Source: an uncultured virus (IMG/VR IMGVR_UViG_3300033069_001311) (lineage: Duplodnaviria > Heunggongvirae > Uroviricota > Caudoviricetes). From it: a stretch of DNA of 64,000 nucleotides. The notes beneath the pieces are model-generated. The model was given only the letters and a program-made list of their open reading frames with translations. It did not search any database and had not been told where the DNA came from. Positions 1 through 64,000 of the stretch are shown here, piece by piece; position 1 is the first letter of the stretch, and each line of letters starts with the position of its first letter. Made by a program: the position numbers and the translations under genes. The stretch is from IMG/VR virus record IMGVR_UViG_3300033069_001311. One strand, written 5' to 3'.

Positions 1-57
1 CGGCAATGTGACGGTTTATGGTGCCGACGGTTCCGTTCTCCTAGAGATTGTTTGAGC

Positions 58-73
58 GGCACGAAACCAGCTA
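58..73 (+). promoter_or_regulatory. GGCACG-n-AACC-n-GCTA motif, sigma54-like (GG-N10-GC), copy 1
   Basis: GGCACGAAACCAGCTA 14 nt before ATG 88; motif recurs at 803 and 2876. Confidence 0.5.
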
Positions 74-87
74 ACAGGATCACGAGC

Positions 88-471
88 ATGGAAGCCACAA
101 CGAAACCTCGCCGTAGTCGCTCGCATTCTGCCGCGCTCTCCGCTCTCCGAGACATCCTTTCCCGGGCAGAGCATTATAAGATGACATCGGCCAAGCTCAA
201 TTCTGAGTTTGCCGCTCTCCGTGATCGGTTCAATTTGCCCAGCTACGAATGGCAATATCTCCGAGGGTTCCGGGATTGCCGTATCGAATCGTGGCAGCAT
301 CGGCACCACGAATTCCGTTACGTCATGCCGGACGGGAGGCTTGTGCCCGCTAAATGGGACGCCATGAGCGAGGCGGACCGGGCACACGTGATGTCTCAGA
401 AAGACCCGCTTTCCGGCCACTACTGGATTGGTACAGACAAGCCTTGGTTCATTTCGGGGAAGAACGCCTAA
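88..471 (+). CDS. hypothetical early protein
   Basis: ORF from ATG 88 (MEATTKPRR), followed by an intergenic hairpin. Confidence 0.75.
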   Translation: MEATTKPRRSRSHSAALSALRDILSRAEHYKMTSAKLNSEFAALRDRFNLPSYEWQYLRGFRDCRIESWQHRHHEFRYVMPDGRLVPAKWDAMSEADRAHVMSQKDPLSGHYWIGTDKPWFISGKNA

Positions 472-533
472 CCCCTTGCCCCGGTCCCTAGTGCCGGCAT
501 CCGGTTGCTGGGCACTAGTGGCCGCGACAAGCG
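472..533 (+). other. long imperfect intergenic hairpin
   Basis: CTAGTGCC...GGCACTAG core, extended by CTTG/CAAG and CGGTC/GGCCG arms. Confidence 0.65.
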
Positions 534-544
534 GAAACCAAGCC

Positions 545-802
545 ATGAAACGCAAACCCCTCACCTTAATGGAATGCCCAGTCGTCGCATGGACGGGGGG
601 CACGTCGCCCAACCCGGAATTGCTTCGCCCCAACCATCGGCGGGACTTTGAGATTGTCACCCGTCGCCTATTCCGGGAGCAATGCCGGGAATGGGTGTCT
701 TTCTGGCGTGATCGGCTACCGCTAGACATTGCCCGGATTTTCTGGGGCCGGGCACGAGGCGACGCATGGGCGACGGCGCGAGAAATTGGTTGGGCAGACT
801 GA
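545..802 (+). CDS. hypothetical protein
   Basis: ATG after A/C-rich leader (MKRKPLTL). Confidence 0.65.
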   Translation: MKRKPLTLMECPVVAWTGGTSPNPELLRPNHRRDFEIVTRRLFREQCREWVSFWRDRLPLDIARIFWGRARGDAWATAREIGWAD

Positions 803-818
803 GGCACGCAACCCGCTA
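803..818 (+). promoter_or_regulatory. sigma54-like motif, copy 2
   Basis: GGCACGCAACCCGCTA before ATG 832. Confidence 0.5.
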
Positions 819-831
819 GGGAGACATTGAC

Positions 832-1032
832 ATGGAACGGATTCTATTCAACGCGATCGCCAAGCTGCGAGCGTACCACAACTATGGCCAGCGCATGCGC
901 GAGATCGGGCGAGGCTTCGAACCTAGCAACGAGATTTCAGACAGGGACCTGATAGCTTTAATGGAGGCCGACTATCGGAAAAATTACGGCGAATTGCCGG
1001 ACAACGAGACGTTTTCCGCGCCCCTCCTGTAA
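832..1032 (+). CDS. hypothetical protein
   Basis: 66-aa ORF in tandem + strand gene string. Confidence 0.7.
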   Translation: MERILFNAIAKLRAYHNYGQRMREIGRGFEPSNEISDRDLIALMEADYRKNYGELPDNETFSAPLL

Positions 1033-1036
1033 CCTT

Positions 1037-1081
1037 TCGGCGCCAGCGCCCGGGGCCTTGTCCCTTGGGCTTTGGGGCCGG
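1037..1081 (+). other. intergenic hairpin with CCTTG loop
   Basis: GCCCGGGG-CCTTGT-CCCTTGGGC core. Confidence 0.65.
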
Positions 1082-1098
1082 CGGATTGCCGGGAAACC

Positions 1099-1317
1099 AT
1101 GACATCTATCCCTAAAGGCACAAAAGCCAAACTCGCGATTCAATGCGTCTGCCCCGATACGGGGAAAACGGGTGACTTTCTGTTTCTCGGCGACTCGCAC
1201 CGGGTTCCCGGGACTCGCGTTACTATCGTCTATTCACACCTTGCGAACCTTATCCGGGAAGAGTCCCGGGACTGGAAGCAAGTCCCCGGCGACGGGCTAA
1301 CCTACGTCAAGCTGTAG
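1099..1317 (+). CDS. hypothetical protein
   Basis: ATG after GAAACC leader (MTSIPKG). Confidence 0.65.
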   Translation: MTSIPKGTKAKLAIQCVCPDTGKTGDFLFLGDSHRVPGTRVTIVYSHLANLIREESRDWKQVPGDGLTYVKL

Positions 1318-1371
1318 TCTCCCGGCGCCCGGCATCCGGAGCCTTGCTCCGTGATGCCGGAGGCCGGCAGA
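1318..1371 (+). other. intergenic hairpin
   Basis: CCGGCATCCGGAGC-CTT-GCTCCG(T)GATGCCGG. Confidence 0.7.
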
Positions 1372-1394
1372 TGAAACCAGCCGGAGAAACCCGA

Positions 1395-1661
1395 ATGAAA
1401 ACCAAAATCATCGCAGTCCCCCTGCTTCTCATAATCGAGACGGAGGGCAAATCGACCGCCGACGATATCGCGGCGGCACTTCAGGAAGCCTGCCGGGAGG
1501 CTTGGGATAAGCTTCGCACGTACCCAGAATGGCGCGGCGGGCCGGAAGTCCACGTCTTTCTAGACGAGGGGGTGCCGGACCACGCCGGGGAGTTCGACAC
1601 AGACACCGAGGAACTCCCTTGGTCAATCCAGGACAAACGCCTCGCTCCCGTAACGACATGA
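1395..1661 (+). CDS. hypothetical protein
   Basis: MKTKIIAV start; ATGA overlap with next gene. Confidence 0.7.
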   Translation: MKTKIIAVPLLLIIETEGKSTADDIAAALQEACREAWDKLRTYPEWRGGPEVHVFLDEGVPDHAGEFDTDTEELPWSIQDKRLAPVTT

Positions 1662-2002
1662 ACACACCTACACTAGAACAAGCCGGCCCGCTCCTAGTGC
1701 CGGTGGACGAAGCCGGATGCGCGACGGGGAGGCCGGAGAGCTTGCCCTCTCCGCTTCGCCTTCGCTTGGCGGAACTAATCCAGCGGGAGCCCGACCCGCA
1801 ATGTTACCCCAGCTTGCACCAATACTGGCAAGGGCGGGTCGCCGAACTGGACCACGCTATCGAACTCGAAGGCACGGCGATTGCCATGCTTCGCCGCCTT
1901 CACACGGAGGCCACCCGCTACCGGGACACGGGCGCCGGGCGCGAGCATCTGACGAATGCTTTGATTGACGCAAGGCGTGTGCTGGAAGGGGGTGCGCTGT
2001 GA
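1658..2002 (+). CDS. hypothetical protein
   Basis: MNTPTLE start, translationally coupled at both ends. Confidence 0.7.
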   Translation: MNTPTLEQAGPLLVPVDEAGCATGRPESLPSPLRLRLAELIQREPDPQCYPSLHQYWQGRVAELDHAIELEGTAIAMLRRLHTEATRYRDTGAGREHLTNALIDARRVLEGGAL

Positions 2003-2220
2003 GTGCCCTTAGCCCTTTGGAGTTTGGCGAGCTTTCCCGGGACATCGCCCGCATGCGGAGCTACTTCCCCTTTCGGATTGTCTGGGGATACGTAGACGAC
2101 GGGCACCCGATAGTCTTCGCCCACCACACCCGGCGCCAGATGAACGCGGCGATTCGCGCCGGGAAGGCAGTCTACACTCAGTCGGAGACGGCTCCGGAGA
2201 AGAAAGGGGGTGCGCTGTGA
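1999..2220 (+). CDS. hypothetical protein
   Basis: GTGA overlaps at both ends. Confidence 0.7.
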   Translation: MSALSPLEFGELSRDIARMRSYFPFRIVWGYVDDGHPIVFAHHTRRQMNAAIRAGKAVYTQSETAPEKKGGAL

Positions 2221-2762
2221 CTACGGACGCAACCCCGATGTTCCCGAAACAGTTTTCGGGAACATCCGTTGGCGACACGTGGCAAACTCCGTCTGGCTCG
2301 CGGGAGGTTGTCCGCTTGGAGGACGGCCACGCGTGGGTTCGGGAGTCGGAATGCCCGGGTGTCCTCTATCGCTATCTGGAGACGGCAATCCCGGGCATGA
2401 AGAAAGCGGCCGAGGCTGGCCGAGCAATCCGGGCCAAATGGGACGCGCAGGAGGCCGAACGTCTTGCCGAGGCGGCGGAAGCCCGTAGCTTCGACGGCTG
2501 GGAGGCTTCGCTGTCCCCGATGGAGCGGGGCCGGGCGGAAAAGGTCCTCTTGGTTCAAGTCCTCTATCGGGGGCGCCCGATGTCTCGCCGGGATGTCGTT
2601 CGCCTCGCCGTCTCCGAGGGCGCCACCCCGGGCGCCGGGATCGGCGGCGAGTGGTCGATTGATTGGCCGGACGGGCGATTCCTTCGCTTGCCCAAGCTTG
2701 CCGTGGACTATGCCCGGCATCTGGTAGAGAGAAACGGCCCTGTCGGAAACCCTACACCCTAA
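2217..2762 (+). CDS. hypothetical protein
   Basis: 181-aa ORF coupled to previous gene. Confidence 0.7.
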   Translation: MTTDATPMFPKQFSGTSVGDTWQTPSGSREVVRLEDGHAWVRESECPGVLYRYLETAIPGMKKAAEAGRAIRAKWDAQEAERLAEAAEARSFDGWEASLSPMERGRAEKVLLVQVLYRGRPMSRRDVVRLAVSEGATPGAGIGGEWSIDWPDGRFLRLPKLAVDYARHLVERNGPVGNPTP

Positions 2763-2875
2763 CCCGAACAACCACAACAATGCCGGAAAACCTTACAGTC
2801 CGCCGACACCCGGAACCCGGCCATTGTGTCAGATTCCCCGACACTTTGGCCCGAAACTGGGGTCGAATGGCGGCT

Positions 2876-2897
2876 GGCACGGAACCGGCTAACAGGA
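2876..2897 (+). promoter_or_regulatory. sigma54-like motif, copy 3
   Basis: GGCACGGAACCGGCTAACAGGA, 20/22 identical to 58-79. Confidence 0.5.
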
Positions 2898-2907
2898 AGG
2901 CGCACCC

Positions 2908-3147
2908 ATGAAAACCCTCGAACGAACCCTTGTTGACCTCTGCGCGGAAGTCGACTGGCTCCGGGAGGAGCTGGCGGACATGACGAAGGATCGCGACGAA
3001 TGGCGCGAGAAACTTATCGGCATGCAATTACAGGACATCGAACACGGCAAGGCGATGATGGGCGGGCTTCTCCAGATCGCCCTCGCCCGGGCGGACGACG
3101 CCGTCGCTCTTGCGAAGGCCGAGGCCGCTCTTGTACCCAAGGATTGA
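2908..3147 (+). CDS. hypothetical coiled-coil protein
   Basis: 79-aa helical ORF. Confidence 0.7.
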   Translation: MKTLERTLVDLCAEVDWLREELADMTKDRDEWREKLIGMQLQDIEHGKAMMGGLLQIALARADDAVALAKAEAALVPKD

Positions 3148-3198
3148 ATCGGCACCCGGAGCCCGGGGCCTTGTGCCCTTGGGCTTCGTAGCCGGATC
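3148..3198 (+). other. intergenic hairpin with CCTTG loop
   Basis: GGAGCCCGGGGCCTTGTGCCCTTGGGCTTC, near copy of the 1037 hairpin core. Confidence 0.7.
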
Positions 3199-3220
3199 AA
3201 ACCACCGGACAAAACGCACC

Positions 3221-3637
3221 ATGAAAACGATCAATCAAACCATCGAAGATTCCGGCCTTGACCCCAAGCTGGTCCGCGCCGTTGCTCAAACGGTCGGCGT
3301 GGATCATCTGGAAGACCTCGCCCGGCACGGTGCCGCCGGCGGATTCCCGGGGATCACATACACCCGCGACACCGTGGCCTTTTTCAAGCGGCACCGCAAA
3401 GCCATCGCCGCCCTTGTCGAAAGCATGTCGCAGGAGTTCGGCGAGGACCCGCTGTCCTTCGTCGCCGGGTTTCAGTGCCTCGGCGGCGTCGACGCCAAGG
3501 GGCGCCGCGAATACTTCCCCAGCGTCGCCCGGTGCCTGTACGGTGGCCGGCTGACCGAGGACGACGACACCGTCGCAAACGCTCTTTGCTGGTTCGCTTG
3601 CGAAGAGGTGGCCCGCGCCTTCAATCCCGACCTTTGA
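3221..3637 (+). CDS. conserved phage early protein
   Basis: HGAAGGFPGITYTRDT and NALCWFACEEVA resemble a recurring phage hypothetical family. Confidence 0.75.
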   Translation: MKTINQTIEDSGLDPKLVRAVAQTVGVDHLEDLARHGAAGGFPGITYTRDTVAFFKRHRKAIAALVESMSQEFGEDPLSFVAGFQCLGGVDAKGRREYFPSVARCLYGGRLTEDDDTVANALCWFACEEVARAFNPDL

Positions 3638-3640
3638 CCC

Positions 3641-3683
3641 CTCGCGCCGAGTCCCGGGCCTTGAAACCCGGGATTCTGGCGGG
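3641..3683 (+). other. intergenic hairpin with CCTTG loop
   Basis: GAGTCCCGGG-CCTTGAAA-CCCGGGATTC. Confidence 0.7.
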
Positions 3684-3709
3684 CGGCCAGATGCCCGAAC
3701 CAAGAAACC

Positions 3710-4312
3710 ATGAAACGATTCAACGACTACACCGACGCCGAGTTGCTCGGCATCGACAACGCAACATTCAACGACGCCGTCCGGCTCGAAGCTATCGCCC
3801 GGGGCGTCAAGCCACCCATCCCGCTGTCCGAAGCCCTTCGGTCTTCGGAATGGCGCGGGTACCAGTGCCCCGGCGACGCGGCGGCGGTCTGGGAGATTAT
3901 GGCGCCTACGGAGTACGGCCAGCCCCGCGGCTCAGGGATCGCTTTCCAGGACGAAGATCGGGCGATGAAGGCGATGCAGGGTGCCATCAGCGTCCGGCAC
4001 GACGAATACGGCGCCGACAAAGGTTTCAAGTTCAACCAGCAAGACGGCTGGGCGGTGCGTAAAGTCCTTGTCGGCTCTACCAAATCCGCGCAGGCGTGGG
4101 CCAAGTTCGAGGCGTACAGAGAGGACACCGCCGACTTCGATAAGGTCGTCGAGGAATGCACAACCCGGTGGTCGACGGTCCTCCAGGCGGCCTATGACAA
4201 GAAAGTTCGCTCGGAGCGCCGGGCCGAATACCTCCGCCTTGCGGCCGGCAATGAGGAGATCGCCCGGGCGTTCTGGGATAAGGCCGAGCGAACCGAGTGG
4301 CCCACGGAGTAG
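3710..4312 (+). CDS. hypothetical protein
   Basis: 200-aa ORF with typical codon usage. Confidence 0.8.
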   Translation: MKRFNDYTDAELLGIDNATFNDAVRLEAIARGVKPPIPLSEALRSSEWRGYQCPGDAAAVWEIMAPTEYGQPRGSGIAFQDEDRAMKAMQGAISVRHDEYGADKGFKFNQQDGWAVRKVLVGSTKSAQAWAKFEAYREDTADFDKVVEECTTRWSTVLQAAYDKKVRSERRAEYLRLAAGNEEIARAFWDKAERTEWPTE

Positions 4313-4316
4313 ATCT

Positions 4317-4616
4317 ATGACAACCGAAGAAATCATTGCCCTGTTCGAGAAGCACGACGACCTGTATCTGGAGGGGTTCGGGGAAGCCGGGAAGGCTCTC
4401 GGGCCGACCAAACGGGCGGATCTTAACGCTCTCTTGCTCCTGGATCGGCTCTCCCCCGGCGAAGGGGACATGGTATCGGCGGCGGAGCACGACGTATTCT
4501 TTCCCGACGTCCTGCTGGAGGATCTGGCCTTGGTCGCCACCGAAGAGGACGTCAAGAACCTGCTCCGGTGCGGCGTCTCCATCGACGAAGACGACACGCT
4601 TAAGCTGCACGCCTGA
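4317..4616 (+). CDS. hypothetical acidic protein
   Basis: MTTEEII start 4 nt after previous stop. Confidence 0.75.
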   Translation: MTTEEIIALFEKHDDLYLEGFGEAGKALGPTKRADLNALLLLDRLSPGEGDMVSAAEHDVFFPDVLLEDLALVATEEDVKNLLRCGVSIDEDDTLKLHA

Positions 4617-4617
4617 C

Positions 4618-4666
4618 CCTCCGCAAACCCGCCCCGGGGCTATCCTCTGGGGCGGGCCGCGGGAGG
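4618..4666 (+). other. intergenic hairpin
   Basis: CCCGCCCCGGGG-CTAT-CCTCTGGGGCGGG with CCTCCGC/GCGGGAGG outer arms. Confidence 0.65.
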
Positions 4667-4698
4667 CCGGAACCCGGCACCCGGAACCAGAAATCAAC

Positions 4699-4929
4699 AT
4701 GAAGACCCAGAATCCCACGGAATTCCCCATCGAATCAGGTATTCCAGTCCCGAACGATAACATCAGGCGCCGGGCACGGTATCCGTTTCGCCTGCTGGAG
4801 GTCGGGGACTCGTTCTTCGTACCCAAAGCAAACGTTCGGAACCTTGCGGCTTGCTGGAATCGCTGCCGTCCGATGCGGTTCACCGCAAAAACGTTCCCCG
4901 ATGGCGTCCGCGTCTGGCGCATCGCCTGA
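4699..4929 (+). CDS. small conserved phage protein, possibly DNA-binding
   Basis: IESGIPVP...YPF..LEVGDSFFVP...GVRVWR pattern. Confidence 0.75.
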   Translation: MKTQNPTEFPIESGIPVPNDNIRRRARYPFRLLEVGDSFFVPKANVRNLAACWNRCRPMRFTAKTFPDGVRVWRIA

Positions 4930-4956
4930 AACCTCAGCCAAGAAAGACCAAAAACC

Positions 4957-5520
4957 ATGAGCATCCTAAACCTACTCAAGCCGACAGGCTCCTCGAAGAA
5001 GTCGCCGGCCATCGCAGCAACCGTCGGGCTCCCGGAAGCGGAGCAATTCATCGTCGCCAAGTCCGCCCTCGATGCGGCCGAGGCGAACGCCGAGGTCCTG
5101 AAATCCTCGGTCTACGACATCGCCCGGGGCGTCTATCTGGCGTCCAATGCGGGGAGACCCGTCCCCGATGACGCCGTCGAGTTCCGGACCCCGGCGGGGG
5201 TCGTTCGGGCATCCTTCTCCTCGGCATGGAAAGCCGCACCGAGCGGGATCGCCACGCTTCCGCCAGCTCTCGTCCGGGAGCGGTTCACGATTCAGATCGA
5301 CGGCGACGGGATGAGCCCGGCGCAGGCGCAGGCATTCGTTCCAGCGCTCTTGGCGCTGGCCCAGGCGCACGGCGTCAAGGTCGAGGCGAAGGGCGGGCTC
5401 TACCCCGTCCCGGACTTCAACACCCGGCGCTTCACCGAACTGAGCCCCGAGGCCAACGCGGCGGCCGAGGCGGCCGGTCTCGGGACCAAGATCACCCTTC
5501 GCGTCACGGGGGTCAAATGA
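4957..5520 (+). CDS. hypothetical protein
   Basis: 187-aa ORF after A-rich leader. Confidence 0.8.
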   Translation: MSILNLLKPTGSSKKSPAIAATVGLPEAEQFIVAKSALDAAEANAEVLKSSVYDIARGVYLASNAGRPVPDDAVEFRTPAGVVRASFSSAWKAAPSGIATLPPALVRERFTIQIDGDGMSPAQAQAFVPALLALAQAHGVKVEAKGGLYPVPDFNTRRFTELSPEANAAAEAAGLGTKITLRVTGVK

Positions 5521-5861
5521 CCACTGACAACTACTGGCGCTTCCGAGGCCGGTGCAAGGAGCTGAGCGAGGCGGCTGTTTCGGAGGACCCAACCTTAACG
5601 CTGGTTCGCGGGCACTACTACTGCCCGATCTGGAACTCGGACGAGGCCCATTGGTGGACAGTACGCCCGGATGGGTCGATCTTCGATCCGACAGCTCTTC
5701 AGTTTCCCTCCGCCGGGCACGGGATCTACACGCCCTTCGATGGTATCGTGACCTGCTCAGAGTGCGGCAGGGAGCTTCCGGAGGCGGAGGCCCACTTCGA
5801 CTCCAACTACGTGTTCTGCTCGAATGCGTGCCACGGGCGCTTTGTGGGGGTGTACGTATGA
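5517..5861 (+). CDS. putative transglutaminase/papain-like protein with C-terminal Zn finger
   Basis: GRC...HWW...DPT triad-like residues; CSEC...CSNAC. Confidence 0.5.
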   Translation: MTTDNYWRFRGRCKELSEAAVSEDPTLTLVRGHYYCPIWNSDEAHWWTVRPDGSIFDPTALQFPSAGHGIYTPFDGIVTCSECGRELPEAEAHFDSNYVFCSNACHGRFVGVYV

Positions 5862-6391
5862 GCCCCATGCGCCCGGCGATCACGCTCCCCCGCCTCGACA
5901 CCTACCCCGGCGCCAGCCCGCAGGGCTGGCTGTGGCAGGTGAAGCTCAACGACGAGCGGGGGATGCTTACGCCCGAAGGGACGCTCGTCAATCGGCTCGG
6001 GCGACCGTTCGCCCCGCACAAGGTCCGCGCCTTCGGTACGGCCTTGGGGCTATTGGAGGCCCAATTCCCCGGGGAGTGGGTCGACATCGCCCTTCTCGGG
6101 TTCCGGGGCGGGTTCCCGGTGGGGAGCATCGTCGTCCTCGACCTGCCCGACCGTCCGGGCGGGTTTGTCGAGCGCATGTCCGCAGACACGGGCACGCTGT
6201 TTCTCCCCGAAGAGGGGGAGGTGGCTCCGGTCGGGCAAATTCTGACGCTCGACTACTACGACAACGCGAAGAGTATTTTCCTCCGAACCATCGGCAAGAC
6301 CGGGTTGGAGGGCGTCATCGGCCGCCGTCCCGGCGTCCGGTACGCAGAAGGGGACAGCCGGGACATGGTCAAAAGTAAGTGGAGATACTGA
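5858..6391 (+). CDS. ATP-dependent ligase-like nucleotidyltransferase domain (no OB domain)
   Basis: WLWQVKLNDER (motif I-like), LEGVIGR (motif IV), MVKSK (motif V). Confidence 0.6.
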   Translation: MSPMRPAITLPRLDTYPGASPQGWLWQVKLNDERGMLTPEGTLVNRLGRPFAPHKVRAFGTALGLLEAQFPGEWVDIALLGFRGGFPVGSIVVLDLPDRPGGFVERMSADTGTLFLPEEGEVAPVGQILTLDYYDNAKSIFLRTIGKTGLEGVIGRRPGVRYAEGDSRDMVKSKWRY

Positions 6392-6733
6392 ATGATAACC
6401 GCAACCAACATCTATCTGTGGGGAATACTCGGTCGGGTCGAAGTCGTCTTGATTCTCGCCATGATCGGGACCGGATTGGCCTCTCTATTCACGACAATGG
6501 CTTGGCTGGTCGAGGGGTTTGATCTGGAGAACCGAGTGCGACTTAAGGTGTACGCCGCATTCGTCGTTTCTATGCTCCTCACGGTCTTCGTCCCCAGTAG
6601 GGAGACGTTCGCCGCCATGTACGTCTTGCCCGCCATCGCGAAGTCCGAGGCGGTGCAGAAGGATCTCCCCGAGGTCTACAGTATGGCAGTCGACTTCATG
6701 AAGAAACAACTCAGCACAAAGGAGACCAAGTAA
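6392..6733 (+). CDS. membrane protein
   Basis: two hydrophobic helices, VPSRETFAAM pattern. Confidence 0.75.
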   Translation: MITATNIYLWGILGRVEVVLILAMIGTGLASLFTTMAWLVEGFDLENRVRLKVYAAFVVSMLLTVFVPSRETFAAMYVLPAIAKSEAVQKDLPEVYSMAVDFMKKQLSTKETK

Positions 6734-6734
6734 C

Positions 6735-6905
6735 ATGCTCGCATCTATCACACTGGAAGACCTCACCATCCCGCAGATGATCGCCCTACTCAAGCGGGCC
6801 GGCGCATTCGCCGCCGACTGGGCGCCGCCCGAAGGGATCGTCTTCCTCGCCCTCTGGGCCTGGATTATGATTCTCATGCTCATGTTCTTCAAGTTCATGA
6901 AGTGA
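6735..6905 (+). CDS. small membrane protein
   Basis: MLASITLE...IVFLALWAWIMILMLMFFKFMK, 56 aa, below ORF-track cutoff. Confidence 0.5.
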   Translation: MLASITLEDLTIPQMIALLKRAGAFAADWAPPEGIVFLALWAWIMILMLMFFKFMK

Positions 6906-6972
6906 CCATCGATCCCGGCGCCGGGCTGTTAGGGTCTGGCGTCGTGGTCGGGAGTCAGGAAAATAGAAAGAT

Positions 6973-7233
6973 ATGAACACGAACATGAACATCACGATTT
7001 CAGACGTCCAGAACGCTAACCTGTTGGGCGAGTTTCATCCGGTTTCCGGAGAATGGTCGCTGCATTGCGATTCCGAGGACAGAAGTAAGGAGGGGGTCGA
7101 ACAGGCAGTTAGGAACTGGATGGATTCCTCGTACCCGGTCCACGTCGAGGTCTACCATGCTGACGGGAGAGCTATTGGCGGGGATCTGCCAAGCGACGGA
7201 ACATTTGTTGCGATCCGCGTAAATTCGCTGTGA
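6973..7233 (+). CDS. hypothetical protein
   Basis: 86-aa ORF after A-rich leader. Confidence 0.65.
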   Translation: MNTNMNITISDVQNANLLGEFHPVSGEWSLHCDSEDRSKEGVEQAVRNWMDSSYPVHVEVYHADGRAIGGDLPSDGTFVAIRVNSL

Positions 7234-7249
7234 ACCGGCAAGGGCTCCT

Positions 7250-7441
7250 ATGAAAATCCTCCCCAACGACATCGAAACCCAGAGGTTATACTGCGACCTG
7301 CTGGGCCAGTACCCCGACACCCTGACTCTGGATGTCCGCGACCCGGAGCGGCCCGACCTTCACGTACCCGGTGGCCGGCTCCCGGTGCCGGGTGGGCTCG
7401 ACGGGCTCCCGGCTCTCATTCGAACAATCTTCGCGACCTGA
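7250..7441 (+). CDS. hypothetical protein
   Basis: 63-aa ORF in operon. Confidence 0.6.
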   Translation: MKILPNDIETQRLYCDLLGQYPDTLTLDVRDPERPDLHVPGGRLPVPGGLDGLPALIRTIFAT

Positions 7442-7444
7442 CCT

Positions 7445-8029
7445 ATGACCAAAAAAGAATACTTCGATGGCCTCGCCCGCGAGATCCGGAACGACTGGTT
7501 CGAGGACCACAAGGCGACTCTCCTTGTCTCCGGCGACGGGACCAAGGTAATCGACTGGCAGAAGCCCGGAACCTGGATCTACGGAATGCGATTCGTGATC
7601 CACAGCCGATGGCTCGCCGTCCTCGGGGATCTGGGCGAGGCCACCTACGAATGGAGTTCGAACATCGACCCGGAGTTCCTCGCCACCCTGAACTTCGACT
7701 ACTTCCTCGGCAAGTGCCGGGCGTCGGAGCATGGGCGAGAGTTCACGGTGTACGAGCCGGATGTCCTTACAACCGAGCTGGCGGAGTACGTGAAGGAGGC
7801 CGACAATGAGGATCGCCTGAGGCTGACCGAGTTGCTCGCTAACCTCGGCGTCTACTGCGATCGGGACGAATGGGTTCAGGCAATCCGCGAGGCGTACGAC
7901 GACGGTCTCCTACGGGACGCCGAGGAGGCGGGCATTGTCGCCAGTCTCGGACTTGTGCCCGACGGCCACGCCATCGCTCACTGGGTCGGGATCAGAATGG
8001 CGTGCCAGCAACTACTGGAGGCCAAATGA
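7445..8029 (+). CDS. conserved phage protein
   Basis: 194-aa ORF, GDLGEA and DYFLGK motifs. Confidence 0.8.
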   Translation: MTKKEYFDGLAREIRNDWFEDHKATLLVSGDGTKVIDWQKPGTWIYGMRFVIHSRWLAVLGDLGEATYEWSSNIDPEFLATLNFDYFLGKCRASEHGREFTVYEPDVLTTELAEYVKEADNEDRLRLTELLANLGVYCDRDEWVQAIREAYDDGLLRDAEEAGIVASLGLVPDGHAIAHWVGIRMACQQLLEAK

Positions 8030-8187
8030 AACTCTCCATCTTCATCCTGTGGCTCCTACCTTGGGGCCTGATCTCGACAACCGTAACCCTATTCGGCCAC
8101 CCGGTAGCCGGCACCATCATCGGAATCGCGTCGCTGGTCGGCGTAATCTTCGTGGTGGCGCTGGCGAGGGCGGCGAAAGGAAACTGA
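8026..8187 (+). CDS. small two-TM membrane protein
   Basis: MKLSIFILWLL..., ATGA-coupled. Confidence 0.6.
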   Translation: MKLSIFILWLLPWGLISTTVTLFGHPVAGTIIGIASLVGVIFVVALARAAKGN

Positions 8188-8543
8188 TGAACGCCACCAA
8201 TCTATTCGCCGCAACGAGTCTGCTGATTCCGCAGGTCTGCGACAAGCCGAAGCCCGAGTGGCCGTTCCAAAACCACCCTGGATTCTGGATCGAAGCGAAC
8301 TGGACTTCGTTCCGGTGGGCGGCTGGGTACCAATACAGCTTCGATCGACCCAGAATCAACTTCGCCAGATACTCCGGGCCGTGGCTCAGTACAATCCCTG
8401 CGGTCGCTGCAAGTCTCCGAGAGTTCGCCCGGACCAATAAGATCGTGACTGAGTCGGGCAGTGCGTTACTGGGCGGGCCAACGAACTATTCCGCGTTTCC
8501 TAACTGCATCTTTGTAACGATCGACTCCCATGAGAACCCTTAA
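8187..8543 (+). CDS. hypothetical protein
   Basis: MNATNLF start coupled via TGATG. Confidence 0.6.
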   Translation: MNATNLFAATSLLIPQVCDKPKPEWPFQNHPGFWIEANWTSFRWAAGYQYSFDRPRINFARYSGPWLSTIPAVAASLREFARTNKIVTESGSALLGGPTNYSAFPNCIFVTIDSHENP

Positions 8544-8772
8544 AGAACGACTGGCTGAAGCCCGAGTTCTATTGACTGATGACTACACGGTCTTGGCTTC
8601 CCGGTTGTTCGAGGTTCCTGCCGAGGGCGTGACCCCGGAGATGCGGCGACGGGCCAAGCTAGTGAGTCTTGGCTTGGCCTACCAAATGACCGAAGCGAAC
8701 TTAGCCAAAAACCTAGGCGTGTCCGAGGATGAAGCTTCCCGGATCGCCACCAAAGCGAAAGGACTCCTGTGA
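8530..8772 (+). CDS. small protein resembling the DNA polymerase A fingers (O-helix/motif B) subdomain
   Basis: DDYTVLASRLFEVPAEGVTPEMRRRAKLVSLGLAYQM...LAKNLGVSEDEA matches Pol I R-x3-K-x3-(F/L)G-x2-Y region. Confidence 0.7.
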   Translation: MRTLKERLAEARVLLTDDYTVLASRLFEVPAEGVTPEMRRRAKLVSLGLAYQMTEANLAKNLGVSEDEASRIATKAKGLL

Positions 8773-8912
8773 AAAAAGCGACAGTCTGCAAAGACCGCAC
8801 TGGATATTGGGTGGCATTCGCCCACGACACGAACTCGAACATCGGAGGGTTCTACAACTCCGAGCTTGCGGCGTATAAGGCGGCGAACGCGGCGGGATAC
8901 CTCGTGGCTTGA
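8769..8912 (+). CDS. hypothetical small protein
   Basis: GTGA-coupled 47-aa ORF (KKATVCKDRTGYWVAF). Confidence 0.5.
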   Translation: MKKATVCKDRTGYWVAFAHDTNSNIGGFYNSELAAYKAANAAGYLVA

Positions 8913-8917
8913 ACTAT

Positions 8918-9091
8918 ATGAGAACGCTTAAAGAACGACTGGCAGAACTCCGCCAAATCGAAAACCCAACCCCGGAAGATTTCGAACGGCTCTGGCAACT
9001 GGCGGAGGATCAGGACGATGAGATTGACAGGCTCCAAGACCGGCTCCTCGTCCAAGAAGAGGGGTACACACCTTACGTGGGGGAGCTATGA
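8918..9091 (+). CDS. hypothetical coiled-coil protein
   Basis: starts with the same MRTLKERLAE as the 8530 gene. Confidence 0.65.
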   Translation: MRTLKERLAELRQIENPTPEDFERLWQLAEDQDDEIDRLQDRLLVQEEGYTPYVGEL

Positions 9092-9219
9092 AATGGCCCC
9101 CCGTAGCTGAATTCTTAACCGCAGCCCTCGCCCTGAACCTGTGCGTGGATGCTGGACGTAAAGTTGTCAGGTTCGTGCTTGACGCAACAACCAAAATCTC
9201 GGAGAAGAACACACCATGA
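9088..9219 (+). CDS. hypothetical small protein
   Basis: ATGA overlaps on both sides (MKWPPVAEF). Confidence 0.45.
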   Translation: MKWPPVAEFLTAALALNLCVDAGRKVVRFVLDATTKISEKNTP

Positions 9220-9542
9220 AAACGCTGACTGCAACCATCGGAAATGAAACGGACTCGGACTACCACGAGTACCTCGCCCGCGTAAATGCGCGGTTCCTGA
9301 GAAATACGGAAGACGGCGCCCCGCTCTTTACGACGGACGCCGAGGACCTGTGGGAAACCTACCTCGCGAACTTCGAGGACCCCGCCGTCCGCCAACACCA
9401 CAACTGTCACGCCTGTCGGAAGTTCATCGAGACCTTCGGGGGGCTGGCGACAATCGACGAATCCGGGAGCCCGGCGCCCGCGATCTGGAACCCCGAGGAT
9501 GCGCCGGAGGAGTGCCTCCCGGCGAACCAACGCCCGCAGTAA
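9216..9542 (+). CDS. conserved phage protein, probably N-terminal fragment
   Basis: LFTTD...LW..YL..F...RQHHNCHACRKFI..FG motif. Confidence 0.6.
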   Translation: MKTLTATIGNETDSDYHEYLARVNARFLRNTEDGAPLFTTDAEDLWETYLANFEDPAVRQHHNCHACRKFIETFGGLATIDESGSPAPAIWNPEDAPEECLPANQRPQ

Positions 9543-9565
9543 TCCTCTACCCCACATACTAACCC

Positions 9566-10360
9566 ATGAAACTACACCCCGAACACCCAGCCATAAAGAT
9601 CATCCGGTTTCCGGATGGGCAACCCCACATCCGGCTCGACACCAAACTCCTCGAAGGGGTCCAGGACGTCGACGTCACTTGGCGAATCCGGAACCCCGAA
9701 GAACTCTACCTCTTGGCGTGCCTTCATGACGCGCTCGAAGAAGCCGAGCTACGAATCCGCGACCTCGTCATCCCCTACCTCATGGCCGCCCGGTCCGATC
9801 GGGTCATGGTGCCGGGCGATGCGCTGGGGTTGCGCGTGGTCGGCCACGTCTTAAGGGCCGCGATGCAGTACAAAAATCTCTTCGTTCTCGACCCCCATTC
9901 GAGTGAAGTATTCAAGTGGGTGTTCTGGTCGCGAACGCTTTCGAGCGACTTCCTGCTGGCCGGTATTCACGCCGACGCCCTCGTCCTTCCAGATAAAGGG
10001 TCGCGGATCCATGCGAACCGCCGGAAAGAGATCCTTCGGGCGTCCCGTGAAATCCTCTGTGAGAAGCAACGAGACATGCGCACGGGCGACCTGAAGCTTG
10101 TCGTCACGAACCCCGAAGCCGGAATCGGTAAGGACGTCGTGATCGTCGACGACATCTGCGACGGCGGCGCCACGTTCCTCGCCATCGCCGAACAACTTCC
10201 GGGTGTCCGGAGCCTGAAGCTCGTCGTGACGCACGGGATCTTCTCAAAGGGATTCGGGGATCTGGCCCCCGCGTTCCATCAAATCATCTGCTCGGACAGC
10301 TATGCCAGCAGTTACCCGAACCAACCCTCGAACCTGACCATCATTCCCTGCAACCTGTGA
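9566..10360 (+). CDS. ribose-phosphate pyrophosphokinase-like protein (NARP1 Adps-like)
   Basis: FPDGQ, PYLMAARSDR, DPHS, VIVDDICDGGATF, VTHGIFSKG. Confidence 0.9.
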   Translation: MKLHPEHPAIKIIRFPDGQPHIRLDTKLLEGVQDVDVTWRIRNPEELYLLACLHDALEEAELRIRDLVIPYLMAARSDRVMVPGDALGLRVVGHVLRAAMQYKNLFVLDPHSSEVFKWVFWSRTLSSDFLLAGIHADALVLPDKGSRIHANRRKEILRASREILCEKQRDMRTGDLKLVVTNPEAGIGKDVVIVDDICDGGATFLAIAEQLPGVRSLKLVVTHGIFSKGFGDLAPAFHQIICSDSYASSYPNQPSNLTIIPCNL

Positions 10361-11799
10361 ACACATCCGCCCTCCACTTCACCGACTTCTACAAGGTCGG
10401 CCACGTCTTCCAGTACCCGCCCGGGACTGAATACGTCTACTCGAACCTCACGCCCCGATCCTCGCGGATTCCCGGCGTCGATCACGTCGTCCACTTCGGG
10501 ACGCAACACGCCCTGCGCCGGATCTCGGATTCCTTCGAGGGCACATTCTTCCAGCGCCCGCTACGGGTGGCGGTCGAACTCTATAAGGAGCGGACGATGG
10601 CGGCCCTCGGCGCACTCCCAAGCTACCACCACATCGGCGCCCTGCACGACCTCGGGTACCTGCCGATCGAGATCCGGGCGCTCCCAGAGGGCGCCCTCGT
10701 CCCGCTCCGGGTGCCGGTGCTGACGATTCGGAACACGCACCCAGATTTCGCCTGGGTAACGAACTTCATCGAGGGCTGGCTTTCCTGTAGCCTGTGGCAG
10801 CCCTGTACGTCGGCGACCATCGCCTACCAGTACCGGAAGAGTCTGGACAAGTACGCCCTACTGACCGGCATGGACCCCGGGTTCGTCGACTACCAAGCTC
10901 ACGACTTCAGCTTCCGGGGCATGGGGAGTCTGGAAGCCGCAATCGCATCCGGAATGGCGCACCTGACGTCCTTCCGCGGGACCGACACGATGGTCGCCAA
11001 CGACTACCTCGTCAACCACTACTACGCCACGAACTCGGAGTTGGGAGTCAGCGTCCCGGCGACGGAGCACAGCGTCATGTGCGCCGGGGGCGACGACGGG
11101 GAGGAGGAAACCTACCGCCGGCTGATCGAGGACGTCTACCCCAAGGGCATCATCTCGATCGTGTCGGATACTTGGGACCTGTGGGGCGTACTCACGGAGA
11201 CCCTCCCGGCCCTAAAGAGCAAGATCATGCGCCGGGAGGGGAAGCTGGTGATCCGCCCGGATTCCGGAGACCCGGTCAATATCCTGTGCGGCGACCCGGC
11301 GGCCACGGGGCCGGCGAGGAAGGGCGTCGTCGAGGTCCTCTGGGACACGTTCGGGGGCACCCTCACCCCGACCGGGCACCGGCTTCTGGATTCCCACATC
11401 GGCGCCATCTACGGCGATTCGATTACGCTCACCCGGCAAGATGAAATCTGCCGCCGGCTCATGGAGAAGGGCTTCGCGAGTCAGGTTGTGCTCGGGGTGG
11501 GGAGCTACACCTACCAGTACAACACCCGGGACACGTTCGGGTTCGCCGTGAAGTCGACGGCAGTCCGGATTAACGGCCAATGGAAGCCGATCTTCAAGGC
11601 GCCCAAGACCGACGACGGGACGAAGAACTCGGCACGAGGATTCCTGCGCGTGGAAATTGAGGACGGCGACTACGTTCTCCGAGACAACGTCGAGGACTTC
11701 GAAGGCGGAGAGCTGGTCCCGATCTGGCGAGACGGCCGGTTCCTGCAAGAGACGACGATCTCGCAGATTCGGGCGCGGCTGAGGAGGGCGACGCCATGA
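10357..11799 (+). CDS. nicotinamide phosphoribosyltransferase-like protein (NARP1 Namat-like)
   Basis: TDFYKVGH, HDFSFRG, PATEHSVM, SDTWD, IRPDSGDP, IYGDSIT, YQYNTRDT. Confidence 0.92.
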   Translation: MNTSALHFTDFYKVGHVFQYPPGTEYVYSNLTPRSSRIPGVDHVVHFGTQHALRRISDSFEGTFFQRPLRVAVELYKERTMAALGALPSYHHIGALHDLGYLPIEIRALPEGALVPLRVPVLTIRNTHPDFAWVTNFIEGWLSCSLWQPCTSATIAYQYRKSLDKYALLTGMDPGFVDYQAHDFSFRGMGSLEAAIASGMAHLTSFRGTDTMVANDYLVNHYYATNSELGVSVPATEHSVMCAGGDDGEEETYRRLIEDVYPKGIISIVSDTWDLWGVLTETLPALKSKIMRREGKLVIRPDSGDPVNILCGDPAATGPARKGVVEVLWDTFGGTLTPTGHRLLDSHIGAIYGDSITLTRQDEICRRLMEKGFASQVVLGVGSYTYQYNTRDTFGFAVKSTAVRINGQWKPIFKAPKTDDGTKNSARGFLRVEIEDGDYVLRDNVEDFEGGELVPIWRDGRFLQETTISQIRARLRRATP

Positions 11800-12209
11800 A
11801 CCACAACGAATTCGCCAACGAACTGTTCGACCGAGACATCGTGGTCGATAAGATCGTCTGGCTTGCCGCGACCTGCGCGAATCCACCTCCGGCCTTGGCG
11901 GACCTGTATGAGGACGATCCCGAAACGCTGGCGACACTTCTCGGAGTCGACCAGAATCTCGATCTGGACGAGATGTTGCAGCGTACGAAAAACCTAGGGT
12001 TCCTGCTCGATGTAAGGACGCCGGTTCGCCGATACTGGAAGCCCGAGGACCCGGAGAGCCCCTACGAATCAGGCTGGGGGCTGATCCACACAGACTGGAT
12101 CTATACCGAATCTCTGAGTCTGCTCGATGCACTGACGAAGCTCGTCGCTTGGGCGGAAGGCAAATCCCAACTTGACCGAGAGCGGCGCTATTCTACACCC
12201 TCAACCTGA
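11796..12209 (+). CDS. hypothetical protein
   Basis: 137-aa ORF coupled to the NAMPT-like gene; last gene of + block. Confidence 0.75.
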   Translation: MNHNEFANELFDRDIVVDKIVWLAATCANPPPALADLYEDDPETLATLLGVDQNLDLDEMLQRTKNLGFLLDVRTPVRRYWKPEDPESPYESGWGLIHTDWIYTESLSLLDALTKLVAWAEGKSQLDRERRYSTPST

Positions 12210-15200
12210 CCCGTCGCACCCGGCGCCCGGCGCTCCGACGCCGAGCCAGGAAGCTAGGCCTACGACCGCGACGACCACGCCCCCGGGAGGAAGAGACCCT
12301 TCCCCCGGGGGTTCTCTTTACCGGCGTCTCCATGGCCGGCGTGGGGGCGAAGGACCTCATACCTTCCGGCGGGCGCTCGGAGATGACCTGCACCGCCCGC
12401 GCCCGCTGATTCATCGCCTCCCGGACCTTGGGCCCGAGCAAGGGCTGGAGCTTCCGGTATTGCTCCTCGGTAATAGGTCCGCCGACGGCATCCCGAATCG
12501 GGTCGAGGGCGACCAGAAGCCCCTTGACCGCCTGCTCCCCGGCGCTCTGTGCCTGCTCCGGCGACTCGCCCTTCTCGACCGCCTTGTTGTACGCCTGCCG
12601 GAAGGCGAACCCGGTGATGTTACGCATGCCCTCCTCATCCCCGCGGCGGGCCGCCTCCCGGAGCGCCTGCTCTTTGGGCGTCGGCGCCAGCCACGAGCCG
12701 AACTTCGGCGGCTTGCTGGGTTCCAGCCCGATCTTCCGCGCCGCCTCGACGATCTCCGACTTAACCTGCTTCGAGACAACGGCTTCCGGGTTCGCCATGT
12801 TGTAGACGAACTGGCCCGCCATCGAGAAGACCGACAGAACCTTGCGCGTCCCCTCCTTCAGGTCCGCCTTCGCCCCGGCCTGACCCTCCGGCCCCATGTC
12901 GTGGGCGATCGTCCACCCGGCTTGGCCAACCTGGGACAAGCCTTGTCCTACGGTCGACAGGATTCCCACGGCGGGAAGCCGGGGGTTCTCCAGGTCGAGG
13001 CCGACGCCCTTCGGCACCGTGAAGGCGATGTCCTTGAGGATCTCGGTCGGACTCTGCCCCCAGAAGGACATGTCGAGCGGGGTTGGTTCGCCCGTCGGGG
13101 GCGGAGTCTTCATGGCGCCGGCAACCCGAGCCGCGGCATTGAATACGAGCGGGGCGCCCGGAACGTGTTCCCGGATCAGCCCACTGAGCCGGGTGAGTGC
13201 GTCCAATAGCCCCTCGTCGTCATCGTCGTCCAGCCCCATGAGGATCTGCTGAATCGCTTCGGCGAGCTGGGTCTGGCCAGCCTGCGCCGAGCGCCGGGCG
13301 ATGGTCGACCAGTAGGCGGAGATGGCGGCCAACGCCATCCACGACAGGGTGCGAAGCGTCGTCTGGGAGATCTTCTTCAGGCGCCCGTCGTCCGGAACCG
13401 TGCGCGAGTCGGCGGCGATCTGGTTCACCATGTTCACCGTCCATCCGAGGAGCGACAGAAGCGGGTTGCTGGTCGGTCGGTTCCCGCGGGTGGCGGCGTT
13501 GACCTGCGACAGGATCGAGGACCCAATGGTGGCGCCCAGCTCCGAACGCCAGAAGGTTCGGACCGGAACTGACTGGATATTCTGCAACACCACTTCCGGA
13601 TTTCCAAATGTCCCGAGGAAGTCGCGCAGGGTGGCGGAACCTCCGACGTCGGCGTCGGTCAGTAACGTTAACGGATTCGCCGGATCGTAGGCCAGACCCT
13701 CCCGGGCCAGCCGGGACTTCCAGACGGCGGCGATCCGCTTCATGCGCCAGATGATGGGCGGCACCATCGTCCGAGCGATGTACCGGTTGAGCACCGAGTC
13801 ACCCAGCCTGACGCCGACCCGCTCTGAAATGGCGTTCGCCGCCTCCTGCCCGGCCTGCGAGATCCGCGTCCCCAAGCCGCCCGTCACCTCGCCCCGGCTC
13901 CAGGCTTCCGATTCGCCCAGCTCCGCCCGGCTGTAGCTGCCCAGAATCCCGGCGCCCTCAAGGTAAGCCTGAAGCTCCTCCGGCTCGGAGAACTTCAGTC
14001 CCATGCCCTGGCCCAGCGCCATGAGTCGGTCGTACGCGAAGTGCATCGGGCTCCCGACGATCATGTCGGCGACGGCTCGGGCGGTCGAGACGCCGGTCCC
14101 GAGGAACGGACGATTGACGAACCGACCAGCCCACGGACCGGAGACGATGTTCGCCACCGCCGGCCCGGTCCACATGAGCAGGTGCGGGATGACGTTCGAG
14201 ATGCCACGCTGGACGCTGGAGTGCCACGCCTTAGCCGGCGCCTGGATGGACGCGATCTCGGCGGCGAGCCGGTCGGCCCGGAGCTTCATGTTCTTGACCG
14301 CGGCCTGCGCCCGGACCTTGTCGATGTTCGTCCCGCTCCAATCGGAGTTCGTGTGCCAGAGGATGTCGCCCCGATACTTGGCGAAGACGGCGGCCTTCTC
14401 AATCTCCGGCAACGTCTGGGCCTCGGCGATGGCGGTGGCAATCGTCCGGAGTTCCTTCGCCGACTCTTGGAGGGCGGTCAGAAACTCGACCTGCGCCGCG
14501 TCGCCCGTGCGTTCGAGGAACGCCTGCAAACTGTCGGACATCCCGTACGTGTACCACGAAGACGGGAACATGAGCGGGGCGGCCGACTGAGTGAACTCGG
14601 TCAGGTCCGACTCGCCGAACGCCTCGATCGCGGACGTTTTGGCGGACGTCCCGGTCTCCGCCGGCACTCGGGCCGCGGCGATCCGGGCGTAGCCTTCCAG
14701 TTCCTTGAGTAGCTTGCCCCGCACCTCCGCCCGGGTCAGCCCGGACTCGGCGGTCAGGAGCGAGACGGCCTCGTCGAGGGTCCTCGGGGCGGGCGCACCT
14801 TGGAAGATTCGATTGGCGATCCGTTGCTCCGCGGCGATCAGGTCACCGTCACGCTCGACGCCCAGGTCCGCCCGACCACTGTCGAGGATGTGCCAGAGCA
14901 AGCCTTGCTGCGACTCAGCGGAGTCCCAGAAGGCGGCGATTTGAAGCGGGTCCTTGGTCCGATAGACTTCGGCGAGGCGCTGGTAGACGGCGGGGCGAGG
15001 GAGGCGGGCCAGACCGAAGTCGCCCGTCTCGCCCGGCCGGCGCACGACACGCTCGCCCGGAAGCTGGACCCGGACGCCACCGTACGGACGCCGAAGCTCT
15101 TCCGCCTGTGCCTCGCGGCCCACGGCGCGGTCATTCCGGAGGAGGTTGAGCAACTCCGGCGTAATAGTGCGGCCGGGGAGGGAGATGAGCCGGTCGCCCA

Positions 15201-18200
15201 CGCCGAGCCCGGAGCTGAACTGGCGGCCCACCCGGTGGGACACCTCATTGCGTGCCCGCTGAAGGAGCGCCGGGTCGCCCTCATTCCGAAGATCCAGCCC
15301 GAGGCTTTCGGCCGCGGCGATCATGAGTTCCCGGTTCTTCCGGACGTGCTTGCGGGTGAGCTTGTCGATGACCTGCCCGGCCTTGACGTAGCCCGCCAGC
15401 TTGGCCTTGAGCCGGCGCCCCTGGACCCCAGGCACCAGCTTCGATAGGGTTTCCCGGGTCCCGATGTTGAGCCAAAGGGTGAAGGGCGAACCACCGGTCC
15501 GGTCCATGCCACGGGTCGGGGCGATGGTCGAGGAGATTTGATCCCGGGTAAATTTCGCGTCGATGTAGAAGTCCGTCATCGGCACGGCGACGCGGAGCCC
15601 CCGGGTAACCGGCTCCGGGTTCGAGCCGGCGGCGACGGCCTCCTCCGCATTGCGTTGCCAGTCAACGAGCTGGGTGAGCAGGTCGCCCGTATATTCCTCC
15701 CCCGGAAGGAGTCGGATCGCCGGCTGCTCGGAGCCGTCGGCCTTCGTGAATTCCCGGAACAGGACGCCGCCGTCGTTGGCATCGTAGACCATCTCGGTGG
15801 CGCCGGTCTCGGGCGTCGGGACCTCCGTGGCCCCGGCGTCGCGGAGCATCTCCAAGGCAACCCGGCGACCTTCGAGCTGGGAGATGTCCTGCTCGACACC
15901 GGTCAGAGCGTCGATCGCCCGGCCCCGGGCGCGGACGAACCGGGCGATGGCGGGGGCGGCGGCTTCCGCCGACCCGCCCTGCTCGACGCCGCGAATGGCG
16001 GCCAGCGCAGACTCGGTAATCGACCGGTCGACCGCACCGTACGCTTCGACCACCGCATTGCGCCGGCCGTCCGACTCCCGGATCAGGTCGACGAGGCGAA
16101 CGGTCGCATCGACGGAGATCCCAGAGGCGGCGGCGACTGCTCGCAGGTCCGCTTCGTCGGAGTCGAGGCGACGAAACACCCGATCCCGGAACCGGGCGAC
16201 TGCGCTGTCAGGGTCAGCCTGCGCCAAGGCGACGATGAACCGGCGAAGCTGCTCGTCGTTCTCCGCCAAGAACTCGGCCGTCGCCCGGTCCTCGGTCGAG
16301 CCGGAGAGACCCATGACGCCGCGGAGGGAAGCCAGAATCTCGCCGACGGCGACATGCGCCCGGACCCGGTCGCCGGTCAGGTCCTCCAGGCGAGTCCGCA
16401 GGGCACGCAGGCGCTCCGGGTAGGTCGTCGACATGAAGTCGTCATAGACCTGCGCCGTCCGCTTCTGGAACGGGCGCCACGAGAGGAAGAGGGTATCCCG
16501 AGCCACCTCGGCGGCGTCGGCCAAGTTGCCGCTCGCTTCCTGCGGCGTCGCTCCGGACTGCTCGATCCGTTCAACGATCTCAAGCCACGCCTGGATCTGC
16601 GGGTCGAGCATCACCATCTGCGCGGCGCGGGATTCCCACTTCCGGGCAGCGTGAAGGCGAAGGTCTCCGGCTCGGGCGAGGGCGCCGGGATCCGCTTCGG
16701 CGATCTCCTTCCGGAGCGCCGCCAGCCGGGCGAGGTCTTCGGTCCGATCGAAATTCGGGGCGGACCGCTCCAATTGAGAGAGCAGTTCGGTGAGGTCGTC
16801 GATGGCGTCGAGCGTCCGGACTAAGTCGCGGGCCTCGGCCTCAAGCCTGAAGGCCGCATGGAGCCGCTCGTCCGCATCCGTCGTCGGGATGTCGGCCGCC
16901 CGAAGATCCTCGATGAACGTCTCGGACCGCGGGTTCCACGGGCGCTCGACCCCGGCGCCGATGTCCCGAGCCCGGCCGGAGTCGCCGAGCGCCCGCATCC
17001 GGTTGCCCATATTCCGGAAGGCTTTCTCGTCCTCCGCCGCGAACCGTTCGTCGATCGCTAGATTCCGAAGCCGGTCGACGATGGGCTTGGCGTAGGCCCA
17101 GACCGCATGGTTCAGGTTCGCGTAGACCTGCGCCGCCGGGGTCGCCCGGCCACCGGCAAGGTTCTCGGGGATCTCGTAAGCCGCGAGAGTGGTCCGGGCG
17201 AGTCGTTCAAGATTCCTTGACAACTCGTCCGTAGGCGACAGGCGAAGCCTCCGCATCCACTTTCGGACCCACGGCCGGAGCCGGGATTCCTGACCCTGAA
17301 GCCGGAGCACCTCGCCCAAGATGGAGCGCTGTCCCTCGGGGGTCTTCGGGTTGGCGGCGAGGCGTTCGGCGATCCGGGCGGTACCGACGGGGTCGGTCTC
17401 CCGGAGCATGGCGTAGGTGTCGGCGACGAAGGTCGGGCCGAAGACATCGAGCCCAGACTCGACGAGGGCCGAGACGATGGCTGAGCGTGCCGACGCCGGG
17501 TTCCCGGAGAGGTCGGGGGCGGAGACAACGATGTTGGAGCCGTCGTAGTAGGCACCCCGGGGATCGGGCGGGCCCTCGATGATTGGCGGGGCGGACGGGA
17601 ACTCGGCGCGGATTGAGTCGACAATCTTCGGGAGCCGGTCGGGGGCGAGGGAGAAGCGGGGAGTCGATTGTCGGAGACTCCCGGTCGAAAGCAGTCGGCT
17701 CTTCTGCTCGTCCGTCAGCGACGGGTCGGACCGAATCGCTTCCTGCACCGAAGGGTTGCCCAAGTCAACGTCGTTTAGTATCCGCTTCGGGTCCATGCCC
17801 CGGCGTACCATTTCCTCCCGGGCCCACTCCGGGAGATTGTTCCGCTGTGCCCCGACGACGTCGAGACTCTGCCGACTCTGGCCCCCGCTCTGGCCGCCAG
17901 TCCTCCGCAGATTCCGGAGCATGAGCCGCGACTCGACGAGAGCCGAGAGGATGGTGGCACGGGCGGCTGCCGGGTTGCCGGGCAGGTCGCCGGGCGAGAC
18001 AACGATGTTCGCGCCGTCGTAGTAGGCGCCCCTCGGGTCGGGGTCTCCGACGATGATCGGCGGGGCGGAGGGGAACTCCGTGCGGATGGAGTCGAGTAGG
18101 GTCGTGGCCTTCTCGGGAGAGAGGGAGAAGCGAGGCGTGCTCGGAGCTTCTGCGTATAGGCCGTCTTGCGAAGGCCGGTCATAGGTCTCAGCTTGCCCGG

Positions 18201-21096
18201 CCAGACTGACAGCCTCGTCGAGGGCCGAGATAGCTTCCGAAGAGGCTCCCGTCCACTTGTCCACTATGCGGGATGGGATGCCCAATATCTGGCGGGCCAG
18301 AGAGAGGAGCCGACCGAACGCGGATTGTCTCAGAGGAAGTGGCTGGATGTCCGGATAAGAAGATCGTGCGGTGTCGACCAGAGGGACTTGCTTGGAATAA
18401 TCTAACCGGATCAGATACTCCCGCATCTGCCGCGAGCTTAGGGCTTCGGCGAAGAATTCGCTCAAGTTCTTGAAAGCGTTCTTGCCGACCCCGGTGCTCA
18501 GAAGTTCTGCGGGGGCGTTCTCTCTGGCAAACTCGAAAAGGCGTGTGGCTCTACGTCGCAGGTCCTGAGAGACAGCGTCCAGCTTGGACGTGACGGAGTT
18601 GTGGACTAGTTCATGGTTGAGAGTTCGGACAAATTGAGACTGGGATATCCGGCCCCCCTTCCGATTCCTCAAAGCGATGTCGATCTTCGCGACCTTGCTC
18701 CCCGACTTGGTGGCGAACCTGCCCTGGAAATACGTGGCGGGTTCGTCGAGCAAAACGATCCTAGAGATCGGATGCTTGTCGCTCGGTCTGATGAGGTGGG
18801 CCAACAAAGCCCTGCCCGTCTCGCTCGCTCTGGCGAACAACCCGGAATTCAAGGCTTCCGACAGCTTGGCCACATCAAGATCCCCGTCCTCGTTGCTGAT
18901 GGCCCGGATCAGATCGTCAGTGACTATGGTGTCGGCCTTCTCGGGGGCGAGGGAGAAGCGGGGGGCTGGCGCCCGACGATAGATCGGCTTCTTGCTCAGC
19001 GGATCTTCAGAGACCTTCTGGAATCCGGCACGTTCGTAGAAGCGAGCAAGATCTTCGGCCCGACCCGGCTGAGCCGACGCCGTAAGCGATACCGGCACAC
19101 CCCTAGACTCAGACAAGCGGACGACGTCCGCGAGAGCCTGCCCACCGAGCCCCTTACCCGGCGACTCTATCACGTTGAGCACCAGCCCGGAGGGAGTCTC
19201 AGACACCTGGAGCCGGACACCGGACTCCGCCCACTTCTGCTCCAAGGCTGTCACCTCGGGAGACTTCGATGCCGGGGGCTGGCCCGGAACCGCGCCCCAC
19301 CCTACCATTGACTGCCGCCCCTGTCCGGCGCCCGCCCCAACCTTACGCAGGTTCCGGAGCATGAGTCGCCCCGCCTGAGCGTTGGTCAACGAGACCCCGA
19401 TCTTCTCCTTCACCCACGCCACGGCCTCGCCGACCCACTGCTTCCACTTCGGGTCACGGTTCAGCTTGGCGACGAACTCGTCGCTCAGGCGCCGGACGTA
19501 CTGCGCGTCGTCCTCGCCCTCAAGCTGGAGGTACTTCTCCGCCTGGAGCTTCGTGCGTTCGGCGTCGGTCAGCGGATTCCGGGCGATGAAATCGGTCAGG
19601 GCAACCTGTCCGGGCTCCGTCGCAATCCATCCGTGCGCCTTTTCCTCACGCAGCGTACCGCGCAACCGATTCTCGTTGCGGATGTTGGGTACATACACCC
19701 GGAACCGGCCATCAATGAATTCACCCTCGACCGACGCACCCTCCGCCGTCTTCTTCGCCTCCGGGATGAAGTCGACCAGATCCGCGACGCCTTCCTCCTC
19801 GGCGATCCGGGCAAAGTTGAGCACCGCCTTGCGTTTTCGCTTACCGAGCGGAGGGGCGTAGTCTCGCACCGCGCCCAAGGCGCCCTCGACCGGGGCTGAG
19901 GCGATGGGTACCGACCCCGTCGGCACCTCGCCGGACGTCAGCTCCGCCCGAGCGACATCGACCGGCACGCCGCGGGCAGTCAAAGGAGCCGGCGCCGTGA
20001 TCCGGTTTGCCAGCTCAACCGCACCGCCGAGGCCGGCGCCGCCGAACATACCGCCCGCGACCGCCGTCCCCACCCGGTTCGCAACATCCGGCCCCGGGCT
20101 CCCGGTGAGTAACGCCCGGCCGGCGACCGTTGCCTCCTCCTGAAGACCTTCCGTCAATCCTTCGCCGAGGATCTGGCCAACCAAGAACTTGGCCGCCCCC
20201 TTCTTCGCCGCGTCGCCACCGCCCAACCGAGCGAGGAGCTTGGAGTCCGTAATAGATTCGAGGGCGCCATTGATGAAGCCGACGATGGGTGCGGCGATGC
20301 GTGCCGCCACCGGGATGGCCCCGGCGTCGAGGTACTCCGACAGGGCGTCGGCCGTCTCGACCGGTGCGACCGAGATCATGGGGCCAAGGATTCCAGCCGC
20401 CCGCATCCCAATCCCGGCGCCCTGCAACGCTTTCGCCACGGCTCCGCCCGGAATGATGTACGCGGCGGAGTCGGCGATAGCGTTAACGCCCAATGTTCCG
20501 AGGTCGGCCGCAGCGGCGAGGGGTCCGATGTCCCTGCCCGACCGGAAGACGTCAGCCAGAGACGGCTCCGAGTCGGGGCGCTCGGAAACTCGAAGCTGTT
20601 CCTGCGCCCCGGTAATCCCCCGGTCCATGTCGGACAGGAGTTGGGCGATGCGCTCCGCCGCCGGGCGCGTGGCGTCCGCCGCCAGGAAGGGGGCGAGCTG
20701 GATGTTGGCGATGGTTCCCGGTACCCGGAGGAAGTTCGCGGCGCCGGCCGCCACGCGCCGGGGTCCGGCCATGATGTCGGAGGACAGGAACCCGGAGAGG
20801 CCGCCGGATTCCCGCGCCGCTTCGAGGGCGTCGAGATCGGCAATCCGGGATTGCTCCTGATCGAACTGCCGGTTCTCCGCGGGGGTGCCGCGGATGGAAG
20901 AGATCCGAGCCTGTCTCTCGGCGGGCGATAGTGGCGCCCTGTCCGGACCTAGCGTAACGGCTGAGGGTCCGGCGTCAGCGGATGCAGGCTCGAAAAGATC
21001 GGGGTAGGACTGGCGAACAAAGTCCGTAACCTCGTCACGACCCCAGTTGTCCGGGACTTCGAGCGAGGCCCGTCCGGGAATGTCGACGAGGGCCAT
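12193..21096 (-). CDS. large polyvalent internal virion/ejection protein with GNAT and zincin-like domains
   Basis: 2967 aa; GNAT (GKGLG...LARFYERAGF), zincin HELVH, repeated PRFSL linkers, Arg-rich C-terminus. Confidence 0.85.
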   Translation of the reverse strand: MALVDIPGRASLEVPDNWGRDEVTDFVRQSYPDLFEPASADAGPSAVTLGPDRAPLSPAERQARISSIRGTPAENRQFDQEQSRIADLDALEAARESGGLSGFLSSDIMAGPRRVAAGAANFLRVPGTIANIQLAPFLAADATRPAAERIAQLLSDMDRGITGAQEQLRVSERPDSEPSLADVFRSGRDIGPLAAAADLGTLGVNAIADSAAYIIPGGAVAKALQGAGIGMRAAGILGPMISVAPVETADALSEYLDAGAIPVAARIAAPIVGFINGALESITDSKLLARLGGGDAAKKGAAKFLVGQILGEGLTEGLQEEATVAGRALLTGSPGPDVANRVGTAVAGGMFGGAGLGGAVELANRITAPAPLTARGVPVDVARAELTSGEVPTGSVPIASAPVEGALGAVRDYAPPLGKRKRKAVLNFARIAEEEGVADLVDFIPEAKKTAEGASVEGEFIDGRFRVYVPNIRNENRLRGTLREEKAHGWIATEPGQVALTDFIARNPLTDAERTKLQAEKYLQLEGEDDAQYVRRLSDEFVAKLNRDPKWKQWVGEAVAWVKEKIGVSLTNAQAGRLMLRNLRKVGAGAGQGRQSMVGWGAVPGQPPASKSPEVTALEQKWAESGVRLQVSETPSGLVLNVIESPGKGLGGQALADVVRLSESRGVPVSLTASAQPGRAEDLARFYERAGFQKVSEDPLSKKPIYRRAPAPRFSLAPEKADTIVTDDLIRAISNEDGDLDVAKLSEALNSGLFARASETGRALLAHLIRPSDKHPISRIVLLDEPATYFQGRFATKSGSKVAKIDIALRNRKGGRISQSQFVRTLNHELVHNSVTSKLDAVSQDLRRRATRLFEFARENAPAELLSTGVGKNAFKNLSEFFAEALSSRQMREYLIRLDYSKQVPLVDTARSSYPDIQPLPLRQSAFGRLLSLARQILGIPSRIVDKWTGASSEAISALDEAVSLAGQAETYDRPSQDGLYAEAPSTPRFSLSPEKATTLLDSIRTEFPSAPPIIVGDPDPRGAYYDGANIVVSPGDLPGNPAAARATILSALVESRLMLRNLRRTGGQSGGQSRQSLDVVGAQRNNLPEWAREEMVRRGMDPKRILNDVDLGNPSVQEAIRSDPSLTDEQKSRLLSTGSLRQSTPRFSLAPDRLPKIVDSIRAEFPSAPPIIEGPPDPRGAYYDGSNIVVSAPDLSGNPASARSAIVSALVESGLDVFGPTFVADTYAMLRETDPVGTARIAERLAANPKTPEGQRSILGEVLRLQGQESRLRPWVRKWMRRLRLSPTDELSRNLERLARTTLAAYEIPENLAGGRATPAAQVYANLNHAVWAYAKPIVDRLRNLAIDERFAAEDEKAFRNMGNRMRALGDSGRARDIGAGVERPWNPRSETFIEDLRAADIPTTDADERLHAAFRLEAEARDLVRTLDAIDDLTELLSQLERSAPNFDRTEDLARLAALRKEIAEADPGALARAGDLRLHAARKWESRAAQMVMLDPQIQAWLEIVERIEQSGATPQEASGNLADAAEVARDTLFLSWRPFQKRTAQVYDDFMSTTYPERLRALRTRLEDLTGDRVRAHVAVGEILASLRGVMGLSGSTEDRATAEFLAENDEQLRRFIVALAQADPDSAVARFRDRVFRRLDSDEADLRAVAAASGISVDATVRLVDLIRESDGRRNAVVEAYGAVDRSITESALAAIRGVEQGGSAEAAAPAIARFVRARGRAIDALTGVEQDISQLEGRRVALEMLRDAGATEVPTPETGATEMVYDANDGGVLFREFTKADGSEQPAIRLLPGEEYTGDLLTQLVDWQRNAEEAVAAGSNPEPVTRGLRVAVPMTDFYIDAKFTRDQISSTIAPTRGMDRTGGSPFTLWLNIGTRETLSKLVPGVQGRRLKAKLAGYVKAGQVIDKLTRKHVRKNRELMIAAAESLGLDLRNEGDPALLQRARNEVSHRVGRQFSSGLGVGDRLISLPGRTITPELLNLLRNDRAVGREAQAEELRRPYGGVRVQLPGERVVRRPGETGDFGLARLPRPAVYQRLAEVYRTKDPLQIAAFWDSAESQQGLLWHILDSGRADLGVERDGDLIAAEQRIANRIFQGAPAPRTLDEAVSLLTAESGLTRAEVRGKLLKELEGYARIAAARVPAETGTSAKTSAIEAFGESDLTEFTQSAAPLMFPSSWYTYGMSDSLQAFLERTGDAAQVEFLTALQESAKELRTIATAIAEAQTLPEIEKAAVFAKYRGDILWHTNSDWSGTNIDKVRAQAAVKNMKLRADRLAAEIASIQAPAKAWHSSVQRGISNVIPHLLMWTGPAVANIVSGPWAGRFVNRPFLGTGVSTARAVADMIVGSPMHFAYDRLMALGQGMGLKFSEPEELQAYLEGAGILGSYSRAELGESEAWSRGEVTGGLGTRISQAGQEAANAISERVGVRLGDSVLNRYIARTMVPPIIWRMKRIAAVWKSRLAREGLAYDPANPLTLLTDADVGGSATLRDFLGTFGNPEVVLQNIQSVPVRTFWRSELGATIGSSILSQVNAATRGNRPTSNPLLSLLGWTVNMVNQIAADSRTVPDDGRLKKISQTTLRTLSWMALAAISAYWSTIARRSAQAGQTQLAEAIQQILMGLDDDDDEGLLDALTRLSGLIREHVPGAPLVFNAAARVAGAMKTPPPTGEPTPLDMSFWGQSPTEILKDIAFTVPKGVGLDLENPRLPAVGILSTVGQGLSQVGQAGWTIAHDMGPEGQAGAKADLKEGTRKVLSVFSMAGQFVYNMANPEAVVSKQVKSEIVEAARKIGLEPSKPPKFGSWLAPTPKEQALREAARRGDEEGMRNITGFAFRQAYNKAVEKGESPEQAQSAGEQAVKGLLVALDPIRDAVGGPITEEQYRKLQPLLGPKVREAMNQRARAVQVISERPPEGMRSFAPTPAMETPVKRTPGGRVSSSRGRGRRGRRPSFLARRRSAGRRVRRVRLRV
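17455..18137 (-). repeat. two diverged copies of an ~68-codon module in the giant protein
   Basis: PRFSL..DSIR(T/A)EFPSAPPII.G..DPRGAYYDG.NIVVS...SALVES at ~17929-18137 and ~17455-17663. Confidence 0.9.
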
Positions 21097-21099
21097 GAG

Positions 21100-22164
21100 T
21101 TAAAGAACGCGACGCGTAGCGGGGTCGAATGTCCACCGAGGTTGAGCGCCCCGAGACGGAGCCCGGTACGCGGAGGGGCGAATGGCGCCGAGATCCTGAT
21201 AGCCGGTGGGTCCACTCGGCAGCCGGTACGCGTTGCCCCGGGCCTGAGCCTCGGCGAGGATCTGGGCGGCGGATTGGCCGATCGTGGGGGCGCCGCCATT
21301 ACCGAGCAACTCCTCGAAGATCGAGGTATCGACAAGGGCGGTCGGACGGCTACGCGCCGAACGGTAGTCCTGGTCCCAGCTTCGCTGGCCGGAGTCGAGA
21401 GCCGATAGCTGGGTGAGCAGGGCTTCGTAATCCGTACGGGGGTCGCCCTCGGAGGGCCCGGCGACACCGGTCGGCAACGTCCGGAAGGTGCGGGCCTCGG
21501 CGTCGCGGATGGCGTTCATGCCGGCCCGGCCGGAGGGGGAGAAGATTTCAGGCAGTCCGTCCGGACCCACTCGTACGGAGAGGTTGTCGTCTCCGGCGAC
21601 CGCTTGGTCCGCATTGCCGCGAAGGAACCGCTGAAGGTCGGCGAGATCCGCTTCGGCTCCCGACCGTTCCTCGGTGAGCTGAGTCCCAAGCTGCTCCAAC
21701 TGCCGGAGCCGGGAGGCGTTCTCCAATGCCTGGGCATTCGTTCCCTGCGCCCGAGCCGCGGACTGCGCCAGCCGGGCGAGGTATTCCTGCTGCCCGATCT
21801 GCTGACGGACCGCCCGGTCAGCCTCCGCCTGACGGGCGATTCGATTCTCTCGGGCCGCCTGCGCCGCCATCTGCTCCCGTTGCATGGCGATCTGGACCTG
21901 CCGGGCCCGCTCATTGAGCACCGTGTTCTGGGCACCGCCGACGGTGTCGCCCCAAATGACGCCAGCGTATGGGCTGATCTCCGACCGGGCGCGGGTCCAC
22001 CGGTTCGCCGCGGCCTCGACCCCCGCCGGGTCCTTCATGATGAGCTGGGCACCCGGCCCCATGCCGATGGAGCCGTTCATCCACGGGGTCGTGCGGGCGG
22101 CCGAGAACTCGCCGAGGGAGGGCGGCGCGTTCAGGGCACGGATGAGGTCGGCGATGTCGGCCAT
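21100..22164 (-). CDS. internal virion (ejection) protein
   Basis: Ala/Gln/Arg-rich helical protein upstream of the giant protein. Confidence 0.7.
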   Translation of the reverse strand: MADIADLIRALNAPPSLGEFSAARTTPWMNGSIGMGPGAQLIMKDPAGVEAAANRWTRARSEISPYAGVIWGDTVGGAQNTVLNERARQVQIAMQREQMAAQAARENRIARQAEADRAVRQQIGQQEYLARLAQSAARAQGTNAQALENASRLRQLEQLGTQLTEERSGAEADLADLQRFLRGNADQAVAGDDNLSVRVGPDGLPEIFSPSGRAGMNAIRDAEARTFRTLPTGVAGPSEGDPRTDYEALLTQLSALDSGQRSWDQDYRSARSRPTALVDTSIFEELLGNGGAPTIGQSAAQILAEAQARGNAYRLPSGPTGYQDLGAIRPSAYRAPSRGAQPRWTFDPATRRVL

Positions 22165-22168
22165 AGGA

Positions 22169-22402
22169 TCAATTCAGAGTCGGGAGTTCGTCGTCATCCT
22201 CGGGCTCCGGTTCCAAGGCGACCGCGTCCTGCATCCGGAGCCACGCCGAGACGAGAGCGAGCGTAGCGAAATTATTCCCAGAGCCGGTGATCGCCGAGTG
22301 CGTCTCTCCTCCCTCCTGCCACGTCACGAAAATTTGCAGACTGTCGAACCACTCAGAGAGTAGGCCGACCGCCTCTTCGAGTTTCTTGTCTTGGTCGCTC
22401 AT
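22169..22402 (-). CDS. hypothetical protein
   Basis: 77-aa ORF, ATGA-coupled. Confidence 0.7.
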   Translation of the reverse strand: MSDQDKKLEEAVGLLSEWFDSLQIFVTWQEGGETHSAITGSGNNFATLALVSAWLRMQDAVALEPEPEDDDELPTLN

Positions 22403-23097
22403 TGCTGGATTCCGTAGGCGGAGATGAGGTTTTGAAGCGCCAGTTGCAGGGCGCTCCCGAGGTTTGAGTTGTAGTTGCCGAGGGCCGCCTGCTCCTGCTG
22501 CTGAGGCATCAGGAGACGGGCGAGGTTGGAGTCAATCATCCCGGTCCGTCGACCGTAACCGGCGCTCCGGCCCGCCATGAGCGAAGCGAGGTCTGCCCGC
22601 TCCTGCCCCGCGGCGTCGTACGCCTCTTGGGTCCGGAGCTTTCCAGCCTCAGCCATCGCCAGACGAGAGAGGTACGAACCCATGCCGGTGTTCCCGGAGC
22701 CCACGGCCCGGGAGCTGAGGGTACGCCGGAACCCACCGAGGATCTGGTCATCGAGGTTGCCGAGCGCCGTCGCCCGTCGGTCGCGGATGCCGGCCAAGTC
22801 CGCCTCGTACCCGCCGGGGGAGAAGAGCCGGGAGAGGTCACCGAGTTCCTGGTTCAGGTATCCGGAAGTCTGAGGCAGGGAGCCGGCGAAGGCATTCCGG
22901 TAGTTGGCCACGTCCCGGCCGGCGGACGCCCGGAGCCGGGAGGCTTCGTCGAAGGAGGACCGGATCGCCGGGTCGGCTCCAGGTACCTTGGCCAGAGACA
23001 GTTGCCGGACTCCGGTGTTCGGCGTCCGGCCGAAGAAGTCGGGCGCCGGCTGAGCACTCCGGTAAACCGGCTGGGCGAGAGAATTCCAGGTAGCCAT
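22399..23097 (-). CDS. internal virion (ejection/pilot) protein
   Basis: Gly/Ala/Gln-rich 232 aa, first of three internal proteins of increasing size. Confidence 0.65.
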   Translation of the reverse strand: MATWNSLAQPVYRSAQPAPDFFGRTPNTGVRQLSLAKVPGADPAIRSSFDEASRLRASAGRDVANYRNAFAGSLPQTSGYLNQELGDLSRLFSPGGYEADLAGIRDRRATALGNLDDQILGGFRRTLSSRAVGSGNTGMGSYLSRLAMAEAGKLRTQEAYDAAGQERADLASLMAGRSAGYGRRTGMIDSNLARLLMPQQQEQAALGNYNSNLGSALQLALQNLISAYGIQQ

Positions 23098-23143
23098 AGG
23101 CGTGGGGAGAGTATGACGGAATTGAGACGATCGGCAATGGTTG

Positions 23144-23458
23144 CTACTGGCGGGCCTGAATGTTGTCGAGCGACTGGCGCACGGCGCTGAGTTCCCGAGC
23201 CAGGATCTCGTGGCGCATGCTCGACATCTGGTCGCTGGTCCTCATGAGGGTTGCCATATCCCGGACCGTCTGGGCGATCTGGTAAATCTGATCGGCGATC
23301 TGCTTCTGGCTCTCGACGAGCGCGGTAATCGTGCTCCGGAGGTTGTCGTCCTTCTCGACTGGCCTGACGACACCCTTGCCCCACTGGAAGAGAATCCAGA
23401 AGAGGGAGAAAACTCCGGAGGCGGCTCCGACGGCGGATGCGATTTCAGCGATCGTCAT
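23144..23458 (-). CDS. membrane protein with coiled coil (lysis-associated?)
   Basis: N-terminal TM helix then coiled coil; adjacent to holin-like gene. Confidence 0.55.
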   Translation of the reverse strand: MTIAEIASAVGAASGVFSLFWILFQWGKGVVRPVEKDDNLRSTITALVESQKQIADQIYQIAQTVRDMATLMRTSDQMSSMRHEILARELSAVRQSLDNIQARQ

Positions 23459-23694
23459 GGGGGTGGGGGCTTGAGACCTTGGTCTTCCGAACTTTTGTTG
23501 GCGTCACGTGCGAGCATGGCGCCGATGCCGAGAGCGGCCATTCCGATGTACTCGGCCTCCTTCTTGTACTCCGGGAAGAGTTCCATCTCCGAGGCGCCGA
23601 TCGCCAACAGGGCGACGATGCCGCAGAGGCTTGTCTTCCACGAACCTTTGAGGTCGAGGGGGTTGATCGAGCGAAGGAGTTGGAGGAGGTTCAT
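23455..23694 (-). CDS. holin-like protein
   Basis: two TM segments, SWKTSLCG and LARD..KSSE pattern. Confidence 0.6.
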   Translation of the reverse strand: MNLLQLLRSINPLDLKGSWKTSLCGIVALLAIGASEMELFPEYKKEAEYIGMAALGIGAMLARDANKSSEDQGLKPPPP

Positions 23695-23697
23695 GGG

Positions 23698-24570
23698 TTA
23701 TTCCTCGATGAAGATTGGTCGAAGAATCCCGGATTCGTTGGTCACCACCATACGGAGGGTCGTATAGTAGTTAGTCCCGGTGATGTCCTTGATGTAGACA
23801 AGCTTGAAAGCTGTATTGTTCGTCGTAGCACTGATCGTAGCAGGGTGCCTAAGCTCCATCATTGTCAGTAAGCTTTGGCCTCCAGTCGTACTATTCGTGT
23901 TCGGTGCGGGTACAGCAAACCGTATCGCTGCCGGGGTGCCTACGCCGGAGCCAAACCCCGCACCTTGATACAAATCCCCGCCTCTCTTGTTTTCGTTTGT
24001 CGTCGTTAGGTCTACCCCAGGAGCGTAGATATTGCCTACTCGTCCAGTCGCAAACCCAGTGTACGCATTACCCCCGAGGTACAAACTGGCATTGTTCGCG
24101 TCGTTGTTAAGTACCGCGATGAATCGGCTGGTGGCTGGGTCTTCTTGTCGAAGCCCTATCTGACCGCCCGCGATTGAGATCCCATTGGTCCCGATACCAA
24201 AACGCTCCAGCTTCAGTCCAGAGGTCCCAGAGATGAAGCCTCTAAGTGTGAGGGCGGTTTGCAAGTTTGTCTCGCCTATCGTCATCGACCCAAGAACGGT
24301 GGCGTTGGTGCTGTAGATCCACCTACCGACTCCCATCCGGACCGGACGGATGCTGTCGTTGGTCGAAGACGTGCTGTCCGGGTTCCAAAAGTATATCCTC
24401 GGCGGCGAGATGTCGTCGCGGACAAGCCTCCCTCTTACAATGGCCGTTGGTTGCTCAATGTTAGGGTAGAGTTGCTCAAGCTCGGCCAACGTGTCAACCA
24501 CGCGGACAGGCGAGTCTCCTAAGACCGCGGCCGAAACGGCGGCGAACAGCGATGTGAATAGCTTTCTCAT
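23698..24570 (-). CDS. tail spike/fibre-like protein with N-terminal signal peptide
   Basis: start at MRKLFTSLFAAVSAAVLG, then VDTLAEL...GRW tailspike attachment-type module. Confidence 0.7.
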   Translation of the reverse strand: MRKLFTSLFAAVSAAVLGDSPVRVVDTLAELEQLYPNIEQPTAIVRGRLVRDDISPPRIYFWNPDSTSSTNDSIRPVRMGVGRWIYSTNATVLGSMTIGETNLQTALTLRGFISGTSGLKLERFGIGTNGISIAGGQIGLRQEDPATSRFIAVLNNDANNASLYLGGNAYTGFATGRVGNIYAPGVDLTTTNENKRGGDLYQGAGFGSGVGTPAAIRFAVPAPNTNSTTGGQSLLTMMELRHPATISATTNNTAFKLVYIKDITGTNYYTTLRMVVTNESGILRPIFIEE

Positions 24571-24571
24571 G

Positions 24572-27500
24572 TTAAGGCTGGACTTCGACAATCCGCCACA
24601 ACCCGGCATCCATCGAGATCGTCGCGACGGAATTAGAGGTGGCGACTGTAGCAACTGTGCTCGTCGACAGACGGGTGAAGTCGCCAGATGACACAGCGTA
24701 GTTTTGGTCACTCAGGTTGTACGCCGCGGGCTGGTAGATCGTAGCGGCTCCCGCCCCAAGAATCGGCGTCCAATAGCTCAACGTGAAAGAAGCTGGAGTG
24801 TCCCTGAAGTCGACGCAATGAATCACGCGACGCCCATCGGAAGGGCGATATCGAACAACGACGAGAACCTGATTGGTCGACGCCCAGGCGGCTACAGTCT
24901 TATCTGCCGGGATCGACGTAGTCTGACCAACGGCGCCTGACAGACTATACCCACGGAGCAGCTGTTCGCCTCTAGCCCGGACGAACCCAGATATGTCGAC
25001 GATTGACGCTCGACCTGCGTAGGTCCGTACAACTGGGTCTCCGTTGTAGACGTCCCACGGAAGGGTCGGCAGGAAACCCATCGCATAGCTTCCTGCCATC
25101 CATCGTCGAGTCCTGTCGGAAGCTCCGAAGTCGGCCTCGTAGCTCGGAAGAGTGTTGACCGAATACGTACTGATCAACGGCCTCCCGTTGAAACTAACCC
25201 AATCGGCGATGAGTTTGTCTGGGTATGTATTGGTCAGACTAACCTCGATCAACGGGTAGTGGAATCGGTCTGAAGTGTATCCGTCTGCGTATATCGCGGT
25301 AGTAGGACTTAGATTAGCACTGATCTTAAGGTCGGCGTTCGACCTGACCGCGCCGCCGAGCCACTCCCAGTAGTTGATAGTCGTCTGCGTCTGGTAGGCT
25401 CGGAGATTCGAAGTCGTTAACGTCCCGTACCCGGTCGCAGCGGCGTCGGCGACGCAGCTCGGGCACACGCAACCATACGACACAGCACCGACCGTCCCCA
25501 ACGCGCTCCCTGTGCCGTATAGGTACTGCAAATACGGCAGAGCCAAGATGTAGTTGATAGCCGGGTCGTCGTGCTGAATGTGCCGGATGCCGAGGTTGTA
25601 GTAGGCCGAAAGAGCATCGACGACAGCTTGTCTGTAGGTGGGCCTGTTCGCGCAGCCATGCCACGTGTTCGCATTCACGTACCAAGTAGGCTTGATGTAC
25701 TGGCCAGTATTGTAGTCTATTTCGAGTGCGTTGGTATTCTGTGTCAGAGACGGATTGAACGCAGCGCCGAGAAGAGGCGTCACTTCACGCAATCCGGAAA
25801 GCCGCGATTCTCTCCCAGAGATATACATCCACATCGACGCCGTTGCGTGAAGCTCCTTGGCCTTGTTCGTAGCATTGTATGGATAATTCCCGTCGCCGAT
25901 AAAACGCGGGGACCACACCACCTCGTTCAGAGGAATAGGGGCCTCTAGATCAGTCTGAGTCCTGGACGCAAGAGACTCGAACGTAGCAAGCTCCTCGGTG
26001 GGTCCGACGACCTTGGGTAGATAGGAGACCTCGTCGTCGGTCAAAGTCGTGCCAAGGTATGCCGCTGCGATGTGGCCGTTCCAGTGGTTCGTGTCGGCAG
26101 TCGCTCGCCCGACGACACCCGAGTAGCTAAAGTTGAACGCCCCAGTAGGAGGGGACGACGATCCGACCAGGGCGCCGTCGACAAATGCACGGAGGCCGTT
26201 CGTGCTCCACGTCAACACCACCAACCTTTGTCCGAGAGGCGTAAGCTCGGGGACGGACGCCGAAAGCGAAACGCCAGATCCTTGGTCCGGCATGGCGACC
26301 CCAAGCGCAGACCGCGTCATCTCTACCCGAAGACTCCCGGACTCAAGCAGCGTCGCGTTAGTCGGCTGCTTGAACCCATTGCGCAGCCAGAGGATCAGAG
26401 ACCCCTCGCCCGCTTTGATTGGCTGACGGATGGTGTAGGCGTAGGTGTCCTGGGGCTTGTAGAGAATCTGAGTTCCGTTCGTCTTAGACATCGGATAGAT
26501 CGGAGTCTCTAGCGCCGCCGGGGAACTGCTATAGTTGTAGCCTGCGGTGTAAAACGACGGGGAACTAGTAACTCCGGCAGTAGCGAGACCGATGTTTGCG
26601 CCAAAGAAAGCTCGCGCCACCGGAGCATTGGTTAGCGTTACGTTCATCCAGGCGTAGCACCACCCACGATCAAGCCTTAGAAAGGCTCCGTCGTGAAAAG
26701 TCACAGGGCCGGCCGAAGTCCTTGTGACTGTCGGGGTCAAAGACGAACCGTCAAGCGTAGCCTTAATCTCAGAAAACCAAGCGAAATTTGTATCAGCCGC
26801 AAGTTGAAGATTGAATGTCAAGTTGGTCGGATTTAACGGCTTGAAGAGCACGCCAAATTGGACAGGGGCGGAGTTTGCAGGTCCTTGGTTGAAGTAGATG
26901 TAGTGGCTGTTCGTTACGCCGGTGTCCGTGTAGGACATCGCCGGGATGTCTGTCCCGAACGGACCCGCCATTACGTTAGTCGAAACCGTCATCCGAACCG
27001 GGTTCAATTGCCCGGCAGGAAAACCCGCAAAAGCAAAATTTGTTCCAGCCCTCTCGATCAATGCCGCCACCCCGGGGACCGAGCCAAACGTCAGCGGAAA
27101 GGCGCGGAGTACGTTGGAAGACACGTGCGAGCCGAGGTCCGGATCAAACGCTTCAGAGTTCCGGACGAACCCTGTGAGGACCGCGGGCGACGATTGCCGG
27201 ATGGTCAGAGGAACGGCGTACGTCGAAACCTTCTGAAAGACTTCGTTCTGCGTCGGTAGGTCTGAGACCGTGTTCCAGTCGGGGTCGGACACCAAGGGGA
27301 TCTGGGTCCAAGATGCCAAACCCGCATCGAGTCGATACGCCGTAGCCGGCGGACCCGACACATATACGACCATCCCTTCCGTGCGCCGACGTAGAGGGAT
27401 CGCGTCCCGCTCTGAGGTGGAGGAGACTGACAGCGAGCCGGCTTCTCCATACCCGTCCCAGACCCAACGCCCGATTCCATTGCGAGTGGCTATGCGCCAC

Positions 27501-27715
27501 ATGTTTGTCGAAAGCGCGTTGGTCGAATCCCATCGGTAAGCCCGCGCCGGACCCCAATCGCCGGGAGTCGAATATCCTTGAACCTCGACATGAGGCTGGG
27601 TTGTGCCCGGGTAAATACTAGTCAACGCCGAAAGCGTGGAGATGACACGGGTAGGCGCCTGCGCGAACGCCGGGAGGGCGAGCCCAAGAATCAAAAACCA
27701 GACGGTTCGCGTCAT
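24572..27715 (-). CDS. tail spike with signal peptide, LamG/lectin-like and glycoside-hydrolase-like domains
   Basis: start MTRTVWFLILGLALPAFA-QAP; attachment module; LVVLTW...AFVDG..V..WNGHI (LamG-like); C-terminal IQHDD barrel-like region. Confidence 0.7.
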   Translation of the reverse strand: MTRTVWFLILGLALPAFAQAPTRVISTLSALTSIYPGTTQPHVEVQGYSTPGDWGPARAYRWDSTNALSTNMWRIATRNGIGRWVWDGYGEAGSLSVSSTSERDAIPLRRRTEGMVVYVSGPPATAYRLDAGLASWTQIPLVSDPDWNTVSDLPTQNEVFQKVSTYAVPLTIRQSSPAVLTGFVRNSEAFDPDLGSHVSSNVLRAFPLTFGSVPGVAALIERAGTNFAFAGFPAGQLNPVRMTVSTNVMAGPFGTDIPAMSYTDTGVTNSHYIYFNQGPANSAPVQFGVLFKPLNPTNLTFNLQLAADTNFAWFSEIKATLDGSSLTPTVTRTSAGPVTFHDGAFLRLDRGWCYAWMNVTLTNAPVARAFFGANIGLATAGVTSSPSFYTAGYNYSSSPAALETPIYPMSKTNGTQILYKPQDTYAYTIRQPIKAGEGSLILWLRNGFKQPTNATLLESGSLRVEMTRSALGVAMPDQGSGVSLSASVPELTPLGQRLVVLTWSTNGLRAFVDGALVGSSSPPTGAFNFSYSGVVGRATADTNHWNGHIAAAYLGTTLTDDEVSYLPKVVGPTEELATFESLASRTQTDLEAPIPLNEVVWSPRFIGDGNYPYNATNKAKELHATASMWMYISGRESRLSGLREVTPLLGAAFNPSLTQNTNALEIDYNTGQYIKPTWYVNANTWHGCANRPTYRQAVVDALSAYYNLGIRHIQHDDPAINYILALPYLQYLYGTGSALGTVGAVSYGCVCPSCVADAAATGYGTLTTSNLRAYQTQTTINYWEWLGGAVRSNADLKISANLSPTTAIYADGYTSDRFHYPLIEVSLTNTYPDKLIADWVSFNGRPLISTYSVNTLPSYEADFGASDRTRRWMAGSYAMGFLPTLPWDVYNGDPVVRTYAGRASIVDISGFVRARGEQLLRGYSLSGAVGQTTSIPADKTVAAWASTNQVLVVVRYRPSDGRRVIHCVDFRDTPASFTLSYWTPILGAGAATIYQPAAYNLSDQNYAVSSGDFTRLSTSTVATVATSNSVATISMDAGLWRIVEVQP

Positions 27716-27782
27716 GCCCCGATTCTGCCCGAATTCCCGGAATCCGCTACCATTTTCACTCCGCCCGAGGTAACCTCCCAGA
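27716..27782. promoter_or_regulatory. divergent promoter region (tail spike / portal)
   Basis: TAACCT 6 nt before portal ATG; CAGAAT 6 nt before ATG on - strand. Confidence 0.4.
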
Positions 27783-29933
27783 ATGCTATCGGCTATCGAC
27801 CTCGTCAATATGAAACTCGATCCGGCGTCCCTGCGCGTGCGGTTCGACCGAGATCGGAGTCTCATGTCGGTGGCCGAACAGAAACTTTGCGACCGGTGGC
27901 GGCAACGGGTACAGGGAGGCCGAGACTTTAACCTATTGCACTACAAGGTCTTCCTCGCCATCGACCGGGCGCTCGACTCCGACTTCTACCAGACGACCCA
28001 GACCCTCATTGGACTTCTGAAGGACCTCGCCGGGGCGAAGGATCAGGAGGCGGCCCTCTCGGTCGTCAATACGTGGAACATGCCCCACCTCCTGGAAGAC
28101 GACGTCGACCCGAAGACCGGGCTCTCGACCGGGAAGAAGCGCCTCTCGCTCCCGGTCCTGTCGCAGGTCGTGATCTCGATCGCCCGCGCCTACACCCAGA
28201 ACCGGGCGGCCCGAATCGTGAACGAACGCTCCTCGATCCCACTCTTCAAGTACGAGCCGGCATTCACGACGGACGAGAACAAGCTCTTCTGCGAAGTGAT
28301 CACCCAGGCGGTCGATCAGATTTCGCGCAACTTCGGGTACGCGCACACGCTTTCGCAGGCGGTCCAGGGGGCGGTCAGCTACGGGCAGCAGTTTGCTTTC
28401 ATCGCCGAGGAGTGGTGTTCCAAGAGCGGTGGGCGAGAAGGACTTAGGTACGTCCTGCCCCACCCCAACCGCACGTACTTCGACACCAGCTTCCCGACAT
28501 CATCCCTCAACACTGAGACCGGGCTCCGGTACTGCGGGTACTGGGAGGTGACGACCTATGGAACGATGCGCCTGAACGCCGGCTACTGGAATCGGGACCG
28601 TATCCGCCAGAGCTACAAGACCTTGGACACGAACCTCAGTGTTTTCCTCCAGACCACGGGCGCCTGTACCCTCGCCCATTGGCCGAGCGCCGGGAACGGA
28701 GCCTTCGTCAGCCAGCTCGACCGAGAAGCCGCGAATGAACTCAACTTCCTGACCGCGGCGCAAGACGACCATCCGGTCTTCAAGAGCGAGCACTTCGAGC
28801 TGGTCAACCCCCGGGTCGACTTCGACGATACGACGATGCCGGATCAAGAGTTCTGGTTCCGGGTGGTGCTGGCGTCCGACGACACCCCACTCTATGTCGC
28901 CTGTCTCCCGGGCCGCCCGGCGACGGTCTTCCAGTACGAACCGAACGACAGCCGGATCATTCAGTCCGGTCTCACGATACAAGTCCTTCCGTACCAGGAC
29001 CATGCCTCGAACTTGGTGACGCAGGGTATCCTGTCGATCAAGCAGAATCTCGCCAACTTGAACATGATCGACAGCGACATTGTCGATCCGGAGGTCTTCA
29101 AGAGGGACATCGCCAATCCAAACGAGACCCTCTACCGGAAGCTCAACTTCAGCTTCTATTCTGGCCGGGATCTGGAGAAGCGAGGCAAGAGTCCCGAGCA
29201 GGCGGTCTACAGCTTCCGCTTCACGCCCCTCGACCCGAGCGGGCATCTGGCGATGATCCAGCAACTCCTGACGATCCTTGAACGGGTAACCGGCATCTCG
29301 GCGCAGGAAGTCGGGTCCCAGGCATCACACGAGCAGACCCGGTTCGAGCAGGTCCGCATCCACGAGGGGACGTCGCAGCGGTACGAGTTCATCGCCGCCA
29401 ACACCGACCGGGCGATCGAAGCCTGGAAGAGCCAGCTCTACACCTACTGGACCGCGTACGGCCGGGCGGAAACCCTCGCCATGATCTCGCCGGAGTTGGT
29501 GGCACAGGCCGAGGCTTCGGGATTTACGATCGTGGGGCAGGGCCCGAAGGGTGCGCTCATGAAGGCGCCAGCGAACCGGGTGCGAGTCGAGAGCTTCACA
29601 GCTCAGCGAGATGGCCCGAACCGCGTCAATTGGAATGAGATCGGGGCGCAGATGCTCGGGCTCATGTCGACCCTCGCCGCCTCGCCGGAGATCATGGCCG
29701 GGCAGAACGTCATCAAGATGTTCAACATGGCTTTCGAGGCGCTGGGTATGCCGAAGAGTTTCCGGCTCGAAGAGCCCCCGCAGGCGACGCCGGACATCCA
29801 GAGCTACATCACGGAGCAGCTCCAGGAATTCGCGAATCAGGCGAAGGGTTACGTGCGCGAGGAACTCCAAACCCTGCTCACGACGCTGGCGGCGAATGCG
29901 CCGACGGCGGTGTCCCCGATGCCGGTCACATGA
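27783..29933 (+). CDS. portal protein
   Basis: 716 aa; ERVTGISAQEVG...QTRFE segment resembles P22-like portal; no other portal candidate in window. Confidence 0.7.
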   Translation: MLSAIDLVNMKLDPASLRVRFDRDRSLMSVAEQKLCDRWRQRVQGGRDFNLLHYKVFLAIDRALDSDFYQTTQTLIGLLKDLAGAKDQEAALSVVNTWNMPHLLEDDVDPKTGLSTGKKRLSLPVLSQVVISIARAYTQNRAARIVNERSSIPLFKYEPAFTTDENKLFCEVITQAVDQISRNFGYAHTLSQAVQGAVSYGQQFAFIAEEWCSKSGGREGLRYVLPHPNRTYFDTSFPTSSLNTETGLRYCGYWEVTTYGTMRLNAGYWNRDRIRQSYKTLDTNLSVFLQTTGACTLAHWPSAGNGAFVSQLDREAANELNFLTAAQDDHPVFKSEHFELVNPRVDFDDTTMPDQEFWFRVVLASDDTPLYVACLPGRPATVFQYEPNDSRIIQSGLTIQVLPYQDHASNLVTQGILSIKQNLANLNMIDSDIVDPEVFKRDIANPNETLYRKLNFSFYSGRDLEKRGKSPEQAVYSFRFTPLDPSGHLAMIQQLLTILERVTGISAQEVGSQASHEQTRFEQVRIHEGTSQRYEFIAANTDRAIEAWKSQLYTYWTAYGRAETLAMISPELVAQAEASGFTIVGQGPKGALMKAPANRVRVESFTAQRDGPNRVNWNEIGAQMLGLMSTLAASPEIMAGQNVIKMFNMAFEALGMPKSFRLEEPPQATPDIQSYITEQLQEFANQAKGYVREELQTLLTTLAANAPTAVSPMPVT

Positions 29934-32900
29934 CCTCGATGCTCCCGTCGATCGGGAGCAATTGCCAGACGTGATGCTCGTCGGGGTACGCGGGAGAACC
30001 CCCGGCGAGCGAGTCGACGGTAATCGAATCCCCGGCTACGACGCTCACCCACTTCGGGCGGGCCGTCGCATTCGGGAGAACGAGGGGCGAATTGTAGTCG
30101 AGACCCATCCCGAGCCCCAACCTCGTGCGCGGCCCGGAACTGTCGATCGCTCGATCCTCGGACAGGAGGCGCCGGCACGGGAGACAGAGAACCTTCGCCG
30201 TCAGACCGGCCCGGGCGAGGACCGTGGCCGACCATAGCGCCTTCGGAGAGCCTGAGCCCAGAATGAACTCCCCGAGGAACCGGTCCATCGAATCGGCGAT
30301 CGGTCCGGATGTCGGGCCTGTCGTCCTCAGACTCACGTCTGGGCCGGGGATGTTGCGCGTCACGAGCGACGCCCGGATCGGGCGCTCGGCCGCAATCTCA
30401 TAGAACTCCGCATCCGCCGGGGCGATCTGAAGAGTCGTTCCGGTTGACGGGACCGGAACCGGGATGGTCAGGTCCGACCGGACCCGATAGATCGGCGGGA
30501 TCAGGAGACCCGTTCCGGGATCCGCGGCCGGCGTATAAGTGTCTGTCTCCGTCTCGTCGGCACCGGGGTCGAACGTCTCGACGTCGACCGGTTGGACGAG
30601 CCGGACCAGATTGAACGCAAATCCCTCGGCGGACAGCGCGTCGTGGATGTCGTCGGCGGTGCAATACTGCCGGCTGTTCCCGATGTTCGCGTCCCACGAC
30701 CCAGAGCCGCCGAACACCCGCACGTCGTAGTAAAGCGTCTCCCCAAGACCCGACACAATGGGGTAGTACTCGTTGACGGTTAGGCTTTGGTACGCCTGGA
30801 GGTCCGTGCTCGTCGCGGATCGGCGAACCACCCCAGCCGCATCGAGAAGCGCGTCGACAGCGAAGTCGATGGCGTAGATATGGACTGCCCCAAAAGGCTG
30901 GACGTACAGATCCGAGTACCCGAGGTACCACCCGACGCTGCTTCGCACGAGAGACGAGAACGGGAATCCGTCGACGTACTGCTCCCATCCACAGGGGCGC
31001 ACGTGCGACATGCCGGCGATGAGCGCAGAGATTTGGTTGAACGCCGCGGCGTTTACCCGTAACTGGAACCCGGTCCTAAGCTCCGCGGCGCCGATGACGA
31101 CGTTGTCATAGAGATCCGGGCGGGTCGCCTGCCACCCCGACCCGGAATCGAGAACCACATCCGCAAGCCACCCGTGGTCCCGGATCGTCCAGGGCTGGGG
31201 GCCCATCTCAGACTTCCCGGGGTACACCGTAGCCGCCCCCGGCGCCGGGGTGCCTTGATAGAACATCCGCCAGAAGGACATGCCAGAGGAGACTTCCCCG
31301 TCGGGCTCGGCCGCAACCGGCGAGTACGTCCCCGCGTAATTCCATTCCCAGTCCGCTCCGTCCGGGGCGCCCTCCGGGGTCGTCACGCGCCAGTGAGACA
31401 GCGTCCCGCCGGACCCATCGGGAAGCAGCGGGGTCCAGACGATCTCCTCGGCGCCGTAGAACGGGTAGGAAAACCACGACTCCGCCGGCTGCCAACCGAT
31501 GGTCGGGAAGAGGGCGAGCTGCCACCGGGGTTCGGTCAACGTATCCCCGTCTACGGTGCCAAGGCCCCAAACATCGGAGGCCACGTAGATCCCGCGGTCG
31601 TTCCCGTTCGCCCTCGGCGTCACCGGGCCCTCGTCGTCCCACGTGGCGTCGTCGCGGTCGGCCCAGAACGAGACGGACGGATACGCGACGACCGCGGTAA
31701 GGAGAGGCTGCCGAACAAGGGTGCCCGTCGCGGGGAGTGCCGAGGCGACGGTCTTGGTGAACACGTTCCACGCCGACACCGTGCCGAGCGTCGACCCGTC
31801 CCATTCGATCAGGTACTCGCGGGCGGTGTTGACGGTACCCGCGGACCAAGACCCGAAGTAATCCGGATCGGCCGGTCCGCCCAGAGGAGTCCAAACCGAA
31901 TCCGAAATCCAGTCAACCTCCGTGGCGGTGCGCGTCACGTCATACGTCGGCCAAAGGAAGAGCGCCGAGTACCATGTGTCGGCCGCCGTCGCGTCCTCGA
32001 ACCAAGGGAGGACCGTGCGGCTGAAGACCGAGCCGTTGTTCACCGCGACAACGATACCCCCGAGGAGGTTCGAGGTTCGGCTGATTGCGTCGAACTGCCA
32101 TGCGCCGATGCCGGGCGGCACGGCGAACCCCGGATCGACGTCGAGGACCGCGCCCCGAAGGGTGTCGTCCAAAGAAGTTCGGAGGCCCACCGCGGCCCAG
32201 TCTGGCGGGGTCGACGCCAACGTCTCCCCGCTGTAAAGCAGGGTGAAGCGAGTCTGGACGGTCGGGTCGATGGTCGATGTCCGAACGACCTCGAAGGTCC
32301 CCTGGCCCACGATGGCGCTGGCGATCGTGGCTCCGACGCCGACATCCGGGAGCACCGGCTCGACCGTCGCCGAAAACATGCCCGGGTTGTCCGTCAGCGC
32401 ATGCGGTTGGAACATGTACTGAAGGAGCGACTGCCGGAAAATCGGATTGGCGTTCTGGCTCCGGAGCGGAAGGTTCGGCATGCTCGACGTATCCGAATCC
32501 CAGATCGGAATGTCGCCGGGGAGGGCCCTCGGGAAATACCGCCGAAGCGTCGTGTCCCAGGCGCCGGTCCGGGACGTCCGTCTCACGGTCCGCACCCGCC
32601 GAGCCTCGACCGAGATCGTGCTACTCCCGAGGTCTACGTTCACCGAGAACCGGGAGAGGTTGTGGAATCGGACGACCCCGAACTTGTCGTAAGGCCACTC
32701 GAAGTCGGTCGCCGCGGCGGACTCGATGAAGACGTCCGCCACGGCGTACCTATGAAACCTCTCCGGTTCGTACGCCGTCGTGTACTTCAGGGGCCGGGAC
32801 TCCCCGAGGAACGTGCGTTCGAGGATGCTCGGCGTGTCGCCGAAAATGTAGACGTCCGGGGGAGGGAACGCTCCCGTGACGACCCAAGCGACGTCGAGAG

Positions 32901-33225
32901 CATCAGCCCCCGTGATCGTCATTCCCGCAGCCGCGGCCACGTGCGCGGCGTGGTCGTACTTCGCCGGCCAAACGGTTCCGCTTGGGCCGCCCGGGGTTCC
33001 CGGCGCCGGGAGAATGTCGCGGTCGGCATCGTCCGAAATGACGTAGGCCGCACCCACCGGGGGGATCTGCTGGGCCGGGACGAGCGTCGTGTCGAAGGCG
33101 AACCAAGACCGGGAGCCGGCGAATAATCGCCCGATCCGATCGTCAGCCGCGAGGATCAGGGCGTCGAGACCAGACGCCAGAAGCGGGTCGCCGAAAGCTA
33201 CCGTCGGGGGAGTGGAGACGGGCAT
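29926..33225 (-). CDS. virion tail protein
   Basis: 1099-aa acidic beta-rich protein in tail cluster, no signal peptide. Confidence 0.65.
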   Translation of the reverse strand: MPVSTPPTVAFGDPLLASGLDALILAADDRIGRLFAGSRSWFAFDTTLVPAQQIPPVGAAYVISDDADRDILPAPGTPGGPSGTVWPAKYDHAAHVAAAAGMTITGADALDVAWVVTGAFPPPDVYIFGDTPSILERTFLGESRPLKYTTAYEPERFHRYAVADVFIESAAATDFEWPYDKFGVVRFHNLSRFSVNVDLGSSTISVEARRVRTVRRTSRTGAWDTTLRRYFPRALPGDIPIWDSDTSSMPNLPLRSQNANPIFRQSLLQYMFQPHALTDNPGMFSATVEPVLPDVGVGATIASAIVGQGTFEVVRTSTIDPTVQTRFTLLYSGETLASTPPDWAAVGLRTSLDDTLRGAVLDVDPGFAVPPGIGAWQFDAISRTSNLLGGIVVAVNNGSVFSRTVLPWFEDATAADTWYSALFLWPTYDVTRTATEVDWISDSVWTPLGGPADPDYFGSWSAGTVNTAREYLIEWDGSTLGTVSAWNVFTKTVASALPATGTLVRQPLLTAVVAYPSVSFWADRDDATWDDEGPVTPRANGNDRGIYVASDVWGLGTVDGDTLTEPRWQLALFPTIGWQPAESWFSYPFYGAEEIVWTPLLPDGSGGTLSHWRVTTPEGAPDGADWEWNYAGTYSPVAAEPDGEVSSGMSFWRMFYQGTPAPGAATVYPGKSEMGPQPWTIRDHGWLADVVLDSGSGWQATRPDLYDNVVIGAAELRTGFQLRVNAAAFNQISALIAGMSHVRPCGWEQYVDGFPFSSLVRSSVGWYLGYSDLYVQPFGAVHIYAIDFAVDALLDAAGVVRRSATSTDLQAYQSLTVNEYYPIVSGLGETLYYDVRVFGGSGSWDANIGNSRQYCTADDIHDALSAEGFAFNLVRLVQPVDVETFDPGADETETDTYTPAADPGTGLLIPPIYRVRSDLTIPVPVPSTGTTLQIAPADAEFYEIAAERPIRASLVTRNIPGPDVSLRTTGPTSGPIADSMDRFLGEFILGSGSPKALWSATVLARAGLTAKVLCLPCRRLLSEDRAIDSSGPRTRLGLGMGLDYNSPLVLPNATARPKWVSVVAGDSITVDSLAGGSPAYPDEHHVWQLLPIDGSIEVM

Positions 33226-33228
33226 GGG

Positions 33229-33678
33229 TCACGCGTAATAGGCGCCTGACGCAGCGGCGCTCACCGTGAAGGTCCAAGCGATGAGCGTTCTTCCCTGGGT
33301 CTGAACCTCCTCCGGGGAGATGGTCAGAGTGTCCGGGGACCCGCTTATCATCTGGAGAGGGGCGCCGCCTACCAACCCACCCTCCCGACTGGGGCTGAGC
33401 TGGTTCTCCAACCACCGCATCCGGTCGTTCTCGTACGCCTTGTTCTGCTTGTCGAAGTCGTCGAACGCCAAGGTCAGGCTGGTGCCGCCGGTACCCTTCC
33501 CACCCTGCCCCGGGACTGTGATCGAGGTCGAAGGAGTACCGTCGATCTTCGGGTTCTTGGGTTCCTTGAGGGGAGTCGGGTGCTCGCAATCGCCTCCGGA
33601 TGACCGGCGCAGGGCGTCCGATAGGCTAGGTGGCGCCTTGAACGGGGTCAGAAGGAATGGGGCGAAGGCCTTATTCAT
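33229..33678 (-). CDS. hypothetical virion protein
   Basis: 149-aa ORF coupled to neighbouring gene. Confidence 0.65.
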   Translation of the reverse strand: MNKAFAPFLLTPFKAPPSLSDALRRSSGGDCEHPTPLKEPKNPKIDGTPSTSITVPGQGGKGTGGTSLTLAFDDFDKQNKAYENDRMRWLENQLSPSREGGLVGGAPLQMISGSPDTLTISPEEVQTQGRTLIAWTFTVSAAASGAYYA

Positions 33679-35300
33679 ACCGCCTCAACGTTGGCAACGA
33701 TCCTCGACAAGGCGCAAGCCTCGCCGGAGATGACGAGCCGGAAGTACAAAAATCTTCCCTCTACTACGAACCGCCACGGGACTGGGACGCTGGTCGCCGT
33801 GGCACAGGGCACCGCTTTGGTCGAGAGCGAATACCACGTGATCGGGCAGGAGGCGAAGTAGGTGGCTGGCTCAGCCGGGTAGTTGGACTGCCCGACGTAG
33901 AGCCGAATGTCGCCCGCGGTCTGGTCGGCGGGCGTGTGGGCGAGGACGTCCATACGAGTCATCCGCTTATTCTTGTCGGGCAGATCGAACCCGAGGGCGC
34001 CGGACCAGTAAGTCGTGTCGTACTCGTCCTCGGTCCAGTCCTCCGCTTCGGCGTCCCACCGTTCCCGGGTGTAGACGTCAAAGAACCGGGCCTCCTTCAA
34101 AGAGTCGTCCTCGGCACTAGAGAGGATGAGCTGTGTCGGACGGGGGCACTCCTCCGCGATAGAATACCATGTATGAAAAGTCCAAAAGCCGTGGTCGATT
34201 CGGGACACGCAGAGCCGCTCGAAGTCGATGGCATAGGTCGCGGTTGGCACCGTGTCGTCCTCCGACATGGGGTAGGAGATCAGATACTCCAGCGTGTTAC
34301 CGTTGTCGCAGACCTTCCCGACAAAAAGCTGGCACGACGTCAGGTGCTTCTTCAGGTCGGGAGTGCCGACCTTCGTCCACTCCGGCTCCTCTGGGGATGC
34401 TTGGTAGGGCGAATAGACATAGACGCGCCCGTTGTCCCCGAGGTAAATCATATTCCCATCGGGGAGCACGTCGAGAGTACGGGGAGCCCAAAGGCATCTA
34501 TGGCCTGTCGCATTTCGGTAAACCTGTTGAAAGCGATAGACTTCATCGTCACCCGTAGCGACCACGCGCCAGATCGAACGGTCGGTAAAGAGGTAGAGCG
34601 AGTCTCCGGAGACGGCGGCGCCCAGCAGGAACTCCCCGGGGTCGAGATCCTGAAACCCGGCGATGGAGTCGACCCCGGGGTCGACGCTCGTCGGGGCATT
34701 GAAGTCGGACCAGACCGCCCGGTGTCCCACTCGGACGCCGTCCATCACGACGTCGAGATAGAAGACAACCCCACGCCACTCAACGACAAGCTTCGCCGAC
34801 GTCAGCCCGATCGTGTTCGAAAGCGCCGCGACGGCTCCGGTCCGGGAGTTGTACGACCAAAGCGCCTCCGCGGTGTCGCCCCCGAGGCCGCCAGCGAAAA
34901 TGCAAATGTCGCCCAGCGCCGCAATCGAGCGCCGTTCTCCGGCCTCCAGAGCCGGGGGCCCGCCGACCGTCAGCCACGTGCCCTCCAGCTCCGACTCCAG
35001 CGGGCCGGGAGGAACCCATCTCCGGATGGTCGATGAGTTGCAGGCGAGCAGGACTCGGCTACCCCGTTCCTGGCTCCAGGAAAAGATTGTGGTCGCCCCG
35101 TACCCGTGGAGATCCGGGTCGGGGACGTCGTAGCCAGAACCCCAGCGGGTCCACCCGCCTCTCCTGAGCGCAACCTCGGAATCTACAATCACGTTGACGG
35201 AGTCTCGAAATCGTCCCCAAGGAACGGCGTCTGGCGGGTTTTGGCGGTCACTGCACGTGGACGCGGGCCAACTTATGTCTCTCGCTTTACTGCAACTCAT
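33675..35300 (-). CDS. tail tube/nozzle (DNA stabilisation, P22 gp10-like) protein
   Basis: beta-propeller-like pattern (AVWSD, LYLFTDRSIW) typical of podovirus nozzle proteins. Confidence 0.65.
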   Translation of the reverse strand: MSCSKARDISWPASTCSDRQNPPDAVPWGRFRDSVNVIVDSEVALRRGGWTRWGSGYDVPDPDLHGYGATTIFSWSQERGSRVLLACNSSTIRRWVPPGPLESELEGTWLTVGGPPALEAGERRSIAALGDICIFAGGLGGDTAEALWSYNSRTGAVAALSNTIGLTSAKLVVEWRGVVFYLDVVMDGVRVGHRAVWSDFNAPTSVDPGVDSIAGFQDLDPGEFLLGAAVSGDSLYLFTDRSIWRVVATGDDEVYRFQQVYRNATGHRCLWAPRTLDVLPDGNMIYLGDNGRVYVYSPYQASPEEPEWTKVGTPDLKKHLTSCQLFVGKVCDNGNTLEYLISYPMSEDDTVPTATYAIDFERLCVSRIDHGFWTFHTWYSIAEECPRPTQLILSSAEDDSLKEARFFDVYTRERWDAEAEDWTEDEYDTTYWSGALGFDLPDKNKRMTRMDVLAHTPADQTAGDIRLYVGQSNYPAEPATYFASCPITWYSLSTKAVPCATATSVPVPWRFVVEGRFLYFRLVISGEACALSRIVANVEAV

Positions 35301-35854
35301 GGGTAGGCCTCATTAAAAAGCGCCCGGGCTTCTTCTGGGGCAAATCGCCCTAGGCGATCGACGGAAACCAGGGCGTATGCTAACGCCGCGTCTTCCTTTG
35401 TCTTGAAGGTAGACCCGATTGTCTCGGTTACCCCGGAAATGCTAATACAGGCTCTCCACTTATTCCTCACCCGAGACACGCCCCGAAGTCCGTATTTGTT
35501 TTTCCTACCGGGCGACGCGTGGGCGTTTTGGGAGTCCGTACACTCCCGCAAATTGCAAAGACGGTTGTCGGATTTGTTGCGGTTTATGTGATCGAGGACT
35601 CTCTCCGGCCACCTCCCATATACGAGAAGCCATATTAGCCTATGGGCTTTCCAGGTTTTGCGATTAAGCTTAACTTGGACGTATCCGCACGAATCTGTGC
35701 CAGCCGGCTTCCCTACAAGAGGGAGCTGGCGGGCATAGCATTGCGGGGTGGCAAAGTGCTCCCTGGGCCGAAGCTTCCACGTAAGCACGCCCGACGATTG
35801 GTCGTACTCAAAACAATCGGCAAGGTACTCTTGGTTTAGATCAGAACGCGTCAT
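35297..35854 (-). CDS. HNH homing endonuclease with AP2-like domain
   Basis: AHRLIW...DHINRNKSDNRLCNLR; GLRGVS...WRACI; lower GC. Confidence 0.9.
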   Translation of the reverse strand: MTRSDLNQEYLADCFEYDQSSGVLTWKLRPREHFATPQCYARQLPLVGKPAGTDSCGYVQVKLNRKTWKAHRLIWLLVYGRWPERVLDHINRNKSDNRLCNLRECTDSQNAHASPGRKNKYGLRGVSRVRNKWRACISISGVTETIGSTFKTKEDAALAYALVSVDRLGRFAPEEARALFNEAYP

Positions 35855-36953
35855 CAAGAATTTGACTGAACGCCGCAGACACATTCGCCCACGCCCTCCC
35901 CCCATAAAAACACCCTGGGCTCGTCATCTCTTGCAGATTGTCGTAGGCTAATTGTGGGTATGAGCAGGCCGAATAGATCGCCGTCCCGGTACGGCTAACA
36001 GATTCAAGCGGAGTCACCACAGCGACTTTGTGTCCGGCGGTCTTGATCGCCGTCGCTACCGTTTTCGCCGGAGGAGAACAGACCGTCTCGGTTCCTGCGG
36101 TGAAAACCACGACAAGCTTCCTGGAGGCGGTCCGGGCTGACGCGAGGAGAGTCTGTGCCCGCTCCATCGCATCCCCGAGGGCGCAGTCTGCGTAGGCGGA
36201 TGCGAATGGGGCTTCAATATAGGAGTCGGTCCAAGACTGATAGACATAGGGGTGCCCGTCTCCTGTGACCACCAACGCGAATCTGTCGACTCCTTCATCG
36301 TCGTCCCAATCGTTCGTCAACGAGAGCGGAAGCTGCGCCTGTTTCACCAAGTCGTCAAGCACGTCGATCGAAGCTCCGTCTCCAATGGGCCGGTTCGCCA
36401 TCCAGTAGAAACTCGGTACGGCAATCTCAGACCCGGAGAAGGTTCGTACAACCCGGCTCTGATCGGCCGTCTGGCTCCGGCTGGAGATGACGTGGTTCGC
36501 CGCCGACAAATCCAGGACGAAGACCACATCCCATGTAACCGAATCGACGTCCGTCGAATCGAGCACGCTCACCGTGCTCCGAGCCGTGAATCCTTCATAG
36601 GCGCCGTCGACCCACGCCTCGCCGGCAACGAGCCCCCGGACCACGCCGGCAGACTGAGACACGACCTCGGCGACGCCCGTGTCCTCAGCGACCAGCGACG
36701 CGATGTCGGTAACGTCCGCCTCGGTCCCGTCCGAGAACTCCGCCACCACTCGGACATGCCCGCGCCTTCCCGCCACGATCGAGATATTCTCCGGCTCCGT
36801 CCGGACCCCCGTAACGGTCGGCGCGTCGCAGTCGTCCGGGTGGTCGACGGCCCACAACGGATTCCGGCAGGCGCTCACGGTACACGTCGAGTCCGACGCG
36901 ACGGGGTCGCAGGCGTACTCGGTGATGTCGACGGTTCCGGGGGTCGTGCTCAT
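35841..36953 (-). CDS. virion protein with Ig-like and vWA domains
   Basis: FSDGTEADVT...VAEV (Big2-like); DVVFVLDLS ... RKLVVVFTAG (vWA). Confidence 0.75.
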   Translation of the reverse strand: MSTTPGTVDITEYACDPVASDSTCTVSACRNPLWAVDHPDDCDAPTVTGVRTEPENISIVAGRRGHVRVVAEFSDGTEADVTDIASLVAEDTGVAEVVSQSAGVVRGLVAGEAWVDGAYEGFTARSTVSVLDSTDVDSVTWDVVFVLDLSAANHVISSRSQTADQSRVVRTFSGSEIAVPSFYWMANRPIGDGASIDVLDDLVKQAQLPLSLTNDWDDDEGVDRFALVVTGDGHPYVYQSWTDSYIEAPFASAYADCALGDAMERAQTLLASARTASRKLVVVFTAGTETVCSPPAKTVATAIKTAGHKVAVVTPLESVSRTGTAIYSACSYPQLAYDNLQEMTSPGCFYGGRAWANVSAAFSQILDDAF

Positions 36954-36965
36954 TCGATAGTGCGT

Positions 36966-37601
36966 CTACGGCTTGTAGATATACTGAACTGCCCCGTTTC
37001 GGTTTACAAGCAAAGACGTCGGGGCTCCCGGCAGGGCGGGGACAATTCGTTCGAGCCACGGACCGGGGCCGGAAGGACCGATGGCGCGAACCCTGAAATT
37101 GTACGTGGACGTAGCGTCTGTGGGGACGGTCGTTGATAATGACGCGGTCATCACACTGGCATAGTCTGCCGAGACGGTTGTCTTGAACTGGACCTCGTAC
37201 TGGAAAACCAATTGATCGGCCGGATTCGCGTTCCAGGCAACAGTGACGGAATTGGTGTCCCTCCGCATGGTAACATTGGCGACCAAGGTCGCCGGAAGAC
37301 CGGCTGGCACAGTGTAGACTAGCTCGTCTGATGGCGGAGACTCCAGTGCGTCACGGAACGCGGTTGCAACAAAATAGTACGGGACACCAGGAGTAATGTC
37401 GTTGAACACATAATTGGTGTTACTCCCGGCTTCGAAGTGCTCCGCGTAATTTCCGCTCGCTGGACCACGGTAGATTCGATAGATGACGTCGCCTGCATCG
37501 TCTGGAGACCGATCCCAGGTAAGCTCGACACGTGCTGATACTGCGGCCTGGGCCGACAACACAGAGACGATCAATGTGATTAGTGAAAGAATGTTTCTCA
37601 T
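36966..37601 (-). CDS. fibronectin type III domain protein with signal peptide
   Basis: MRNILSLITLIVSVLSAQA; LTWD..YRIY..YYFVATA..ES..S; second FN3 with YNFRVRA. Confidence 0.85.
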   Translation of the reverse strand: MRNILSLITLIVSVLSAQAAVSARVELTWDRSPDDAGDVIYRIYRGPASGNYAEHFEAGSNTNYVFNDITPGVPYYFVATAFRDALESPPSDELVYTVPAGLPATLVANVTMRRDTNSVTVAWNANPADQLVFQYEVQFKTTVSADYASVMTASLSTTVPTDATSTYNFRVRAIGPSGPGPWLERIVPALPGAPTSLLVNRNGAVQYIYKP

Positions 37602-37603
37602 AG

Positions 37604-39247
37604 TCACTGAACTGAAATCCTTCCGACTCTTGCGGAATTGGCGGTTGCGTGGCCCGATGGCTGAGAAAGAGGGAGTATCACAAAAGCGTTGAACAGCGGA
37701 GCCGTGTGGACATTCGGATTGAATGTGAACTGGTTCTCTATCTGCCCAGTCACCTCAGATATGTTCGTGTTGAGGAGGGATATGTCTATCGACGGGGAAG
37801 ACGCGTTGTAATTCGCCGTTAGGACAGGGGTTCCTAAGAAGTCCTGAGCATCCCGAACCTCGAATCTTTGCCCATGCGCCAACCCTATGCCAGAAAGGTC
37901 GACATTGACAGTACTGTTGGATTGCCAGTTGAACACCACCAAATGCGCCCGACCCACTTCGTATTTATTGGTCCGAAGGAAGGACACGTTAGACGAAGGC
38001 ATATTCGTTGTATAGGTACTGTTCGCGTCAAACCCGTAAGTATTCGTCCAAGCCGTGAATGTAAGCTCGGGTTCGTAGACCTGATATCGAAACGGCTCGA
38101 ACGGCTCCCACAATTCGACACCTCCGTTATATGTGTTGCTGTTGATGACGTACGACATGCTGTTGGTGGGGGTAGAAATCTCGATAAAATTTCCGCTCCC
38201 ACCGAGAGACGTCATCGGACTCGTAGCGGTAACCCACTCGTTGCTGAACGACGTGGTGACAAAGGTGTTCCCAACGACGTTAACGCCTTGCCACCTTTTC
38301 AGCCACAATTCCGACTGACGGTAGTTAGGGTACGCTGTCTGATAATTGTTCGAGTAGACCAAGCCATAATGGGTAGAAAAACCAGTGTCTTGGAAATAGC
38401 CCATCGTATTCTTAAAGCTTCGATAGTCTCTGTTGTTTATTATAGTGCTGTTCGAAATGCTGTTGTATAGGCATTCCACAGCCAACCCAGACACATTATT
38501 TTTAAAGGTTATGTTTCCGTCAAAAACCATCCCGTTGACGTATCCATTTTGGCCGTACGCCTGTATTCCTTCAGTAAGATTCCGCCCTGATATGTTGTCC
38601 GAAACTATCAAAGAGTTGTAGCGATTCTGGAGATACATCCCAGCACCACGCGTCAACGGGTTTGTTTGTGTGTACGGCCCAATCCCGTACTCGAAAATTC
38701 CCACCCCCCAAATAATGCACCCGTGAATCTCACGCCCTTCCCCTTCATTCTGGAACGATCCGATCCCGGCATGCCCTGTGTTGTAGATCACAAGATTTAT
38801 CGCCTTGTGGCCCACTCCATTTATAGACAGCGCAGTAGGTCGGTTTGCATAGACATTTGTCCTGGCGTTAGAGCACGTGATCTCGAATCCCCAAAATGTA
38901 GTCCAACTTCCTCCAGCATTGATGCCACCGTCTATGATAGCCCGTTCATCCGAATACTTCCTCACTACTATAGGGGCGTTAGAAGTGCCGACGAGGGAGC
39001 ACTCAAAAACGTTCGATCCAATCCCGTAGGTCCCTCCTCTGAGCCAAATCGTATCCCCGCCCTGCACCATAGAGTTTGAACTAGCTGGAGATGTGTTGTC
39101 GCCCAAAGCAGTGACGATGTCCCAAGGCGACCCAATGGACCCGGACCCGGAACTAGAACCGCTCGTAGATGCGTAATAGCTCGCCGCGCCTGCCGTCAAG
39201 ACAAGGCGGCACAAACACACTAACACGACTAATACTCTTAATATCAT
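37604..39247 (-). CDS. pectin-lyase-like beta-helix protein (putative depolymerase) with signal peptide
   Basis: MILRVLVVLVCLCRLVLTAGA-ASYY; GSIGSPW, GDTIWLRGGTY, Asn-ladder repeats. Confidence 0.8.
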   Translation of the reverse strand: MILRVLVVLVCLCRLVLTAGAASYYASTSGSSSGSGSIGSPWDIVTALGDNTSPASSNSMVQGGDTIWLRGGTYGIGSNVFECSLVGTSNAPIVVRKYSDERAIIDGGINAGGSWTTFWGFEITCSNARTNVYANRPTALSINGVGHKAINLVIYNTGHAGIGSFQNEGEGREIHGCIIWGVGIFEYGIGPYTQTNPLTRGAGMYLQNRYNSLIVSDNISGRNLTEGIQAYGQNGYVNGMVFDGNITFKNNVSGLAVECLYNSISNSTIINNRDYRSFKNTMGYFQDTGFSTHYGLVYSNNYQTAYPNYRQSELWLKRWQGVNVVGNTFVTTSFSNEWVTATSPMTSLGGSGNFIEISTPTNSMSYVINSNTYNGGVELWEPFEPFRYQVYEPELTFTAWTNTYGFDANSTYTTNMPSSNVSFLRTNKYEVGRAHLVVFNWQSNSTVNVDLSGIGLAHGQRFEVRDAQDFLGTPVLTANYNASSPSIDISLLNTNISEVTGQIENQFTFNPNVHTAPLFNAFVILPLSQPSGHATANSARVGRISVQ

Positions 39248-39269
39248 CGGTCACTGCGCCGGACGGTAC

Positions 39270-42200
39270 TCATCGCTTAAACAATCTCAGGTTGCGCTGG
39301 CCAAGTGCATCTATTGACACCAGTGGAAGTGAGTTAGATCCAGTTGACCGGAAAACGGTTGCCCCAAATCCGGTTACACCCGACGGCAAAGTGTTCGTTA
39401 TGGTCGCGGACCAGACATTCGAGTACGTCGCAGCCCCTGTCGCTTTCTGGACCAAAAACGATGCGGTAGCCGCTCCTACGTCCGCCGTCGAAACCAGCCT
39501 CATCATGTCAGTGTCTGAAGTGACGACTTGGTTGGAAGTAGTGGTGTAGGTAGCAGATCCGCCTGAAATTAATACGCCAGACCAAAAGCCGTTTTGCAAA
39601 AGAATGAAAACTCCATCTGTCGGGAGAACGGTGTCGAACCAAGCGTCTTGAAATCCGAAATAGCCAGTGACTAGGTTTGTCTCGTGGATGAGGCAAACCG
39701 TCGTATGCTCATGCCCTCCTCCGTTCAGTGCGAGCGAATTCGGGCTGACGATTAATTGGTACCCACTGCTGGCACTAGTAGACGATCGCATTGACCAAGT
39801 TCCAAAATTGTTTGTAGACGACGCATCGTTCAACAATGTGCCAGAACCTAGCGAGATTCCTAGGTATGGAGAGAATGCGGAGGATGCGCTTGTTCCCAGT
39901 CCTTCAACCCACGTGTCTCCGTTAGCAGTGTTGTAATATGGAAGACTGTTGATTTTCTCGGTCGTGAGATTTGTGATAGTACCACTTGAAACAGGAGTTC
40001 CATTCCAATTTGTGTCACTGCTGCTAAATGATGCCAATGCGACAGCAACGTTCGTAGATCCTACATACAAAGTCGGAGCGCCAAAGCTTCCCGTATTCGT
40101 AGCCGTACCCGTAAAGGAAGGCCCAGCAATATTTGCTTTAAGCGCAATCGCCGCTGCGACATTGGTCGACCCAACATAGAGCGTAGGCGCCCCAAAACTG
40201 CCTGTGTTGGTGGCGGTGCCAGTGAAAGAAGGACCGGCAATCGGAGCTTTGGCGGCAATCGCTGCTGCGACATTGGTCGATCCGACGTATAAAGTAGGGG
40301 CGCCCATGCTGACCGCGTTGGTCTGAGCAGTGGCCACAGCAGTTCCGGCTGCCATCGAAGTCAAATCCGAGTCCAGTGGCTGCTTCGCCGCCAATGCTTC
40401 TGCGATGTTCGTCGACCCCACGTACTGAACGGGAGCGCCAATGCTCCCGGTGTTAGTCAACGTCCCGGAGAACGTCGGGCTCGCCTTCGGCGCCCGTAGT
40501 TCCACCTCGTCGTAGACCGAATTCTCGTTCGGAACATTGGTTGACCCGTTCCACCCTGCACCATAGGCATTGTCCGGGACTGAAAGATTGGTGACAACCG
40601 TGATAGATCCAATCGACAAATCGTTGAACGTAGTTGTGCCAGAGAATGTGTTCGTGCCGGTGAAAGTGTTGTTGCCGGATTGCCGTGCGATCGTCGAAGC
40701 GATCCGGGCATCGGCGACCGTCCCGGAAGTGATCTCGGAGCCGTTGAGATTAGTCAGCGACGCGCCATTCCCAGAAATCCCAGCTTGAGCGACGATGGGT
40801 CCGAGGAAATAATTCGTCGTCGAAAACATGTTCACTTGGTCGAGGTAACTGTAAACTCCCTCGCCCATCACGAAATACGGGATGGTAGCCCACGTGTTGG
40901 TGTCGGTCTGTTCCCACACTTGGTAAGTGTCCAAATTGACGTAGTACGAACCAGTGCCCTGAGAGTAATTTGTCGGGCTGCCGAATCCTGTCAGCCACCG
41001 CGAAGACAACACACCGAGGTTGGACCGAGCGTCCGCGGCGTTTGCGGCGCCCGTCCCCCCGGAAGCCACTGCGACGGTGCCGGTCAATGAGAGCGTCCCG
41101 GACGCGGTCACCGGTGATCCGGAAAACCCAAGTCCGGAAACCGTGGTTGAGGCGCCCACGCTGGTCACGGTTCCGGAACCTCCACCGCCACCAGACCCGC
41201 CTACGGTCACGGGTTCCAAGATCCAGAAGCGGTACCAGTATCCATTGGGCTGAGCACCAGTGCCGTTAAGCTTGGAGTGGATCTTAAACCCAGTAGTCGT
41301 TTTCTCGGCGACGTCCCAGATCGCAGGTTCGGAGGAGGAGAGCGTGTTGGAATCTTCAATCTCAACCCCCACGAGATAATTGGTGTCGGATCTGGTCGTG
41401 AGAGCGACGGCTACAATCATCGCGACGGACCCAGATCCGGAGTTGTGCGTAATCGCTTCGACAACCCCGTTCGTCGCCGAATCCGCGATATTGTTGACGG
41501 TGGACCTGAAGATGCCGTAGCCAGTCCGCTGAAGAACATTGTCGGTCGTACTCCCGCCGCTCGGACCGATCGTCGCGAGGATGGCGTTCAACCCCGGGAT
41601 CATGTTCGTCGTCACCTGTTTGTAGGTGTAGTCGCCCGCGAGAAAGTTGGTCGACGTCCCGGTGCCCGACGTACCGAGTTTATCCTGCGATATCTGACCC
41701 GATGCGATATGATTCGAGCTGATACTTCCGGTATCGAGGTTAATCGCGGTTCCGGAGCTGGAAACCGTTACGGACCCAAAGTCGCGATCGGGGAGTCGAA
41801 TGGTGACGTTGGTTCCGGAGACGTCGAACAAACCCGTCGTCGCGGCGTCCGTGAAGTTCGGACTGCTCACAGAGACTCCATCAACGTAGACCGAAGATCC
41901 GCCCCCGCCACCAGTCGCGCTCAGAGTCCCGGAGACGAGGGACAGCCCGGACCCGATCTGGAGCTGCTCAATCGCACCGGAGCCCGAGGTCGACCGACCG
42001 AGGAGCCTGCTCGTTGAAATGCTCTGGAGCTTGCTGAAGACGACAGACGCCGGGAATAGGTCGACGGATATGTTGGTCGAGAGGTCAATGTACCAATCCA
42101 TCTCGGTAGAATCGAGAAAGTTGGGCCCAGTGACAGACGTACCGCCGACACGTACGAGGGTCGTGTTGGTCCCCGTCGCGCTGAGCACGCCGTTCGTCGT

Positions 42201-43421
42201 CAGAGCGAGACCAGTCCCGAGGGTGATCTGAGAGACCGACCCGGTTCCAGTCGCCCCGCGCCCGAGGAGGGTGCCGGACGAAACGTCTGCAATCTTCGAA
42301 AGCCCGACGGACCCGGCGTTAAGGGACATGTAGACGTTTGTCAGCGCCGAGATGCTCGCCGAAATCTCTGCGGCGTTCAGCATGTTCGGGGCGGTGACCG
42401 CGGTCCCGTTCACCGAAAATCCCGTCACGGAAGGGTTGACCGTGGTGCCCGACATGCTCAGGCCGGTCCCGAGGGTGATCTGCTCCGGACTCCCGGATCC
42501 AGAGCTGCCACGGCCTACCAGCTTCCCGGCGCCGATGCTCTCCAGCTTCGACAGCGCGACCGACGTCGAGAAAAGGCTGAAAGTCACGTTTGTCCCCGAC
42601 GCGGTCGGATTGATCTCGATCGAGTCCGCGAGGTTCGGAGTTGTGACGAGGGTGCCGTCCACCCCAATCTGGAACGAGTTCGTGCCGGCGGGAACCGTCG
42701 CCGAAAGCACGCCGCCGCCAGAGAGCGCGAGGTTCGCTCCGATCGAAATTTCCGACACGTTCGCGGAAGACCCTGATGGATTGCCTAGGAGACGCTGCCC
42801 GGACACGGTCTGGATCTCGTCGTAGTCGACGGCGTTCGGGTAGAGTTGAGCGTAGAGGTTCGTGCCGTCCGGGACGTTCCAGTAGAGGTCGCCAAAAGAA
42901 ACGAGATCGAGGTTCGTGAACGTGAGCCCGTCGACCGTTGCGATGAGCGGGGTTCCGGACGAGCCGGACCCGACCAGATTGGTCATGGCGAACGTAACGG
43001 AGTTCGACGCGACCGTGACCTGCATGTTCGTCCCGGCCCGGAAAAGATTCGACACAGACACCCAGGCTCCATTGATCCAGAGGGCGTTGTATCCGTACGG
43101 CGGAAGAACGCCGGCCCTCACCGAAGAGTTCGTCGGGTTCTCCAAGTAGAGGAGCCGGTATCTCCCGGGGAAGTTGGTGTTCGACGGAGAGAAGATCGTA
43201 GCGTTATCCGCCGCGTTCGTGTCGGCTGAAGAATACCCGAGGACCCGAGACCAACCATCGTTCAAGTTCGTCCTGCCTGTCACGATCACGGTCGCCCGGC
43301 CAGCCACGGCAAATGCGTTGGGGTTGGCGGAGAGCAACTCCGTCATCGTGGCGTAGCGGCGCACCTCCACCTGAGCGAGGGCCGGTAGAGCAAGCAGGAG
43401 AAACAGGAGGTATCGGATCAT
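39270..43421 (-). CDS. long tail fibre with signal peptide
   Basis: start MIRYLLFLLLALPALA-QVE coupled by ATGA; Gly/Ser/Thr-rich fibre repeats. Confidence 0.85.
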   Translation of the reverse strand: MIRYLLFLLLALPALAQVEVRRYATMTELLSANPNAFAVAGRATVIVTGRTNLNDGWSRVLGYSSADTNAADNATIFSPSNTNFPGRYRLLYLENPTNSSVRAGVLPPYGYNALWINGAWVSVSNLFRAGTNMQVTVASNSVTFAMTNLVGSGSSGTPLIATVDGLTFTNLDLVSFGDLYWNVPDGTNLYAQLYPNAVDYDEIQTVSGQRLLGNPSGSSANVSEISIGANLALSGGGVLSATVPAGTNSFQIGVDGTLVTTPNLADSIEINPTASGTNVTFSLFSTSVALSKLESIGAGKLVGRGSSGSGSPEQITLGTGLSMSGTTVNPSVTGFSVNGTAVTAPNMLNAAEISASISALTNVYMSLNAGSVGLSKIADVSSGTLLGRGATGTGSVSQITLGTGLALTTNGVLSATGTNTTLVRVGGTSVTGPNFLDSTEMDWYIDLSTNISVDLFPASVVFSKLQSISTSRLLGRSTSGSGAIEQLQIGSGLSLVSGTLSATGGGGGSSVYVDGVSVSSPNFTDAATTGLFDVSGTNVTIRLPDRDFGSVTVSSSGTAINLDTGSISSNHIASGQISQDKLGTSGTGTSTNFLAGDYTYKQVTTNMIPGLNAILATIGPSGGSTTDNVLQRTGYGIFRSTVNNIADSATNGVVEAITHNSGSGSVAMIVAVALTTRSDTNYLVGVEIEDSNTLSSSEPAIWDVAEKTTTGFKIHSKLNGTGAQPNGYWYRFWILEPVTVGGSGGGGGSGTVTSVGASTTVSGLGFSGSPVTASGTLSLTGTVAVASGGTGAANAADARSNLGVLSSRWLTGFGSPTNYSQGTGSYYVNLDTYQVWEQTDTNTWATIPYFVMGEGVYSYLDQVNMFSTTNYFLGPIVAQAGISGNGASLTNLNGSEITSGTVADARIASTIARQSGNNTFTGTNTFSGTTTFNDLSIGSITVVTNLSVPDNAYGAGWNGSTNVPNENSVYDEVELRAPKASPTFSGTLTNTGSIGAPVQYVGSTNIAEALAAKQPLDSDLTSMAAGTAVATAQTNAVSMGAPTLYVGSTNVAAAIAAKAPIAGPSFTGTATNTGSFGAPTLYVGSTNVAAAIALKANIAGPSFTGTATNTGSFGAPTLYVGSTNVAVALASFSSSDTNWNGTPVSSGTITNLTTEKINSLPYYNTANGDTWVEGLGTSASSAFSPYLGISLGSGTLLNDASSTNNFGTWSMRSSTSASSGYQLIVSPNSLALNGGGHEHTTVCLIHETNLVTGYFGFQDAWFDTVLPTDGVFILLQNGFWSGVLISGGSATYTTTSNQVVTSDTDMMRLVSTADVGAATASFLVQKATGAATYSNVWSATITNTLPSGVTGFGATVFRSTGSNSLPLVSIDALGQRNLRLFKR
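40040..40500 (-). repeat. 36-codon tail-fibre repeats
   Basis: GAPTLYVGSTNVAAAIA.KA.IAGPSFTGTATNTGSF repeated 3-4 times. Confidence 0.85.
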
Positions 43422-43639
43422 GGCGGGACGATGTCTTTCCGGCGGTAGTGGACGGCAGAGGCGTTGGCAATCCAGTCGACGCCCTCGATCCCTGTCTCGT
43501 CGTTCCCGGGGTCCCGGGCGAAACCAGCCATGGACCCATTCGAATCCTTCGTCAGGAGAAACCCAACTTGGACATTCGACACCTGAAAATCTTCGAGCGT
43601 CGGAAAATACAGCGGTGTGCCGTAGACCCAGGTGGACAT
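43418..43639 (-). CDS. small protein paralogous to C-terminus of upstream gene
   Basis: DETGIEGVDWIANASAVHYRR vs DETGTEGVDWIKNVSEVHYRR. Confidence 0.8.
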   Translation of the reverse strand: MSTWVYGTPLYFPTLEDFQVSNVQVGFLLTKDSNGSMAGFARDPGNDETGIEGVDWIANASAVHYRRKDIVPP

Positions 43640-45960
43640 TACACAACCCTCCGGTAATGGACTTCGCTCACGTTCTTGATCCAGTCGACGCCTTCAGTCC
43701 CCGTTTCATCAGTCCCGTCGGTGTACTCGAAGAAGGCGAGCGCACCGTTGATGTCGATCGTGATGATGAGCGGAGCGGTGACAGTCGAAACGTAGACGTC
43801 GGTGTATGCCCCGAACCATACCGGAGTCGAAACGTCGTACTCGACATAATCCGGATCGCTTGACTCTTCGGGCCCAAGGTACTCCCGGTAGAAGATGCGG
43901 AAAACGTTCCGTGTGGCCGCCGTCTGAAGGATGTCCGTCCCGTTCGGCACGAGGATGGAGTCCGACGGGAGCATCTGCCACATCCCGATGTTGCCGTCGC
44001 TCGGTTCGAAGTTGAGAACGAGCGCCCATGCCCAATCTGTCCGCGTGTCGGCGACCATGTCGGCGACCGTGTCAAAGTAGACCAACCCGCCACCGCCGGC
44101 CCCAGTGCCGGACCCGACAAGGACAGTCGCAGCCCGTGAAAGCTCGGCTCCATTCGGGCCCATTACCAGCACCCGATAGGAGTTGGACGTCGTCACGCTT
44201 TCGATCAGATACGTCGAATCGTTTGCGTCGGCGATGTCTTCGCCGTCGAGCTGCCATTGATAAGAGAATGGGGTCGTGCCGGAAGCGGTGACCGACAGCA
44301 ACGCAGCCGACCCTTCGGCGACGACCATGCTGGCCGGATGGATCGTGATGGAGGGGTCTGCTGGCATATCGGCGTAGACGCTGAGGATTCCGGGGTCGTC
44401 CAGCTCAAGGGTGTCTTGGACGACACCGTCGAGGTCGACGAATTCGAAGGTCGCAGTGTCGCAGTCGGCCGTGAGGCGGAGGTACCCGAGTTCCTCGACC
44501 CGCTCCTGCGATCCGGGGTAGGGGTTCTCGCGGAAGGATTCCAACTCCCCGCCGCCGGTCCCGACATTGATGTGACTGCGGTTCCGGATGTAGAGACGCT
44601 CGTAGTTGTGCGGGTGCGCCGTAAGGACGACGTGGACCGGGAGATTGCTCACCCACCGGACATCCGCCAGACCGGGGTATGTCTCAGCGCCCGATGTGTA
44701 CGGAGGGTGGTGGAGGACGGCGATCTTCCACGGGCTGGTGTCGCGCACGATCGCGGCGAGGATCTCGTTGTACTGCTTGCCGCCCGCGTAGTTCTTATCC
44801 GGCTCGACCAGCTCGTCCGACGAATTGATCCCGGAGTTGATGACGAAGATGGACACCGGGCCTCGGGTGATCGTGAAGTATCTACCATTCCCCGGGTTCC
44901 CGACGAGGGTCCGAACATCCGATCCGAGCGCCCCGTCGTCCATGTCGACATTGCCGAGGGCCGCCCGGAGGCGGTCGTCCGCGGTCCAGGCGCTCCAATA
45001 CGAGAGGGTAGTAGTCGCTCCCTGGCTGAGGTTCTTCGAGTCGCCCAGCAGGACGATGAGCCCGTCCGGATTGTCCTCAGCGAGGAGATCGGGGATCGCT
45101 TCGGGGCTCGGGTTCGCGTCGCCGACGTTCCCCACGAAGGAGAACTCGTATGTCGAATCGGTTTCGGTAGCGGCGGCCACGGCGTCGGGGGTGTAGACAT
45201 TCCACTCCGCGGCGCTGGCTTCCTCTGCCGTCGCCGGTTCCCCGTGGAGTCGGGTCTCCTGCTCGCAGGTCACCGAAATGTCGGCGAGGGCTTCCCGCCA
45301 AGCCAGCTCCTTAACCGGAAGGTCGTTGCACCCCCACTTCCGACCGTACTCCAGCTCGACGAACAGCCGACAGAGGCGAATGAAGTCGGCGTCACTTGGG
45401 ACGAGGTCACTATCCGCCCACGATCGCTTGATCCCCTGCCACTCGACCACGAGAGACTCCGTGGTCTGAAGCCAAGGCCCGACGTAGAGACGCTTCGATG
45501 TCGGGTCGATGGCGTAGACACCGGTCTGGGCCCGGCCGCACGTGGCGTCGGATGACGTGTTCGGGACGTCGAACCCCATAGGCAAAGCAGAGGTGCCGTT
45601 TGGGACGACGGTCTGGTAATAGGCGTTGTTCCACATCGTCTGCCACCGGGCCTGCCACCGACGGAACTCTCCGATGGAGACCGGGTTGTAGACGACGGGA
45701 TTGCACCAACCCTCGTTCTCGACCGTGTAGGCGCGGAAGATGCGCCCGGTCGGGGCCGTAATAACAGAAGCGCCGCAATGCCAGAAGGTCTGGCACGCGG
45801 CGTACACGTTATCGTGGCGGTAGCGGAAACACTTCACCGCCCGCTGGATCTCGATCACAGCGGACAGGACGTAGGACTCAATCGACGTCTGGAGGTTCTC
45901 GGGCACCCCCAGCGGGAACGCTCCCGCTAGGACTTCGACTTTGAGTTCGGCGTAGTTCAC
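43639..45960 (-). CDS. tail adaptor (tubular A-like) protein fused to degenerate metallophosphoesterase and Ig domains
   Basis: N-terminal adaptor-like region; LLGD, LGNVD, HHPPY, AHPHNYER; ITIHPAS...YQWQLDG Ig domain. Confidence 0.7.
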   Translation of the reverse strand: MNYAELKVEVLAGAFPLGVPENLQTSIESYVLSAVIEIQRAVKCFRYRHDNVYAACQTFWHCGASVITAPTGRIFRAYTVENEGWCNPVVYNPVSIGEFRRWQARWQTMWNNAYYQTVVPNGTSALPMGFDVPNTSSDATCGRAQTGVYAIDPTSKRLYVGPWLQTTESLVVEWQGIKRSWADSDLVPSDADFIRLCRLFVELEYGRKWGCNDLPVKELAWREALADISVTCEQETRLHGEPATAEEASAAEWNVYTPDAVAAATETDSTYEFSFVGNVGDANPSPEAIPDLLAEDNPDGLIVLLGDSKNLSQGATTTLSYWSAWTADDRLRAALGNVDMDDGALGSDVRTLVGNPGNGRYFTITRGPVSIFVINSGINSSDELVEPDKNYAGGKQYNEILAAIVRDTSPWKIAVLHHPPYTSGAETYPGLADVRWVSNLPVHVVLTAHPHNYERLYIRNRSHINVGTGGGELESFRENPYPGSQERVEELGYLRLTADCDTATFEFVDLDGVVQDTLELDDPGILSVYADMPADPSITIHPASMVVAEGSAALLSVTASGTTPFSYQWQLDGEDIADANDSTYLIESVTTSNSYRVLVMGPNGAELSRAATVLVGSGTGAGGGGLVYFDTVADMVADTRTDWAWALVLNFEPSDGNIGMWQMLPSDSILVPNGTDILQTAATRNVFRIFYREYLGPEESSDPDYVEYDVSTPVWFGAYTDVYVSTVTAPLIITIDINGALAFFEYTDGTDETGTEGVDWIKNVSEVHYRRVV

Positions 45961-46392
45961 TTAGTGCTTTCGTTTCGAACCTCGCTTTCTCACTTCAGGC
46001 GCGGTCGGAACAGCGGATAGGTTATCAGACTCACCGGCGTCCACAATGGATGCGTCGCCGCTATCCGCCGCAGCAGGCTCGGCGGGGCCGGACTGGGGAT
46101 CGAGGGGCACGCGTTGAGGAACCGTTATCCCCTCCGCCGAAATATGCTCCCGTTCCGGCCGGAACAGGGGCGCCCCCTTCGCTTTTCCCACGAGGTCGTC
46201 GTACTCAGGCTTCTCAATCTCCTGGATGACTCCGCCGACCTTACGCTCGATGCAGCGGAGGAGTGACTTGATATTCGCCTCGCGGTCTGTCGCGTACCAC
46301 CCCACGGCGCCGTCGACAGTCGCCCACGAAACGACCTGACCCCCAGCCGCGTAAATCTTGACGCTGGGGGTCAGGCTCTTGAAGTACCTCAC
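45961..46392 (-). CDS. hypothetical virion-module protein
   Basis: 143-aa ORF downstream of capsid genes. Confidence 0.7.
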   Translation of the reverse strand: MRYFKSLTPSVKIYAAGGQVVSWATVDGAVGWYATDREANIKSLLRCIERKVGGVIQEIEKPEYDDLVGKAKGAPLFRPEREHISAEGITVPQRVPLDPQSGPAEPAAADSGDASIVDAGESDNLSAVPTAPEVRKRGSKRKH

Positions 46393-46838
46393 GGAGTGGC
46401 GGTTTTACGGATCGCCCACACCTTGAAATTGCTCATGGCATTGGTGGACCCGTTCTGGAGACTCTTGATCTTGATGTATCGGACCGCATCGGTATTCGCC
46501 GCGGGAAGGTTGGTGAAGGCGACCACCTGATTCGTGCTGTTGTTGGGGATGACCCACGTCAAGGTAGGCGTGGTCTCGTACGTCACGCCATCCGCGGATC
46601 GGACGAGGGTGAGGGTACAGTTCGCCGCGGCGACAGCGGCCCCGGCGGTGTGGATGAACTCGACCTGCAACCCGAGGCGGGTGTAATTCTTCAGGTCGAT
46701 GACGTTCCCGGTGCCAGTCGTCTGGGTCGCAGACGCCGTAAGGGAGTTGGTGGTCGCAAGACTCACGGCGTGGTAGTCCGCCGCGGAGGCGGACATCAAA
46801 CCGAGAGCGAGGAGACCGGAGGCGATGATGTTCTTCAT
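46389..46838 (-). CDS. putative capsid decoration protein with signal peptide
   Basis: MKNIIASGLLALGLMSASA-ADY; beta-rich; directly after major capsid gene. Confidence 0.7.
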   Translation of the reverse strand: MKNIIASGLLALGLMSASAADYHAVSLATTNSLTASATQTTGTGNVIDLKNYTRLGLQVEFIHTAGAAVAAANCTLTLVRSADGVTYETTPTLTWVIPNNSTNQVVAFTNLPAANTDAVRYIKIKSLQNGSTNAMSNFKVWAIRKTATP

Positions 46839-46847
46839 AATCTGGGA

Positions 46848-48536
46848 TCAGGCCGGGGTGTGGACGACGGAACCGAAGTTCACGATGGCCTTCGAGTTGA
46901 GCGGGCACTCGACGACGGCGGTGGTCGTGGTGGACGTCAGCGTCCGGTCGATGGTCGGGTTCTCCATGGCGCAGGAGAAGGTCGAGTCGATCTTCGCGAG
47001 ATCCTCGATCCGGCCCGTGGTGTACTGCTTCCGGTTCGAGCCGAGGACTGCGGGATAGATCGACCCGCCGCTGCCGATGTCGAGCGGGAGCAGGAACTTA
47101 CCGAGGCCCGCCGAGTTGACCGTCGCGGCATCGCCGGCCATTGCTTCGAAGTCGTCGAAGAAGTCGTCGGTGATGATGTTGATGTAGACGCCGTGCGGCT
47201 TGTAGAGCTTGTACCGGCGGAACGGGAACCCGAGCGAGGTCGTGCCTTCGTCGATGTTGAGCCGGACGATGTCGCCCAGCTTCTCCTTCGAGTAGGCGAT
47301 GAAGGCGATCATGAACTCGTCGGCGACACCTTGGCTGGTGTAGATGTCGATCTCGTTCGCGTTCTTGCCCTGGCTCTTGCGTGCCCGCCAGAGGTTGTAG
47401 ATGTCGGTCTCCAGGAAGGAGCTGATCTCGACGTCGGCGCCGGCAGAGTCGGAGAACTGACCGCAAGCCTGAAGCTGGGGCAAGACGCCGATCATGTTCG
47501 CCCGGTAGGCGCTGAGCTTGCCTCCGGTGCCGGGGTCGACCGTGGCGCCGGAGAGCGAGGTGATCTGCGAGAGTGATCCCCAACCGGTGAGGGTCTGGTT
47601 CGAGCTGATCGCGGTGCCGAAGAAGAACGAATTGAGGAACTCCTTCCGGTCCTTCTCTTCGTCCTGCCGGTTGCGCTCGGCGAGGGGGATGTCTTGGAAC
47701 ATCGCGTACCACCGGTTGCTGTCCATCAGCTTGGCGAACATCTCCTTGTAGTGGGAGTCCACCGACCGGACCATGCGGCGAGTCTGGTACCAGAACGGCA
47801 CCAGCTTCGTGGTGTTGATGTTCAGGTTGTTGTAGCACCAGCTCTCAACGTCCGCGACGTTGTTGGAGCCTTCGACCAAGATGCCGGAGGCGGAGGTGCT
47901 CAGCGAGCTGATTTCGCCGGAGGTCTTCTGGAGGTACTCCAACTCGATGTCGACGGCGTCGGTCGAATTGGCGCCAGCCTGGATGACCTTGAACTGGGCG
48001 AGGGCCCACGCGCCGGAGTTCGGGGCGATGAGGTAAACGAACTTGCCGGGGAGGAACCGATCGGCGGAAGTCGTCCAGGTCGAGGAGAACTGGGACTTCA
48101 CCGTGACGACGCGGTTACCGGCCTGGGCCGCCACCGGAAGGTTCCCGGTACCGTAGACGTTACCGGCCGCGTTCGCGGTCAGGTACCAGTGATCCATGTT
48201 CACCACGGACTGCTGCTTGCCGAGGATGAACGGCTGGATGAGGGAGGGGCCCTTGGCCACGCGCTGGATATTGACCAGCGACCCCATGCCCTGCTTGTTC
48301 GAGGACATGATCCAGTCGAAGAGTGCCGAACGCCGGATACCGCACGCCTTCATCTCGATGGTGTGCTTCAGGTAGGCGTCCAGCTCGGCCCACTTGTTGG
48401 CGGAGGGGCTGAACAGCGCCTTGGTCTGGGCGGGGGTGAGGACGGAGAGACTCGCCCGGGTGAGCGTGCCAGTCGTCGCATAGGTGTTTGCGATGGCGAC
48501 ATCGCACTGCGTCGCAAATCCAGAATCGTATGCCAT
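46848..48536 (-). CDS. major capsid protein
   Basis: 562 aa from MAYDSGF; strongest codon bias in window; EKDRKEFLNSFFFG...GVLPQL backbone-helix pattern; own promoter region. Confidence 0.75.
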   Translation of the reverse strand: MAYDSGFATQCDVAIANTYATTGTLTRASLSVLTPAQTKALFSPSANKWAELDAYLKHTIEMKACGIRRSALFDWIMSSNKQGMGSLVNIQRVAKGPSLIQPFILGKQQSVVNMDHWYLTANAAGNVYGTGNLPVAAQAGNRVVTVKSQFSSTWTTSADRFLPGKFVYLIAPNSGAWALAQFKVIQAGANSTDAVDIELEYLQKTSGEISSLSTSASGILVEGSNNVADVESWCYNNLNINTTKLVPFWYQTRRMVRSVDSHYKEMFAKLMDSNRWYAMFQDIPLAERNRQDEEKDRKEFLNSFFFGTAISSNQTLTGWGSLSQITSLSGATVDPGTGGKLSAYRANMIGVLPQLQACGQFSDSAGADVEISSFLETDIYNLWRARKSQGKNANEIDIYTSQGVADEFMIAFIAYSKEKLGDIVRLNIDEGTTSLGFPFRRYKLYKPHGVYINIITDDFFDDFEAMAGDAATVNSAGLGKFLLPLDIGSGGSIYPAVLGSNRKQYTTGRIEDLAKIDSTFSCAMENPTIDRTLTSTTTTAVVECPLNSKAIVNFGSVVHTPA

Positions 48537-48580
48537 AAGTTCTGACCCTATGTTCAGGGAGGATGGGCCAGAACGCTTTA

Positions 48581-48617
48581 CGACAAATTTGACGCGGTAG
48601 GTGCGACATTCTTGTCG
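48581..48617. promoter_or_regulatory. GACA-N4-TGTC boxes upstream of capsid gene
   Basis: CGACATTCTTGTCG (48604-48617) and near-match CGACAAATTTGACG (48581-48594). Confidence 0.5.
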
Positions 48618-48653
48618 GTTGACGAGGTCTACCCATGCGTATAGGGTATCGGA

Positions 48654-49169
48654 ATGGCAAAACTTCAGCCGCTTTCGAACGATCTTAAGGATAAAATCGA
48701 AGAGTTCCTGGCCCCTGCGTGCCCGGTTCCGCCACGCCCGCACTGGACGCGAGAGTACTTGGCGACCCGATTCGACACCGTCTCCGGGGTCCTGCACTGG
48801 AAACGGGGTTCCCCTGCCGGGTTCCTGGAAAAGCGAACCGGATACTGGCTGGTCGTCCTGGATGGAAAGCTGGTCCCGAGATCGAAGCTGGTCTGGATGT
48901 TGGCGACCGGCGACTGGCCCGAGGACACGCGCCATAAGAACGGCGACAAGGCGAACGATCGGCCGGAGAACCTCGAACTGGTCGACCACAGCACGCGAGG
49001 GGCGGTCCGATTCAAGGACGGGTGGGCCGCACGGGTGTCCGTCGGAGGGAAGAAGGTCTCGTTCGGACAGTACAAGTCCCGCGGGAACGCGCATCTGGCG
49101 TACCTACTGGGCCTTACGCTCCTCAGACTCCAGTCGGAGGACATGGAGCAGGTTCCGCCCAGAGCGTGA
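48654..49169 (+). CDS. HNH endonuclease
   Basis: LVW...G.WP...RHKNGDKANDRPENL; C-terminal AP2-like WAARV. Confidence 0.8.
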   Translation: MAKLQPLSNDLKDKIEEFLAPACPVPPRPHWTREYLATRFDTVSGVLHWKRGSPAGFLEKRTGYWLVVLDGKLVPRSKLVWMLATGDWPEDTRHKNGDKANDRPENLELVDHSTRGAVRFKDGWAARVSVGGKKVSFGQYKSRGNAHLAYLLGLTLLRLQSEDMEQVPPRA

Positions 49170-49323
49170 ATGCCGACAATTGTCAATAGCAGAGCGCACA
49201 AAACATACCCGTGGAGCAGGTTCCATTTCGGGAAACACCCCACATGGAGCAGGTTCCGATTAGAAAGCGCCGGCGCGAAAGCAGCATACTGGCAACGGGT
49301 TACAAAACGATGGAGCAGGTTCC
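49144..49323. repeat. four exact 13-bp direct repeats TGGAGCAGGTTCC (iteron-like)
   Basis: copies at 49144, 49212, 49245, 49311. Confidence 0.9.
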
Positions 49324-49477
49324 ATCTCAATTTCGGGGAAAAGTCCCGTGGGAATCCGAAAACAACCTGCGCCGCTATTGGGGTTCGCCCTAATGTCTTT
49401 CTATTTGAAGAAATATATTCTCACCATATTCTGGAAATTCGCTCGCGCAAGCCATTCGTCCACAGAGAGTTGACTCA

Positions 49478-49580
49478 TGACACTACGCACCACTGCGTAG
49501 TGTCACAAGCGTCCGACCAAAAGTTAAGTCGTTGGTAATCAAGCCAATTTTGTGACACTACGCAGTTATGCGTAGTGTCA
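49478..49580. repeat. two copies of a 28-bp palindrome TGACACTACGCA-N4-TGCGTAGTGTCA
   Basis: 49478-49505 and 49553-49580. Confidence 0.95.
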
Positions 49581-49685
49581 TAATTTCGGGAAAGTGTCGT
49601 TCAGACGATTATATGCGAGATCGACTTTCCAGTTTTGCCACTAAGCGGAATCACTATGCCCTCCCCAGAGAGTTTTCGGTTCGTC

Positions 49686-49715
49686 TTGACTCTGAGTTCG
49701 GCCCAGGTGTAGAAG
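49686..49715 (+). promoter_or_regulatory. sigma70-like promoter, probably leaderless
   Basis: TTGACT-N18-TAGAAG, 6 nt before ATG 49722. Confidence 0.45.
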
Positions 49716-49721
49716 GTCGCC

Positions 49722-50099
49722 ATGGAAATGAACACGATCGTTGGATACAGCGAAATGCAGGGTGGGTGGTGTGTCTACGAGCACGTCGCAGGGGCGGCCT
49801 ACGAAGCTGTAGGCGGCCCGTTCCCGACCCAGGAGCAGGCGTTGACGGCCATGCGCGACGAGTATACGAGAGGCGTAAAGTGCCTCGTATTCGGGTGTTC
49901 GAACCACACCCACCAAGGCAAGTTCGTCGGCGACTTGTGCGCCCCGTGCCACCTCTATTTGACGACGGGGAAGATCGGATGCACTGACAGTTTTCTCGGC
50001 GACTTGGTGGCCGAGATCGCCCGATTGAAGGCGATCCACTGCGCGGCGGCTTCGCTCCTTGCCGAAGCCCCCGGTTCCGGGCATACTCCAACCCCATGA
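49722..50099 (+). CDS. hypothetical protein with Cys motifs
   Basis: KCLVFGCSNH...LCAPC. Confidence 0.7.
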   Translation: MEMNTIVGYSEMQGGWCVYEHVAGAAYEAVGGPFPTQEQALTAMRDEYTRGVKCLVFGCSNHTHQGKFVGDLCAPCHLYLTTGKIGCTDSFLGDLVAEIARLKAIHCAAASLLAEAPGSGHTPTP

Positions 50100-50290
50100 C
50101 CGCCAATCTCCCCGCTGAATGCGCCCGAGCCCTGAACCTTGTCGCCGTTGGCGATGAGGCTGAAATTTCCGTGACCACCGTCAACTCGGACGGCTCCGTC
50201 GTGGTCTCCAGCGAGGACGACATGGCGGAAGCTCCGATGGCGCCGGCCGCCGCGGTCCCGGAAGAACTCGGAAAACTTCTCGGCTCTTGA
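50096..50290 (+). CDS. hypothetical acidic protein
   Basis: ATGA-coupled 64-aa ORF. Confidence 0.6.
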   Translation: MTANLPAECARALNLVAVGDEAEISVTTVNSDGSVVVSSEDDMAEAPMAPAAAVPEELGKLLGS

Positions 50291-50415
50291 CTTCGGCTCG
50301 GGATTCTGGAACTCTGATCCCCGTTACGAGAAGTTCGGTTCAGGTAGTAGTGCATGGTCGGTCCTGCCCCACCCCTGGGTTTTTCCAGCGTTTCCCCGGG
50401 GGTGGGGCTCTTATT

Positions 50416-50490
50416 GGCGGGGTGGAGCATCGGTAGCTCGGCACCCTCATAAGGTGAAGGTAGCTGGTTCAATTCCAGCCCCCGCCCCCA
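50416..50490 (+). tRNA. tRNA with CAT anticodon (Met-type)
   Basis: GGCGGGG/CCCCGCC acceptor, GAGC/GCTC D-stem, CT-CAT-AA loop, GCTGG-TTCAATT-CCAGC T arm, CCA. Confidence 0.88.
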
Positions 50491-50495
50491 TTTTT

Positions 50496-50744
50496 GTGGA
50501 GCAGTTCAACGACAACCTACTGGCGCACGTGGAAAGCCCGTGGCGCCCGGAGTGGGCGACGGATTGGGATGGGTGGGAGGATGAGCCGGTTCCGGTCGAG
50601 CAGTTCGCGCAGGAGCACGAACGCGAAGAGCGGTGGGTTCCGGCCATAAGCCCTGCCGACCGAGACGGTCTCATGGCGCAAGCGATCGAAATCATTGACT
50701 GCGCCTGGATGTCGAAGTATCTTCCAGTTCCTCCCGCCCCATAG
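50496..50744 (+). CDS. hypothetical acidic protein between tRNAs
   Basis: GTG-started ORF (EQFNDNLL...) filling the gap between tRNAs. Confidence 0.45.
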   Translation: MEQFNDNLLAHVESPWRPEWATDWDGWEDEPVPVEQFAQEHEREERWVPAISPADRDGLMAQAIEIIDCAWMSKYLPVPPAP

Positions 50745-50749
50745 GCGGT

Positions 50750-50799
50750 GCCCGCCATCAGACGTAAAGCCTACGGGGTTGTCTGGTCGCGGGCTTTTT
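50750..50799 (+). terminator. long hairpin with UACG tetraloop followed by T-tract
   Basis: GCCCGC-CATCAGAC...c(TACG)g...GTCTGGT-C-GCGGGC-TTTTT. Confidence 0.5.
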
Positions 50800-50802
50800 G
50801 TA

Positions 50803-50877
50803 GGGGTCGTGGTGCAATGGCTAGCACACCGGATTTTCACTCCGACGATCCGGGTTCGATTCCCGGCGGCCCTACCA
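50803..50877 (+). tRNA. tRNA-Glu(TTC)
   Basis: cloverleaf, TT-TTC-AC loop, CCGGG-TTCGATT-CCCGG, CCA. Confidence 0.9.
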
Positions 50878-50882
50878 GTTTT

Positions 50883-50956
50883 GGGCGGATGGTGTAATGG
50901 TAGCACAGCAGACTTTGATTCTGCTGGTACAGGTTCGATCCCTGAGCCGCCTGCCA
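50883..50956 (+). tRNA. tRNA-Gln(TTG)
   Basis: GCAGA-CT-TTG-AT-TCTGC anticodon arm, TTCGATC T loop, CCA; one mismatch each in acceptor and T stems. Confidence 0.85.
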
Positions 50957-50960
50957 GTCC

Positions 50961-52541
50961 TCAGACACTGACCATACTCGACCGCCTCTTCTTCGTCCGC
51001 GGCACGCCCTCGTCCATCAGGGTGTCCAACATCGTCATGGCAATCGCGTACGAGATGGCGTCGAAGATGTGCTTCACTTCCTGCTGCGGCTCTAGGTAGG
51101 TCTTCGCCTTATCGCTCATGTCCTTCCGGAGTCTCTTGAACATGTCGATCGTGTGGACGCAGTGCGCCGAGATCCGGATTCGGCGTTCCCGGAGCAGGCG
51201 CACGAGCAGGTCGACGCGCCTCTTCTGCCACCCGGCCTTCTTCACCTCATTGGAACCCACGAGCCGAATCGTGCCTCCGGAAGCTGCCGTGATGATGCCG
51301 GCGTCCGTGTGCTCTTCCTTGTTCGTAATCCCGTCCGAGGCAACCTGCGCCCGGAACCTTTCGGTGGAACCGTCGGCGAAGTTCGTGAACGTGAGCGGGA
51401 ACCCGGCGAACTCTTCCAGCGCCTTCATCTTCGGCATCACCTGATCCTTCGTAAATGTGTCGAGAGGGACGCTGTCCTTCAGGACCACGTGCTCCTCGAC
51501 GATGTCGAACCCATTCACGTTGTTCGCGTCGGTCCAAGGCTGGATGGCCGCCCATGCATGGTTGCTCTCGCCCGGGTCCCAGCCGGTGATGATGAGGATT
51601 TTCTTCCCTTCGCGGGTCGCCATTGCCCCGTTCGTCGGAGCGAGCAATTCCCAGTCATCCTGGTTTGGGCTGGAGACGTTGCCGACCACGTGCAGGTTCG
51701 GGTCGAAGACGCCCTTAAAGGGGAGCGCCTCGCCGGAGGGGTCGAGCCACTCTCCGAGGACGAATCGCTTGTACCCCTCCGGGTCGGAGGCGTAGGTCGC
51801 CCGGATGTTGGCGAGCTGACGCGGGTCGAGGAAGGTGTTCTCCGGAACCTTGAATTCGAAGACGGCCGAGTTCTGCTGGAACTCCTGGACTGCGGAGCGG
51901 GTAGCATCATCCCAGAACGCGGGGAACTCTTCCGGCTTCAGGCTTCGCTCGCGGAAGAAGACATCCCAGAGCCACGACATCTTCCCCTCCTTTGGGGGAT
52001 TGGAATCCGTCCACAGGCGGAAGTCGTCGTATTTGACCCCCAATTGCCGGAGTTGCATCCGGAGACTATCGAAGATGACCCGGTGGTCATAAAGGTGGGC
52101 TTCGCTCAGCCAGAATCCGGAGAAGGTAGTCGAGAAAAGTTTCTCAGCCGCGTCCTCCGCCCGCTCGATTGGGTAGAGGAGAATTTCCGACTCGCCTCCG
52201 AACCGGTTCCGGAGCCGGGCGCGATTGATCTTGGTGACCGCGTCGGTATGCGGAGCCTTGGTCCATCCGAAGGCGTGGTCCTCTGTGCAGACTCCGGCGT
52301 CAACCCACTCCTGGTAAATCTGAGTCGTCAGCTCGGGCCAGATGCCGGTCGTGCCGGCCCGGGTGGTCTTCGAGATGATGCCCACCCGGGCATTGGGTAC
52401 GGTCCAGCAGTGGCGAAGGACCGTATGTTCGAGGGCGTAGGTCTTCCCGCTCATACGCCCGCCCACCAAGAGCTGGAACATCTTCTGGCAGTCGAAGACG
52501 TCCTGTTGGCGGGGGAATAGGCGGGGAGACCATTTACCCAT
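50961..52541 (-). CDS. terL: terminase large subunit
   Basis: PRQ, Walker A GGRMSGKT, DSNPP, FVLGEW, nuclease GWDPG and HIFDAISYA. Confidence 0.9.
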   Translation of the reverse strand: MGKWSPRLFPRQQDVFDCQKMFQLLVGGRMSGKTYALEHTVLRHCWTVPNARVGIISKTTRAGTTGIWPELTTQIYQEWVDAGVCTEDHAFGWTKAPHTDAVTKINRARLRNRFGGESEILLYPIERAEDAAEKLFSTTFSGFWLSEAHLYDHRVIFDSLRMQLRQLGVKYDDFRLWTDSNPPKEGKMSWLWDVFFRERSLKPEEFPAFWDDATRSAVQEFQQNSAVFEFKVPENTFLDPRQLANIRATYASDPEGYKRFVLGEWLDPSGEALPFKGVFDPNLHVVGNVSSPNQDDWELLAPTNGAMATREGKKILIITGWDPGESNHAWAAIQPWTDANNVNGFDIVEEHVVLKDSVPLDTFTKDQVMPKMKALEEFAGFPLTFTNFADGSTERFRAQVASDGITNKEEHTDAGIITAASGGTIRLVGSNEVKKAGWQKRRVDLLVRLLRERRIRISAHCVHTIDMFKRLRKDMSDKAKTYLEPQQEVKHIFDAISYAIAMTMLDTLMDEGVPRTKKRRSSMVSV

Positions 52542-52872
52542 GGGAGTTGAGCTGAGCCGCCAGAGCCTTGACCTCTGCCGACGTGGGCTCCTTCCCGGTC
52601 GCCATCTTCAGAATCCCGCGCAGGGCCCTCTGCCTCGCGGGCGTCTGGCGCCCCCAGTCGATCTTCTGGATCTGGTCGGCGACACGCATGTTCCAGAAGT
52701 CGACGCCGCACGCCGCGCACCACCGTTCAGCCCGACCCAGAATCCAGGAATCCCACCCCCGGCGGATGAGCCGCTCAAAGTGCCGCAGGCTCAGGCCGAT
52801 GGCTTCGGCCTGGGCTGCTTGGCTCATCGGGCAAATTACCGCCAAAGCCGCCGGGGGTAGGCAGGGTTTCAT
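52534..52872 (-). CDS. putative HTH protein (possibly terminase small subunit or regulator)
   Basis: SQAAQAEAIGLSLRHFERL HTH-like segment; directly upstream of terL. Confidence 0.5.
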   Translation of the reverse strand: MKPCLPPAALAVICPMSQAAQAEAIGLSLRHFERLIRRGWDSWILGRAERWCAACGVDFWNMRVADQIQKIDWGRQTPARQRALRGILKMATGKEPTSAEVKALAAQLNSHG

Positions 52873-53288
52873 CAGACGACGTGGGTGCCTTCAACGCCCC
52901 GGCGCATCCGCTCAAGCGTGCGCTGTTGGAGCCAATGCTGGGCCTCTTCGATGTGGGTCAACGCACAGGCGTTCGCCTTGCACGAGAATGGACCCTTCTG
53001 AAACGACCGGAGCCGGTCGGCCACGATGGCGAGGAGAACCTCCTGCGTGATGCCGTTCACCCCATTCTCGGGGATCGTCCCGTTCTGGAAGACGATTGCT
53101 TGATTCCGAAAGCTCGTCTTGTACCCATCCGACCCGTAGGCCGACGGGTTCTTGTCGGTGTCGAAGCCGGAGATTTCGTACCGGTGGTTGGCGCCTCCCG
53201 CGCCCGGGGCGTCCACGACAGCGATCTTGATGAGATCGTTCGCGGGGTTGACGATGTGGTCTGTGAGGTATCTTGGTTCTGTGCTCAT
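52872..53288 (-). CDS. tad1: Thoeris anti-defence 1 (Tad1) family signal sponge
   Basis: GAGGANHRY, FQNG, LLAIVADRLRSFQKGPFSCKANACALTHIEEA..W...R...R..RGVEGT match the Tad1 pattern; start at MSTEPRY. Confidence 0.85.
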   Translation of the reverse strand: MSTEPRYLTDHIVNPANDLIKIAVVDAPGAGGANHRYEISGFDTDKNPSAYGSDGYKTSFRNQAIVFQNGTIPENGVNGITQEVLLAIVADRLRSFQKGPFSCKANACALTHIEEAQHWLQQRTLERMRRGVEGTHVV

Positions 53289-53290
53289 AC

Positions 53291-54640
53291 TCAGTTGCTT
53301 CCGAAAAAGTAGTCGATGCCGGAGGGCGTCACGCTCGTACCCGGAAGCGTCGTCGGCGCCTGCAATCCAGACCCTCCAGCTGGAGGGGCAGCCGGCGTCG
53401 GCGCCGGAGTCGCAGGCGCGGGCGCCGGGGTCGGAGCCGGGACAGCCCCGTACTTGGGCGCTCGCTTCGTGTACCGCTCGCGCAGAGCCTTGGCCCTCGT
53501 CTCCAGTCCGGCCCGGAGATGGTTGCCCAGCAGGATCTCGACAACTCGCGGCTCCTGGGCTGGAGTCCAGGCGTCGGCTTGCTCCGCCCTGGAGAGCTGG
53601 TTCCATTCCTTGGCAGTGACAAAGCGTCGGCCTTCGAAGGTAACTGTCGACGGGTCCTGTGCAGCGAGAGTGTCCTCACCCGAGCCCACGATTCCTAGCA
53701 GGGTTCGATGCTCCGGGTTGTTGCGGTCCCATGCGGTCGTCGTCCCCGGGGTAAACATCTCATGCGCCAGCTTGGCGAGCCGCTGAGTGGCCGGAAGGGC
53801 TTCCTCGATCGCGTCGGCGAGTGCCGGGTCCTCCGCCTCGATCTCGGCGAGGGGCTTGGAGGCTAAGAGCGACGCGGCCTCCCGCGCTGCGGCTTTCGCG
53901 CTTTCCCGGATGCGCTCTTGCGTGAGTTCGGCTTTCTGCGCGGCGAGGGCTTCTTCGGCGTCCCGTCGGGCTTCAATTCGGGCTTCGGCTCGAATGATGT
54001 CGGACTCCTCAATATCCGGCTCGTACCGATCGCGGAAAGGATCGTGGGCCTCGTCGTCAGGATCGAAGGGATCATTCGGATGCTCCAGTTCCCATTTCTC
54101 TCGGTAGCCTTTCCATTTGGTCTCGTACTCGGTGTATTTCTGGACGATGTTCTGCCCCCGGTACTTGCTCTTGGGGTCGGTCTCCAGAAGCCGGAGCGCC
54201 TCGATTCGGAGGGATTCCGGAGTCGGAGCCTCGGGCGCGGGGGCCGGCGCAGGCGCCGCGGGCGTGGCAGCCCGAGCCAGCTTATCGGCGACGGCTTCCA
54301 GCTTCTCGGCCGCCTTGGTCAGGGCGCTGGTCCTGGGGGAGGGTGTCGGCGCCGGGGGAGTGGCGGGTGGTGTCGCGGGCGGAGTCTCCGGGGGCGGCGT
54401 GGCCGGAGAGGCGGCAGGCGGAGTCTCGGGTGCGGTCGGGGGAGTTTCGCCGGGCAGCGGCTCAGGGTCGGGGACCGGGGTGTCGATGACGGTTCCGGAG
54501 GGATTGACTCCGATCAGGCGAAGGGCATCGGCTACGGATCGGTCGACCGGTGGGCCCGGCGGGGGTTCGACGGCCTCGATGTTCTTGGGAGCGTCCTCGG
54601 GGGAAATGTGGCGCAGTGTAACGCCCTCTTCATTCGGCAT
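53291..54640 (-). CDS. putative scaffolding protein
   Basis: Pro/Ala-rich ends, helical core, first gene of packaging operon. Confidence 0.55.
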   Translation of the reverse strand: MPNEEGVTLRHISPEDAPKNIEAVEPPPGPPVDRSVADALRLIGVNPSGTVIDTPVPDPEPLPGETPPTAPETPPAASPATPPPETPPATPPATPPAPTPSPRTSALTKAAEKLEAVADKLARAATPAAPAPAPAPEAPTPESLRIEALRLLETDPKSKYRGQNIVQKYTEYETKWKGYREKWELEHPNDPFDPDDEAHDPFRDRYEPDIEESDIIRAEARIEARRDAEEALAAQKAELTQERIRESAKAAAREAASLLASKPLAEIEAEDPALADAIEEALPATQRLAKLAHEMFTPGTTTAWDRNNPEHRTLLGIVGSGEDTLAAQDPSTVTFEGRRFVTAKEWNQLSRAEQADAWTPAQEPRVVEILLGNHLRAGLETRAKALRERYTKRAPKYGAVPAPTPAPAPATPAPTPAAPPAGGSGLQAPTTLPGTSVTPSGIDYFFGSN

Positions 54641-54661
54641 ATAGGGAGGCTACCACGGGGC

Positions 54662-54687
54662 GACAGAATTGTCATGACAGAAATGTC
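54662..54687. promoter_or_regulatory. tandem GACA-N4-TGTC boxes in divergent promoter
   Basis: GACAGAATTGTC and GACAGAAATGTC 14 bp apart, next to TTGACG (54689). Confidence 0.65.
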
Positions 54688-54727
54688 CTTGACGTATGGG
54701 CGAGAATCCTCGCATATAGGCGGCGAC

Positions 54728-55144
54728 ATGAGCATGTTCTCTCTCGACGATGACGGAGACCTTTACAGGTTTGGTCCACGGAGGCTTTCCCGCGCCCGGC
54801 TCGCCGGACCCACCGTCCGGGACCTGATCGACGCACTCCGGCTCTTGGATCCGGATACGAAGACCAGCGTCACGGAAGTCCGTGCAGCGGACCCAGAGTA
54901 CGCCTTTGGTGGAGGCGGTAGGCGGACCCTTGAATTGGACGGGTTCGACAACCGGGACGAATTCGTCGCCGATCTGGCGAGGCAGATCAAGGACCTGGAG
55001 AATGAAGTCGGCGGCAACGACGAGGAGAAAAATGAGATCGAGACCTCTCTTGAGAAAGCCTACTCCGAGATCGAACGCCTGACCGAGGAGATTGAGACTT
55101 TGAAGGGAGGTCGGGGGCGAACTGTAAAACTTTCGCGCTCGTGA
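54728..55144 (+). CDS. hypothetical coiled-coil protein
   Basis: start MSMFSLDD after divergent promoter. Confidence 0.7.
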   Translation: MSMFSLDDDGDLYRFGPRRLSRARLAGPTVRDLIDALRLLDPDTKTSVTEVRAADPEYAFGGGGRRTLELDGFDNRDEFVADLARQIKDLENEVGGNDEEKNEIETSLEKAYSEIERLTEEIETLKGGRGRTVKLSRS

Positions 55145-55455
55145 TCGCGATACTCGCCGGGGTCGGGTTTCTGATTCTCGGCGGCAAAGTCTTGAAGTTG
55201 GAGAAGCGAGCCAAATTGGAAGATAAAGTCCATGCGACTGAGCTTGCTGACGAATGCCTCCGAGAATTTGGAGGTGTCTTTACCGAGGCGTCTTTTGTCC
55301 GGAGTATCAAAGGGTTCCACCTCAAGCTCCAGAGGATGCAACGCCTCGGATGGAAGTTGTCTGAATTTGTCGCCGACTCCGACCGGTTGCACTGCTCCCT
55401 CACTTTCACAAATGGGAGCGAGTACTTGACAAGGATCTTCCTGTTCGACCCATGA
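55141..55455 (+). CDS. hypothetical protein with N-terminal TM anchor
   Basis: GTGA-coupled, hydrophobic N-terminus. Confidence 0.55.
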   Translation: MIAILAGVGFLILGGKVLKLEKRAKLEDKVHATELADECLREFGGVFTEASFVRSIKGFHLKLQRMQRLGWKLSEFVADSDRLHCSLTFTNGSEYLTRIFLFDP

Positions 55456-55790
55456 CCACCACCCCCAAACCCACGGTGGATTACCTAGATCCATCGAGCC
55501 AAGAACGTATCGAAGGCTCGGTATATCGAGTCGGCACAGTCGCCTACGAACGGGGCGGAACGTACGTGTTCGGTCGCACCCTTCGCCGGATGGCCCGTCT
55601 GTCCGGGCCGTTCGACCTGCTCAAAGAGGACGCGTCCTTCATCGGGGCCGACGAGACGTTGCGGCGAATTGAAAACCTCGATTCAGTGGACGACGGCTTG
55701 TATCGGCTGTCTACCACGAATGAACAGACGGACTGGGAGACCGGAACTCTCGATTCGTACGACTATCTCCTCGTGCCGTACAAGCCATGA
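55452..55790 (+). CDS. hypothetical protein
   Basis: 112-aa coupled ORF. Confidence 0.7.
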   Translation: MTTTPKPTVDYLDPSSQERIEGSVYRVGTVAYERGGTYVFGRTLRRMARLSGPFDLLKEDASFIGADETLRRIENLDSVDDGLYRLSTTNEQTDWETGTLDSYDYLLVPYKP

Positions 55791-57115
55791 TCGCCACCCC
55801 CAAACCCTGGCAACCGCCCGTAATCGAGGCGATGGCTGACGCTCTGGCCGCCGGCAAGTCGTTCGGCGACTTCAGTGACACCGGGGTCGGGAAGACCTAC
55901 TCAACCTGCTTCGCCTCGGTCCGGGCCCGCGTCCGGTTGGGGGTCAGTTGCCCCATGTCCGTCATCCCAAGCTGGATCGAAGCGGCCGAGCGGACCGGCG
56001 CCCGGCTCTCCTTTGTGGGCAACATCGAAGCCCTCAAGGCGGAAGGCAACCAACTCCGGCGACTGGGAGCCCACAAATGGCATTGGGCTCTGGATTCCGA
56101 TGTCCGGCTAGTCTTCGACGAGGCGCACCGGTTCAAGCACTCGACTACCCAGAACGGGAAGATCCTTCGGGACGCCCCGCGCCCGGCGATCCTGCTCTCG
56201 GCTACGCCCTTCAGCGGGCCCCACGAAGCCTGCGCCATCGGGCACCAGCTTGGGCTCTTCCATTGGAACGACTTTGAATCGTGGGCCGGGCAGCATGGGT
56301 GCAAGTACGGGCAGATGGGCGGGCTCGACTTCGTCGGGCTGGTGCGGAAACCTAGGGACTGGGTCGGCACCCCGCGGCAATGGGCGGAAGCCTGCGAGCT
56401 GGAACGCCGGGCAATCCTCGACCGAATCCATCGCCAGATTCATCATACCGGTCGCGGAATCCGGATTCGGAAAGCGGATCTGGGCGACCTGTTCCCGGCG
56501 ATTACGCGGGAGACGGTCCTACTTCCAGCCGAGGACGGCGATGCGATAGACGCCGCGTACTTCGAGGAGTTGCAGCGGCTCAGGAGCGAGGCTCCGAGTG
56601 GCGGCGTCGAGTTCCTGCGTGCCCGGCAGATGTCGGAGTTTCTCAAGGTCCCGCATCTGATCGAGATGACGCGGGACCAGCTGGAGGGCGGCCAGAGCGT
56701 CCTGCTCTTCGTCAATTTCCGGGACACCTTCGACCGGCTCGTAGAGGCGTTCCCCGGGTGCGCTCGGATCTACGGCGGGCAGGATCTTGAGGGCGTTCCC
56801 CGCGAGGGTGAGCGGCTCCGGTTCCAGCGCGACGAGGCCCGGGTCATGGTCGCCATGATTCAGGCCGGCGGGATCGCATTATCGGCGCACGATTTGAATG
56901 GACGGTTCCCGCGGACCTCGTTCATTCTGCCGGGAGTCTCGGCGGAGCAGGTCATCCAGGCGGATGGCAGAGACCACCGGGCCGGCGGACTGACGCCAGT
57001 TTTGCACAAGTACTGCTACTCCGACTGTAGCTTCGAGCGAAAGCTCCGGGCGAAGTTGGAGACCAAAATAAACAACATCGAGCTTCTGCTCGACGGAGAC
57101 CTGATACCAGACTGA
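55787..57115 (+). CDS. superfamily 2 DNA helicase
   Basis: DTGVGKT, DEAH, LSATP, QADGRDHR. Confidence 0.9.
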   Translation: MIATPKPWQPPVIEAMADALAAGKSFGDFSDTGVGKTYSTCFASVRARVRLGVSCPMSVIPSWIEAAERTGARLSFVGNIEALKAEGNQLRRLGAHKWHWALDSDVRLVFDEAHRFKHSTTQNGKILRDAPRPAILLSATPFSGPHEACAIGHQLGLFHWNDFESWAGQHGCKYGQMGGLDFVGLVRKPRDWVGTPRQWAEACELERRAILDRIHRQIHHTGRGIRIRKADLGDLFPAITRETVLLPAEDGDAIDAAYFEELQRLRSEAPSGGVEFLRARQMSEFLKVPHLIEMTRDQLEGGQSVLLFVNFRDTFDRLVEAFPGCARIYGGQDLEGVPREGERLRFQRDEARVMVAMIQAGGIALSAHDLNGRFPRTSFILPGVSAEQVIQADGRDHRAGGLTPVLHKYCYSDCSFERKLRAKLETKINNIELLLDGDLIPD

Positions 57116-57125
57116 GGATACCATT

Positions 57126-57494
57126 ATGGGCTGCGACATCCACTGCTACATCGAATACAAACCCACCGGATCTGACTCTTGGTCGGACTTCGGAGGACGC
57201 ATCAATCCCGGATGGATGTACGTGTGCGAACCTGTCGGGGAAGGTTGTTGCACGCCATCCCGGGCGGAAGCGTGGGTCGAACGAGGTTCGTCTCGATACA
57301 AGGACGCGGAGAAGATGTTCGTGTCGAATCCCGATTGGCATTCGCACTCGTGGCTGACGACTGACGAGTACGCCTCGGTGGTTGAAGGGACCGGAGAACC
57401 GGAGTACGAGGCCATTCTCGCCGCGATGCGATCCTTCGAAGAGGGTGGGGCGAAGGCCCGGATTGTGTTCTGGTTCGACAATTGTCCGCTATGA
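57126..57494 (+). CDS. conserved phage protein
   Basis: MGCDIH...HSHSWLT..E...RIVFWFDN pattern. Confidence 0.8.
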   Translation: MGCDIHCYIEYKPTGSDSWSDFGGRINPGWMYVCEPVGEGCCTPSRAEAWVERGSSRYKDAEKMFVSNPDWHSHSWLTTDEYASVVEGTGEPEYEAILAAMRSFEEGGAKARIVFWFDNCPL

Positions 57495-57640
57495 ATACCG
57501 AAGTTTTGAAGCTCTTATTCGAGTACATCGACGCCCGGATAGCGGAGTTGTCGCCAGATGGCGGCAGTCACGATATGGTTCGACGGATGCAAGCGGAAGA
57601 CGATCTCCTGTCTATCGTCCCGGAGATCCGCGACCCATGA
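57491..57640 (+). CDS. hypothetical small protein
   Basis: MNTEVLKLLFEYIDARI, ATGA-coupled at both ends. Confidence 0.6.
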   Translation: MNTEVLKLLFEYIDARIAELSPDGGSHDMVRRMQAEDDLLSIVPEIRDP

Positions 57641-57810
57641 CCTCCCTCCTCAACCGGAAAGCCGTACGCAATGAAGCCCTTCGGGCGTCCCATGCCCGCG
57701 GCTTCACCCGGGTTTCCAAATCCTTCCTCGATAAGATCGAAGCCCACGTCGCGGAGCTGGTCGCGGCGGAGGTTCACCGGCACCCCAGCATTGGAAAGAC
57801 ATTACGATGA
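57637..57810 (+). CDS. small basic protein, putative minimal histone fold
   Basis: MTSLLNRKAVR...TRVSKSFLDKIEAHVAELV...GKTLR. Confidence 0.55.
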   Translation: MTSLLNRKAVRNEALRASHARGFTRVSKSFLDKIEAHVAELVAAEVHRHPSIGKTLR

Positions 57811-59186
57811 CCGACGCCTTTACCGCAGCCTCCGGCTGTAAGCTCCTGCCCAACGCCGACTGCTCCGTGATGGAGGTCGTTCCAATGGACGCCCCTACCG
57901 AAGCCTCGGAGAGGCGGGGCAAGCTCCGTCAGCTCCAAGAGGCCACGAATTGCGGAGCCCGGGACGGGAAAGCCGCCCTCTCTGAATGCGGGTGGGATGT
58001 TTCCCAGGCGACCGAAAAGATTCGGCTCCTCGGCACCACGCCCGTCACCAAGCTCGTTTCCGGCGCCACCAAGATCACCGACGATCTCCCGGTCTCCTAC
58101 CCCGGCGAGAGGCGCTCGTCGCCGTCGAAATACAAGTCGATCGAAGTCTCCCCCGCCTACGAAGAGGATAAGACCCGACCAGAGCACCCCATGACGGCGC
58201 GGGGCAAGGTGATGCACAAGGCCGTCGAGACTGGGGACGACTCCGAGCTGATCGAGGACGAATTCGAATGGGTCCAGAAATGTCGGGACGTGCGGGAGAA
58301 GATCGTCCCGGCGAATGCGACCGTGAAGCGGGAAATCCGATTCCCGATCATCGGGGCCGATTATGGATTCGTCGACGAGCTGGCGCTCATGCCCAGCTAT
58401 GGAATCGTCATTGATTACAAGTTCGGTCAGAACAAGCAGGAGGACGCGGAGACCAACTCCCAGGTTCAGGCGTATGCGCTCGGAATCCTGCGGACCTTCC
58501 CCTATCTGGCGCGGGTCGACGTGTACCTGCTCTACCCCAAGCTGGACATCGTCGACATGGCGACCTTCGCCCGCGCCGACGTCCCGCGAATTGCCGCCCG
58601 TCTCATGGCGATCAAGAAGGCGCACGATGTGGCGACCCCGGCGACGTGTCGGTACAACGATTCCACGTGCATCTATTGTAAGCACCTGGTGAGCAATGGT
58701 TCCACCTGCCCGGTCGCCGGGAAGAAACTCCTGCCCATCGCCCAGCGATATGCCGGGAGCCACGACATGGCGTTCCCGAACCTAGACTTCTCCCTCGTCA
58801 CGAAGCCCGAGGACTGGGCCCGGCTCCTGGAGGCGGCGCCTGTCTTTGAAGCCGTGGCTGACTCTATCAAGCGTCACGCTAAGGAGTTCCGGATCGCGAC
58901 GGGAGAGGAGATCCCGGGGTATGACTTGACGACCGTATCCGGGAAGCGCAGTATCACGAACCCGATCCTCGCGCACGAGATTGCGACCACGAGGTACGGG
59001 ATCACCAATGAAGCTTTCTTGCGAGCCGTGAAGGTCAGTGCCGCTGATCTGCTCGACCTTGCAAAGGAATCCGCTCCCCGCGGGCAGAAGGGGAAACGGG
59101 CCCAAGAGATGGAGGACACGCTCCGCGACGCGGGAGTGCTCTCCGTCGGGTCCGACTATCAAAAACTCAGCAAATCGAAATCATAA
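57807..59186 (+). CDS. PD-(D/E)XK (Cas4-like) exonuclease with EF-Ts-like N-terminal domain
   Basis: GFVDE, IDYKFG, QVQAYA, CIYC...C; N-terminal LRQLQEATNCG..DGKAAL.ECGWDV..A. Confidence 0.8.
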   Translation: MTDAFTAASGCKLLPNADCSVMEVVPMDAPTEASERRGKLRQLQEATNCGARDGKAALSECGWDVSQATEKIRLLGTTPVTKLVSGATKITDDLPVSYPGERRSSPSKYKSIEVSPAYEEDKTRPEHPMTARGKVMHKAVETGDDSELIEDEFEWVQKCRDVREKIVPANATVKREIRFPIIGADYGFVDELALMPSYGIVIDYKFGQNKQEDAETNSQVQAYALGILRTFPYLARVDVYLLYPKLDIVDMATFARADVPRIAARLMAIKKAHDVATPATCRYNDSTCIYCKHLVSNGSTCPVAGKKLLPIAQRYAGSHDMAFPNLDFSLVTKPEDWARLLEAAPVFEAVADSIKRHAKEFRIATGEEIPGYDLTTVSGKRSITNPILAHEIATTRYGITNEAFLRAVKVSAADLLDLAKESAPRGQKGKRAQEMEDTLRDAGVLSVGSDYQKLSKSKS

Positions 59187-59188
59187 TT

Positions 59189-59917
59189 ATGCCTGTATTG
59201 TCATTCGACGGAGTCGGAGCCGCAGCAACCGCCGCCTCCACCGCAGTTGTTCCGGTCGCCGCGGCGCCGGTTACGAAGTACGCCACCCCGGCGTCCCAGA
59301 TCGAAGGCGATTTGAGCGGGACGACCGTTCCGATTCCGTACCTCGCCCTCACCCAGAAGGCCTCTGGCGTGGTGGATGAGCATCCGGAATGGATGGGGAA
59401 GTGGTGTTACGATAAGACCACCATCGTCGGCTTGCCCGCCGACCCGAAGCAGTATTCGACCGAGCTGACCCGGGGTCTCGGTAAGGACTCCGTGCTCGGG
59501 ATCGTGACGAAGGTCAAGGTCGGGTATGAAGAGAAGGTGGAGTTCGACTCCGGGATCATCCCCGACCGCTGGAGTTCCGCCGCGGAGGCGCGGGCGAGCG
59601 GGAAGGAGTACCAGGAGGTCGGCACCATTGACGTGCTGTTGGCCTTCGACGGGGACCATGAGCAGATCCGGTTGGTGGGAGGATTCCAATTCCTTCCGGC
59701 CCGACTGATCGTGAAGAAGAGCGCCTACCGCAACGTCGCGGGGGCGATCGTCCGGGACTGCTCGACATGGTTGCACGGCGATACGTGCTCGGGATGGTAC
59801 GAATTCGCGGTGAATAAGATCACCGGGAAGCAGACGTACTGGAGTCCGGTGGCCAAAGGTGCCGGAAAGGTGTCGCCGGAACTCCGCGAGGCGATCCGGA
59901 ACGAGTTCGGGGTCTAA
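59189..59917 (+). CDS. putative ssDNA-binding protein
   Basis: IPYLALTQKAS pattern; between nuclease and polymerase; strong codon bias. Confidence 0.55.
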   Translation: MPVLSFDGVGAAATAASTAVVPVAAAPVTKYATPASQIEGDLSGTTVPIPYLALTQKASGVVDEHPEWMGKWCYDKTTIVGLPADPKQYSTELTRGLGKDSVLGIVTKVKVGYEEKVEFDSGIIPDRWSSAAEARASGKEYQEVGTIDVLLAFDGDHEQIRLVGGFQFLPARLIVKKSAYRNVAGAIVRDCSTWLHGDTCSGWYEFAVNKITGKQTYWSPVAKGAGKVSPELREAIRNEFGV

Positions 59918-59929
59918 GGGTTCATGCCG

Positions 59930-59959
59930 CCCGGGGTGGGGTCGCCCCGGGTTTCTCTT
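59930..59959 (+). terminator. rho-independent terminator
   Basis: CCCGGGGTG-GGGT-CGCCCCGGG then TTTCTCTT. Confidence 0.65.
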
Positions 59960-59961
59960 CT

Positions 59962-60045
59962 ATGGGATATGCAACCATCGTCATGATCGGAACTATCGTC
60001 TTGATTATCGGGACGATCCTGTACGCCAACCGGAAGAACCTGTGA
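59962..60045 (+). CDS. small membrane peptide
   Basis: MGYATIVMIGTIVLIIGTILYANRKNL, GTGA overlap with polymerase. Confidence 0.45.
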   Translation: MGYATIVMIGTIVLIIGTILYANRKNL

Positions 60046-61871
60046 TAACCGCGAACCCCGACTCCCCGAGCGGCGCCGTCGCTATCGACTTTGAAACCTC
60101 CTACGAGGTCGGTCGGGACATCAAATCCCTCGGCATGGTCCCCTACCTCCGGCACCCGGAGACGGACGTCTACATGGTCTCGATCTACGGCGAGGGCGTC
60201 GAATACGTCGGGCCGCCGGAGACCGCACCTTGGGACCAGATCGCGAACCGCCCGTGGGTGTCCCACAACATGCAGTTCGATCGGGCGGTCTACGACGAAC
60301 TCCGGCGTCGGAGGTCGGGATTCTATCCGGCCACTCCAGATGAATGGGACTGCTCCGCGGATCTGGTCGCCGCCATGCAGTGCAAGCGATCCCTCGCGGA
60401 CGCCATGTTCATCCTCGAAGGGCACCGGGTCGACAAGACCGTGCGCGACGAGATGAAGGGGGTCGCTTGGAAGGACCTGGATGACGTTGGTCGGGCTCGG
60501 GTGTCCGAATACGCGATTCTGGATGCCAAGTACTGCTCCCACCTGTGGGACAAGTATTCCTCGAATCAGCCGGAGTTCGAGCGCCAGCTCTCGCGCCACA
60601 CCGCCCGGATGTGCCACCGGGGCCTTGCCGTCAACGAGGCGAAGGTCTCCTCCGGGATCGACATCCTCGCCGACCGTCTATTCCAGGTCGAGAAGCTGAT
60701 CCCGTGGGCCGGCGAGCTGAACGAGAAGGGGAAGGAGATTCCGATCACGTCGAGCAAGGCGATAGCCAATGAGTGCCGGAAGCTTGGGATCCCGCCCCCG
60801 GCATCAACGGACGTGAAGTCCGCCCTATGGGACCGGTGGGAGGAGCAGTACGCGGAACAGGCGCCCTTCGTAGGCGCCATTCAGAAGTACCGGAAGATCA
60901 ACCGGGTGCTCGGAGTCCTGAAGTCAATCCGGACTCGGACGGTCGGCGGGATCTGCTACTACGAGCTGAAGTACTGCGGGGCGCCCCATACCCGGCGCTG
61001 GAGCGGGGGCTATGAGTATGAGTCAAGGTCTGAGTCAAGCTCTCTCAACATCCAGAACCTCCCGAAGGACGAGGTCGAAGGCGTCGACGTGCGCTCGTGT
61101 TTCATCCCGCGCCCCGGGCACCGGTTCGTGGTCTCGGATCTGCGACAGATCGAGGCCCGGGTGATCCTGTGGATGGCGGGGGAAGAGGGGATCTTGGCCC
61201 CACTCCGACTCGGCGCGGATCTGTACGACTCCTACGCCCGCACGGCGATGGGCTACCGGGACCCGCGACCGCTTGCCGAGGTCGATAAGGGGCTCCGGCA
61301 ATTGGCGAAGACTCACTGGCTGGGACTTGGGTACGGGATGAGCGCCGGCAAGTTGCAGGACACGGCCCGGAAGTACGGGAGCACCATCTCGGCGACGGAG
61401 GCAGAGATTGCCGTCAGCACTTTCCGTCGGGGTGTCCCGAGGATCAAGGCGAACATCTGGGACCCGATCAAGTCGAACCTCTCCCGGTTCGAGGTGGACG
61501 GAAAGGTGGAATTTGTGTTGCCTTCCGGTCGGACAATCCGGTATTTCGGAGTCCGGCGCGACGGCTTTGGGTTCTCCGGCTGTACCGTCCGCGGCGATCC
61601 GGAGAAGAACCTGTGGTTCGGCCTTGTTACCGAGAATGTGGTCCAGGGGACGGCGAGGGATGTGTTCGGCACCCGGATTCTGGACCTGGAGCAGAGCGGG
61701 TTCCCGGTGGCCTTCCACGTTCACGACGAAGCGATCAACGAAGTATCCGAAGAGGACATCGAATGCAAGGCAATGGAGATCAACAGGATCATGTCGACAG
61801 CTCCGGATTGGGCTGCGGGGCTCCCGGTGTCGAGCGGGACGGATGTCATGGACGCCTACTGCAAAAAGTAG
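60042..61871 (+). CDS. DNA polymerase family A with 3'-5' exonuclease
   Basis: IDFET, HNMQFD, YAILD; motif A DLRQIEAR, motif B RQLAKTHWLGLGYG, motif C HVHDE. Confidence 0.92.
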   Translation: MITANPDSPSGAVAIDFETSYEVGRDIKSLGMVPYLRHPETDVYMVSIYGEGVEYVGPPETAPWDQIANRPWVSHNMQFDRAVYDELRRRRSGFYPATPDEWDCSADLVAAMQCKRSLADAMFILEGHRVDKTVRDEMKGVAWKDLDDVGRARVSEYAILDAKYCSHLWDKYSSNQPEFERQLSRHTARMCHRGLAVNEAKVSSGIDILADRLFQVEKLIPWAGELNEKGKEIPITSSKAIANECRKLGIPPPASTDVKSALWDRWEEQYAEQAPFVGAIQKYRKINRVLGVLKSIRTRTVGGICYYELKYCGAPHTRRWSGGYEYESRSESSSLNIQNLPKDEVEGVDVRSCFIPRPGHRFVVSDLRQIEARVILWMAGEEGILAPLRLGADLYDSYARTAMGYRDPRPLAEVDKGLRQLAKTHWLGLGYGMSAGKLQDTARKYGSTISATEAEIAVSTFRRGVPRIKANIWDPIKSNLSRFEVDGKVEFVLPSGRTIRYFGVRRDGFGFSGCTVRGDPEKNLWFGLVTENVVQGTARDVFGTRILDLEQSGFPVAFHVHDEAINEVSEEDIECKAMEINRIMSTAPDWAAGLPVSSGTDVMDAYCKK

Positions 61872-61947
61872 ACCCCGAACCGCCGTCGGACGAGCACATC
61901 CGGAGGATGGAAGTGTTGATGGCTATGATGACGGTTTCGACGTGCTC

Positions 61948-62199
61948 ATGAACCGACGTTCTTTCCTTGGGGCTCTCGGAGTCTTCTCGATCCTTCCCGG
62001 AGCCGGGAGGGTGTGGCGGGCCGTCAGGCCACCGGTCTATCCGATCGTAATGGTCCCGGACGAAACCTCTGTGGCGCTGTTTCACGGCGGCGGTGAAATC
62101 GACATGTTCTGTGACCGAGAGGAAGCGGAGAAATTCATGCGGGCTTTCCAAGAATACATGGGGCGGCCCGTCCGCGTGTACGAAAACTTCTCCGCATGA
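61948..62199 (+). CDS. small protein with twin-arginine signal-like N-terminus
   Basis: MNRRSFLGALGVFSILP. Confidence 0.6.
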   Translation: MNRRSFLGALGVFSILPGAGRVWRAVRPPVYPIVMVPDETSVALFHGGGEIDMFCDREEAEKFMRAFQEYMGRPVRVYENFSA

Positions 62200-64000
62200 G
62201 ACTCTTCTCCCTCCCCAACCTTGCCAGTCACGAAGTCTCCGTCATGGACGTGGAGACGGCTCCCGTCGTCACGCGCCCGGAGTTCGCTTCCAAGACGGAG
62301 TACCGAGCTTGGTGCGGGAAGAAAACGACGGACCACGCGTTCGTGTCGATGATCGAGGGGCTCACCCCCGGGGTTCGGGTTTCGGCCGCCAATCCCCCGC
62401 GCAAATTGCACGGGCTCATCTTGGAGTATGACGCCAAGGCGCCCAAGGTCCCCGACCTTTCCGACGCCCGGTATCTGCCTGCCTGGAAGATCACGACCTT
62501 CAGCGGGAACATGCGCCTCGTCTTCCCCTTCGAGTCGCCGATCAGCGTCGACGATGCGGATCTAGCTCGCGAGTTCCAGAAGGTGGCGCACAAGAACCTG
62601 AAGGCGAAGCGGCTAGGAGCTGGCTGGGAGCCGGAGGAGTCAGCCAAGGCCGGGCAGTATTTCGAGATCGGAACTGAGTGGATCCCGCTGGGGGGCGAAC
62701 CCCTCGCTGTGGAGTCTCTTTACGGCTGGCTTGCCGAGGCCGCGACGAAGGTCCGGTGGGACAACAAGGGCACCGTCGTACCGTTCGAGAAGCTGCGAGA
62801 GCGAGCCGAGAAGGCGTTCCCCGGTCGGTGGGCCGGCGGATGGGCCGGGTTCCAGCCTGGGGCTCGGGGTTCCCGGTTCTGGGACCAGAGCGCCGATGCG
62901 GAGAGCGTGCTGGTGACCGAGACCGGGTGCGTCTGCTTCACCGGCGACCAAGCCTTCATGCCGTGGTCCGCCATCTTTGGCTCCGACTGGGTCCGGGAGC
63001 AGCAGGGCGGGGTCATCGGCGAGGCCATCGCGAACCTGTGGTGGGAGGAGGGGACCAGCAAGTACTGGCGCCGGTACGCGAGCGGGGATCTGGGCGCCAT
63101 GTGTACGATGGCGGACGTCAAGCTCCACCTCCGGGCGCAGGGGCTCAAGGACATCCCGACGAAGGGCGAGGAGTTCACCCCCGTCGAGCAGGCGATCTAT
63201 GCGTGCCAGATCACGCGCCGGGCCGAGGTCGTGGTCCCGCTCATTTACCGCCCCAACGACATCGTGATCCATAACCGGAGGCGGTACTTGAATACCTCCC
63301 GGGTACGGCCAACGGCGCCCCTGCCCGACCCCCGGTCGTGGGGCGAGGGGTTCCCGTGGGTGGCGAAGTACCTCGACCGGCTCTGGGACCGGGAGCAGAA
63401 GCTTCGGTACCTAGCCTGGGTCGCCCACTTCTACCAGCAGGCCCTCGCCGGGCGCCCGGGTACCGGATTGGCGCTCTTCGTAGCCGGCGACGGGAGCATT
63501 GGTAAGAACTTCTCGACCAACGCTATCCTCGGGCAGCTCTTCGGCGGGCACGGCGACGCTTCGAAGTTCGTGACGGGCAAAGACAATTTCATCGGGAATC
63601 TGCTGGACTGCCCCATCTGGACCTGCCACGACACGCAGCGGGCGGCCGACAACATGAATGGGCAGAACACCTTCACCCAGCAGCTCAAGCGGATCATCGC
63701 GGACCGGGAGCTGATCGCTCGGGCGATGTATAAGGAAGGCGTGGATGTCCCCTGGAACGGCCGGATCGTGGTCACCCTGAATACCGACCCCGAGAGTCTA
63801 AGGATGCTTCCGGATTTGGAGCAGACGATTCTGAACAAGGTCCTGCTGCTCCGGGCGAACGACCCCCGGATCGGAGACTTCCCTTCCGACGAGGAGGTTC
63901 TCGCGGAACTCCCGGCCTTCGGGTCATTCCTTCGCGACTACGAGATCCCGGCGGAGATTCGGGAACCCCGGTTCGGGATTCTGGCTTGGCACCACCCGGA
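62196..64000 (+). CDS. primase-helicase (AEP-like N-terminus, SF3-like NTPase), truncated by window end
   Basis: MRLFSLPNL; GLILEYD, TTFSGNMRLVF; Walker A AGDGSIGKN; open to the window end so absent from ORF track. Confidence 0.75.
   Translation, partial: MRLFSLPNLASHEVSVMDVETAPVVTRPEFASKTEYRAWCGKKTTDHAFVSMIEGLTPGVRVSAANPPRKLHGLILEYDAKAPKVPDLSDARYLPAWKITTFSGNMRLVFPFESPISVDDADLAREFQKVAHKNLKAKRLGAGWEPEESAKAGQYFEIGTEWIPLGGEPLAVESLYGWLAEAATKVRWDNKGTVVPFEKLRERAEKAFPGRWAGGWAGFQPGARGSRFWDQSADAESVLVTETGCVCFTGDQAFMPWSAIFGSDWVREQQGGVIGEAIANLWWEEGTSKYWRRYASGDLGAMCTMADVKLHLRAQGLKDIPTKGEEFTPVEQAIYACQITRRAEVVVPLIYRPNDIVIHNRRRYLNTSRVRPTAPLPDPRSWGEGFPWVAKYLDRLWDREQKLRYLAWVAHFYQQALAGRPGTGLALFVAGDGSIGKNFSTNAILGQLFGGHGDASKFVTGKDNFIGNLLDCPIWTCHDTQRAADNMNGQNTFTQQLKRIIADRELIARAMYKEGVDVPWNGRIVVTLNTDPESLRMLPDLEQTILNKVLLLRANDPRIGDFPSDEEVLAELPAFGSFLRDYEIPAEIREPRFGILAWHHP

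Follow-up and report, generated by a model that had tools for sequence, protein, structure and literature searches.

Small phage ORFs that encode only part of the fingers of a family A DNA polymerase are among the closest counterparts of the 80-codon frame considered here, hereafter ORF80. In the Pectobacterium phages CX5, CX5-1 and PPWS2, a 60-aa ORF of the early region corresponds to helices N-O only, and the fingertip block of CX5 and PPWS2 is a stretch of 200 nt that is 95.5% identical across two genera and flanked by unlike sequence. The pN/pS of this pair is 0.40, from only 5 and 4 changes. Further examples are phrog_38792, a 62-aa family matching the same polymerase region as ORF80, and six proteins of 55-137 residues among the 50 BFVD matches listed for the ORF80 model, some of them from Acinetobacter and Maribacter phages (E 0.009-0.23, individually weak). 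Together these ORFs form a descriptive, not curated, class of fingertip mini-ORFs (~55-140 aa, only the helix N-O region, at a distance from the polymerase gene of the phage), which ORF80 fits. Like the others, it is a small early helix N-O ORF with the own polymerase elsewhere; unlike them, it reaches through helices O1 and O2, takes its start from a neighbouring gene and is without relatives of its own. When the CX5 ORF (16/35 residues identical to ORF80) and phrog_38792 (25.5 bits for ORF80, 20-27 bits for six other short PolA pieces) were compared with it, no specific kinship beyond generic PolA similarity was found. As the other mini-ORFs are no more similar to ORF80 than polymerases are in general, they are regarded as parallel cases and not as one family. 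About 1 kb downstream of its fingertip ORF (L011:3557-3778), CX5 carries a 73-aa ORF ending in ...KDMTFGLRYG..., by eye a second motif B-like string.

Two other kinds of phage gene resemble ORF80. Split or intron-interrupted phage PolA genes also contain a separate small PolA piece, with the break near motif B. PHROGs 6982, 2573 and 10285 are partial polymerases that begin at or pass the motif B region, and a match in Pseudomonas phage PMBT3, considered as a possible stand-alone excerpt, proved to be an ordinary split PolA of adjacent 120-aa and 267-aa pieces (gp061 and gp060). In these cases the pieces adjoin and together make one enzyme, whereas ORF80 is without a partner and the complete PolA lies 51 kb off. 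Mosaic-junction and moron-type ORFs, which arise by illegitimate recombination in phage genomes, share with ORF80 a repeat-bounded insertion, a chimeric frame and lineage-specific presence. ORF80 differs from them in that its piece is a recognisable substrate-binding element of an essential enzyme and recurs in other phages.

The DNA analysed, called the window, is a stretch of 64,000 nt of tailed-phage sequence with 62% G+C that contains a terminase gene, structural genes and three tRNAs. The features on which the comparison depends are the following:

5552-12209, + strand: block of small genes that includes ORF80
8187..8543, + strand: upstream ORF of 118 aa, no family match, overlapping the start of ORF80 by 14 nt
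8530..8772, + strand: ORF80, ATG start, 80 aa, with a borrowed 10-codon start, a Pol I-type fingers excerpt and a 6-residue tail
8530..8559, + strand: direct repeat copy 1 (repeat search), the first 10 codons of ORF80, MRTLKERLAE
8557..8751, + strand: segment homologous to family A polymerase fingers, ORF80 residues 10-74 (profile, alignment and fold comparisons)
8769..8912, + strand: ORF47, 47 aa, with a GTG start that shares bases with the stop of ORF80 (GTGA); it makes up the latter half of the repeat-bounded 388-bp unit
8918..8947, + strand: direct repeat copy 2 (repeat search), identical to copy 1 in 28/30 nt
8918..9091, + strand: conserved small gene of 57 aa, whose family natively begins MRTLKERLAELRQI; donor or twin of the ORF80 start
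59859..61871, + strand: complete family A DNA polymerase of the phage itself, 670 aa, with motifs A, B and C and Leu at 762

Match of ORF80 to the fingers of bacterial-type Pol I

An earlier note on this DNA had described the 80-aa protein as a stand-alone excerpt of the PolA fingers (O helix) and had named a profile search as a way to check it. The peptide that it quoted is found exactly in ORF80, and the profile search returned the PolA match: ORF80 residues 10-73 align with positions 178-241 of the 381 in Pfam DNA_pol_A (PF00476) with an E value of 1.2e-12 and 47.9 bits, which is above the gathering threshold (34.3). The NCBIfam Pol I equivalogs are matched at positions 684-749 of 889 (E 2e-12), their full-length cut-offs being missed (NF004397, 46.5 bits vs 720; TIGR00593, 45.2 vs 600). 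In phmmer searches of the PDB the best chain is 6vdc_A (E 1.6e-10; ORF80 residues 16-70 on 407-461), the sister entry of which, 6vdd, is titled M. smegmatis Pol1, and Klenow chains match at 409-463 (E 2.8e-5). Judged by these scores, the match to polymerase motif B is real and far above chance. It covers only the fingers helices N, O, O1 and O2. ORF80 thus shares with the bacterial-type Pol I fingers (PF00476, TIGR00593/NF004397) both homology at an E value of 1e-12 and the residues R39, K43 and Y51, but it represents 65 of ~900 residues and has no palm, thumb or exonuclease.

Residues were compared in a set of 154 relatives picked by similarity to ORF80 and hence biased towards it. In this set, ten of the 13 columns with a consensus of at least 90% are kept in ORF80 (A11, D17, A23, F27, R39, K43, G48, Y51, L58 and A69) and three are altered (F to R12, H to Y19 and G to Q52). 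The altered His is present in 147/149 relatives and the altered Gly, directly after the Tyr, in 154/154. Moreover, S46 replaces the consensus N, and L47 occupies the Phe762 site, which is F or Y in 150/154 relatives. According to PMC6302109, Leu at 762 is a common state among viral PolA proteins. The claim that the R, K, G and Y of motif B are kept therefore applies to R39, K43, G48 and Y51, but the motif has changed at the Gly after the Tyr (Q52) and at the Phe762 site (L47).

The AlphaFold2 model of ORF80 consists of five helices, at residues 4-15, 18-26, 36-50, 55-62 and 66-79. The last four correspond to helices N, O, O1 and O2, respectively, with R39, K43, L47, Y51 and Q52 assigned to helix O. 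The pLDDT is 87 with an alignment and 83 without one. Foldseek matches the model made with the alignment to the Pol I fingers of Bst, Taq, Klenow and M. smegmatis; 57-62 residues superpose with a deviation of ~1 A, and the query-normalised TM score is ~0.7. This agreement is partly circular, because the alignment fed to the model consisted of polymerases.

The phage's own PolA contains motif A, the O helix and motif C (HVHDE), all within one frame, and it is a distant relative of ORF80, with 20/67 HMM-aligned residues identical and a BLASTP E value of 0.07. The top database matches, in contrast, are 34-57% identical to ORF80, which bears out the earlier view that it is closer to bacterial Pol I than to the PolA of this phage. 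Five long matches (898-917 aa) bear the 5'-nuclease Pfam domains of bacterial Pol I. The low identity to the own PolA and the higher identity to bacterial Pol I show that ORF80 was not copied from the phage enzyme. A kinship of the two through the rare residues Y19, L47 and L14 was also considered and dismissed, since agreement in 3/18 rare-state columns is at about chance level. Among 1.84 billion representatives, the polymerase closest to ORF80 is ~50% identical, and this in the most conserved part of the enzyme. No donor polA was found (best identity ~50%) from which the capture could be dated.

The excerpt stands apart from any other polymerase sequence. In tblastn searches with 51 full-length Pol I proteins, alignments at ORF80 sometimes continue beyond its stops on both sides: upstream, the same-frame string 'PIRS*LSRAVRYW' is aligned to the PNLQNIPIR motif, and the downstream extension passes the TGA. 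Such a PIRS-like stretch (SSPGPIRS*LSRAVRYW) can be read through two stops in the + frame of ORF80 at 8410-8529, where its tblastn partner, PNLQNIPIR...IR.AF, lies at roughly the right distance. It sits within the upstream 118-aa ORF, in a different frame, and the profile tests give it no backing. When the region around ORF80 was translated with stops read as X, no extra Pfam match appeared in any + frame, and with an HMM derived from these 51 Pol I sequences, matches at the locus were limited to model positions 679-737. Sub-profiles of the flanks, comprising the 89 positions before and the 123 after the motif B segment, were run against all six-frame 100-aa pieces of the window and recover the own PolA of the phage; at ORF80, the upstream piece is outside the top 25 and the downstream piece is 7th, with an E value of 7. 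The tblastn extensions were thus taken as chance and a decayed polA beside ORF80 was rejected. Neither motif A (DYSQIELR-type, with its catalytic Asp) nor motif C (HDE, with the second catalytic Asp) is present in ORF80 or its flanks, motif A having been sought in all frames. Likewise, no second polymerase piece is found in 7900-9300 or elsewhere in the window, bar the complete PolA at 59859-61871. Since the Pfam, Pol I HMM and sub-profile tests of the flanks are all negative, the excerpt is considered isolated, and the earlier statement that no palm motifs A or C flank it stands. Having no palm (motif A or C), the product is non-catalytic and unable to polymerise.

Coding context and chimeric start of ORF80

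Several signals suggest that ORF80 is a gene. Under a codon model for which 17 long genes of the window served as training set, its frame scores +0.19 and the other five frames -0.21 to -0.84; the neighbouring small genes score +0.04 to +0.60 and a 100-aa antisense ORF -0.34. On the + strand, ORF80 belongs to a block in which small genes of early type are closely spaced; its stop (TGA) and the GTG of ORF47 overlap, and a Shine-Dalgarno-like AAAGGA for ORF47 is found in its last codons. The start context, 'ctccc ATG', is like that of other genes of the phage. Most phage genes here are without a Shine-Dalgarno sequence and several begin after '...ccc ATG' (the terminase at 52541, and 35300, 33225, 9566 and 8530). 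Such starts hint at a host with initiation independent of this sequence. The public gene call at the locus is a 66-aa form from a TTG start at 8572 (P0001), and no promoter, terminator or Rfam signal stands out around ORF80. The start context, the packing and the stop/start overlaps argue that ORF80 is translated, probably within an operon and as an 80-residue mini-protein, with the caveat that overlaps and start context would pass to any frame located behind the old start of the 57-aa gene.

The start of the 57-aa gene is present twice, as a direct repeat. The two 30-nt copies are 388 nt apart, each begins exactly at an ATG and each codes for MRTLKERLAE. Both differences between them are synonymous third positions (chance about 0.10). 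At up to 3 mismatches the repeat has 2 matches in the window and 0 in 100 shuffles, and the stop of the upstream 118-aa ORF (8541-8543) falls inside copy 1. The 57-aa gene at 8918 has six homologues of 51-60 aa with 75-91% identity, and the N-terminus is native to this family, as 7/7 members begin (M/MT)RTLKERLAELRQI, the family start being MRTLKERLAE. Only residues 1-14 of ORF80 align with the family, 11/14 being identical; the 34 invariant positions common to the 7/7 members have no counterpart in ORF80 beyond residue 12, and no similarity over the full 57 residues was found. A relation between the 8918 family itself and PolA was discarded (hhalign probability 0.3%). The first 10-12 codons of ORF80 are therefore those of the neighbouring family, and from ~residue 10 it is Pol I-like; on sequence comparison, it is a chimera of a duplicated neighbour-gene start and a Pol I-type fingers excerpt. 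At the junction both parents read L-x-E-A (RLAEL vs the polymerase consensus LIEAF), so that microhomology at this point is plausible.

The 388-bp unit between the repeat starts consists of ORF80 and ORF47. For ORF47, no family match, nuclease or DNA-binding families included, was obtained in Pfam, PHROG or NCBIfam, and its look-alikes in the atlas all score below 0.9. An AP2-like DNA-binding pattern was an impression by eye to which no tool lent support. The repeat and the N-terminus native to the 8918 family together indicate a cassette of ~360 bp, comprising the polymerase excerpt and the 47-aa ORF, joined to a duplicated gene start.

Searches for relatives of ORF80 returned the protein itself. 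This was the outcome of a word-based search for proteins of near length, and an exhaustive phmmer search of 1.84 billion representatives gave 388 matches at E <=1e-3, of which only ORF80 itself is below 1e-10. No copies were found in IMG/VR, JGI metagenomes or INPHARED DNA, and INPHARED gave no match to the phage DNA or to the terminase protein. IMG/VR yielded no relatives with the 194-aa, 119-aa and 57-aa neighbours and PolA, and JGI metagenomes none with the 8918-family alignment. Matches of this alignment in GTDB genomes and IMG/VR were 17-31 residues long, without synteny, and judged spurious. Short database matches to ORF80 (56-102 aa) were not accepted as stand-alone genes either, being singletons, mostly on short contigs, and possibly broken polA. 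In four sequencing runs from three other studies, contigs with pieces of the same phage are present at low depth and show only identical sequence; no RNA run is among those listed for the phage. Two contigs, both of one study, span the 5' junction of ORF80 and are free of differences, and neither a cassette-free joint nor an ORF80 variant was seen in the contigs of the four runs. ORF80 is accordingly a singleton in the databases searched. The earlier note had named a singleton with decayed polA beside it as the observation that would speak against its proposal: the singleton is what was found, the decayed polA is not.

By-product or selected mini-protein

What would have produced such a locus, and whether the product does anything, can be explained in several ways. 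The leading reading, to which about an even chance is assigned, is that ORF80 is a chimeric cassette gene made by recombination and a young, neutral or weakly selected by-product. Repeat copy 1 would be the original start of the 57-aa gene, and a foreign piece of ~360 bp would have been joined behind the 5' end of this conserved small early gene. The piece would consist of an in-frame excerpt of a Pol I-type polA (helices N-O-O1-O2) followed by the 47-aa ORF. The second 30-nt copy at 8918 would keep the 57-aa gene whole while the copy at 8530 would give ORF80 its start and first 10 residues, and the product would be a five-helix, 80-residue mini-protein; any activity of it would lie in imitating the polymerase fingertip without catalysis. 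In favour of a by-product are the start taken from a neighbour, the singleton status and the fact that an excerpt in its native frame is open without selection, as well as the position of the cassette between repeats, which makes it deletable. The main rival, somewhat short of even in probability, is that ORF80 is a selected fingertip mini-protein, a non-catalytic mimic belonging to a recurrent class that reuses the Pol I helix N-O hairpin; it could hold the triphosphate of a dNTP or pyrophosphate by R39, K43 and Y51, or offer a polymerase-like surface as a decoy or competitor. A function is favoured by the recurrence of the class (CX5, CX5-1 and PPWS2, the 55-137-aa BFVD proteins and phrog_38792), by the triphosphate-binding triad and the fold, both of which are kept, by ORF limits that span this fold almost exactly, and by the synonymous repeat differences, which carry a chance of about 0.10. 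The AlphaFold2 model is confident even without an alignment (pLDDT 83), 10/13 conserved columns are kept, ORF80 is packed and coupled with its neighbours, and the excerpt of CX5/PPWS2 type is a discrete 200-nt module with 95.5% identity between two genera. However, ORF80 has no homologue and hence offers no measure of conservation or dN/dS, its start is borrowed, and the other mini-ORFs resemble it no more than any PolA does (16/35 to the CX5 ORF). Moreover, no part of PolA is as conserved and as easily recognised as motif B, so that the recurrence may reflect biased detection, and the CX5/PPWS2 pN/pS of 0.40 comes from only 5 and 4 changes. The duplicated neighbour start under ORF80 is equally compatible with a selected gene and with a product of recent recombination. 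In all, by-product and selected function are given similar odds, with at most a slight lead for the by-product. Of the 'domesticated fragment' proposed earlier, the fragment is retained, as a Pol I-type excerpt unlike the own PolA, whereas domestication is not borne out by a singleton that permits no dN/dS and has a chimeric start.

The remaining explanations carry little weight. It is improbable that ORF80 is a remnant of flanking exon that a homing endonuclease or intron, once seated at motif B of a polA gene, brought to this site, with ORF47 as the decayed endonuclease. Phage PolA is often split near motif B (PHROGs 6982, 2573 and 10285; PMBT3), an HNH endonuclease gene is located ~0.9 kb upstream of the PPWS2 mini-ORF, and the ORF80 cassette is bounded by direct repeats; but ORF47 matches no family of nucleases or DNA-binding proteins, a search of 7500-9800 against Rfam returned neither an intron nor any other RNA family, and the ORF80 locus holds no second polymerase piece. 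Very little credence is given to ORF80 as a non-gene, an untranslated open frame recently cut from coding sequence. An excerpt in its native frame is stop-free by construction, ~1 in 10 random 80-codon frames at this GC stay open by the authors' estimate, the opposite strand is also open for 100 aa and the public call uses the 66-aa form P0001. Nevertheless, the start context is that of bona fide genes, ORF80 overlaps both neighbours, and its frame has the sole positive codon score of the six, the antisense ORF standing at -0.34. Even less probable, and the least so of all, is that ORF80 is part of a split polymerase that works with the PolA of the phage or with another piece: split PolA genes do exist in phages, but here motif A, the O helix and motif C of the own PolA all lie in a single ORF of 670 aa and no further PolA piece lies near ORF80.

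The roles suggested for ORF80, as a decoy, a nucleotide binder or an inhibitor of the replisome, may be entertained because stand-alone excerpts recur in other phages. According to PMC11348598, escape mutations to the defences Borvo, AbiQ and DarTG map to phage DNA polymerases, which makes the decoy idea for ORF80 a legitimate one. A bolder proposal, less likely than not, is that ORF80 is a working member of a set of repeatedly evolved early mini-proteins built on a non-catalytic O-helix hairpin, which would sequester or sense dNTPs or pyrophosphate, or present a surface that blunts a defence or host factor recognising family A fingers. If this were true, the birth of such a gene, by fusion of a polA excerpt to the start codon of a neighbour, could be seen at this locus.

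Neither the fingers domain nor the occurrence of gene fragments in mosaic phage genomes is new; what is new is the form seen here, stand-alone and with a borrowed start. Targeted full-text literature searches, which reached mostly the abstract level of the papers, found no description of a stand-alone polymerase fingers protein in phages. Should the neutral reading be true, ORF80 is a clean example of how phage mosaicism makes frames, in which a foreign excerpt gains a start through a 30-nt duplication. Should the functional reading be true, an independent case is added to the class of polymerase-fingertip mini-proteins. It would point to a use without catalysis for the element that family A polymerases conserve best, possibly in conflict with polymerase-sensing defences. 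Under either reading, ORFs like ORF80 should not receive the label 'DNA polymerase' from annotation pipelines.

Other genes of the window

Downstream of ORF80, the small-gene block continues with a 108-aa protein at 9216-9542 (+) that carries an HHNCHAC motif and matches phrog_1735 (E 2.8e-16). Relatives 47-65% identical to it are present in 5 IMG/VR contigs, none of which carries another early gene of the window. At 9566-11799 (+), ~800 nt downstream of ORF80, two genes overlap by 4 nt. The first encodes a ribose-phosphate diphosphokinase-like protein of 264 aa (TIGR01251, E 9e-21, below the cut-off) and the second a nicotinamide/nicotinate phosphoribosyltransferase of 480 aa (NF006629, E 4.7e-154, above the cut-off; Pfam NAMPT_N and NAPRTase). 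The two form an NAD+ salvage pair of the phage, which may serve against defences that deplete NAD. At 12193-21096 (-), an ORF of 2967 aa converges on the early block; no Pfam or PHROG family matches it at the thresholds used, the only signal being a sub-threshold HTH_33, and its product may be a giant protein that is part of the virion or is injected.

In the distal part of the window, three tRNA genes (Met-CAT, Glu-TTC and Gln-TTG) are found at 50416-50956 (+), on the strand opposite to the neighbouring terminase. The replication block at 55787-61871 (+) comprises a helicase (phrog_62), a DUF2800/PD-(D/E)XK nuclease (phrog_69), a 242-aa ORF and the Leu762-type PolA. This block agrees with the arrangement that PMC6302109 describes as 'Leu762 with RecB-like and SNF2-like helicase'.
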